DNA of 64,000 nucleotides from Mizuhopecten yessoensis (Eukaryota), in assembly GCF_002113885.1 (NCBI RefSeq), contig NW_018408785.1:289750-353749 (forward strand), in the 5' to 3' direction. The notes under the pieces are model-generated. The model was not told the origin of the DNA. It made no database searches and was given only the letters and a program-made list of their open reading frames with translations. Numbering within the stretch: position 1 is the first letter of the stretch; every line of letters begins with the position of its first letter. Both the position numbers and the translations under genes were made by a program. Below, in pieces: positions 1 through 64,000 of this stretch.

Positions 1-656
1 GGCGAAAGAAAAAGATGCATGCAAAAGTCATGACAGGCACGAGGTATCAATACCGTTATATATAACAACAACATATAGGTAGGAATACTACACTTGCATC
101 ATACATGACCTTTGAAAACAATTATTTACGTATAGTATTGCTGTCTTGTCCGCTAGTTGAGTCCGACATGGCACATGGCGGCGTGCTATTGTTGTTATCT
201 TCACTGCCTCACTTTCGAAACAACCACGTGACATATATAAATAGATCTGTGCTAAATTTACGCGGGGCTTCCCCCAGATTTCAGTGGTCAAAACTGGACA
301 TTGCAAGCAGAACTCGACCATCATATTGACGTGGTATAACTTTTGGAAGACCAGAGAACGCATTAAGACCTATTTATTTTGTATTTTTTTCCCCGACCAG
401 GCCCTTTAAAGAATCCTCAGAACCAGAAAAGAAATGTTAAACTGTATAAAGGAAGGTGTTGTCTCCTTTGGTATGGTGTCATGGATCTAAAGTTAGGAAA
501 TTATTATGACTATTAGTGAAATTATTTCTGTAATTGCTAAAAAATACAAATGAGTTCCCTCTGGGCCTCTCGTTGGTATGTTCGTTTCAATTATAAATGT
601 TTTATATCAAATCAATTTTACAATTTTAACAAACAATCCTGGATGTTTATTTTCAG

Positions 657-767
657 GAGAAGGACCAAGTCCAAAGAAGAAAAAGAAGGCTGATAAACCT
701 GTGGTACCAGATCTAGAGGGAAAAGATGAAAATGAAAACAAGCCTCAAGAGAAAGTCTCTGTTACAG
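657..767 (+). CDS. DDX24: DDX24 exon (Lys-rich N-terminal region)
   Basis: tttcag acceptor, GT donor at 768; [14 protein letters not shown]...; phase 1 joins the next exon. Confidence 0.8.
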
Positions 768-3700
768 GTATAATTAATTGCTGAATTTAAAAAAAAATCT
801 GTTTTGGTTTATTGTCTGAATGCAATGTTTCAAAACATCGAGTTTCTCTGTACCGTGTGTCAAAGCAATTTCAGGTTACTTTCTGACTGTGTCAAGCATG
901 CTTATGAAGCTTGAAATGGAATAATATAACTAGTACTATAATACCATAAGTCACGATCAACACTGTCAGTGTTGTAATCACCCGCTCACCAAAGCAGTAT
1001 AAAATGTACCAAAATTACAGTGTAATAATAAATATGTTTCATTGATAACATAAATGTTGTTTACCTTGTTGTTTTGTATTGAATTATAACATGATAATAA
1101 TGGGCTAATTAAAACAGATTTAACAGACTTACTGAGTAATTCTTGACTGTGAAAATGTTCTATAAATAGCATTGAAATGGGATAACTTTTATTCTGAGTT
1201 TTTGTATTGGTACATTAACTATACATTTTAGCTGAAATGATATCAATGATACATCTGATGACCAAACTGATCCCTCTTTACTTATTAACATGATGATGGT
1301 TTGTGTATTATATGACAGATATGGCTGCGTGGAAGAATATGCATGTACCAGCTCCAGTGCTGCTTGCACTAAAACAGGATGGATTTGCTGTACCCACCCC
1401 TATACAGACCCTCGCCATACCACACGCTATTAGAGACCGACTGGACATAGTTGGAGCTGCTGAAACTGTAAGTATGTAGACATGGTACATAATAATGTGT
1501 AACTGCTGAAACTGTAAGTGTGTAGACATGGTACATAATGATGTGTAACTGCTGAAACTGTAAGTGTGAAGACATGGTACATAACAATGTGTAACTGCTG
1601 GAACTGTAAGTGTGTAGACATGGTACATTATAATGCGTAACTGCTGAAACTGTAAGGGTGTAGACATGGTACATAACAATGTGTAACTGCTGGAACTGTA
1701 AGTGGGTAGACATGGTACATAATAATGCGTAACTGCTGAAACTGTAAGTTTCTAGACATGGTACATACTAATGTGCAACTGCTGGAACTGTAAGTGTGTA
1801 AACATGGTACATAATAATGTGGAACTGCTGAAACTGGAAGTGCGTAGACATGGTACATACTAATGTGTTGAAGACATGGTACATAACAACGTGTAACTGC
1901 TGGAACTGTAAGTTTGTAGACATGGTACATTCTAATGTGTAACTGCTGAAACTAAGTGTGTAGACATGGTACATAATAATGTGTAACTGCTGAAACTGGA
2001 AGTGTGTAGACCTGGTACATACTAATGTGTAACTGCTGAAACTGTAAGTGTGTAGACATTTTACATACTAATGTGTAACTGCTGAAACTGTAAGCGTGTA
2101 GACATGGTACATAATAATGTGTTAGACATGGTACATAATAATGTGTTAGACATGGTACATAATAATGTGTTAGACATGGTACATAATAATGTGTAACTGC
2201 TGGAACTGTGAGTGTGTAGACATGGTACATACTAATGTTTAACTGCTGGAACTGTAAGTTTGTAGACATGGTACATACTAATGTGCAACTGCTGAAACTG
2301 TAAGTGTGGAGACATGGTACATACTAATGTGTAACTGCAGAAACTGTAAGTGTGTAGACATGTTACATACTAATGTGTAACTGCTGAAACTAAGTGTGTA
2401 GACATGGTACATACTAATGGGTAACTGCTGGAACTGTAAGTTTGTAGACATGGTACATACTAATGTTTAACTGCTGGAACTGTAAGTGTGTAGACATCGT
2501 ACATACTAATGTGTAACTGCTTAAACTGTAAGTGTGTACACATGGTACATACTAATGTGTAACTGCTGGAACTGTAAGCGTGTAGACATGGTACATAATA
2601 ATGTGTAACTGCTGAAACTGGAAGTGCGTAGACATGGTACATACTAATGTGAAACTGCTTGAACTGTAAGTTTGTAGACATGGTACATACTAATGGGTAA
2701 CTGCTGGAACTGTAAGTGTGTAGCTGGAGAACATCTACATATATGTAACATGTCTACACACTTACAGTTTGAGCAGTTACACATTAGTATGTACCAGGTC
2801 TACACACTTACAGTTTCAGCAGGTACACATTAGTATGTACCAGGTCTACACACTTACAGTTTCAGCAGGTACACATTAGTATGTACCAGGTCTACACACT
2901 TACAGTTTCAGCAGTTGCACATTAGTATGTACCATGTCTACTCACTTACAGTTTCAGCAGTTACACATCATTATGTACCATGTCTACACACTTATAGTGA
3001 TATGTACTCCTCCGGTACTGATCTGTACTCCTCCGTTACTTATCTGTACTCCTCCGTTCCTTATCTGTTCTCCTCTGGTACTGATCTTTACTCCTCTAGT
3101 ACTAATCTGTACTCCTCTGGTACTGATCTTTACTCCTCTAGTACTAATCTGTACTCCTCCGGTACTAATCTGTACCCGGAGGAGTACAGATCAGTACCAG
3201 AGGGTAGACATGGTACATAATAATGTTTAACTGCTGGAACTGTAAGTGTGGAGCTGGAGAACATCTACATATATGTAACATGACTACACACTTACAGTTT
3301 CAGCAGTCTAGTACTGATCTTTACTCCTCTGGTACTGATCTGTACTGCTCCGGGTACAGATTAGTACCGGAGGAGTACAGATAAGTACTAGAGGAGTACA
3401 GATCAGTACTAGAGGAGTGTAAGTGTGTAGACATGGTACATTATAATGTGTAACTGCTGAAACTGTAAGGGTGTAGACATGTTACATAATAATGTGTAAC
3501 TGCTGGAACTGTAAGTGTTTAGATATGGTACATACTAATGTGTAACTGGTGAATCTAAGTGTGTAGACATGGTACATACTAATGGGTAACTGCTGGAACT
3601 GTAAGTTTGTAGACATGGTACATACTAATGTGTAACTGCTGAAACTGTAAGTGTGTAGACATGTTACATATATGTAGATGTTCTCCAGCTACATAAGTAT

Positions 3701-6700
3701 GCGTTCACATGGAAGATGGTGCAAAACAATTAAAGTGTTACTTTGCCCACATTGTTTATTAATCACATAAATATAATCCGACTGTAAAGGAAGATGACCT
3801 GATGAATCTACCACTTAGTTCACGCTGACTGTCAATTCCTGTCATAACTTTTATTTTCCCTGAAACATTTTAGTTTTCGCCAAGTAAATATTACATGGTT
3901 ATATATGTAACATTGAAGTGAACAAATCAAAATTAAAAACTACAATTAACCATCCACTATTAACCATCCACTATCAATAAATTACCTATTTCCCCTGGTA
4001 ATGTTAAGATGTACAATGTTAAACAAAATTGTATGTAAATGAAAAATGAAAGATATATACAAATTTACATGTACCATTCAATTACAGTTCATCACAGTAC
4101 TGGTGATAGAAGTACAAAGCTGGGTCTTCTGACAAGGCATTTTCTCATGAACATTGAAATAAATAATAAATGAATACAACATAAATTTCATGCTTTTTCT
4201 GGACTACCTTATTAATCTATAATGGGATTCTTTCTGAACTTTCATGTCCACAGGTCTTTGGGGTTTGTTGTTGTGAAGAATAAATATAAACGAACATTAA
4301 GTTTTATATCTGATTTGTTTTATTCTAGGGAAGTGGCAAGACTCTAGCGTTTGGTATCCCATTGATAGACAAGATCTTAAGAGTGAAACAGGAACAGGAA
4401 AACAGGAAGAAAAAGGGTGTCGAGGAAGAAGAGTGTGGCAGCGGCTCGGACATAGAACCGCAGGATGAAATGAATGATGAAATGAATGATGAAATAGACA
4501 ATGAAGATGACAATGAATCGGATAACGAAATGGTAGATTCTGGTGAAGAAAGTGAAGAGGAATTGCTGTTTGAGACATCTGATGAAGATGACGAGGAGGA
4601 AGAAGTGGAACAGGATGACACAGAGGAGGTTGATATAAGTGAGGACGAAAATGATGAAGAGGAATTAGGGAGTGAGGAAGAGGAGGAATTGGTTGAAGTA
4701 AGTTATGATCTACAAGCTGTGTTCTTAATCATTTCCATGAATTCTTTAGGTACAATACGTACTTGAGAATGAGATGATGCAGATATCAGTACCAGAGGAG
4801 TACAGATCAGGACCAGAGGAGTACAGATCAGTACCGGAGGAGTACATATCAGGACCAGAGGAGTACAGATCAGTACTAGAGGAGTACAGATTAGTACCGG
4901 AGGAGTACAGATTAGTACTAGAGGAGTACAGATAAGTACCAGAGGAGTACAGATTAGTACCAGAGGAGTACAGATCAGTACCAGAGGAGTACAGATCAGT
5001 ACTAGAGGAGTAAAGATTAGTACTAGAGGAGTACAGATCAGTACCAGAGGAGTACAGATTAGTACCGGAGGAGTACAGATCAGTACCAGAGGAGTAAAGA
5101 TCAGTACCAGAGGAGTACAGATCAGTACCAGAGGAGTACAGATCAGTACTAGAGGAGTACAGATCAGTACCAGAGGAGTACAGATTAGTACCGGAGGAGT
5201 ACAGATCAGTACTAGAGGAGTACAGATTAGTACCGGAGGAGTAAAGATCAGTACTAGAGGAGTAAAGATTAGTACCGGAGGAGTACAGATCAGTACCAGA
5301 GGAGTACAGATCAGTACTAGAGGAGTAAAGATCAGTACCAGAGGAGTACAGATAAGGAACGGAGGAGTACAGATAAGTAACGGAGGAGTACAGATCAGGA
5401 CTAGAGGAGTACAGATAAGTAACGGAGGAGTACAGATAAGTACCAGAGGAGTACAGATAAGTAACGGAGGAGTACAGATCAGTACAAGAGGAGTACAGAT
5501 TAGTACCAGAGGAGTACAGATCAGTACCAGAGGAGTACATATCAGTACCAGAGGAGTACAGATCAGTACCAGAGGAGTACAGATTAGTACTAGATGAGTA
5601 AAGATCAGTACCAAGTACAGATCAGGACCAGAGGAGTACAGATCAGTACCAGAGGAGTAAAGATCAGTACCGGAGGAGTAAAGATCAGTACCGGAGGAGT
5701 ACAGATCAGTACCAGAGGAGTACAGATAAGTACCAGAGGAGTACAGATAAGTAACGGAGGAGTGCAGATCAGTACAAGAGGAGTACAGATTAGTACCAGA
5801 GGAGTACAGATAAGTACCAGAGGAGTAAAGATCAGTACCAGAGGAGTACAGATTAGTACCAGAGGAGTACAGATAAGTACCAGAGGAGTAAAGATCAGTA
5901 CCAGAGGAGTACAGATCAGTACCAGAGGAGTACAGATAAGTACCAGAGGAGTAAAGATCAGTACCAGAGGAGTACAGATAAGGAACGGAGGAGTACAGAT
6001 AAGTAACGGAGGAGTACAGATAAGTACCAGAGGAGGACAGATAAGTAACGGAGGAGTACAGATCAGTACAAGAGGAGTACAGATTAGTACCAGAGGAGTA
6101 CAGATTAGTACCAGAGGAGTACAGATAAGTACCAGAGGAGTACAGATACGTAACGGAGGAGTACAGATCAGTACAAGAGGAGTACAGATCAGTACTAGAG
6201 GAGTAAAGAACAGTACTAGAGGAGTAAAGATTAGTACCAGAGGAGTACAGATCAGTACTAGAGTACAGATAAGTAACGGAGGAGTACAGATCAGTAAAAG
6301 AGGAGTACAGATTAGTACCAGAGGAGTACAGATAAGTACCAGAGGAGTAAAGATCAGTACCAGAGGAGTACAGATAAGGAACGGAGGAGTACAGATAAGT
6401 AACGGAGGAGTACAGATCAGTACTAGAGGAGGACAGATAAGTAACGGAGGAGTACAGATAAGTACCGGAGGAGTACAGATAAGTACCAGAGGAGGACAGA
6501 TAAGTAACGGAGGAGTACAGATCAGTACTAGAGGAGTACAGATTAGTACTAGAGGAGTACAGATCAGTACCAGAGGAGTACAGATAAGTACCAGAGGAGT
6601 AAAGATCAGTACCAGAGGAGTGCAGATCAGTACCAGAGGAGTACAGATCAGTACTAGAGGAGAGTACAGATCAGTACCGGAGGAGTACATATCAGTACCA

Positions 6701-9700
6701 GAGGAGTAAAGATCAGTACCAGAGGAGTACAGATTAGTACCAGAGGAGTACAGATAAGTACCAGAGGAGTAAAGATCAGTACCAGAGGAGTACAGATTAG
6801 TACCAGATGATTACAGATCAGTACCAGAGGAGTACAGATCAGTAACGGAGGAGTACAGATCAGTACTAGAGGAGTACAGATAAGTACCGGAGGAGTACAG
6901 ATAAGTACCAGAGGAGTACAGATTAGTAGTACAGATAAGTAACGGAGGAGTACAGATAAGTACCGGAGGAGTACAGATAAGTACCAGAGGAGTACAGATT
7001 AGTAGTACAGATAAGTAACGGAGGAGTACAGATAAGTACCGGAGGAGTACAGATAAGTACCAGAGGAGGACAGATAAGTAACGGAGGAGTACAGATAAGT
7101 ACCGGAGGAGTACAGATAAGTACCAGAGGAGTACAGATCAGTACCGGAGGAGTACAGATCAGTACCAGAGGAGTACAGATTAGTACCGGAGGAGTACAGA
7201 TAAGTACTAGAGGAGTACAGATCAGTACTAGAGGAGTACAGATTAGTACCAGAGGAGGACAGATCAGTACCAGAGGAGTAAAGATCAGTACCAGAGGAGT
7301 AAAGATCAGTACCAGAGGAGTAAAGATCAGTACTAGAGGAGGACAGATTAGTACCGGAGGAGTACATATCAGTACCAGAGGAGTAAAGATCAGTACTAGA
7401 TGAGTACAGATTAGTACCGGAGGAATACAGATAAGTACTAGAGGAGTACAAGAGGAGTACAGATCAGTACCGGAGGAGTACAGATAAGTAACGGAGGAGT
7501 ACAGATCAGTACCAGAGGAGTACAGATCAGTACTAGAGGAGTACAGATAAGTACATGAGGAGTACAGATCAGTACTAGAGGAGTACAGATTAGAACCGGA
7601 GGAGTACAGATCAGTACCAGAGGAGTAAAGATCAGTACTAGAGGAGTACAGATTAGTACCGGAGGAGTACAGATCAGTACTAGAGGAGTACAGATTAGTA
7701 CCGGAGGAGTACAGATCAGTACCAGAGGAGTACAGATTGATTCAAGGATACTAGATGATTATTAACAATATTTGAATTCTCAGGAGGACTATTCAGCTCA
7801 GGAAAGCAAAACATTTACTGTCAGATTAAAGGATAAGAATTAATGTTAAATTAAGTTGAAGGTTTCTTAAATTGCACTTTCTTTTAGGTAGATCCCTGAA
7901 TGATTATTTAAAGTACTGGTACAATCCACAAAAGTTACGTGTATAAATAAATGGGATGCAAAAATATTCTTGTACAAGCAATAAGTTTAAATTTTCCGAT
8001 TGTATTTATAAATATATTTTTTCCTAGGGTGATGGATTTGGATGTGTGAAGGTGATAGATGACGCTGACTTCTCAGATATTGATCCAAGTCTCCTGGGGC
8101 AGTTTGAGCCAGTGAAGACACCAAAGTATCCTCAGAAACCACCGATGGCCCTTATATTGGAGCCAACACGTGAACTGGCAGTACAGGTGAAGAACCACCT
8201 CCTCCGTATCATCAGGCATACTGATATCAAGGTCAGTGAGAGTCAAGTTTTGAATGATAAGGCGACAATATGCAATATGTCAAGTATTAATAATCAAAAA
8301 CATTATGTGAAGTGAATGTAAAGAACGTATTTTACAGTTACTTCTAGCGATACCTACCTTGTGTTAAAGCCAAGTCTTATCTACAGTAGCAGGAAAGTTA
8401 GATAATGATTTAAGTACATGCTAGATTACAACTATACAAAGGAAACTTGTCATGGTAGTATTGCCGCCTTATCATTCAAAAAGATGTTTTAGATTTATGA
8501 ATCCAAAATTTTCAAATCACAGTAATTCTGGTCTTTTTATTGTCTAAAGTCTGGCTAGAAAAATTGACAAGGTTCTTGTGTAAAACATGTTGTTAACCAG
8601 TCAACAACCCTCTTGATACAGCTTCAGAGTAAGTATGGTTTGTTGCAGGTGGTCACAGTTGTGGGTGGCCTGTCCATGGAGAAACAGCTAAGAGTCATGA
8701 AGAAGTGTCCAGAGGTGGTGGTGGCTACACCTGGGCGTCTGTGGGAGCTTGTACAACAGGTAAGATCACAGTAAAGGAGCATGCACAACAGGTAAGATCA
8801 CAACAGTGGAGCATGTACAACAGGTAAGATCAGAGTAAAAGAGCATGTACAACAGGTAAGATCACAACAGTGGAGCATGTACAACAGGTAAGATCAGAGT
8901 AAAAGAGCTTGTACAACAGGTAAGATCACATTAAAGTAGCATATACAACAGGTAAGATCACAGTAAAGGAGCATGTACAACAGGTAAGATCACAGTAAAG
9001 TAGCATGTACAACAGGTAAGATCACANNNNNNNNNNNNNNNNNNNNNNNNNNNNNNNNNNNNNNNNNNNNNNNNNNNNNNNNNNNNNNNNNNNNNNNNNN
9101 NNNNNNNNNNNNNNNNNNNNNNNNNNNNNNNNNNNNNNNNNNNNNNNNNNNNNNNNNNNNNNNNNNNNNNNNNNNNNNNNNNNNNNNNNNNNNNNNNNNN
9201 NNNNNNNNNNNNNNNNNNNNNNNNNNNNNNNNNNNNNNNNNNNNNNNNNNNNNNNNNNNNNNNNNNNNNNNNNNNNNNNNNNNNNNNNNNNNNNNNNNNN
9301 NNNNNNNNNNNNNNNNNNNNNNNNNNNNNNNNNNNNNNNNNNNNNNNNNNNNNNNNNNNNNNNNNNNNNNNNNNNNNNNNNNNNNNNNNNNNNNNNNNNN
9401 NNNNNNNNNNNNNNNNNNNNNNNNNNNNNNNNNNNNNNNNNNNNNNNNNNNNNNNNNNNNNNNNNNNNNNNNNNNNNNNNNNNNNNNNNNNNNNNNNNNN
9501 NNNNNNNNNNNNNNNNNNNNNNNNNNNNNNNNNNNNNNNNNNNNNNNNNNNNNNNNNNNNNNNNNNNNNNNNNNNNNNNNNNNNNNNNNNNNNNNNNNNN
9601 NNNNNNNNNNNNNNNNNNNNNNNNNNNNNNNNNNNNNNNNNNNNNNNNNNNNNNNNNNNNNNNNNNNNNNNNNNNNNNNNNNNNNNNNNNNNNNNNNNNN

Positions 9701-12700
9701 NNNNNNNNNNNNNNNNNNNNNNNNNNNNNNNNNNNNNNNNNNNNNNNNNNNNNNNNNNNNNNNNNNNNNNNNNNNNNNNATGTACAACAGGTAAGATCAC
9801 AACAGTGGAGCATGTACAACAGGTAAGATCAGAGTAAAAGAGCTTGTACAACAGGTAAGATCACATTAAAGTAGCATATACAACAGGTAAGATCACAGTA
9901 AAGGAGCATGTACAACAGGTAAGATCACAGTAAAGGAGCATGTACAACAGGTAAGATCACAGTAAAGTAGCATGTACAACAGGTAAGAACACAGTAAAGT
10001 AGCATGTACAACAGATAAGATCACAGTAAATGAGCATGTACAACAGGTAAGATCACAGTAAATGGGCATGTACAACAGGTGAGATCACAGTAAATGAGCA
10101 TGTACATCAGGTAATATCACAGTAAAGGAGCATGTACAACAGGTAAGATCACAGTAAATGAGCATGTACAACAGGTAAGATCACATTAAAGGAGCATGTA
10201 CCACAGGTAAGATCACAGTAAAGGAGCATGTACAACAGGTAAGATCACAGTAAATGAGCATGCACATCAGGTAAGATCACAGTAAAGGAGCATGTACAAC
10301 AGGTAAGATCACAGTAAAGGAGCATGTACATCAGGTAAGATCACAGTAAAGGAGCATGTACCACAGGTAAGATAACAGTAAATGAGCATGTACAACAGGT
10401 AAGATCACAGTAAAGGAGCATGTTCAACAGGTAAGATCACAAAAGTGGAGCATGTACAACAGGTAAGATCACAGTAAAGGAGCTTTTACAACAAGAAAGA
10501 TCACAATAAAGGAGCATGTACAACAGCTAAGGGCACTGTATTGGAGCTTGTACAACAGGTAAGATCACAACTATAAAGCTTGGAGAACAGGTATGGTCAC
10601 CATAGTGGGGCTTGTACGACAGGTATTGTTACAACAATAGAGCTTGTACAACAAGTAAATTCACACCAGTGGAGCTTGTACGCAAGTAAGTTCACAACAC
10701 TGGAGCTTGTACGACAGGTACGGTTTCAGTATTGAAGCTGGTACAACTGAATTTCACAGCAGGAAAGGTTACAACATTGAGACACATATACTATGTAAGG
10801 AAATTTCACAAGAAAGTTGAATTTCTAAAACTACAAGAGTTAAAATACATAAAAATAAAAAATATGTGACCAGCACAAAAATGAACATAGCAGGGTATAC
10901 AAGTACTGATGGGTAAGAACTGATTCAGGAAATGTTTTTGTGTGATAATCAAAAAGGAATTTTTTCTGCTTTATTATGATGATTTATTTATATTATTGTA
11001 GGACAACTCATACCTGTCACAGGTGTCAGAGATTAGGTGTCTGGTAGTCGACGAGGCAGACAGGATGATAGAAAAAGGACACTTCCAGGAGCTAACTCAC
11101 ATCCTCAACCACATCAACAGGTATGTATACCCAACTCACATCCTCAACCACATCAACAGGTATGTGTACCCTACTCACATCCTCAACAACAGGTATGTGT
11201 ACACTACTCACATCCTCAACCACATCAACAGGTGTACCGTACTTGTATTATCAATCACATAAATTTGTGCAAAGATGTATAATTCCACTTGCCATATACT
11301 TGGGTATATTTTCTGAAAATTATCAATATTTACTTTGAAAATACATTCATAGCTACGTAGGGCTCACAGAATTTTTCAAAAGCTGTATGCGAGCTAGTAT
11401 TGTAAATAAGAAGTTTGAACCCACAAATGTGTGTATATCCTTATTAAATCCACAACAACATCCACCAGTATCACACTCATCACATGATTAGTCCTAGAGC
11501 AAAAGGTCTATAACATATTTATAGTGATAGTCTCTACCTTGGTGTGTTATATGATGTGATGACTGTTGTAGAGATGCAGAGAAGAAACTAAAAAGACAAA
11601 CATTTGTGTTCTCCGCCACGCTAACGACTATCCACTCAGGACCCCACAGGCATCTCAACAAGAAGGTTAAGGTCACAGAGGAGCTGAAGCTGGGTTAGTG
11701 ACTCTTATGCCAAAATTTAAACTGATACAACATTTTCAAACGGGTGTCGATCCTTTTTTTTGTTTTTTTTGTTCTTTTAAGATTTTGTCAGCATCGTCAT
11801 TCTTGAACCATAGATATTTCTGGAGGAACTTACAAAATTTAAAATAGGTGTGCAATGTAGCATAATCAAGTCTGACACTTAGATCTTCAGCATTTATCAT
11901 AATTTTTACTAATTGTTTTTGGCTACTTTTGCATAATTTACAGAAAAGCTGATGAAAACAATTGGTCTAAAGGATCGACCCAAGATCATTGACCTCACAA
12001 GGAAGATTGGCACTGTAGAGACACTGACCGAGGCTCGTATCAACTGTACGATGGATGAGAAGGTCAGTAGTTCAATCACAGAGGAACAGATGGGGATGAT
12101 GATGATGATGAATATACTCACCACTCTGGTTTTACTTTTTACATCATTTTGGAGTTATGAAAAAGTGGAAAAAAAATCTTTAGTTAGTTTTTCGCATGTG
12201 TAACTAAATTTTTCAGATTCATCTTCAGAAACTGACTGAAATCCAATTCTACAATTCCATCTCAAATGGTTATTCCTTTCACCACTGTTGACCATAATAG
12301 ACTAATCCAGATCAATGCATGGTAGAGCCTACTAAAGTTACATAGGGGTGAAAGGGTTAAATAATGTTTGGCTTGTACAAACGCTGGTAGTTTGGTAACG
12401 GTTACTATCATACAGTCTTTTGGGGAGGTTATTGTTGCTTTGTTTCTTGGACCTAATTATATACATGTATTCATATATTGATCTTCTTGTGAATAAAACA
12501 CTTCTTTTTACTTGAAAGTGTCTTTAACAACTGTTAGTATGTTCATGTGCTGGAGCTAATGTTGAAACTATATAACTCAATTAAACAAAACGGAAAGATA
12601 TATTGAGCTAAGCAGTTTTAGTTGCATTTCACACACTTTCTCCCGCATTGGAAATGTGGAATGAGGGATATCTCCCTAATTGGAAATGTGGAATGAGAAA

Positions 12701-15700
12701 TATCTCCCTCATTGGAGGTTTCAGAGGTTGACTAACACCTATGTAACTGGCATGTTTTGATCATTATTAAATCTTAAGGAAGTTGTATAGATTAAAATTT
12801 AACGTTTTGAAAGCTAACAATGGCTGAATTAAATCAATCTGTGGTTGTTATGTGTTTGTGTGTCTAGGACCTGCACCTGTACTACTTCTTGAATCAGTAT
12901 CCTGGTCGTACTTTGGTGTTTGCCAACAGTAAGGACTGTATCAGGCGCCTTGTGTCTGTGTTAACCCTCCTAAACGTCAACCCTCTTCCACTTCATGCAG
13001 ACATGCACCAGAAACAGAGGCTTAAAAACCTCGAGAAATTCACAGGTTAGTGTTATCTTAATGACAGAATTTTTCTGAAGTTGATTTAAGAGTTTTGATT
13101 TTAGATATTCTTCGTATGAAACAAATTTCTCTGAAGTTGATTTCAGAGTTTTGATTCTAGAAATTCTTCGTATGAAACATTTCACCTAGCAGAATATCTG
13201 ATTATTAATGTTTCAGTAACTGGAAAAGATACTCCTGAAATATCATTAGCTATGAAATAACAACAGCTATGTCACCAACGTTTAATTGTCCAGTTAAACC
13301 CCTTTACAGCAGTGACATTGGAAATGAAAGTTTCAGGTTATTATAAGGGCATAAATTCTTCAGACTTAATTTGATTTCTATTACTGGAGTAGTAAACCAT
13401 TATTAAGAGACATTGAACCTTATGTCAAAGATCACATAAGAAAACCTTGTCAGCTATTATGTTAAGAGTTTTATGTTTTATTTTTCAGACAACCCCAGGG
13501 GTCTTTTATTGGCATCTGATGTTGCAGCGCGAGGTTTGGACATACCTAATGTCCAGCATGTTGTCCACTACCAGGTCCCACACACCGTTGAGGTCAGTCT
13601 CTTGGTGTTATTTCCAGAAATCTAGACAATATGTATTAATTGAAGAAATAATCAAATCTTGATAAAGATTGCCTAAATACCTACCACTCAGTTCCCTAAT
13701 TTGAGGCTGATGCTTGTCTAGATTCATTCAACTTTAATGAGGCTGCTGTGACCGATTGGCTGAAGGTTTATGGATAATATCTCTGGAAGTAATTATCAGA
13801 TTTCAATGAAATTTGTCTAGTATACTTTCTACACATGTAACTGGCTCATACTTGATGTTCAGCTAAATTCATAAAATATTTGGTGCCGCTGCTGTGATTT
13901 GATTGTCTGATGGTTTCGAGATGATATGTTTTGGGGGAATTACCAGATTTTATTAAATTTGCTAACATCCAAATGTCCTCACTCAAATCAGATGCTTGGT
14001 TGAATTAGAATAAATTCATTCAAAGAATTATCAGATTCTCTTCAAACATGCCCATTACATGTACCTTACACTTACAACCTTAGTCCAAGTGTGATTCCTG
14101 CCCAGATTTGTGAATAGCCAAACACACTTAATTTGCTGATGGTTTTTGAAAGTATCTATGACAGAATTATTGGACTTAGATGAGACTTGTCTGGTATACT
14201 TAAAACCCAAGTCTTTTAAAACTAATGTTCCGTCATTGCTTATTGCAGAGTTATCTTCTCTTGGGAGCAGGTATTGATTGGTAGGTCATTGGTTTGTGTG
14301 GGGATATTACGTCGGTTTCTCAAAAATTGACGACGTTACTCTCACAAACAAGGGACGTAACAATCAATCCCTGCTCCCAAGAGAAGATAACTCTGCAATA
14401 CGCAAAGACGGAATAATGAACTGACAATAACACAACAGCAAATATGTTCCATTTTATTCCATCATTTGTAAATTTGAATTTTTACTTGTTAAGAACTGAC
14501 ATGATTCGTTTTGTTTTGTTTTTTAGAGGGTTTTGTTTTGCCTATAACTGACAAAATATTTTTTTCCGTTGTTTGTCCAGAACTATATCCACCGCAGTGG
14601 GAGGACGGCCCGAGCCACCAAGGAGGGACTCAGTATCATGTTAGTAGGTCAGGGGGACGTCAAAAACTACCGCAAGGTCGTCGGCTCTCTCAACAGAAGT
14701 AAGTAAAGGTTACTCTTGTAAATATCAAATATCAATTTTCTGTCAACAGAAGTATTTTTAGCTCACTACAATGTTTCAATAACTAAGTTCATTTACAAAG
14801 ATAGACAATGATGACTCCTGTAAATATCTCATTATCAGACCTTATAAGATTTCTAGGACAGAAAACATTAAGTCATAGAAGAAAAGTCAGTACTGTAGTC
14901 AGCACTACAGAATTATATATGTTTCAGGCGAGGAGCTACCAGTGTTCCCAGTCAACCATCAGATCCTTACAGTCATCAAAGAGCGGGTCGATTTGGCCAA
15001 ACAGCTGGACAAGCTAGAACACAGGTAAGTAGGGTGGTCAAACTTGAACACAGGTAAGTAGGGTGGTCAAGCTAGAACACAGGTAAGTAGTGTGGTCAAG
15101 CTTGAACACAGGTAAGTAGGGGGGTCAAGCTAGAACACAGGTAAGTAGGGTGGACAAGCTAGAACACAGGTAAGTAGGGTGGTCAAGCTTGAACACAGGT
15201 AATTTAATTAGAGGGGTCAAAGTCTAATCACAGATACCTACTGAGATAAGGTCGACAACAACATTTTTGCAGTTAGATACAACCAATGTATTAACAAGAT
15301 AATGATTACCAGGTTTTTCAACTTTACTATCCCAAAATTAACAAACCATCAACAGATGCAGGTTGTTTTACTTTTGAAGATGGAATAATTCAAAGACTGG
15401 TTATTAATTCCATACTGGAATGTAATTATCTCCCTTATACCGATCCACTGTGGAATTTTAGGAAGTGACTTAATGTGCATATATTTAGAAAATGAAAGTG
15501 TATTTGATTTCATAGTAAGGCTTAATTTGTAATTACATGGTACTCTCAGTTCCACTTGATTAAGTCTCCTCTTTATATTTTTTATATTTATAAAGTTAAT
15601 AGATCAAAACTTTCTGAATCTTCTATTCAATTCAACTATTTTCTTCATACTGCTTTACAATGAGATATCAAATAAAAAGGAAAGATGACAGACACAATTT

Positions 15701-18700
15701 TACACATAATTTCTACTCTGTTGTAAATAATTACAAAACGGTACAGTGCTGTGTTTAAGAATCTGTATTTCATATTGTAGTGTGTCCAAACAGAAGCGAC
15801 AGAACAGCTGGTTTGAGAAGGCGTCCAAGGAGGTGGACATAGACCTGGATGAGACTCTGTATCCTTGTGTTACTATGGTTACACTGTTAGTGTAACTGAG
15901 GGACAAATGTGGATGTTTTTATGCACTCTACATATTATAAACGTACTCTTGGCATTACATATCCTAAAGAGATACATTTTTCATGCATAACAAGATGTAG
16001 TTTTCACACACTAGACATTACAAGAGGGCTTTCAAGTCAAATAACTCCTTAAATTTGGAGGGTTAGAACACATGTAAAAAATACTGGGTCTTTCAAATCC
16101 AAGAGTAAAACTTGATGGATTTTTTTATTTAGGGGTGGGGGGGGTGGGGTCAAAAATATGTTCGCAAGGATCAATTGAAAGCCCTGTCAGAAATACTACA
16201 ACAATATCTTTTACTAACAAGACATTACAGATCTTATAAAGATGTCTTTTACAAACATTACAAATACTACAAAGAGATGTTGACACAGTCTGGAATGATG
16301 TAGGTTACTTTCTCTATGTTAAGTCCTGTGTCACTTGCACTAGTACAAGGATGTATGCTTACCACTGGAACAGAATTAAAAAGGAACAGAATTAAAAAAT
16401 AACCTTGACCTTTGATCAGACTGAATGACCTTGGGGACTCACACTACCAGTCCACACAGAAGCAGCAAATTAAGTTCCTGAATGCAGAACTCAAGGCTCT
16501 GCTGAAGACATCAGTCATTCCGAAAAACTTTTCTGGGAAGTACCCAACAAGGACAGGACGCCTAGTGATACCCCACACCCAAGGTATGTACAGTAGATAC
16601 CGCACACCCAAGGTATGTACAGTATATAAGGCCTAGTGATACCCCACACACAAGGTATGTACAGTATATAAGGCCTAGTGTTACCCCACACCCAAGGTAT
16701 GTACAGTATATAAGGCCTAGTGATAACCCACACACAAGGTATGTACAGTATATAAGGCCTAGTGATACCCCACACCAAGGTATGTACAGTATATAAGGTC
16801 CAGGGATACCCCACACCTCAGGTATGTGCAGTATATAAGGCCTAGTGATACACCACACCCCAGGTATGTACAGTATATAAGGCCTAGTGATAACCCACAC
16901 ACAAGGTATGTACAGTATATAAGGCCTAGTGATACCCCACACCAAGGTATGTGCAGTATATAAGGCCAAGTGATACACCACACCCCAGGTATGTACAGTA
17001 TATAAGGCCCAGGGATACCCCACACCTCAGGTATGTGCAGTATATAAGGCCTAGTGATACCCCACACCCAAGGTATGTACAATATATAAGGCCTAGTGAT
17101 ACCCCACATCCAAGGTATGTACAGTATATAAGACCTAGTGATGTCACACACCCAAGGTATGTACCAGTGATGTCCAACACCCGAGGTATGTACAATATAT
17201 AAGGCCTAGCGATACCCCACACCCAAGGTATGTACAGTATATAAGGCTTAGTGATACCCCACACCCAAGGTATAGACAGTATATAAGGCCTAGTGATACC
17301 CCACACCCCAGGTGTGTACAGTATATAAGGCCTAGTGATACCCCACACCCAAGGTATGTACAGCATTTATGGCCTAGTTATGTACACTATATAAGACCTA
17401 GTGATACCCCACAACCAAGGTATGTACAGTATATAAGGCCTAGTGATTCCCCACCCCCAAGGTATGTACAGTATTTATGGCCTAGTTATGTACACTATAT
17501 AAGACCTAGTGACACCCCAAAACCAAGGTTTGTACAGTATTTAGGGTCTAGTTATGTACAGTATATAAGACCTAGTGATACCCCACCCCCAAGGTATGTA
17601 CAGTATATAAGACCTAGTGATCCCCCACACCCAAGGTATGTACAGTATTTATGGCCTTGTTATGTACAGTATATAAGGCCTAGTGATACCACACACCCAA
17701 GATATGTACAGTAGATACCCCACACCCAAGGTACGTACAGTATATAAGGCCTAGTGATAACCCACACCCCAGGTATGTACAGTATATAAGGCCTAGTGAT
17801 ACCCCACACCCAAGGTATGTACAGTATTTATGGCCTAGTTATGTACACTATATAAGACCTAGTGATACCCCAAAACCAAGGTTTGTACAGTATTTAGGGC
17901 CTAGTTATGTACAGTATATAAGACCTAGTGATACCCCACACCCAAGATATGTACAGTAGATACCCCACACCCAAGGTATGTACAGTATATAAGGCCTAGT
18001 GATAACCCACACCCCAGGTATGTACAGTATATACGGCCTAGTGATACCCCACACCCAAGACATGTACAGTATATAAGGCTTAGTGATAGCCCACACCCAA
18101 GGTATGTACAGTATATAAGGCCTAGTGATACCACACACACATGGTATGTACAGTATATAAGACCTAGTGATACCCCACACCCAAGGTATGTACAGTATTT
18201 ATGGCCTAGTTATGTACAGTATATAAGACCTAGTGATACCCCACAACCAAGGTATGTACAGTATTTAAGGCCTAGTTATGTACAGTATATAAGACCTAGT
18301 GATACCCCACACCCAAGGTATGTACAGCATATTAGGATCAATTTATTTGTTATTTGGATAATTTGACTGTAGAAATAGTTAATAAACATAACATTTTGCA
18401 TTTTCTTAATATGTTTATAATATTTCATTAAATCTATTTTAAGGTCCAGTAAATCTGTTAGTTACAATTAAGGGTGTAGTTTTGAGCCCAATCCGATTAA
18501 AATCATCTGTTACATTGCTTCTTTAACCTTTTACTTCCCTCAACATGTTCAGGCAATCTGATTAAAATCATATGTTACATGGCTTCGTTAACCTCGTACT
18601 ACGCCTGGACGATGTTCAGGCGGAGACATGTAACAGATGATTTTAATCAGATTGCATGTTCGGGTGAAGTAGGATGTAAGTAAAGTCATCAAATAGATGA

Positions 18701-18966
18701 TTGTAATCAGATTGTTTTTAGCCAGACTACATAGGATGTTATAAATGGATTACATTGTAAAAGATAATTTTCTTGGTTCTGAAAAGTTACACTCATATTT
18801 GTCAATATGATTTTTTACAGCTTTGACAAAAGATGCAATTGAGAATGTGAAAAATGACCGAAAGAGTCAACAGAAAATGATGGACAAAATACGAGTGGCC
18901 GCACTGACTGCTAAACCTGGGCCCGAGAAAAAGAAGAAAAAATGGAAAAAGAAATGGGGAAAATAA
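657..18966 (+). CDS. DDX24: ATP-dependent DEAD-box RNA helicase DDX24/MAK5, 15 coding exons, 5'-incomplete
   Basis: Phase-consistent manual splicing: 657-767, 1319-1467, 4329-4697, 8028-8231, 8649-8759, 11002-11120, 11572-11693, 11944-12062, 12868-13045, 13489-13592, 14581-14698, 14928-15024, 15781-15858, 16420-16583, 18821-18966. Motifs: Q (GFAVPTPIQ), [39 protein letters not shown]. The acidic insert between motifs I and Ia and the FSGKYPT tail fit DDX24. Confidence 0.95.
1319..1467 (+). CDS. DDX24: DDX24 exon (Q motif)
   Basis: [50 protein letters not shown]|gtaagt. Confidence 0.95.
1457..3692 (+). repeat. 46-bp minisatellite containing exon end + donor; partly inverted after ~2722
   Basis: Unit CTGCTGAAACT|GTAAGTGTGTAGACATGGTACATAATAATGTGTAA. 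Confidence 0.95.
4329..4697 (+). CDS. DDX24: DDX24 exon (motif I + acidic insert)
   Basis: ttctag|[15 protein letters not shown]..., D/E-rich tract, ...ELVE|gtaagt. Confidence 0.92.
4783..7738 (+). repeat. 21-bp intronic minisatellite (~3 kb)
   Basis: Unit GATCAGTACCAGAGGAGTACA; source of the spurious long ORFs here. Confidence 0.97.
8028..8231 (+). CDS. DDX24: DDX24 exon (motif Ia)
   Basis: GDGFGCVKV...[19 protein letters not shown]...DIK|gtcagt. Confidence 0.95.
8649..8759 (+). CDS. DDX24: DDX24 exon (GG, TPGRL)
   Basis: [37 protein letters not shown]|gtaaga. Confidence 0.95.
8744..10750 (+). repeat. 32-bp minisatellite containing exon end + donor (spans gap)
   Basis: Unit GGAGCATGTACAACAG|GTAAGATCACAGTAAA. 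Confidence 0.95.
11002..11120 (+). CDS. DDX24: DDX24 exon (DEAD box)
   Basis: [39 protein letters not shown]|gtatgt. Confidence 0.95.
11095..11238 (+). repeat. 39/33-bp tandem repeat of exon end + donor (4 donors)
   Basis: ACTCACATCCTCAACCACATCAACAG|GTATGT...; GT at 11121, 11160, 11193, 11232. Confidence 0.95.
11572..11693 (+). CDS. DDX24: DDX24 exon (SAT motif)
   Basis: [21 protein letters not shown]...LKL|gttagt. Confidence 0.93.
11944..12062 (+). CDS. DDX24: DDX24 exon
   Basis: [39 protein letters not shown]|gtcagt. Confidence 0.93.
12868..13045 (+). CDS. DDX24: DDX24 exon (motif IV)
   Basis: [21 protein letters not shown]...[18 protein letters not shown]|gttagt. Confidence 0.95.
13489..13592 (+). 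CDS. DDX24: DDX24 exon (motif V)
   Basis: [34 protein letters not shown]|gtcagt. Confidence 0.95.
14228..14413. mobile_element. MITE-like element with ~50-bp terminal inverted repeats
   Basis: TTCCGTCATTGCTTATTGCAGAGTTATCTTCTCTTGGGAGCAGG...CCTGCTCCCAAGAGAAGATAACTCTGCAATACGCAAAGACGGAA; TAATG on both flanks. Confidence 0.8.
14581..14698 (+). CDS. DDX24: DDX24 exon (motif VI)
   Basis: [22 protein letters not shown]...LNR|gtaagt. Confidence 0.95.
14928..15024 (+). CDS. DDX24: DDX24 exon
   Basis: [31 protein letters not shown]|gtaagt. Confidence 0.93.
15010..15202 (+). repeat. 29-bp tandem repeat of exon end + donor (7 donors)
   Basis: Unit CAAGCTAGAACACAG|GTAAGTAGGGTGGT; GT at 15025, 15054, 15083, 15112, 15141, 15170, 15199. 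Confidence 0.96.
15781..15858 (+). CDS. DDX24: DDX24 exon
   Basis: [25 protein letters not shown]|gtatcctt. Confidence 0.9.
15859..16419 (+). other. U12-type (minor spliceosome) GT-AG intron
   Basis: Donor GTATCCTT; branch point CCTTGAC at 16403-16409 with the A 11 nt from the 3' end; no real polypyrimidine tract; phase 2 matches both flanking exons. Confidence 0.88.
16420..16583 (+). CDS. DDX24: DDX24 exon
   Basis: [10 protein letters not shown]...[20 protein letters not shown]|gtatgt. Confidence 0.92.
16560..18330 (+). repeat. 42-bp minisatellite containing exon end + donor
   Basis: Unit GGCCTAGTGATACCCCACACCCAAG|GTATGTACAGTATATAA, with shorter and longer variants. Confidence 0.95.
18489..18715. 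mobile_element. Nested pair of short inverted-repeat (MITE-like) elements
   Basis: CAATC(C/T)GATTAAAATCAT at 18490 and 18554; reverse complements ending ~18655 and ~18714. Confidence 0.6.
18821..18966 (+). CDS. DDX24: DDX24 terminal coding exon
   Basis: ttttttacag|LTKDAIENV...[12 protein letters not shown]; AATAAA overlaps the stop, ATTAAA at 19081. Confidence 0.85.
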
Positions 18967-20499
18967 ACTCTGTTATAAAATGTAGATTTTCTGTTTTCTG
19001 TGTCCTGTTTTGTATAAAATGTCGGAACTGATATTATGAGTTGTTTAGCACAAAGCATTCATTACAAATGTTTTAAAACTATTAAATGATTTGGGGCGTA
19101 CGGACAATTAGACAGATTGTATGTAACTATTTTGAGTGAAGTGTTTACCATTCAAATAAGGAAAATGTTGAGTGAAACAGGGAATACAATTAATAGGTGG
19201 TCAATCATAAAAACAAAACAACTGCGTTAGTGACACTGCAATATTTGTTGAGATTGTACAATATCATTTTCACCCACGATATTGTTGAAACGTCTTGTCA
19301 CATAATTCTTTTATCAATTTAAGTTCAGGATATGAGCTTGTAGCTGTTCAAAATGGGAGAAAAACTATCACATGTATCTTTTTAATCTTTAATCTACAAT
19401 AAGTGAAAAATGTAAAGATAGAACCGATCAATTAGTTATCTGTTTAAACTACAGCGATATCTGTGTTAATTACAGTGATGCACACTTTGAAAATAATATA
19501 CCACGGATTCAATCGATAAATTGTATTTCCCACGCCACATAACATTTTGTACCAGACCCATGTATTTTTGTACCGCTTCCGACCCTAATAGATAGTGAAC
19601 CGCCCCATTACATGGTAATAACAACAAATAGCAAGGCACCATCAATGCATGACAGTCAAAGGACTCTACTATGTTTCAATAAAAATACAAGTGTCTCGCT
19701 TGTGAACAACATCAGAAAACGCCCAGTTTCTATATAGGTATATGTGAATATCTTCAGTAAAGTCCATTTTCGTCATGACCATGTGACGTTCTTTTTATAG
19801 GAATGATAACATCGTCCATCGTCTTCTACATCAATTCACAGGGAACTTTCAAATAATCTGCAGTTATTAATACCCGGCAGCAGATCCTCCACGTACCTGT
19901 ATTCAATTGGTCTGTTTCAAGGAAATATGAAATAGAAAGTAGGCATTCTCGGAAGAAAAAAATTAACAGATCTGGCGATAAATTTAACGACATCACAAGT
20001 CCAATGGTCGCGTGTTAATCTGTAAATAATTTGTGACATAATGAACACCGACTAGGCCTAACGAAGTGTTGTTTTACACAAAAACAAAAGATCCCGAAAT
20101 ACTGAGGGTCCACTTACACCGATGGCTAAGTATAACAAGTTCTAATTGTAACAGAAACCGTCAGATAATATATGTGTATTTAATATACTAAACTAAACTT
20201 GCGATAACGTCTGTGTAGGCCCCGGCAATTAGACACAGGTTATTTTAGATGCGTTATCATAATCGGACAAAACAGGCCATAGGTATTGCGGCATAATCTC
20301 GGGTTAGACCGTCAAAGGATTTCCTCGCCGGGTGGAGACTTCTCTGTCTTATTGTTCTTATCCTAGGGAAAAAAACGGGACGACCCCCCGTCATAACAAT
20401 TATATGACGTCACGTCATCATAGTAGCCATTTTCGTCATTTTGCTTTTGCATGTTTTAGTCTTATCAAAATTCTTTATTTCGTTTATCTCCTGGAATGC

Positions 20500-23400
20500 T
20501 TTCGCGGGCGACAAAGCTACGAGGTTGGAAAACTACCGAGAAATTTGAATAACCTTGACTTGGTTTGGGTAGAGAGCGTTATTCCCTCCGTAACTCCGGT
20601 TGTTACCGTCAGTAGACATAGGAAACTATCAGGACTTAGTTGATGCTTTAACTGGGGAGGCTCTCTCTTTAGGTAACTGTTCTCTGGTTACTATAAAACA
20701 GAACAATCTTTTAACATCAGTGATTAAAATGAATTGGGCCGCATGCCGTAAAAGAATATTGAATGTTTGCTTTTTAGGGAACACTGTTTCTGAAACTAGT
20801 CCCTCCTATCAGTCATTTTATTTTGTTTTACAAACAAACATTAAGCTCGATCATATTCATATAAATATGTGATGCATTCACTATGGAAAGTGAAGATGGC
20901 GCCAGGAATCGAACATCTAATAACCAGCGAATCGGAATCTGGACACCTTTCGTTTAGTGTTAGTCCCAAGTTTTCTTTCATCCTTACGTTCCAACTTACA
21001 AGTAATTTAAAATGATAGAGACAGATTCAGGTCAGCCGTATAGAGGAAACAAATGGACGATGTGCAAGGTCGAAAATTCAACAGCTTACTGCGGACAAGA
21101 GTGAATAAATAAGATTCACGGATTTGTTTTCGTTTTAACGCCTTGTGTTATGATGATACTTTACCGAATTACTCTGACAAGGATTTGTGACAGGCTCACA
21201 TATTTATCTAAAATACAATTTACATTATAGGCATCCGGATAAGAATTCAAATTAGTATTTCTAGCAAGTATATCCTCCTGGAATGCTCCCAACCTTTCTT
21301 AGGCTATATTTGGACTTTCTTGTGCAGGGTCTTGAGCTACAATGCTTAGAGCTCATGTTGTTTTACTGTTTCAGTGAGGATACCGCTGTCTGTCGTTGCT
21401 GTCACATGTGGATCCTCTACTCTTCGTTGACTTCTGGTTATGTAGCCGTCCTCTGTCATCCTTTTCTGATAATCTACATCACTTTCGTAGAATAATAGAA
21501 GTTGTCGGCTGTCAATGCTGTTGATTCTTCATCAACCCCATTTTGTTCGTTGACGTCTAGCTTATAGTTCTCGAGGTTTGCTGTAACTTTGATGGATTTT
21601 TTTGAATTTTTTTTTTTTTGAGTTGTGGCGTGGTTCCTTCTTTAAAAAGTTTACTCATTATTAATTTGAAATTAACCAGTACTCCGCTAATTTTTTAAAT
21701 TCATGTTATTCAGGTGCTTATGTACCCCTTCTTCTGTTTTGTAACAGCTAAGGAATATGAGTGTTAAATACAAGCTAGCTTTTCAAGTGATGCGGTATAA
21801 CCCGGGGACCCGCTCAATAGTTCAGCAATGTCGAGCGTGGTCAGTAGTTGGATGGGTGACCGCCCGCACGTTACAATTGGTGGCAGCGGTGGGATTCAAA
21901 CCCTAGCCTCAGAGAGACTGGTATCCGCCTTTTTGACCCATACCATCACCGATGAGTTCTAGAAGGATTAAAAAGCTATAGGGTGCAGTGCAATTCATTT
22001 TTGGCATGCTGTAATCTATCTATTACCAAATTTATAGGAGCAATCACGTTTGGTGTATTACGTTTATCTTTCAGAATACAAGGTACTAGATATGCGGATG
22101 GATTTCATAGTCCCCGGGCTTAAGGTTTACCGTAACTTTGTTGGCCAAATTGATCTCTTTCGAGTAATGGTACGGTTCATATTATGGACACTGTACTCAT
22201 TATTGATTCGAAATTTGCCAGAAATGCTCGGTTTGTTTTTTAATTCATATAATTAAGATGGTTACGCACTTTCCCTTTTGTTTCAACAGTAGATTAGACC
22301 AGTTTGGATTGCCATTTTTTGGCCCCTAGCATGACCAATAAGTCCTAGAAGCATGAAAGAGCTGTATACTGCAGTGTTACCAACGTTTTCAGGTGCAATC
22401 ACGGATGTGCCTTATGTTCATCTTTTAAGAGTCTCTGGTATCGACGCCTAGTGTTCCTCCAGTACAGATTCGTCTTTTGGTCAGATTGATGACGTGGTAT
22501 CATGTCGGATATATCAGGAATAACTGCTTATATTTGCCATCGTATGGCATTGCAACTATATAACCCTACACAATTCAGTTGGCATTCAAGTTGGCTATGA
22601 ATGCCATGGATCGATTGTTGACGTCATCATTATAATGACGTCATAATTGTTACGTTGGATACCACTGACCCTCCCTGGGCGAAGGCTGTTCTATTAATTG
22701 AACAAGCATACACGATAAATACATAATTTTTACTAAATGTTGAATAATAGTAAATGTTATTGATGAACAGATTCCAAATCGGTAAATATAAGTATTGAAC
22801 TGCTTTCAGTTGGCATTCAAAGGAAAAATGGACTCCAACTGGACAAAGGCAAATCCAACATGAAGCGCGCTAAGATTCGTCTTTTGGTCAGATTGTCAAC
22901 GTGGTATCATGTCGGATATATCAGGAATAACTGCTTGTAAATAACAACCAATATTCATGACATTAAGTAATATCCGGGGAAATGTATACCATTGTTTGTT
23001 AGGAAAAAACCACCCGGTGTTGTGGTTTTTTTATTTTTATTTTTTTTATCAAATAGTGATATATATTTTACAAACCATTCCCTCTATTTTCAGTTTATTG
23101 TTGACAGTTTAAGTTTGTTAAATATTAGGAATTATCCAGGGATAAATCCTTAACAGACTTGAATACAAAATATCGATGTGTAACGAACCGTCACAGTGCA
23201 GTATTTGTTAGGATAGTGCAATATCCTCTTTAAACAACCTTTGTTTTGAAACAACGTAATTGTCGATTTGTAATTTTTTTGCATCAATTTATTTCTTGTG
23301 TAATAAGTTATCCAGTAACTCTCCAATAAATGAGACAAATCAATTTATTTGTCAAGTCTACAATGACACAGAAAAAAACAGCCGAAGAAATTGTTCGAAA

Positions 23401-23805
23401 GAAACGATTACGATTACTTGTACTAGAAAATACGTCATTCTGTACCGTTTCTGACCGCCAGTAAACATTGTTTCGCTCCTTCCCAAGGCAGGATGTTACT
23501 TGCTCATAATATGAGGAAGTAACATCCTGCCTAATTATGACCATGGCTGTTGCGGGAACGTTAAACCTATGCTTGTCCGTTGTAACATGACACTTTACAA
23601 ATAGCAATTAACGATCTATATACGGCAATGAGTCAATGTACTCGGTTTGAATGTATTTTTACATTTGACTGTCATACGCCAATACTATATACATTGAAAA
23701 TCTTGCATATCTATTTTGTGGAAAAGCTTAAGACATAATGTTAGCAATGATCAAATCCAGAACACGTGCAATCTCCATGCTTGTCTGTCTATCTGTCCCT
23801 TGTAG
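20500..23805 (-). pseudogene. Decayed paralog B1 of the secreted-precursor gene
   Basis: Signal-exon relic MEIARVLDLIIANIM then stop (~23700-23778); relic YKLDVNEQNGVDEES exon (~21270-21740) whose acceptor is disrupted by an insertion. Confidence 0.6.
21740..21921 (+). mobile_element. Truncated TRIM-like element: 136-bp LTR with 5S rRNA-derived segment plus tRNA-Leu PBS
   Basis: TGTAAC...GTTACA termini (21740-21875); 5S-like 21819-21864; TGGTGGCAGCGGTGGGATT from 21878; absent from the other three units. Confidence 0.8.
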
Positions 23806-25509
23806 TCATGGGTACATGGACATAACACGTTCGTCGCGGGAATTACCGCTACAAAAATACATGTCCATGGTGATCATGTAATGTTCTATTTATAACCTAT
23901 TCACTGGGGAGTTTCAAATGATATCATATCAACAGGTAATAATTATTAACAGATAATCAACGTACCTGCATTCTATTGGTCCGATTCGCAGAAAAAATGA
24001 AAGGTTTCGCTGTTCAAAGGGATCAAACTGTTAATGCTCTTTTGCCAGTGTAAAAAGGTTAATTGTATAATGCATGCTTTGTATGAATAATTTGTTGTAT
24101 AATGCATGCTCTTTGTAAAACACTTGCTTTATAAAGCATGATAAGAGTAAATTATTTCATATATCATATGCATTCTTAGTGTTAATTTTTCGCTAAGGAT
24201 ATAATGCATTGTTTAAATAAATCGTTATACATTATTAAAACATGTTTAAATTAACATACAAAATAAATATCCGACTATCGAGGTTCCACTTACACAGAAA
24301 TGATAAGTATAAATACTAACAAGGTTCAATTGCCTGTATGTATGAATAAAAACTTAACACCACGTTAGTATGAAACAGGTTTATTATGAGGAAATGAAAG
24401 ATACCAGCTCATTGGACCTGGATAATGAACATGTTGAGTGTTGAAATGTACAAAAGTAATGACACGCTACATCAAGTACAATGGAAGCAACGTATTTATT
24501 GTGTTATTTTGATTAAAACACACCTTTTTATATTTCCATTGACCGTTTGCACAGTAATAGAAATACGTTACTAAGATCAAACAACATAAACGAGTCTAAC
24601 ATCAATGTCCATACCAGCGATCTGTCACACACTATTGGACGTGCGTTGTCATAATCAGACAAAATAAACCATTTTGTGAGCATTGTCTGGATATACACTG
24701 ATGGACTGCACAGTTTAAAGTAACGATGATTTTCAAGAACTAGAACTTGAGTCGGAAATAAACGTTCCTCGTAACTTGCTTCACTCTGGAACACGTGACC
24801 ATTTAGAGAAATGGGAAAAGTACCTCCATACCTTTTCGCTTCCTACCGGATTCGGAGATGTGACGGCGGGTTGCAGAAAACAGGCTCGTTTCGTTCCCGC
24901 TAGCCTCTGAATGATACGTGAACGTATTTCAGTTGTTTTCTCCCTAATTCTGGTTGTGGAGAAAACCGAAGTTGCTTTCCACATTAGTTTGATACAAATA
25001 TAGTATCTCAACGACTCGGGATCAAGACTACCAGAAAACTGGAATAAACCTGACTTGGAGTGACTCCTATCCGTCCCCACCAGAAGACAGCTCTGTTTCT
25101 ACTGTCTTTACTCCGGTTGTGAACCCCGGGTAAGTCGGATACTCCAATATGGTAACTCCGGTTGTAAATGTCTGCACCATCTTGAGTTGCATTACACATT
25201 TTTCCGATGCTGTAACTCAGGTTGTGAACGACGGGAGAGTTCGGATTTGCATTCCGTAAAACTTTCCGATATGGTAACTCGGTTGTAAATGCCTGGATCA
25301 TCTGGAGTTGCATTACGCATTTCTCCGATACTGTAACTCAGGTTGTGAACGACGGGAGAGTTCGGATTTGCATTTCGCAAATGTTTCTCATATGGAGACT
25401 CCGGTTGGCAATGCCTTGCTCATCTGAAGTTGCATCCCGCTGAACCCTAAGCAGGATCACTAGGACTAAGTTGATTCTAATGATCATGATATGGTGTGTG
25501 ACTTTATGA

Positions 25510-27851
25510 CTAACCATACAGCAGTGTCATCCACTGGGGAGGGTCTCTCTTTACGATATGGTGTCCTGTCTTTCTCCTGAAAAACACAAAACACAAATAT
25601 TCATTAATATTCACAACGCATATGAATTTCCCAATTCATTCACTTTATTTCATACAATTCATGCACTTGCCTTGAAAAATGTTAAAACCAATCAGTAATT
25701 TGAAATCTATAAGATACTGGGGAATTCCCGAGCTAGTCTCTCCTACGAGTAAGTTGTTTTACCTTATGCTCCTTTTAAAAGGTAATGATTTTTTTTAAAG
25801 TTTTAGTTTCCATTTTAGGGTTGGAACGTTGAAGTGTTCTCAAACGGACTTTTACACTTCGTGTGTAAATAACAATCTCATAAATATTCAAAGAGATATG
25901 CAATTCCTCAAGTATAGGCCGACTTAGAGTGAAATTGGCATTATAAATCGAACCAATACGTCACCTTACAGAGCTTAGTGAGAAATGCTGGACTATAGAA
26001 ATCAAATGCGTAGTGTATATCATGTCGAAATTCTAACAGCTCATGTCGGCTAAAAGTAAAAGGATGCATTCTAAGGAATAGATATCTATGTTTTAATAAC
26101 CAGAAATGACTTGCCATGGACCTTTCGCATGTCATTGCTTTACATGTAAACTAAATAGAGAATAACCATGATCTATCACCCCTACAAGTTGGGGAAGAGA
26201 TACAAGAATAGACCTGCTGTTACCCACTGCATGATCGAAAGAGGAGACTAATACGGGGTTTTCGTCTGTGTCTTCTACTGAGAGGACATGCAAGACACCA
26301 ACTTTGAGCTTCTTCCATCATTACAACACTTGGGATTGTCTTCATTCTTTTCTATCTACTTTTCCTTTCCGGCGATGTCTGCCTAGGATCCCAACCATAT
26401 TTCGCCCTGACTGTTGCGAGGACGTTAACCAACAGACAAACAAACATAATCTGCATCAGGAGTTAGCCTTAAGATAAAGCTAAATCAAGTGAACCTACCT
26501 TGGAATATTCCACCTGTCTTTTCTTGCCGTTTCTTCGTCCGCATTTGGACTTTCTTGGTTATGGCTACGGTTCACCAAGCTTGGGACTCTCATGGTTTTC
26601 AGGGTTTTCGGTGAGCGGAGGACCCCGTCGGTTGTAGTCGCTGCCTCATGTACATCCTTTACTGATTGCTCGTTGACTACTGGTATGTAATCTTCGTCTG
26701 TCATCGTTACATCATTCTCTAAAATGCCTTCAAATATTTGGTCGTATGTCGTCATTATGGATGCGTCATCTTCTACTTTTCGTTTGTTGATTTCTAGTTT
26801 GTAAGTTTCGCCTGACACTGCTGCCTCATTGACTCTGTGAGTAAAATAACAAAAAAGTCTTCATTAAATTTAGGAACGATAAAATAGTTGGAAACGAGAA
26901 AACGATCAACTACTGACACACCAACAAACCAAAGGTAATTTGTTCATATAAGATTACACCATTTCGGATATTTTTCGTGAAGCATTGCTTACCTTTTTCT
27001 TCACCCCCCNGTATATTTGTACAATTGTACAGGGGAAAAGACCTTGAATATGTCCTAAATTACAGATTACACCACTTTAGAGTAAGATATCGTGCAATGT
27101 TTGGTTCGATGGTGCAATACCATTTATAACCACCTTAGTGTTGAAATATAGGTTTGTCCAAGGATTATGTTTTTAATCAATTGATTGTTTGTTTTAGTGA
27201 TATATAATGAGCGAGCGATATCAATTTATTACACGTATAATCTAAATTGTTAGAGATATAATATATAGATTAAGCTACAGTTACACACAAACATTCTAGC
27301 GCTGAAAACCGTAGCTCAATGTCCTATTGGTTATGTTATCAGTCATACGTACTTTATCCAGCTTGTTAAATACTTCGACCTTGAGTGTTCACTTTTCAAC
27401 TACATGCTTTGACATTAGACAAATCATTGTATTTCATTGGACATTTTCACGTCAGGCTTTCTACATTCTTCCAAATATTTACATAGAATAGTTAACAACA
27501 AATTGAACGGAAGTTTCTTATTTCAGTTTTTCTTTTAAAATGCATGTTTGAAGCAATAAAAAGTTCAGGTTCCATGCCATTTCGAACACATCCCGATCCC
27601 AAGTTAATATTATACCACCCTCATCAAGCAAGTATACTACTATTGTATGCCCTTATTTTGCATGAAAGTTAACGCATATCAATGCAGTATTTGCATAAGA
27701 CATTTGGTCCATATACAGTTCTGAATTACTTTTTTATTTTTTCAAACGCCAAAAACCTAACCCGTTGAAATACTTACATGTATCTGGCCTGTGAAAAGCC
27801 TAGTATCATAATGGTAGCGATGCCCAGCCATAAAATATGTCCAGTCTCCAT
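25510..27851 (-). CDS. Putative secreted peptide precursor A1 (158 aa, 3 exons)
   Basis: Exons 27851-27778 (METGHILWLGIATIMILGFSQARY), 26834-26499, 25576-25510 (...HHIVKRDPPQWMTLLYG*); canonical splice sites, both introns phase 2; single N at 27010 in intron. Confidence 0.7.
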
Positions 27852-28800
27852 GCCTGCTTCTTTCTGTGTTCCCTGTAGGTTGGTTGGTTGGTTGAGGTGT
27901 TTTACGTCTACACTTCACTAACGAAGTCTTGTCTCTTGTAGACATGGGTACGCGTTTATATCATGCTCGCCAGTGGAATTCCCGCTACCAAAATAGATCA
28001 TCGTGATAATCTTATTCTATTCTATTTATAACTTCTTGATTGGGGAGTGTCAAACGATAACATAACAACAAGTATAAGAAAGTCCACGTACCTGTTTGCT
28101 ATTGGTCCGTTTCGTGAAAATATAAAACAGAAAGTAGTTATTCTAAGAAAAAATCACAAGCAGTTTCATTTCGGACGGTAAACTAAATTACTAGATAGCC
28201 TTAGTTTATTATTTAGTTGTAAATATTTCTTAATGCTTCGTGACAATCTTTCATTATACAATACATGCGAGTATATGTAAATAAGAAATATCAACAATTT
28301 GAAGAAAATTTACCGTTCAAACATTTGACTGACTAAACAATGACAAGGACAAAGACTTCATTATCATAAACACTACTCACAGTGTAAAGAATTTATAAAC
28401 AAACATTTCTAAAACAAAATCTTAGTGTATATGTCTTTATGTATGTACATGGCATTGTTTTAAATGTCTGCTTATACAATATACATATACATGTTTGCGC
28501 TTACAAGTTTAAATACAAGTTAACAAAACTGATCATGATGATGATATCAGATGANNNNNNNNNNNNNNNNNNNNNNNNNNNNNNNNNNNNNNNNNNNNNN
28601 NNNNNNNNNNNNNNNNNNNNNNNNNNNNNNNNNNNNNNNNNNNNNNNNNNNNNNNNNNNNNNNNNNNNNNNNNNNNNNNNNNNNNNNNNNNNNNNNNNNN
28701 NNNNNNNNNNNNNNNNNNNNNNNNNNNNNNNNNNNNNNNNNNNNNNNNNNNNNNNNNNNNNNNNNNNNNNNNNNNNNNNNNNNNNNNNNNNNNNNNNNNN

Positions 28801-30190
28801 AGTAAATTGTAGTTTATTATTTATAATTAACTTTGTTTGTAAACAGCCATTTGTTTATATGTCATGTGCAACATTGTTGATTTTTAAGTTTTTAGGTGTG
28901 TTAGAGATACATGTGGATGAATATCATATATATATATATTATCTTAGTACCAGCATGTGTACCAAAATTTAGGTAAACGTAATGCTGTCAGGTTCTATTT
29001 ATAGATACAGAACAAAGAACATAGCTCAACAGTCTCCTACACTCTTCTTACACGTGATAATATGGTAATAATTATATTAGGGATGATGCTGATTGGCTTA
29101 AGTTATCACTAGGCAGGTCAAGGTTAATTACCATTGGTCAAGCGGTTAGCCACGCATAATTAATTAATGTTTTAAGAAACTATCGGAGCGTGCAGACGCA
29201 TTTTACATCAGCTTACCGTCATCCACCCCAACCTCCAACTTATAATTATTACAGTGTTCTTGAGTAAATTATTTACATACATATGCAAGTGTACCAAGGA
29301 GTACAGTAGCATAAGTAAACGGAGCAATTCGTGTTGTTAAATGTAATTTTATTGAATGATGAAAGAGCAGACACAAGTCGCATAGAGTGAAGTCATATAC
29401 AGATGTACATATACTTGTATATTTATTCAAATGTTATAGTACTGGGGCTATACCATGGTAGGGTATAGGGAATACAGATCAGAGGTATAAACTATGGGAG
29501 TTACAGGAGGTGCACAACACATATGTTGTTGTATTCAGCCCCCATGTTAATATACAGTTATACCTACATAATAAGGTGCCTATAAGTTATAATTAGGTAT
29601 CCTATAGATCCAGGATTTTTTAACAACGATGAATCCTCTCATGGGATTGGTACAGCATGGGCTAACGGGGCCCATGTGTCCGATCCAGGATTCAGGAAAT
29701 ATCCTCTCATGGGATCTATATCCAGAAAATTAGATCTAGATATCATACGGACCCAGGAATTTCCTGATCAGATATCCTCTCATGGGATCCAGGTATATGA
29801 GCTACTCATCATGTCTGGATCCAGGATTGTCAGAAATATCCTCTCATTGGGGTCCGTCTTTTGATAATGGGAAATCTCATCCAGCCGTTGGAACCAAGGG
29901 CGACCGTTTCGCTCCTGGGGGATATATTGGCAGTACTCCTGGGACAAGGGGTGAAAGTTCCTTCCTGGTAGGATAACGTCGTCAGTAATCCGTGAGATTT
30001 CCATAGCTTATATATGTGTAGTATGATATAGCCCCCAAGGCCAAACCTTAAATGTAGATGATCATGAAATGTATATATTTGTGTATTGTTTATTTCTTCT
30101 GTTATGTGTATAAATATGTGTATGCTGATGTATAATACATATACAACAATGTTGGTCATGATAACATTGCATACCTATACAGTAAATAAA
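28801..30190. mobile_element. Unclassified insertion between duplication units 1 and 2
   Basis: No counterpart in other units; internal degenerate repeats ATCCAGGATT..ATCCTCTCATGGG at 29607-29850. Confidence 0.4.
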
Positions 30191-30399
30191 TAGCATTTAT
30201 TAAGCTGTATCATATTGTTCTGGTTGTTTATAAATGTGTGAGTGTGAAAAAAATCGTTTGTATGAAATATTTTGAGAGTTGAATATCAATACATATTTAT
30301 TAATATTCCAAACAAAAATTCTGATAACGTCTGTGTTGATTAGGCGCGATGTAACAATAGGACAAAAAAGGTAGATGGGCTGCACTGTTCAAAGCAATG

Positions 30400-32725
30400 A
30401 AGACTAGAACAAGGTTAGGAAAACTACCGGAAATTGGAATAACCTTGACTTGGGCGACTACTTTATCCCCAACAATAAAGAAAGAATTAAGTCCCCCTCC
30501 CTCCGTAACTTCGGTTGTAGAATTTTGAGTTGCTTCATCAAGTCTTATAAACATAATCATCAGGATTTAGTTGATGCTTTTTGACTGACCATACAACCGT
30601 GTCATCAAATCGGGATGCTCTCTCTCTTTAGAATGCTGTTTCTTCTCTGGTTATTATACAGAACAATTTTTAACATCCGTAACTGATATGAAGCCGCATG
30701 CCGTAAAAGAATAACACATTGCCTTCACTATGGGAAGACTTTCAGCAAATATATCTACCTTGAATGCTCCAGACATTTCTTAGACTACATTTGGACTTTA
30801 TTGAGAAAAATCTCGAATGACAATGCTCCATGAGCTCACGTGGTTTTACAGTTTTCAATGAGCAGAGGATACCGCCGACCGTCGTTGCTACAATATGCGG
30901 ATCCTCTGCTCTTCGTTCTACTGGTTAAGTAGCCGCCCTTTGCCATCATTTTCTGATCAGCTACAACACATTAGTAGAACAATGATAGCTGTCGGCTGTC
31001 ATTGCTGTTGATGCTTCATCAACCCCATTTCTTTCTTTGACGTCTAGTGTGTATTCCCCGAGGTTTGCTGTAACTTTAATGGCAATACTTATCTTTTTTT
31101 AGTAGTGGTGCGGTTCTTGCTATAAAAAGTGTACTCATTATCATTTTTAAATTAACCAGCACATTTTTGAAATTGATGTAATTCAGGGGTTTATGCACTC
31201 CTCTTCTGTTTCTACTGTAGGTTAGTTCAAATTGGATTTCCGCCTTTTTGACCCATACCATCACCGATGAGTTCTAGAAGGACTAAAAAGCTATAGGGTG
31301 CAGTGTTATTAATTTTTGGTATGCTGTAGGCTATTTATTACCACATTAATTGTTAAGGTGTTCAGACTCTGCGGATGGATTTCATTGTCCTTAGGCTTAA
31401 GGTTTACATAACTTTGTTGGCCAAATTGATCTCTTTCGAGTAATTGTACGGTTCATAATATAGACATTACTCATTATTGATGTATACACGTCACTTGAAT
31501 ATTCCAAATTTTAAATTGCTTTGTCTAACCAGCCGTTCATACGAAACTTTTTTTTTGGTAAATCCCCCCTGGTGTTTGAAATTTATTTAATCAAGATGGT
31601 TTACGCAGTTTCACTTTTGTTTCAACAACAGATTAGACCAATTTTAATTGCCATCCTTTTTGGCCCCTAGCATCACCAATGAGTCCTAGAAGCATGGAAG
31701 AGCTGTATACTGCAGTGTTATCAACGTTTTCAGGTGCAACCACGGGTGTGTCTTTTCTTTTAAGAGTCTCTGGTATCAATGACTTCTGTTCATCCAGTAC
31801 AGATTCATCTTTTGGTCGGATTAATGACGTGGTATCATGTCGAATATATCAGGAATTACTGCTTGTAAATAACAACCAAAATATTCATGACATTAACATA
31901 TCCGGGGAGATATATACCATTGTTTGTTTGAAAAATGCAGCTGTTTTTTTGTGTTTTTTGTTTTATCAAATAGTGATATATATTTTAAAAACCATTCCCT
32001 CTCATTTCTGTTTATTGTTGACAGTTTAAATTTGTTAAATATTAGGAATTATCCAGGGGTAAATCCTGAACAGACTTGAATATAAAATATCACTGTGTTA
32101 CGAACCACCATGTATTTGTTAGGATAGTGCAATATCGTCTTTAAACAATCTTTATTTTGAAACGTAATTGTCGATTTGTATTTTATTGCATCAATTTATT
32201 TATTGCGTGATAAGTTATGAATTAGATTCAGTAACTCCTTAATAAATTAGACGAATAAATGTATGTGTCAAGTCTACAGTGACAAACAGGAAAAAAACAG
32301 TGGATAAAATAGTTCGAAAGAAACGATTTCATGTACTAAAAAATACGTCGGAAGGAATGAAGTGTTAAAATGTACCCATCCCATGTCATTTTGTACCGGT
32401 TCTGACCGCCAGTGAACATTGTTTCGCTCCTTCCCAAGGCAGTATGTTACGTCCTTATATGACCCTGGCTGTTACGTGGTCGTTATACCACAAACAGACA
32501 AGACAGTAGGTATAATACGTGTCCGTTGTAGCATAAAACTGTACAAATAGCAATTAACGATCTATATACGGCTATGAGTCAATGTACTCGGTTTGAATGC
32601 ATTTTTACATTTGACTGTCATACGCCAATACTTTATATATTGAAAATCTTGAATATATATTTTGTGGAAAAGTTTAAGACATAATGTTAGCAATGATCAA
32701 ATCCAGAACACGTGCAATCTCCACG
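30400..32725 (-). pseudogene. Decayed paralog B2
   Basis: Same exon relics as B1; ATG changed to GTG; stops and frameshifts. Confidence 0.6.
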
Positions 32726-32820
32726 TTGATCACGGGAATAACCGCTACCAAAATACATGTCCTTGGTGATCATGTGACGTTCTATTTATAACCTATTCAC
32801 TGGGGAGTTTCAAATGATAT

Positions 32821-33318
32821 AATTATAGTAAAATAATAATATACAACATTTATATAGCGCCCTATATAATTTGTAAAATTACTCTAAATCGCTTTACAAC
32901 ATATGGATAATAGTAATGCTTATAATTGTGAAAACAAAACACAAATGCTTACAATCACTTTTATACAGTTAAGCAAGCAATGTGCACACAATTGAACAAA
33001 TAAATGGTGGTATTTACATGACGTCTTTGCAAGGATTCTAAAATGCAGACGTGAAGAGGTGAGTTTTGATGTCCCTCTTGAACTTGGCAAGAGTATTTGA
33101 CTTTCTAATAGCAGATGGTAAGCTATTCCACAACGTAGTCGAAACCCTCCCAAAGCCTCTGTTTCCGTAGGTCACAGTACGAGATTTTGGGACACACAAC
33201 AAAGATTCTGACTCCGACTGCCGTGATCGTGACGGCTGGTACAGGGTAACAAGCTCCTGTAGGTACTGATGAGCTGGTCCAATCAGCGTTTTGTATGTGT
33301 ACACCAGAATTTTGTACA
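32821..33318 (-). mobile_element. 5'-truncated L2/CR1-group LINE (ORF2 C-terminus + 3' tail)
   Basis: YKILVYTYK...YGNRGF...LWNSLPSAIR...FKRDIKTHLF; tail GCGCTATATAAAT..(TAT)n; empty sites at ~23920 and ~50380. Confidence 0.88.
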
Positions 33319-36266
33319 TCATATCAACAGGTGATAATCATTAACAGATAATCAACGTACCTGCATTATATTGGTCCGCAGAAAACATGAAAGGGAAAGT
33401 AGTTTTTCTAAGAAAAATCACCAACACAAAAGAAATGCAGTTTCATTTTATACATCAGCTGTTATTACACAAAAATCAAAGCGAATAAAGGCATTTCGCT
33501 GTTCAAAGAGATCATTACGGTTAATACTTAGGTTTAACAGTAGTGAAATTGTCCAAGGTTGTATCTCAGACCAGTTACCGACGGGTTGGCAGTTTGAACC
33601 GTTATTTAATTTTAACATAATTACTTAATCAATTTCATTGTAATAGTGATATTATTTTTCTATTCAATTTAACATTAAGAAGTTATAATTCACTAAATAT
33701 TTGTAATATAGCATTTTCCAAGTTTGTTTAGCTACAATTTAGATTCGAATTCAATAACAATATATCATGCATTGTTATTATACAGCTATAAATAGAACAA
33801 TCGGATGAGACAAATGTCACATATTTTCAATTTGCTTATATCACTTCTTTGTCTGTTATTAAATAAGCAAATTCTATCAGAATACTTTGAAACAGTTTAA
33901 AAAAGTATCAAATTTATCTTTTAGTTCAACATCAGAGCGGTGACCAAAGAAAACTGATAACTTAAACACGGTGAAATTTCTGCAAATTTAAGTTGGTATG
34001 TATGGACAACGTACATGATTTTCACATTCTCGTCCGCTAAATGTAAGTTTTTCCCCTAATGGAGTCGGGGAGGTGGGGTGGGGTGGGGGNATTGAAACCT
34101 GTTTAAAGTAATTTCATAGTAGATTCTTATAATAGTTAGTTCTGTCTGACATCAATAGCTTTGCAAGGTATTTGCCTGCTAGACAGTTTCCTATGAACGG
34201 CTTGTTTCACAATGCATTACAAAAGTGGGAAAATCAAGCGACGTTTTTACATTTTTTCGTTAAAACAAAATATTTCTATCAAGTTAATTTATATGTGGTG
34301 TCGAATTTCTTTCTACAGTAAGCCGAATACTGGTTCAGTCCCTATTCCCTCATGTTGTCAAGATTGATCAAAACAACGTATTAACCTAACTGTTGTCACT
34401 TCTGTAAATAGACAGGCTAAAACACATTTCTGCAGTACTACTATCACAACAGGGAAACCACATTCCCATTGCTTCATTGTCTCAGTACTTTGATTGGATT
34501 TAAGTTTACATGGCAGTCGGCCAATGCACCTGGTTTAAATTTTAATGTTTGGCAATCAAACACCAATACTTTGTATTGAAGTGCACGTGTGCAAGTTATT
34601 CGGTTTATATAATGCATGGTGAGTAAAGTGTGAGTAACTTTCGTTTTCATAAGGCAAGCGAAGTCCTGGTATTAATATTGTATAATCATATAATAATCTT
34701 TTGCAAGTGTAAAAAGGTTAATTGTATACTATAGTAATGCATGCTTTGTATGAATAATTTGTTGTATAATGCATGCTCTTTGTAAATCACTTGCTTTATA
34801 AAGCATGATAAGAGTAAATTAGTTCATATATCATAAGCATGCCTAGTGTTAATTTTTCGCTATAGCTTTAATGCATTGTTAGTGCTCACTTAGTGTAAAC
34901 TTTTCTTTATATTTACAAAGTATGTTTTATGTAAAATATTCTCCATGTTTTTAAAACATGCTTAGTGTATTTAAATACATCGTTATACATTATTGAAACA
35001 TGTGTCAATTAACATACAAACAAAAGATATCCGACTATCGATGTTTAACTTACACAGAACTGATTAGTATAAATACTAACAAGGTTCAATTGCCTGTATG
35101 TATGAATTGAAAACTAAACACCATCTTAGTATGAAACTGTTTTATTATGAGGATATGAAAGATACCAGCTCATTGGACCTGAATAGGATGTGCTTTTAAT
35201 GAATATACCGAGTTTTATAATGTACAAAACAATGACACGCTACATTGAGCACACTGCGATCAACGTTTTGTGTTAATTTTAATTAAAACGCACCTTTTTA
35301 TATTTCCATTGACCATTTGCACAGTAATAGAAACACGTTACTAAGATCAAATAACATAAACGAGTCTAACTTCTGTGTCCATACAAGCGATCTGACACAC
35401 GCTATTGGAGGTGCGTTGTCATAATCAGACAAAATAAACTGTTGGTTGTGTCGGAGCATTGTCTGGATATACACTGATGGGCTGCATAGTTCAAAGTAAC
35501 GACGATTAGCACTAGGACTAGAACTTGAGTCGGAAATAAACGTTCCTCGTAACTTGCTTCACTCTGGAACACGTGACCATTTAGAGAAATGGACCACGTA
35601 CCCTCCATAACTCTTTGCTTCCTACAGGACTACAGGAGATATGACGACGGGTTTTAAAAAACGGGCTTGTTTCCATTCCCGCTAGATTCTCACTGATATA
35701 CGAACGTATTGCAGTTATTTCCTCCCTAATTCTGGGTTTAAAGAAAATCGAAGCTGCTTCCCATATTCGTCTGATACAAATTTGGTTTCGACTCGGGATC
35801 AAGACTACCAGAAAACTGGAACAAAACTGACTTGGAGTGACTCCTATCCGTCTCTAAAAGAGAAAAGCTCTGTTTCTACTGCCTTGACTCCAGTTGTGAA
35901 CCCCGGGTAAGTCGGATACTCCAATATGGTAACTCCGATTGTAAATGCCTGCATCATCTGAAGTTGGATTACCTGTAACTCAGGTTGTGAACGCCGGGAG
36001 TGTTCGGATTTGCATTCCTTAAAACTTTCCGATATGGTAACCCGGTTGTAAATGCATGGATCATCTGGAGTTGCATTACGCATTTCTCCGGTGCTGTAAC
36101 TCAGGTTGTGAACTATGGGAGAGTTCGGATTTGTATTTCGCAAATCTTTCCGATATGGATACTCCGGTTGGCAATGCCTTACTCATCTGGAGTTGCATTC
36201 CGCTGAACCCTAAACAGGATCACTAGGACTAAGTTGATTCTAATGATCATGAGATGGTGTGTGACT

Positions 36267-38623
36267 TTATGACCAACCATACAGCAGTGTCTCCCACTGA
36301 TGAAGGTCTCTCTTTCCAATCATGTGTCTTGTCTTGCACCTGAAAAACACAAAACACAAATGTTCATTAATATTCACAACGCATATGAATTCCCTATTCA
36401 TATACTTCATTTCATACAATTTATAACCAATCAGTTAATTAAATCTATAAAGTACTGGATAATTCAAGAGCTAGTCTCTCCTACCAGTAAGATGGTTTAC
36501 CGTATGTCACTACTTTTAAAAGGTAATGATTTTATTTTAAGATTTATTTTCCATTTAAGGATTGAAACAGTGAGTGTTCTCAAACGAACGTTTACACGCG
36601 CAATAAATAACAATCTCATAGTTATTCACAGAGATATGCAATCCTTCTAGGTTAGGCCATTCAATATTTCCAGGATAGGCCGACTTTGAGTGAAGCATTA
36701 CAAATCGAACCAATACTTGATTATCAGCAGACCGGTTACTGGACACCTTACGAACGGTATAACTTAGTGTTTCTCTCACCATAACACTCTCACCGATGTA
36801 GTTCAAAGCTTAGTGAGAAATTTACGGACTAAAGAAATAAAATGCATAGTGTATATAATGTCGAAATTCTAATAGCTAATGTTGGCCAAAAGTAATAGGA
36901 TACATTGTAAGGAATAGATATTTATTGGTTAATAGCCAGAAATGACTTGCCATGGACCTATCATATTTCACGTTATTGATATAGAGAATCTTAGTTTAGG
37001 TCCAAATATAGCTGTAACAAATTGTCTGGTCCCTGTGCCTGGCTAACTACGAGGACGTTAACCCACAAACAAACAAAACCATCATCGGTACCGCGAGTTA
37101 GACCTCAAATAAGGCTATATCAAGTGTACCTACCTTGGAATATTTGACCTGTCTGTTCTTGCCGTTTCTTTATCCGCAGTTGGACTTTCTGGCTCATGGC
37201 TAAGGTCCGCCAAGCTAGAGACTATCGTGTTTTTTTTTATGGTTTTTGGTGTTCGGAGAACCCCGTCGTCTGTCGTCGCTGCCTCATGTTCATCCTCTAC
37301 TGATTGTTCGTTGACTACTGGTATGTTATCGTCGTCTGTCATCGTTTCATCATTCTCTACAGTGCTTTCATATACGATTAATATTTGGTCGTATGTCGTC
37401 AATATGGATGCGTCATCTTCTACTTTTTGTTTGTTGATTTCAAGTTTGTAAGTGTCGCCTGTCACCGCTAACTTATTTTTATCCTCTATAGATTTGTCTT
37501 TAATTCTGTGAGTGAAATAACAAAAAAATGTTAATCAGATTTGGCAAAGAACAAACAATGGAAAACGAGAAAGCAATTCATTCATGACACACCAACAAAC
37601 CAAAGGTAAATTGTTCATATAAGATGACATTATTTCGCATATTTATCGTGAAGCATTGCTTACCTTTTCTACACCCACAACACCCTTCCCCACCCCATTA
37701 CCCACCAAACCAACCAGACATCTGTACCTTTTATTCACAACTATGGAAACATATATTTTTTTCAAAAGCAATTACCCCATTTTTGAGTTAATCAATAAAC
37801 ATTCAAATTGGGAAATAGTATATCGCAAAGGATTTAAAAACAATTACAGGGGAAAAGACCTTAAATATGTCCTGAATTAGAAATGAAATCACTGCTGGGT
37901 AAGGTACTGTGCAATGTTTGGTTCGATGGTGCAATACCATTTATAACCACCTCAGTGTTGAAATATGTTTTTCCAAGGATTATTTTTTTAATCAATTTAT
38001 TGTTTATTTTAGTGTTAGATATACGCCATTGACTTTCCAATGAGGGAGGATTATTAATTTATTACGTCTAAATTGTGAGACACACAACAAAAATATCCAG
38101 AACTGGAAACCGTAGCTCAATGTAAAATTGGTCATGTCATCGGCAATACGTATTCTATTTAGCTTGTTAAAAACTTCTACCTCGAGTGTTCGCTTTTCAA
38201 TTACATGGTTTGACATTAGATATACCATTATGTTAGCCTATGTGCTTTCTTCCAAATATTCATGTTGAACAGTTCACAATGAATTGATGAAATTTTTCCT
38301 TTCAGTTTTTCGGTTAAAATACATGTTTGAAGCAGTACAAAATAAGTACCCGTTCAATGTCATTTTGAACATATCCCGATCCCAAGTAAATATTATATCA
38401 CCCTTATTAAGTTAGTATTATTACAAGTGTATATCCGTTTTTGCATTAAAGCTAACAAATATCGATGACATTTGGTCAATATACAATTTTGAATTACTTA
38501 ATGTTTTTGCCTGTCAAACGCCAAAAACTTAACCCGTTGAAATACTTACATGTATCTGACATGTGAAAAGTCTAGTATCATAATGGTAGCGATGACCAGC
38601 CATAAAACACGTCCAGTATCCAT
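36267..38623 (-). CDS. Putative secreted peptide precursor A2 (172 aa)
   Basis: Exons 38623-38550 (MDTGRVLWLVIATIMILDFSHVRY), 37505-37134, 36339-36267 (...MIGKRDLHQWETLLYGWS*). Confidence 0.68.
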
Positions 38624-39289
38624 GCCTGACTCTGTGTGTTCCCTGTAGGTTGGTTGGTTGGTTGGTTGGTGTTTTACGTCTACACTTCACTAACGAAGTC
38701 TTGTCTCTTGTAGACATGGGTACACGTTTATATCATGCTCGCCAGTGGAATTTCCGCTACCAAAATAGATATTGTGACATTCTATTTATAACTTATGAAA
38801 AAAGACAGTCCACGTACCTGCTTGCTGTTGGTCCATTTCGTGGAAATATGAAACAGAAAGTAGTTATTCTAAGAAAATATCACAAGTAGTTTCATTTCGG
38901 ACGGTAAACTAAAAGACTAGATAGTCTTAGATTATTATTTAGTTGTAAATATTTCTTTAAGCTTCGCGAAAATCTTTCATTATACAATACATTCGAGTAT
39001 ATGTAACTAAGAAATATCAACAATTGTTGATGTATTTTTGAAGAAAAATGTCCGTTCAAACATTTGACTGACTAAACAATGACAAGGACAAAGACTTTAT
39101 TATCATAAACACTACTTACAGTGTAAAGAATTTCTATCCAAACATCTTAGTGTATATGTCTTTATATATGTACATGGCATTGTTTTTAATGTCTGCTTAA
39201 ACAATATACATATACATGTTTGCGCTTACAAGTTTAAATACAAGTTTACAAAACTGATCATGATGATGATATCAGATGACGTGGGATAC

Positions 39290-54278: not shown

Positions 54279-55289
54279 ACAAGAGGCCCAAGGGCCTTAG
54301 CGGTCACCTTAATTATATAATAGGTACTGGAAGCTTTATTTTATTGTTTAGATGTGATGCGGAAATCAGCATGTAAACTAAGTGAAATACAATACTTGTC
54401 ATGTCATCAAAGGATAAGAATTTGAAAATATTGGTAATTGTTCCCTTTGGGGCCCCGCCCTAGCCGCTAGATATGGGGCAGGAATCCCAATTTTACAAAG
54501 TAAATCTCTCATTCACCAAAGATGGTTCTGACTAAGATTGAGTAATTTTCTGCTGATAATGGATAAAATATACCCAAAAGTGTTATTTCCCTATATAAAC
54601 TATAGTAAACTTGACCCCCTCCCAAAGGGAGAACGAATAGCTCGGGGGTCCTGAAATTTACGATTTAGATAAAGCCCCTGATGATTTTCTTTCTATGCAA
54701 AGAAAATGATTGTAGTACCTCTGAGTCTGGGGATTTTTTTTTTAAATATTGGTTAATTTTCCCTTTGGGGCCCCGCCCTGGCCCCAGGGCTTGGGGTAGG
54801 AATCTCAATTTTACAATTTGAACCATCATCCTCCAAGGATAATTCTCACCAAGTAAAAATAATTCCCTACAGAAAGTTGAAAAAGTATACCCAAAAGTGT
54901 TATTTCCCTACATAAACTATAGTAAATTTTACCCCCTCTTCAAGGAAGAACGAATAATTGGGGGGTCCTGAAATTTACAATTTAAGTAAAGCCCCTGATG
55001 ATCTTTCTTTCCATGCAGGGAAAATGACTGTAGTACCTCGGAGTCTGGAGAGGAAGATTTTTGAAATATTTGTTCATTTTCCCTTTGGGGCCCCGCCCTG
55101 GCCCCAGGGTTTTGGGTAGTAATCCCAATTTTACAATTGTGTAGCCTCATCTACCAAGGATGATTCTGACCAAGTTTGGAAAAAATCCATCCACTGGTTC
55201 TTGAGAAGAAGTTGAAAATGTAAAAAGTTTACGCACGACGCACGACGGACGACGGACGACGACGGAGCAAAGCTCAGGTGACCTAAAAA
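54279..55289 (-). mobile_element. Non-autonomous Helentron-associated (DINE/HINE-like) element
   Basis: Ends ACAAGAGGCCCAAGGGCC and AGCTCAGGTGACCTAAAA; (GACG)n-type tract; internal ~320-bp tandem repeats. Confidence 0.65.
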
Positions 55290-55520
55290 TCCTTCTTCTA
55301 CCATAGGGATTAAGAGATTTTATCCTAATTTAGTTTGGATCATCCTTGGGCCAAGGGGACTCAATTTTGTATAAGCAGTGGGTGTGGTCTCCCAGGGGAC
55401 AGAAGGGTGGGGCCCAATAGGAGAAATAGAGGTAAAACCTTTAAAATCCTGCTTCGATCATCTGGATTCAGGGATTTTGTCCTTATTTAGTCTGGAGCAA
55501 CCTTGGACCAAGGGGACTCA

Positions 55521-56706
55521 TTTTTAGCTCACTTGGCCCGAGCTTATACCGTGGTGCGGTGTCCGTCGTCCGTCCGTCCGTCCGTCCGTCCGTCCGTCGA
55601 CCAATGTCAATTTTTTTTACTTTAAACTACTTCTTCTCAATAACCAAAAGGCTTAGGGTAATGATATTTAACCAGTAGCATGCTGGGATGCTGGGAAGGG
55701 CTACCAAGTTTGTTCAAATAAATTTCCTTGACTGACTTTCAAGGTCATAGCGGTCAAATATCTTAAAATCTTCAAACAACCTTCTCAATAACCAAAAGCC
55801 CCAGGGTACTGATATTTAGCCTGTAGCATGATGGGATGAAAGGCTGCCAAGTTTGTTCAAATGAATGAACTTGACTTATATTCAAGGTCACAGGGTCAAA
55901 TATGTTAAAAACCTGTACTACAACTTCTTCTGAATAACCAAAATGCATAGGAAGATGATATTTGGCCAGTAGCATGCTGGAATAAAGGACTACAGAGTTT
56001 GTCCAAATGCAAAAAAAAACTTTTAACAACTTCTTCTGAATAACCAAGAGGGATAAGGAGACGATATTTTGCCAGTAACATGCTCGGATGAAGGGCTACC
56101 AAGTTTGTTCAAATGAATGACCTTGACTTATATTCAAGGTCACAGGGGTTAAATATGTTTTAAACCTTTAAACAACTTTTTCTGAATAACCAAGAGGCCT
56201 ATGATAATGCCAGTAACATGCTGGGATGAAGGACTAACAAGTTTGTTCAAATGAATGACCTTGCCATATATTCAAGGTCACAGGGGTCAAATTTGTTAAA
56301 AACCTTTAAACGACTTCTTAATAAGCAAAAGGCCAAGGGTGAAGATATTTGGCCATTCACATGCTGGGATGAAGGACTACCAAGTGAATGACCTTCGCCC
56401 ATATTCAAGGTCACAGTGGTCAATATATGTTTAAATCTTTAAATGATTTGTTCTGTATAACCGAAAGGTCCAGGGTAATGATATTTTGCCAGAGGCATGC
56501 TGGGTTTGAAGACTATAAGCTCTGTTCAACCTAATGTCCATGTTCGACATTCAAGGTCACAGGCGTCATATGTTAAAATCTTTTAATAGGTTCTTATGAA
56601 TCAAACACTGATATTCTGCCTGTAGCTGTATTTTAGTCCACTTTTAAGATTACAAGTATGAGATTAATACCAGGTGAGCGATGCAGGCCCATTGGGCCTC
56701 TTGTTT
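55521..56706 (+). mobile_element. Non-autonomous Helentron-associated (DINE/HINE-like) element
   Basis: TTTTAGCTCAC start, (GTCC)n, internal ~140-bp tandem repeats, end CAGGTGAGCG...GGCCCATTGGGCCTCTTGTT hairpin. Confidence 0.72.
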
Positions 56707-57655
56707 TTCTACAGCATCGCTATTGCACAAGCAAATCATTTCTGAACAATAACCCATACCTTGCGGGAGTTTCTTCAGATTTTGGGGGAAATTATGAAAT
56801 TTCGATTTTAAAAAAAATAACAAAATTAAACAAAATATATACTATTTGATGCAACAACGGTTTATTAGAAATATAACACATAAACAAATAATGCAAAGCT
56901 GTGTCAACAGTTCAGTTCAATACTTATAGTTACGTTTTTCCTGCCTCGTATGTTCTTTTTTAACTTACAATTTATATCAAAAATTTAAAATCCCGCCTTA
57001 TCGACAGTCCACACAAATGTTGTAGCGTGCTGATAGGCAAACAAAGTAGTGCTTTGAAATTTTAACAAACACTTCAATTTTACTACACAATTCAGTGTCA
57101 ATACAATTGCGTATGATATGTCTATAGGGTGATATAAGTGTATTAATAGAACTCTGAGCTCAAAGTTAAATTTGCAAATGTTTCGATTTTTCAATTCCCG
57201 CTAGGTTCAAACTGACATACGAACGTATTGCATTTATTTCCTCCCTAATTCTGGATGTAAAGAAAACAGAAGCTGCTTCACAAATTAGTCTGATACAAAT
57301 ATAGTTTGTTACCTCAACGACTCGGGATCATGACTACCATGAAACTGGAATAAACCTGACTAGGATTTACTCCTATCCGTTCCCAGTTCTACTGCCTTCA
57401 CTCCGTTGTGAACCCGGGGAGAAGTCGGATACTCCGATACTTTAACTGTGACGGTTGTAAATGCCGAAATCCGCTGGAGTTGCATTCCGGAAATCTCCGA
57501 TGCTGCAACTCCGGTTGTGAACCCCGGACCATTTGGATTTACACTCCGCAAAACTTTCCGATATGGTAACTCCGGTTGGCAATGCCTGGATCCTTAACAT
57601 GGCCAACATGACTAAGTTGATTCTAATGATCATGAGATGGTATGTGACTTAATGA

Positions 57656-60269
57656 CTAACCATACAGCAGTGTCTTCCACTGGGGAGGGTCTCTCTTTAC
57701 GATCCTGTGTCCTGTCTGGCTCCTGAAAAACACAAAACACAAATATACCAATCAGTTATTTGTATTCTATGACATACTGGCGAATTCCCGAGCTAGTCTC
57801 TCCTACCAGTAACATGTTTTACCTTATGCTCATTTTAAAAGGTAATGTTTTTTTTTTTTTAAATTTAGTTTCCATTTTAGGGTTGGAACATTGAAGTGTT
57901 CTCAAACGAACTTTTACACTTCGTGTGTAAATTACAATCTCATAAATATTCAAAGAGATATGCAATTCCTCAAGTATAGGCCGACTTAGAATGAAATTGG
58001 CATTATAAATCGAACCAATACATGTTTAACAGCAGACCGGTGTCTGGACACCTTACGTACGGTATCACTCAGTGCTTTCCTCACCATAACACTCTCACTG
58101 ATGTAGTTCAAAGCTTAGTGAGAAATTTGAGCCTAAGAAATCAAGTGCATGGTGTATATCATGTCGAAATTATTACAGCTCATGTTGGCCAAAAGTAAAA
58201 GGATACATTGTAAGGAATAGATATCTGTGTTTTGATAGCCAGAAATGACTTGCCATGGACCTTTCGTATGTCTTTGGTTTACATGTAAACTAAATAGAGA
58301 ATAACCATGATCTGTCATCCCTTCGAGTTGGGGAGGAGAGACAAGAATAGACCTGCTGTTACCCACTACATGATCGAAAGAGAGGCCAATACGGGGTTTT
58401 CGTCTGTGTCTTCTACTGAGAGGACATGCAAGACACCAAATTTGAGCTTCTTCCATCATTACATTACCGACCATATTTTGCACTGGCTGTTGCGAGGACG
58501 TTAATCAACAGACAAACAAACATAATCTGTTTCAGGAATTAGCCTTAAAATAAGGCTAAATCAAGTGAACCTACCTTGGAATATTCGACCTGTCTCTTCT
58601 TGCCGTTTCTTTGTCCGCATTTGGACTTTCTGGGTTATGGCTACGGTCCACCAAGCTAGGGACTCTCATGGTTTTCAGGGTTTTCAGGGTTTTCCGTGAG
58701 CGGAGAACCCCGTCGTCTCTAGTCGCTGCCTCATGTACATCCTTTACTGATTGTTCGTTGACTACTGGTATGTAATCTTCGTCTGTCATCGTTACATCAT
58801 TCTCTAAAATGCCTTCAAATATTTGGTCGTATGTCTTCATTATGGATGCGTCATCTTCTACTTTTCGTTTGTTGATTTCAAGTTTGTAAGTGTCGCCTGT
58901 CACTGATGCCTCATTTATATCATCTTTAGATTTTTCTTCGACTCTGTGAATAAAATAACAAAAAAGTCTTAATTGGATTTGGCAAAGGTAAAATAATTGA
59001 AAACGAGAAAGCAATTAATTACTGACACACCTACACCCCAAGGGAATTTGATTATATAAGATTACATTATTTCGGATATTTCGTGAAGCATTGCTTACCT
59101 TTACGTCTACACTTCACTGACGAATTCGTGTCTCCTGTAGACATTGGTACACGTTTATATCATGCTCGCCAGTGGAATTCCCGCTACCAAAATAGATATT
59201 CGTGATAGTCCGTTTCAAGGAAATATGAAACAGAAAGTAGTTATTCTCAGAAAAAATATCACAAGCAGTTTCATTTCGGAAGGTTAACTAAATGACTAGA
59301 TAGCCTTAGATTATAATTTAGTTGTAATATTTCATCATTTTATCATCTATAGATTTGTCTTCGACTCTGTGAGTAAAATAACAAAAAAATCTTAATTAGA
59401 TTTGTCAAAGATAAAATAGTTGAAAACGAGAAAGTCATACTGTTTATTCACAACTATGGAAATATATATATGTATATTTGTACAATTGAACAGGGGACCT
59501 TGAATATGTCCTAAATTACAGATTACATCACTTTAGAGTAAGGTACTGACTACTGTGCAATGTTTGGTTCGATGGTGCAATGTTCCAGGATTATTTTTTT
59601 ATTCAATTTATTGTTTGTTATAGTGTTAGATATACGCCAGCAATTTTCCAATGAGCGGGGGATATACATTAAACACATGTATAATCTAAATAGTTAGAGA
59701 GATAATATATAGATACATGTATATATCAATTTGATATATGATTAAGCTACAGTGACACACACACATTCTAGCGCTGAAACCCGTAGCTCAATGTCCTATT
59801 TGTTACGTCATCGGCCATACGTACTTTATCCAGCTTGTTCAAAATTTCGACCTCGAGTGTTCACTTTCAACTTCATGCTTTGACATTACACAAACCATTG
59901 TATTTCATTGGACATTTTCACGTCAGCCTAGCTACATTCTGTCAAATATTTACATAGAATAAGTTAACAAGAAATTGAACGGAAGTTTCTTATTTCAGTT
60001 TAAAATGTAAATTAAAGGTTTTTCTGTTAATATGTATGTTCGAAGCAATACAAAGTTCCAGTTCCATGCCATTTCGAACACATCCCAATCCCAAGTTAAT
60101 ATTATACCACCCTTATCAAGTCCATATCCAGTTCTGAATTACTTTTTTATTTTTGACTGTCAAACGCCAAAAACTTAACCCGTTGAAATACTTACATGTA
60201 TCTGACCTGTGAAAAGCCTAGTATCATAATGGTAGCGATGACCAGCCATAAAATACGTCCAGTCTCCAT
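57656..60269 (-). CDS. Putative secreted peptide precursor A4 (169 aa)
   Basis: Exons 60269-60196 (METGRILWLVIATIMILGFSQVRY), 58943-58575, 57722-57656 (...HRIVKRDPPQWKTLLYG*). Confidence 0.68.
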
Positions 60270-63200
60270 GTCTGCCTCTTTCTGTGTTCCCTGTAGGTGG
60301 GTTGGTTGGTTGGTTGAGGTGTTTTGCGTCTGAAGTCTTGTCCCTTGTAGACATGGGTACATGTTTACATCATGTTCGTCAGTGGAATTCCCGCTACCAA
60401 AATAGATATTGTGACTCATTCCTATTTATAACCTATTGATTGAGGAGTGTCAAACGATAACATAACAACAAGTTTAAGAAAGTTCCCGTACCTGTTTGTT
60501 ATTGTTCCGTTTCGTGAAAATATGAAACAGAAAGTAGTTATTCTTAGAAAATGTCACAAGCAGTTTCATTTCGAACGGTAAACTAAATGACTAGATACTC
60601 TTAGATTATTATTTCGTTGTAATATTTCTTTATGCTTCATGAAAATCTTTCATTATACATGTGCAATACATACAAGTATAATTATTAAAGAAATATCAAC
60701 AATCGTGGATGTATTTTGGCAGAATATATAATGATTTCTTTTGGCGGGAAAATTACCGGTCAAACGTTTGACTGACTATACAATGACAAGGAGATTGTAT
60801 TAACATAAACTACTCGCAGTGTAAATATTTTTTATACAAACACTGAAAGCACCCGGAACACATTGCCCCTATCATCTAGAAGAAAAAGAAAGGGCCGAGG
60901 TCATCCGGATGCACTGGATGAGCCTCTGATCTACCAAGGAGTGGTCCTCCTCGACTAACCGTCGTCAGAATCGCACCATGCATCTTCCGCAATGGAAACA
61001 ACTACAAACCCATTCGGGATCAATGATGTTATGGTGTGCGGAGGGATAGCTTATGATGTTTAAACACCTTAAGTTGTTGTCAGCGGAAATATAACCACTG
61101 TCGGCTACAAATTCCAGATCCTGCGACCCCACATTTTCCCTTGGCGCATCAACACAGTTTAGCGTTTCAACAGTACAATGTACGTCCTTGTTTTGCAAGA
61201 CTCTGTCAGCACTTGTTGGCTGCAAACAATATATAACTACTTGACTAGCAAACCTGCACATCTAATACGTACCCAAATGAACACTACGGGGATGAATAAG
61301 ATTAGCAAAGTGTGTAAAAGACCAGAATCGCCAAGAGACGTTGACCTGCCGACGGTCATGCTTTTGCAAGATTGAAAAAGTGAGAGGAATTAAAGTACAA
61401 ACAAATTCAGTAAAGGAGAGGATCATGGCGACCACCATTACGTGAGGCTGGAATTCACGATACTGATTTTTCGACAGCAGCGTAGATTTCATTTTACACG
61501 ATGAAGCTGGCAGCAGTTCAACGTCAATAGGCCTTCTACTCGTGAATGTTATTTGGAGTTATTCGGTGATTTTTTGTCGAAGTACCAGAAAATGAATTCT
61601 TTCAACATAGGCAATAAATGATATGACAAAGATTCTAAAGAATATTACAAAGAGTTTACTGCATATTTTCTCTCTCCTCCTTTCAGTATACCACTGTCGA
61701 TAGGAAAGTGTACTATGAACGGAGGCGTCAATCACCCCTGGTCTAAATGAGCAATAAGATGTTTACTTGCCCCAAAGTAACGAGACAGACCATTCATCAA
61801 CTGCTTATAAATATCGAAATCTTTGCGGATGCTGTCAAAAATTAAGGTTTGAAACGTATGCAGCATATTTAATTATACGGATTCCTATATTCCTATCTGG
61901 TTTGACTAAGTTTATCTGGTATGTAAAAGATATGCGTCCTGATTCAGTATTGTATTACGGTGTTTCCGTGAAAATGAGCGCATTTGGATAAACCGGCCGA
62001 CTACGTACACCCGGAAAGGCCCGAGAGCTCCTATTAAAAACATAATCTCAGATGTATATTTAATGGCCTGACGGTTCCCAACTAATGCATTGTCACGGAT
62101 GTAGATTTGAATTTTATCAGATAATGTTTTCCATTTCTTTTGGATTTCTATAGGATGATTTTATCGCCATGTGTGTTTAACTCGTAATTGTGGTAAAAAT
62201 TGTTCCAAGCCAAGTCAATGTACATACCCAAACTTATCAACCCAGACGCAGACCTCCGTACAGACGATAACTTTATAATTCATTACAATTTCACAAATCC
62301 GTATACGATTGAAACGTGTAAACATTATAGTGATTGGTCTATACTGTAGTGATTGCTGTGTCTCCCTAGTCCTAGTAACGTCGAGTCAGTATGATGTAGA
62401 TTTGTATCTATTACAATATGTTATATGTGCTATCACACCAGTTGTCAATGAAATAGCAACAATGTTAATACATTATACCTGCTTATAATAAACAGTTTAA
62501 TATTCCTGATTTCTCTTGTAACTTAAAAAAGGGGACTTCCACTGGTATTCCATCAGTGTCTCTTGGGCTGCCTGCTTCGTTACAACACCTTGTCATAGGG
62601 ATGGTCATCGATTTCACATCGTGTGTTCTTTGCCATGCCCAGTCTGAAATTCTCTTCCTCATGCTTTAAGAATCTTGCTCATGCGTATGATATGGGATGT
62701 TGGATTGGTTTCTTCACGGAATATGTACCTTCCATCTCCATTTGCGCTTCGATGTATGCCGTACTGTTTTCTGTTCTGTATTTAGTCATACTTTCTAGTC
62801 TCAGATGTAGTCTTTAAGAATGCTATATTTTTTTGTAGACAGGTTTTGGCAAAACTCTGCATCTTGTTCTCCAATGATTCCGTATTTGGAATTAAACCAT
62901 TTCAGTTAAGTTTCAAACAGGATATTTTGTTTCTCCAAACAGCCGTGAAAGCGACAAATGCATACAACATATTGACAACCCTCGTCTTGATATCTGCATC
63001 CTGCTTTGCTCAGAATGATATCTCTAGATAACTGACCTTGCTGGTTAACCTTAATGATACTAGGTCTAGAACGCGTAGCATTTGCTCCCAAATACTAGGT
63101 GTTCTGTGAACTGATTACTAGTTATGTGCTCCTTGGTGCGGCACAGAAGCTGTCTGTCTGTTGTAAAACGTAAGACAGCATTCTTTTATCATATACGAAG

Positions 63201-64000
63201 TCAATGTTCCCCAAATCTAATTCAAATTATATCTTCACATCGATACCGTTTACTGATAATTCGCGTGAAAGTGACATACAGTAAATGGGAGCGATGTGAA
63301 GATATAACTTTAATTAGATTTATGTTCCCGACGTTTTGTATCCTGGTCCTTTGAATTTCAAGTTGTTGGTGTCACAGAAGAATCATTTCCCGACTTTTGA
63401 ATCTACGTTGAAAATGGTGAAAGGTCTAGACTACACGGCAGGTAGTTACTTGATGCAACCTTCTGATAAAGGTTGTACCAAGTTCTTCATCCATTGGTTA
63501 TTCTTGTTCCTTAATTACCGTTGAAGGTTAGTTTTGCCGATTTGTTGTATGGGCAGGGTATTAATACAGAACGAGTTACAGGAACTTTTTCCAGTTTGCT
63601 ATATTTAATATTGTTTCGGAACATTTTAGAAATGAATTTTCATTCTTTAGACCCATTGGTGAGCTGTAAATGGACGGTATAACAATATGGTGCAGTCAAT
63701 TTATACTTTGTTTGGCTTTCCGATTCGACCTACGGAATCTTTAAATAGTTGTCTTCTTGATTCGTATCTCTAGCGATTATTTTACGACATAACGGAGTTG
63801 ACTAAGCTAATAGCTTATCAGTCCCTGAGGACAGCCGTCAGTAACCTTGCAGTTGGATGTTTTTCTTTCGTGGTTTACTTCAAATACTAATTCAAACACA
63901 AACGATCTGTTGAAGCCAAACGTTGTTTTAAATATTATAAAGGATTATATAGGCGTCTTCCCCCATTTGTTGTATTCTTCATGCTCCGAAATGCTTTCGA

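What the first reader, a model, noticed from the sequence alone, without database searches (positions are those of the whole stretch)
1457..18330. Five unrelated minisatellites each built from an exon end plus its own 5' splice site
Seen: arrays of 46, 32, 39, 29 and 42 bp start inside the exons ending at 1467, 8759, 11120, 15024 and 16583. Each unit copies the last ~11-26 exonic nt, the GT donor and some intron. The units have no common consensus beyond the donor, and I saw no array at an acceptor. Five of 14 donors is hard to attribute to chance. Inference: a mechanism seeds or expands tandem duplications specifically at donors (e.g. transcription- or splicing-coupled breaks or slippage), or donor-side duplications are the only boundary duplications tolerated because the first copy keeps the reading frame. 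Either way the introns now hold dozens of decoy U1 sites. I do not know of a description of this as a systematic phenomenon.
Basis: partly seen in the sequence, partly recalled or inferred. Interest (0 to 1): 0.9.

Follow-up and report, generated by a model that had tools for sequence, protein, structure and literature searches.

The report
Splice-donor minisatellites in scallop DDX24
Five introns of the Yesso scallop's DDX24 gene open with tandem copies of the preceding exon end plus its splice donor; this is a known kind of repeat (amphioxus 'mirages', human F7 intron 7), the cell still splices at the first copy where I could test it, and the one new point is that two or three of these arrays are older than the split between scallop subfamilies.

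Summary
The window is Mizuhopecten yessoensis DDX24. Five of its 14 donors are spanned by the first unit of a minisatellite (46, 32, 39, 29 and 42 bp, with 11-27 exonic nt), a sixth donor has one relic copy, and no acceptor has an array. RNA reads at the two testable donors use only the first copy.

The architecture is published: amphioxus mirages and human F7, IFI6, CBS, LMNB2 and PDGF. This scan also noted it before in other genes of this genome.

The arrays are not five recent events. Those at exons 7 and 16 sit at the same donors, with the same unit junction, in Ylistrum and Pecten (exon 16 only as a relic in Pecten). Exon 14 has a weak relic in Pecten. No free intronic array is shared between species. 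Nine non-scallop orthologues show one donor and one acceptor array, with about two of each expected, so donor-specific seeding is not supported.

Best reading: tolerated by-products of repeat-rich introns that last a long time and may occasionally exchange sequence with the exon end. The gap at 9027-9779 is intronic and was not filled.

The parts
657..18966 (+). DDX24 DEAD-box helicase gene, exons 3-17 of 17 (exons 1-2 lie upstream of the window); 14 donors in the window
   Evidence: 100% identity to P0167, Mizuhopecten yessoensis DDX24; orthologues have 17 exons; joints in RNA from 11120 to 16420
1457..3670 (+). Exon 4 donor array: 46-bp unit = 35 nt intron + 11 nt exon end; about 27 clean copies to 2723, a jumbled stretch, then 5 more; found only in Mizuhopecten
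   Evidence: not tested with reads
2719..3418 (.). Inverted copy of the end of the 46-bp array and inverted or direct pieces of the 21-bp array of the next intron, inside the 46-bp array; probable assembly artefact
   Evidence: the artefact reading is inference
4785..7737 (+). 21-bp x about 141 intronic array that spans no splice site (starts 88 nt after the 4697 donor); counter-example in the same gene
8744..10747 (+). Exon 7 donor array: 32-bp unit = 16 nt intron + 16 nt exon end; contains the gap 9027-9779; homologous arrays at the same donor in Pecten (35-36 bp) and Ylistrum (32-33 bp)
11094..11233 (+). Exon 8 donor array: 39-bp unit = 12 nt intron + 27 nt exon end, 3.7 copies; spare donors at +39 and +72 are in frame and stop-free but not seen used; Ylistrum has a 41-bp x 15 array at the same donor
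14739..14754 (+). Single relic copy of the exon 13 end and donor (15/16 match), 53 nt into the intron; Ylistrum (109 bp) and Mytilus (47 bp) have arrays with other unit lengths at this donor
15003..15202 (+). Exon 14 donor array: 29-bp unit = 7 nt intron + 22 nt exon-derived, 6.8 copies; weak relic of the unit at the start of the Pecten intron
16560..18332 (+). Exon 16 donor array: first unit 29 bp, then 42-bp unit = 18 nt intron + 24 nt exon end, with 66- and 71-bp higher-order variants, about 36 copies; 44-bp x 43 homologue in Ylistrum, two-donor relic in Pecten
9027..9779 (.). Assembly gap inside the exon 7 array; not filled

Best explanation
These are exon/intron-boundary minisatellites of the mirage or F7 type. 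(1, inferred) Scallop introns undergo frequent short tandem duplication and expansion; about half of the DDX24 intron DNA in Mizuhopecten and Ylistrum is tandem repeat. Now and then a 30-110 bp duplication straddles a splice site. (2, shown at two donors) A donor-straddling duplication leaves the first unit as the intact exon end and the spliceosome keeps using it, so the mRNA is unchanged and the array is tolerated. (3, shown for exons 7 and 16, likely for 14) Once present, such arrays can last since before the Chlamydinae/Pectininae split, growing and shrinking by lineage, whereas free intronic arrays are lineage-specific. A gene therefore collects them slowly, and five in one gene is the upper tail of that process. 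(4, suggested by three sites) Array and exon end occasionally exchange sequence by unequal crossover or conversion. The spare donors have no shown function.
For: Tandem-repeat share of introns 0.54 (includes the 753-N gap) and 0.52. Joints 11120-11572 (54 reads) and 15024-15781 (71 reads), with zero RNA depth in the bins at 11151-11341 and 15162-15352. Array-bearing exons have the same lengths in all three scallops. Same unit junctions across species at exons 7 and 16; arrays keep exon alleles that the species' own exon has lost (Pecten exon 7 -10 and -7, Ylistrum exon 16 -20, Mizuhopecten exon 14 -20). Shared as arrays: 2-3 of 6 donor events against 0 of 16 free arrays, Fisher P 0.065-0.013. 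Acceptor arrays also exist. GT decays in the copies (6 of 14 intact in Ylistrum exon 8, 20 of 25 in Mizuhopecten exon 4). The same behaviour is published for F7 and amphioxus (PMC1557585, PMC3087553).
Against: In the three scallop genes 10 of 26 arrays span a donor and none clearly spans an acceptor. The exon 13 donor was duplicated with three different unit lengths in three lineages, which hints at a donor preference. GT and +3..+6 are slightly better kept than +7..+12 in most arrays. The persistence contrast rests on few events, and diverged free arrays might simply be unrecognisable. Donors 1467, 8759 and 16583 were not tested with reads, and NMD would hide use of poisoned copies.
Confidence: 0.62

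Rival explanations
1. Mutational bias: a transcription- or splicing-coupled process (for example R-loops or paused polymerase at exon ends) seeds tandem duplications preferentially across 5' splice sites.
For: 5 seen against 0.54-1.0 expected in the window; 10 donor and 0 acceptor arrays in three scallops; the exon 13 donor duplicated three times with different units; several other genes of this genome noted with 3-4 donor arrays (unchecked notes).
Against: The window was picked for the pattern, and orthologous arrays are not independent. Non-scallop orthologues show 1 donor and 1 acceptor array, about 2 expected each. Free arrays are not closer to donors than to acceptors (7 of 16). Donor versus acceptor counts are not significant (5:0 P 0.06; 8:2 P 0.11). 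No shared motif survives correction.
Confidence: 0.2
2. Selected function: the arrays are kept because the spare donors bind U1 (protection from premature cleavage, tuning of splicing) or feed unproductive splicing and NMD as DDX24 regulation.
For: Long retention at exons 7 and 16; most copies keep the true donor 9-mer; human IFI6 and CBS use second and third copies (PMC1557585).
Against: Arrays are absent, or reduced to relics, at the same donors in other scallops and bivalves. Copy number differs widely between species, and GT is lost in many copies. No use of spare donors was seen, including the in-frame pair at exon 8 (95% upper bound about 5%).
Confidence: 0.1
3. Pure chance with no persistence or seeding bias: a repeat-rich genome scanned over many windows yields such a gene now and then.
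For: At P 2.5e-4 to 4e-3, a genome with tens of thousands of genes would hold several to many such genes.
Against: It does not explain why donor arrays, and no free arrays, are shared between species.
Confidence: 0.07
4. Assembly artefact.
For: A gap with near-identical flanks in the 32-bp array and an inverted jumble in the 46-bp array.
Against: Homologous arrays in gap-free assemblies of two other genera; DNA contigs of two other individuals run into the exon 8, 14 and 16 arrays, break there, and show raised depth at exons 8 and 16; copies are heterogeneous (84-91% matches). Only copy numbers and the jumble are doubtful.
Confidence: 0.01

Closest known systems
Amphioxus 'mirage' minisatellites (Adh3, globins BflGb6 and BflGb9, troponin C, PGBD5; PMC3087553, PMC3902484; the original Adh paper, Canestro et al. 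2002, was not held and is cited through these)
   Same: Tandem repeats whose unit spans an exon-intron boundary; unit lengths 10-160 bp; several in one gene (two in PGBD5); many copies keep splice signals; normal splicing is undisturbed.
   Different: Here in a mollusc, five in one gene and all on the donor side. I show sharing between genera of two subfamilies; the papers I read report only haplotypes and two Branchiostoma species.
Human donor-spanning VNTRs: F7 IVS7 (37 bp), IFI6/6-16 intron 2, CBS IVS13, LMNB2, PDGF intron 4 (PMC1557585)
   Same: The first monomer spans the exon/intron boundary, the donor is reiterated in the intron, and the most upstream site is used (F7, LMNB2, PDGF).
   Different: One such array per gene; IFI6 and CBS also use downstream copies, which I did not see here; the scanning mechanism was tested in mammalian cells, not in scallop.
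Internal tandem repeats at exon-intron boundaries in human segmental duplications (PMC2812944)
   Same: A systematic survey showing tandem repeats at exon-intron boundaries (27 intron modifications).
   Different: There the repeats create new introns or alternative transcripts; here the gene structure is unchanged (17 exons in three scallops).

Membership tests
Mirage / boundary-spanning minisatellite | Head-to-tail tandem array with a minisatellite-size unit | tested here: met
   periods 46, 32, 39, 29, 42
Mirage / boundary-spanning minisatellite | Unit is a copy of the gene's own exon-intron boundary, and the terminal unit is the authentic boundary | tested here: met
Mirage / boundary-spanning minisatellite | Many copies retain the splice signal | tested here: met
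Mirage / boundary-spanning minisatellite | Regular splicing at the authentic site is undisturbed | tested here: met
   for donors 11120 and 15024; the other three rest on the database protein and orthologue exon lengths
Mirage / boundary-spanning minisatellite | Length polymorphism between alleles | tested here: inconclusive
   a 6-nt insertion at 11186 in run X5 and much higher contig depth over the 39-bp array in X6; contig depth is not a copy number
Mirage / boundary-spanning minisatellite | Somatic instability (reported for amphioxus Adh3) | not testable with these tools
   needs single-molecule typing across tissues of one animal
F7-type donor VNTR with oriented scanning | Downstream copies are functional but outcompeted; loss of the first donor activates the next | not testable with these tools
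   needs minigene mutagenesis
IFI6/CBS-type VNTR with alternative donor use | Transcripts spliced from downstream copies | tested here: inconclusive
   none seen against 54 and 71 first-donor reads (upper bounds about 5% and 4%); 7 minor joint rows were not shown, and NMD could hide poisoned forms
   nine non-scallop orthologues, 1 donor, 1 acceptor, 1.97 expected each; no excess, but the sample is small and not from scallops

The most novel reading that the evidence does not exclude
Donor-anchored minisatellites outlive free intronic arrays because the selected exon end anchors them, lasting on the order of 100 million years, and they exchange sequence with the coding exon, so that variants arising in intronic copies are written into the protein (candidate: Ile to Met near the end of Ylistrum exon 16, where the exon's derived base is an old array variant also seen in two Mizuhopecten copies and the Pecten relic). 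This would give scallops a genome-wide excess of arrays at donors without any donor-specific mutation.
Probability: 0.25. Interest if true: 0.6.

Novelty: new member of a known kind. Interest (0 to 1): 0.3.

Why it matters
As it stands, this is a dense example of a known repeat class. It offers natural test cases for how the first of many identical donors is chosen outside mammals; exon 8 is the cleanest, because its spare donors are in frame and stop-free. If the long persistence and array-to-exon exchange hold genome-wide, intronic repeats would be a small but new source of coding change and would bias substitution patterns at exon ends in repeat-rich genomes. In practice such arrays also break short-read assemblies and can mislead gene prediction.

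Tried and rejected
Micro-exon at 7784-7831: open frame but no GT donor at that end, and absent from P0167 and its orthologues; rejected.

Shared GTAC motif in repeat units: 10 of 27 against 3.7 expected, P 0.005, not significant over 136 four-mers; rejected.

General 5' bias of free arrays within introns: 7 of 16 closer to the donor; rejected.

Strict selection on GT in copies: mismatch rates at GT 0-0.29, GT often lost; not supported, though +7..+12 is usually more variable.

Pecten exon 4 'acceptor array' (42 bp x 2.5): degenerate, overlapping the exon by 3-4 nt; not counted. Haliotis 81-bp x 63 array: ends at the acceptor and repeats it but carries at most 1 exon base; counted as abutting only. 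Exon 14 relic in Pecten: 0 of 170 other intron starts reach its score but the best is only one point lower, and it does not pass the whole-intron test; weak.

Rfam on the window: no hit. Pfam on three downstream ORFs: no hit. The Canestro 2002 and Wang 2017 papers are not held. The Ostrea look-up failed. The Tegillarca gene mapped only in part.

Full report
Gene and species. Positions 657-18966 hold exons 3-17 of a DEAD-box helicase (Pfam DEAD and Helicase_C on single exons). An exon search, cluster look-up and a homologue search with a database protein named it DDX24. The Mizuhopecten yessoensis protein P0167 matches the window exon by exon at 100% wherever the alignment stays inside an exon.

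The gap, tested first. The N run at 9027-9779 lies inside the 32-bp array in the intron after 8759. Both flanks carry the same unit on the same strand. The 170 nt after the gap match 8845-9014 at 169 positions, 156 of them in one exact run. So the two contig ends may be the same DNA read twice, or two copies of a higher-order repeat; continuity and length stay unknown. Reading frame is not at stake: the exons either side are adjacent in P0167, and the gap-free Pecten and Ylistrum genes have a single intron there.

Observation. All five arrays are real and start inside the stated exons. Unit make-up (intron + exon nt) is 35+11, 16+16, 12+27, 7+22 and 18+24. Most copies keep the donor 9-mer of the true site. 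A sixth donor, 14698, has one relic copy at 14739-14754 (15/16; 0 of 170 other intron starts score as high). No acceptor has a nearby copy. The gene also has free arrays, the largest being 21 bp x about 141 at 4785-7737. Tandem repeats, with the gap, make up 54% of its intron length. If arrays fall at random on tolerated positions, 0.54-1.0 should span a donor, so five gives P 2.5e-4 to 4e-3. The window was chosen for this pattern out of a whole genome, so this figure does not prove a genome-wide bias.

Splicing. Two raw RNA runs laid on 10960-16660 confirm eight joints, among them 11120-11572 (32 + 22 reads) and 15024-15781 (37 + 34 reads). Depth is zero in the bins at 11151-11341 and 15162-15352. 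No joint from a downstream copy is listed, though 7 minor rows were not shown. Upper bounds are about 5% and 4%. Use of a later copy would meet a stop within 4-15 nt at exons 4, 7 and 14, and a frameshift then a stop at exon 16. At exon 8 the copies at +39 and +72 are in frame and stop-free, so their absence cannot be put down to NMD. Donors 1467, 8759 and 16583 were not tested by joints. They rest on P0167 and on identical exon lengths in the orthologues (149, 111, 164 nt). DNA contigs from two other individuals run into the exon 8, 14 and 16 arrays and break there, with raised depth at exons 8 and 16, so those arrays are not private to this assembly.

Orthologues. I mapped DDX24 exons exactly in Pecten maximus, Ylistrum balloti and nine other animals. 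Ylistrum has donor arrays at exons 7 (33 bp x 26), 8 (41 x 15), 13 (109 x 2.4) and 16 (44 x 43). Pecten has one at exon 7 (36 x 5), a clear relic at exon 16 and a weak one at exon 14. At exons 7 and 16 the point where intron sequence joins exon-derived sequence is the same in the different species. The arrays also keep bases that the species' own exon has since lost: Pecten exon 7 at -10 and -7, Ylistrum exon 16 at -20, Mizuhopecten exon 14 at -20. These arrays were therefore inherited, not re-seeded. Mizuhopecten belongs to Chlamydinae, and Pecten and Ylistrum to the Pectininae clade (PMC11354973). One clock puts even the Amusium-Pecten split at about 130 million years (PMC10225492); from memory, other clocks give younger dates. 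Exon 8 is unresolved (shared or recurrent), exon 4 is found only in Mizuhopecten, and exon 13 was duplicated with three different unit lengths in Mizuhopecten, Ylistrum and Mytilus. None of 16 free intronic arrays is shared as an array between the scallops, against 2-3 of 6 donor events (Fisher P 0.065 to 0.013).

Exchange with the exon. At three sites an exon allele found in only one species also occurs in that species' array: Ylistrum exon 7 at -4 (21 of 21 copies), Mizuhopecten exon 14 at -9 (3 of 6) and Ylistrum exon 16 at -14 (39 of 40; Ile to Met). The last variant also occurs in two Mizuhopecten copies and in the Pecten relic, so it is older in the array than in the exon. This fits occasional conversion or unequal exchange, but three sites cannot exclude parallel mutation.

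Donor versus acceptor. In nine non-scallop orthologues, which were not picked for the pattern, there is one donor array and one acceptor array (both in Mytilus: 47 bp x 3 and 68 bp x 13, the latter copying 35 exon nt), with about two of each expected. Haliotis has an 81-bp x 63 array that ends at an acceptor and repeats it. In the three scallops the raw count is 10 donor to 0 acceptor among 26 arrays, but these are not independent and include the picked gene. Collapsed ratios are not significant. Earlier, unchecked notes of this scan report both donor and acceptor arrays in other genes of this genome; I used them as leads only.

What is known. Amphioxus Adh3, globin, troponin C and PGBD5 genes carry tandem duplications of 5' or 3' exon boundaries, named mirages, that do not disturb splicing and were proposed to be general in cephalochordates (PMC3087553, PMC3902484). 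Human F7, IFI6, CBS, LMNB2 and PDGF each have a minisatellite whose first unit spans a donor. [quoted passage not shown] A survey of human segmental duplications also lists boundary repeats (PMC2812944). I found no paper that counts them genome-wide in molluscs or reports retention across subfamilies, within the limits of the library.

Verdict. Real, and a new member of a known kind. Most likely these are tolerated, long-lived by-products of very repeat-rich introns (0.62). Donor-specific seeding (0.2) and selected function (0.1) remain open but are unsupported. Interest 0.3. The persistence-and-exchange reading (probability 0.25) would deserve 0.6.

Noticed in passing
window 15859-16419: U12-type (minor spliceosome) GT-AG intron: the donor starts GTATCCTT and a CCTTGAC branch-site motif lies near the acceptor. 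The joint is confirmed by 49 RNA reads, and the GTATCCT donor is kept in all eight other molluscs checked.
   Followed up: yes
window 2719-3418: Inverted copy of the end of the 46-bp array joined to inverted and direct pieces of the 21-bp array that otherwise lies 1.4-4 kb downstream; looks like gap filling with chimeric mate-pair reads, but a real rearrangement is not excluded.
   Followed up: partly
L003:13380-14285 and L003:15030-15183 (Mytilus trossulus DDX24): An acceptor array (68 bp x 13) before exon 12 and a donor array (47 bp x 3.3) after exon 13 in the same gene.
   Followed up: partly
L007:11440-16543 (Haliotis asinina DDX24): An 81-bp x 63 array whose last unit ends at the exon 13 acceptor, so the intron holds about 60 copies of the acceptor sequence.
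   Followed up: partly
L002:22194-26162 (Ylistrum intron 15): 20-bp and 79-bp arrays, the first starting 7 nt after the U12-type donor; the Mizuhopecten and Pecten introns open with similar-looking single-copy sequence.
   Followed up: no
window about 20500-60900: Four or five diverged copies (70-94% identical) of a roughly 9-12 kb block, each with minus-strand open frames of 100-150 aa (for example 37130-37465, 46156-46488, 58571-59014) and a 60/121-bp internal repeat; no Pfam hit. Possibly a tandem gene family, partly decayed.
   Followed up: partly
window 12275-12361 and about 14230-14415: Short, very high-copy interspersed elements in DDX24 introns (contig depth above 100,000, and many unrelated RNA reads); the second has inverted ends, like a MITE.
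   Followed up: no
window 53180-53430: Frame that reads like a fragment of a tyrosine-recombinase or Crypton-type element (resemblance from memory only; no Pfam hit), flanked on both sides by a 21-bp minisatellite (52869-52984, 53474-54180).
   Followed up: no
L005, L007, L009 upstream flanks: NSMCE1 (Nse1) lies head-to-head just upstream of DDX24 in amphioxus, abalone and oyster.
   Followed up: no
window 11151-11233: Contig depth over the 39-bp array is 30-40 times the single-copy level in two other individuals, so the array may be much longer than the 3.7 copies assembled.
   Followed up: no

Follow-up and report, generated by a model that had tools for sequence, protein, structure and literature searches.

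In the Yesso scallop, Mizuhopecten yessoensis, four genes of three exons each lie side by side; what do they encode, and are they being maintained or falling apart? The window (the whole 64,000-nucleotide stretch of DNA analysed) carries these genes, A1 to A4, on its minus strand, exactly as the sequence-only reading had described them. Each gene has a signal exon of 74 nt, a middle exon of 336-372 nt and a last exon that is short; after splicing, A1 to A4 encode proteins of 158, 172, 171 and 169 aa, respectively. All introns run GT...AG with a polypyrimidine tract and lie in phases 2 and 2, and a degenerate TLLYG pattern occurs four times against 0.04 expected by chance. The evidence set out below is taken to mean, with modest confidence, that A1-A4 are intact paralogs of a Pectinidae-restricted family of prohormone-like small secreted precursors, kept open by selection.

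A1 (exons of 74+336+67 nt) starts with an exon at 27778-27851 that holds the ATG and signal peptide, corresponds to residues 1-24 of the public protein P0006 and ends at a GTAAGT donor; the pro-region exon (336 nt) follows at 26499-26834, and the last exon (25510-25576) encodes ..HHIVKR, DPPQWMTLLYG and a TAG stop. In A2 (74+372+73 nt), exon 1 (38550-38623) specifies a weakened predicted signal peptide, with an Asp at residue 18, where the hydrophobic core ends, and a Val at -1; exon 2 (372 nt) lies at 37134-37505, and exon 3 (36267-36339) encodes ..HMIGKR, DLHQWETLLYGWS and TAA, with TGG where the ancestral TAG stood. The A3 exons (74+369+73 nt) lie at 47232-47305 (signal peptide), 46160-46528 (369 nt) and 45281-45353, the last reading ..HMIRKR, DLHQWETLLYGWS and TAA, and those of A4 (74+369+67 nt) at 60196-60269 (signal peptide), 58575-58943 (369 nt) and 57656-57722, ending ..HRIVKR, DPPQWKTLLYG and TAG. 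Two assembly gaps fall outside all gene models and are crossed by no exon and no intron: one between the A1 promoter region and pseudogene B1 (28555-28800, ahead of the A1 start codon by about 700 bp), the other between pseudogene B2 and the A3 3' flank (43350-43583, about 1.7 kb past the stop codon of A3). Intron 1 of A1 contains a single N, at 27010. How many array units there are across the two gaps, and in what order, cannot be guaranteed by the assembly. The array adjoins DDX24 in the window.

The genes had been called hidden, which they are not: they are annotated as RefSeq LOC110463530, LOC110463531 and LOC110463532 (XP_021373851-56) and as GenBank OWF40636-39, so that "missed as whole genes" holds for the open-reading-frame track of the original scan but not for these databases. 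The spliced models are identical, letter for letter (100%), to public Mizuhopecten proteins (A1 to P0006, A2 to P0003, A3 to P0004, and A4 to residues 32-200 of P0001). The RefSeq A4 model carries an extra 31-residue N-terminal extension, which would bury the signal peptide. RefSeq also fuses A1 and A3 into one gene, with A3 exon 1 additionally joined to A1 exons 2-3 in isoform X3, and two GenBank models continue past the stop into 3' sequence, where A1 and A3 have a tandem repeat of 121 bp. Several RefSeq isoforms exist at both loci, and extra isoforms in the NCBI pipeline normally need transcript evidence. Database labels for these genes and their Pecten maximus counterparts are all "uncharacterized" or "hypothetical", and a literature search for them returned no paper naming them.

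The architecture claimed for the products (a signal peptide, a long pro-region, a KR site and a short C-terminal peptide ending in Gly) is borne out. A hydrophobic core with a Kyte-Doolittle value of 2.6-3.0 over 12 residues and small residues at -3/-1 make a predicted signal peptide, the core being followed by S-Q-A or S-Q-V. The middle exon, described earlier as acidic, is mildly so (pI 4.8-6.0) and nothing stronger. Structure prediction suggests a precursor without a fold and with a disordered pro-region: the AlphaFold2 mean pLDDT is 45.8, the sole helices being the signal helix and a short C-terminal one, and the ESM Atlas model has a pLDDT of 0.51. The precursors contain neither repeats nor cysteines. 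The KR pair preceding the tail peptide is the sole dibasic site common to all four window genes; set in H-x-I-x-K-R, it is unchanged throughout A1-A4 and in Pecten, where both the intact gene (Pm2) and the frameshifted one (Pm1) have it. The tail sequences, each followed by the stop, are KRDPPQWMTLLYG, KRDLHQWETLLYGWS (A2 and A3) and KRDPPQWKTLLYG. A1 and A4 end KR-DPPQW(M/K)TLLYG, as against KR-DLHQWETLLYGWS in A2 and A3; Gly is the last residue in A1, A4 and Pm2 (GGT TAG), and A2 and A3 end ..YGWS, without a terminal Gly. By this sequence, the A2 and A3 peptides cannot be amidated by the standard route. The tail peptide has a net charge of about -1, and the computed [M+H]+ values of the predicted C-terminal peptides are 1262.62, 1259.68 and 1647.78.

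Pfam profiles gave no match above the gathering score (the best E value, about 0.07, was below cut-offs), and no Pfam domain is precomputed for the database clusters of these proteins. Most of the language-model neighbours of A1 are prohormones (osteocrin, urotensin II/2B, 26RFa, DH2, neuromedin S and NPFF) with scores of 0.85-0.88; such scores fall within the range reachable by shuffled sequences, and the neighbours are therefore a lead only. No AATAAA or ATTAAA was found within about 940 nt of the A1-A3 stops, and A4 lacks the TATAAA at -109.

The sequence-only reading recognised no homolog, which proved nearly right. A profile (HMM) search of 1.84 billion proteins gave no match outside scallops and a single further cluster, a tandem pair of genes from the syntenic locus in Pecten maximus (LOC117326004 and LOC117326005). 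These have the 74-nt first exon, intron phases and three-exon structure of the A genes, with a third exon of 67 nt, and adjoin a convergent DEAD/helicase gene, just as the window array adjoins DDX24. One ends HRIVKRDPPQWMTEWYG and a stop; the other, Pm1, is frameshifted. Overall identity between genera is 34%, falling to about 25% in the pro-region, and the 17-residue C-terminal tail is the best-conserved window (rank 1 of 145; permutation P = 0.017), with 15 of 17 residues identical between A4 and Pecten; the signal peptide ranks second. Between genera, dN rises from 0.12 in the tail to 0.34 in the signal peptide and 0.75 in the pro-region, and the non-synonymous difference between tail and pro-region is pronounced (Fisher P = 2e-6). 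The mature peptide is thus more conserved than the pro-region between genera, but not when the A1/A4 clade is compared with A2/A3 inside the species. The tail is also conserved at its synonymous sites (pS about 0.15-0.2 versus about 0.5 elsewhere), and so part of the tail constraint could act on the nucleotide sequence. Over the bulk of the protein, dN is 0.75 and dN/dS 0.55-0.85; neutral flanks, at about 40% identity, are no longer alignable. Together the comparison indicates that the part of the precursor under constraint is the tail formed by KR and the peptide.

The Pecten genes also settle the polarity of the stop codon, which had been thought derived on the strength of a "paralog B". This paralog is in fact one of four pseudogenes that are interleaved with the A genes on the minus strand, share lesions and carry stops, frameshifts and lost splice sites, and it is unusable as an outgroup: B0 (20651-23796; e1-like 23693-23796, e2-like 21292-21573, e3-like 20651-20703), B1, the paralog in question (30576-32725; e1-like 32667-32725, e2-like 30746-31053, e3-like 30576-30651), B2 (39804-41985; e1-like 41907-41985, e2-like 40136-40400, e3-like 39804-39883) and B3 (48427-48903; e2-like 48595-48903, e3-like 48427-48451, with no e1-like piece found). 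Since the codons TAT GGT TAG are common to A1, A4 and Pm2, the stop codon behind Gly is older than the separation of the genera; judged from these codons it is ancestral, and the TGG of A2 and A3 is a derived stop loss. Five tail residues are also changed in A2 and A3.

Among the four A paralogs dN/dS is 0.9-1.4, a value near 1 that had been named beforehand as telling against a functional family. Nevertheless, all four coding indels are multiples of 3, versus 17-20% of intron indels, and they are several-fold rarer than would be predicted from the introns; 81 substitutions are inferred, and none has created a premature stop (simulated neutral P = 0.05). In-frame indels and the absence of premature stops therefore argue that selection has acted to keep the frame open. 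Exons have diverged about half as far as introns, the signal exon is the least diverged among paralogs (K 0.03-0.10 vs 0.13-0.25 for the other exons), and gene body and flanks indicate differing relationships among the copies. In-frame indels, absent stops and cross-genus constraint indicate that the A copies are not in pseudogene decay.

Several other explanations of these features must be weighed. That A1-A4 are functionless or decaying duplicates (young pseudogenes, or transcribed without function), their frames open by chance and gene conversion, is improbable. It would accommodate the dN/dS of about 1, the not negligible neutral probability of stop-free frames, the conflict between gene-body and flank relationships (which suggests gene conversion), the damaged A2 signal peptide, the -109 TATAAA lost in A4 and the frameshifted Pecten copy; it accords poorly with the scarce and wholly in-frame coding indels (against about 20% of intronic ones), with the B copies, which exemplify real decay at this locus, with the several RefSeq isoforms at both loci, and with an intact syntenic Pecten ortholog that retains the same structure, tail and stop though neutral flanks have diverged beyond alignment. 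Still less credence is given to exon 3 not being the last coding exon, with G|GTTAG serving as a splice donor and the proteins being longer, as in OWF40639 (413 aa) and OWF40637 (190 aa). These two GenBank models do splice out of the Gly codon, and a GT follows the first G of that codon in all copies and in Pecten. However, their extra residues are encoded immediately 3' of the stop codons, where A1 and A3 have the tandem repeat, and past the Gly the two share one short motif alone (SGMQLQ); RefSeq models end at the stop codon, the model of the frameshifted Pecten gene runs unspliced through the site, and the donor is weak, with T at +3. This possibility is highly improbable.

If the genes are functional and end where proposed, the product might nonetheless act whole, as a secreted disordered protein of mantle or shell matrix, mucus, gamete coat or other extracellular setting, its tail a binding, sorting or retention motif that is not released. 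Mildly acidic, predicted disordered, tandem, fast-evolving proteins of one lineage are typical of mollusc secretomes, the Pecten protein's language-model neighbours include the reproductive or secreted acidic proteins Frey, SPACA7 and PRAP, and the family is missing from the available part of the ganglion neuropeptide catalogue considered below. Nevertheless, a protein acting as a whole is unlikely, though a contender to be taken seriously: its bulk is the poorly conserved part between genera, constraint is concentrated on H-x-I-x-K-R, ten residues and the Gly-stop, and the repeats, cysteines and Pfam domains are lacking. A defence- or toxin-like family on the conopeptide scheme, with conserved signal and diversifying paralogs, would share the exon-to-module layout (exon 1 signal, exon 2 pro-region, exon 3 mature peptide), the tandem amplification, the little-diverged signal exon, a dN/dS of 1 or higher and the burst of changes that remodelled the A2/A3 peptide. 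Between genera, however, the mature peptide is the most conserved part rather than the most variable and, because it has no cysteines and a charge of about -1, it does not qualify as a cationic antimicrobial peptide or as a disulfide-rich toxin; scallops are not known to have a venom apparatus. A toxin-like role is decidedly doubtful.

A prohormone-like precursor is therefore the preferred reading, and every step of the route proposed for it is drawn from the underlying sequence features, which are what was observed. A 22-residue signal peptide, within exon 1, would direct entry into the endoplasmic reticulum and be removed after SQA or SQV, leaving a fast-evolving, predicted disordered pro-region of 125-137 residues as spacer or carrier. 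A prohormone-convertase-type protease would cut after H-x-I-x-K-R, the single dibasic site that all intact genes have kept, and free the C-terminal peptide D-x-x-Q-W-x-T-x-x-Y-G. Because A1, A4 and the Pecten ortholog all end in Gly, peptidylglycine amidating monooxygenase would be expected to yield the decapeptide amides DPPQWMTLLY-NH2, DPPQWKTLLY-NH2 and, in Pecten, DPPQWMTEWY-NH2; the product of A2 and A3 would be a 13-mer without an amide, a ligand that is either new or in decay. The sole strongly conserved part besides the signal peptide is the cleavage site with its ten-residue tail ending in Gly-stop, and for this reason A1-A4 appear good candidates for a scallop-specific amidated signalling peptide. 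The narrower label "neuropeptide" found no support, as distinct from the precursor architecture, which did: the family motif strings were not found in the available portions of the 63-precursor Yesso scallop ganglion neuropeptide catalogue and its mass-spectrometry peptide tables (PMC5996578). A more ambitious version is entertained tentatively, namely that an amidated decapeptide D-P-P-Q-W-x-T-x-x-Y-NH2 is peculiar to scallops, has no counterpart among known mollusc peptides, and evolves in a birth-and-death tandem array in which stop loss and a substitution burst turned A2 and A3 to a longer non-amidated ligand.

Surveys of mollusc neuropeptides report nearly all families as common across classes and lineage-specific inventions as rare, and admit that such inventions escape homology-based searches (PMC6425005). 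The present locus is a concrete lineage-specific candidate, with defined peptide sequences and masses and with orthologs in a second commercial scallop, and its array forms a natural series of two ancestral-type copies (A1, A4), two remodelled (A2, A3) and four dead (B0-B3). If the scallop-specific version is true, stop loss after the amide-donor Gly would offer a simple genetic switch by which a ligand can diversify, and a real peptide could matter for spawning, settlement, feeding or shell growth in aquaculture species; if the peptide is not real, the locus is still a clean case of a fast-evolving secreted family with constraint on signal peptide and 17-residue tail alone.

Among known systems, the A genes resemble in layout the prohormones that release a single C-terminal peptide (urotensin II and urotensin 2B, somatostatin, osteocrin and the natriuretic-peptide type), in which a signal peptide and a long pro-region of low conservation likewise precede one conserved dibasic site, and a short bioactive peptide forms the very C-terminus. 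They differ in having no detectable sequence similarity to these (no Pfam match, and HMM matches in scallops alone), no disulfide ring, and a C-terminal Gly that would become an amide. The Wx3Yamides are known as bivalve neuropeptides (Stewart et al. 2014, PMC4200219), and those given for the Yesso scallop in the available part of the catalogue include SNKWSIAYamide, LRQGWNIAYamide and QQGWHIAYamide (Zhang et al. 2018, PMC5996578). Both groups are short and mollusc-restricted and share a Q/G-W ... Y-amide C-terminus (predicted, for the A peptides), but Q-W-x-T-x-x-Y-G is W-x4-Y, with one peptide per precursor rather than several, and sequence searches gave no link between the two families. Conopeptide superfamilies resemble the A genes in three exons of one module each, tandem or segmental amplification, a conserved signal exon and a paralog dN/dS of about 1 or higher; the A family, in contrast, belongs to a non-venomous animal, has a far longer pro-region and no cysteines, and conserves the peptide most between genera.

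Re-derivation of the four minus-strand, three-exon genes (A1-A4) bore out each number given in the sequence-only reading. A search of the window for the TLLYG pattern gives four minus-strand matches, against a chance expectation of 0.04, and gene models were built from minus-strand reading and BLAST placement of paralogous pieces. All lie on the minus strand: A1 has exons 1 to 3 at 27778-27851, 26499-26834 and 25510-25576 (158 aa), A2 at 38550-38623, 37134-37505 and 36267-36339 (172 aa), A3 at 47232-47305, 46160-46528 and 45281-45353 (171 aa), and A4 at 60196-60269, 58575-58943 and 57656-57722 (169 aa). Exon 1 is 74 nt in each, exon 2 is 336, 372, 369 and 369 nt in A1 to A4, and the introns are GT-AG with pyrimidine tracts throughout and phase 2 at both positions. 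The tail reads KR-DPPQWMTLLYG and stop in A1, KR-DPPQWKTLLYG and stop in A4, and KR-DLHQWETLLYGWS and stop in A2 and A3. Two assembly gaps are intergenic (28555-28800, some 700 bp from the A1 start on its upstream side, and 43350-43583, some 1.7 kb past the A3 stop); no A1-A4 reading frame relies on either, and a lone N at 27010 is intronic.

The genes had been thought hidden, but they are already in RefSeq and GenBank and were missed only by the prokaryote-style ORF track of the scan. With the A4 exon 2 translation as query, four Mizuhopecten yessoensis proteins from a single 494-kb scaffold were recovered, and cluster look-up together with the sequences identified A1 as XP_021373854/55 (= OWF40636), A2 as XP_021373852, A3 as XP_021373853 (= OWF40638), and A4 as XP_021373851, with a 31-residue N-terminal extension. 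Later full-length searches took these database proteins as queries. Public labels are 'uncharacterized' or 'hypothetical', so that A1-A4 are annotated yet uncharacterised, and a literature search on locus names, accessions and peptide strings returned no matching publication. RefSeq carries several isoforms at both the Mizuhopecten locus and its Pecten counterpart, which is an indirect indication of transcripts. Isoform X3 of LOC110463532 (P0002) links the first exon of A3 (47232-47305) to A1 exons 2-3 (26499-26834 and 25510-25576, all on the minus strand). The implied intron, some 20 kb long, bypasses the remaining exons of A3 as well as A2 and two degenerate copies, B2 and B1; the junction is either genuine inter-paralog splicing or a read-mapping artefact of near-identical first exons. 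In the 200-aa RefSeq model of A4, the start ATG occupies the position of the TATAAA box of A1-A3 and is probably absent from the mRNA. This box, at -109/-113 in A1-A3 (about 27955-27965 in A1), is TGTAAA in A4 (about 60370-60385), where a new ATG beside it opens the 31-residue extension; all four copies retain another TATAAA farther upstream, at about -161 to -179. In A1 and A3 the stop is followed directly by a 121-bp tandem repeat of 2-2.4 copies (25143-25435 and 44988-45217). Two GenBank models, OWF40637 (A2) and OWF40639 (A4), leave the open frame by splicing within the Gly codon and continue 3' of the stop, where they appear to have translated the equivalent flank of A2 and A4, respectively, as extra exons.

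An ortholog pair, contrary to the earlier statement that no homolog could be recognised, was found by profile search. A four-protein HMMER profile, run against 1.84 billion representatives, matched the genes' own cluster and one other, comprising Pecten maximus LOC117326004 and LOC117326005. Word-based protein searches, started from exon 2 and repeated with a two-genus profile, reached no species beyond the two scallops, the second of them adding one LOC117326005 isoform and nothing else. Restriction to Pectinidae is meant here as not found elsewhere in these databases, with two scallop species represented in the protein collections. The Pecten locus (sequences L013 and L014) holds two tandem genes structured as A1-A4, with exons of 74, 345 and 67 nt and intron phases of 2 and 2, flanked on one side by a dystrobrevin-like gene and on the other by a DEAD/helicase gene in convergent orientation. 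The intact gene ends in HRIVKRDPPQWMTEWYG followed by TAG. LOC117326005 (L013:14083-14226) is frameshifted by four inserted nucleotides, TCGA, after KRDP, so that an unrelated 40-residue tail stands in place of the conserved peptide; one RefSeq isoform of this gene (P0010) is without 62 residues of exon 2.

Interleaved with A1-A4 are four degenerate copies, located with nhmmer profiles of the three exons: B0 (20.6-23.8 kb), B1 (30.6-32.7 kb, the single paralog noticed earlier), B2 (39.8-42.0 kb) and B3 (48.4-48.9 kb). All of their frames are interrupted by stops, and common lesions include an in-frame TAA at exon 1 codon 17, loss of the exon-1 donor GT, and one 1-nt deletion and one 1-nt insertion in exon 2; B1 and B2 have GTG in place of ATG. 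Because the B copies have lesions in common, B was dead prior to amplification of the A+B unit. The scallop genome, when searched, yielded no copies outside the window; the number and spacing of repeat units are as read from an assembly with two intergenic gaps inside the array. The array is a mosaic in which relationships depend on the part compared. By gene body, A1 goes with A4, and A2 with A3; by the 300 bp that follow the genes, A1 goes with A2 and A3 (K 0.07-0.08, versus 0.25 to A4); and the tree of B copies differs again, with B0 separate from B1-B3 (regions compared: 25.2-28.2, 36-39, 45-47.6 and 57.4-60.6 kb). Since gene bodies, downstream flanks and B copies give different trees, unequal crossing-over or gene conversion within the array is suggested. 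Between B3 and A4 lie a 21-bp minisatellite of about 34 copies (53474-54180), with a 5.5-copy satellite of the same unit upstream of it (52869-52984), and a 317-bp repeat of 2.4 copies (54421-55175); long ORFs in this interval are repeat artefacts with Pfam matches at noise level only. CA/TG microsatellites, which translate as HTHTHT runs, separate the exon 2-like and exon 3-like pieces of B2 (about 39900-40130) and B3 (about 48450-48590). A search of 18-64 kb with Rfam at the gathering threshold reported no family.

Among the four A copies dN/dS is 0.9-1.4 (Nei-Gojobori), a value near 1 that had been named in advance as one that would refute the precursor idea and that would also suit a reading of A1-A4 as decaying duplicates. 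Several features of the same genes, however, argue against decay. Exon divergence is about half that of introns (between A1 and A4, K 0.059 in exon 2 versus 0.09-0.12 in introns; between the A1/A4 and A2/A3 clades, 0.13-0.155 versus 0.20-0.30), the four indels in coding sequence, of 24, 9, 9 and 3 nt, each preserve the frame where only 17-20% of intron indels are divisible by three, and coding indels are several-fold scarcer than the intron rate would give. When 81 substitutions were simulated on the inferred tree, all four frames stayed open with P = 0.05. Together with the ruined B neighbours, these findings support selection on the open frame in the A copies, with most residues little constrained.

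The proposal that the stops after Gly are derived, made from the CAG at this position in a B copy, is reversed by the Pecten gene, which also has TAG, and by the pseudogene status of the B series. As the codons TAT GGT TAG are common to A1, A4 and Pecten, the stop after Gly is by parsimony ancestral, A2/A3 on the same reckoning lost that stop and now read TGG, and CAG in B is a pseudogene change. Polarised by Pecten, A1 and A4 retain the ancestral tail, and the A2/A3 stem carries five residue changes and the stop loss in 18 codons.

Comparison between genera locates the constraint. Non-coding flanks of Mizuhopecten and Pecten are about 40% identical and thus unalignable, and the proteins share 34% identity overall. 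The pro-region is about 25% identical (dN 0.65-0.77, dS about 0.9-1.3, with dS near saturation and the alignment uncertain), the signal peptide is second best conserved (dN about 0.3), and the 17-residue tail ranks first of 145 windows for conservation (permutation P 0.017). The A4 tail matches Pecten at 15 of 17 positions (dN 0.12; tail versus pro-region, Fisher's test, P = 2e-6), and H-x-I-x-K-R-D-x-x-Q-W-x-T-x-x-Y-G is invariant in all five intact genes. Within the tail, a 39-nt core coding HRIVKRDPPQWMT (57668-57706 in A4, 25522-25560 in A1, L013:22489-22527 in Pecten) differs between A4 and the Pecten gene at 2 nucleotides only, and one of 11 degenerate third positions in the tail differs (binomial P about 0.006 versus an expectation of 0.5; P = 0.09 by Fisher's test of tail versus pro-region synonymous sites). 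Because synonymous positions are also kept while flanking DNA is unalignable, extra nucleotide-level constraint on the core is hinted at. Against this map, a secreted function of the whole protein, decay of the duplicates, a defence or toxin-like family, and exon 3 as a non-terminal exon all fit less well than a prohormone-like precursor. An antimicrobial peptide was also considered and ruled out, as the peptide is without cysteines and is not cationic.

Properties of the predicted proteins were examined as well. Signal peptides have strong hydrophobic cores, weakened in A2, the pro-region is mildly acidic (pI 4.8-6.0), and the only cysteine in A1-A4 is in A2. Of the dibasic sites, only the KR that precedes the peptide is common to A1-A4 and the intact Pecten gene. 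Pfam gave sub-threshold noise only on the four exon-2 translations. AlphaFold2 with a six-sequence alignment yielded no confident fold (mean pLDDT 45.8), the sole modeled elements being the signal helix and a short one across W..TLLY; the ESM Atlas model was equally poor, and its structural matches (TM 0.25-0.39) are meaningless at such quality. ESM Atlas feature neighbours were mostly vertebrate and arthropod prohormones for A1 (0.85-0.88), and for the Pecten protein they were prohormones mixed with small secreted proteins of reproductive or acidic type (0.80-0.85); all below 0.9, these could be chance-level scores and are taken as a lead only.

In summary, a Pectinidae-restricted prohormone-like precursor is the best-supported reading of A1-A4 and the Pecten genes from sequence comparison, strengthened by an ortholog that the sequence-only reading had not seen. 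The signal peptide would be taken off the precursor, a convertase would cleave at the conserved KR, and the C-terminal peptide would be set free; the Gly-ended peptides of A1, A4 and Pecten should then be amidated. Predicted [M+H]+ values are 1262.62 for DPPQWMTLLY-NH2, 1259.68 for DPPQWKTLLY-NH2, 1647.78 for DLHQWETLLYGWS and, in Pecten, 1351.58 for DPPQWMTEWY-NH2. The sequences show the architecture, how it is conserved and where constraint falls, from which cleavage and amidation are inferred. A neuropeptide specifically is not supported: the motifs of A1-A4 are absent from the precursors, mass spectrometry peptides and supplements, as far as these were available, of a Yesso scallop ganglion study reporting 63 precursors with peptides from mass spectrometry (PMC5996578). 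From this absence, the tissue may lie outside the nervous system, or the gene may have escaped detection. The closest named bivalve peptides are the Wx3Yamides, from which the A1-A4 peptide differs in spacing and the A1-A4 precursors in copy number.
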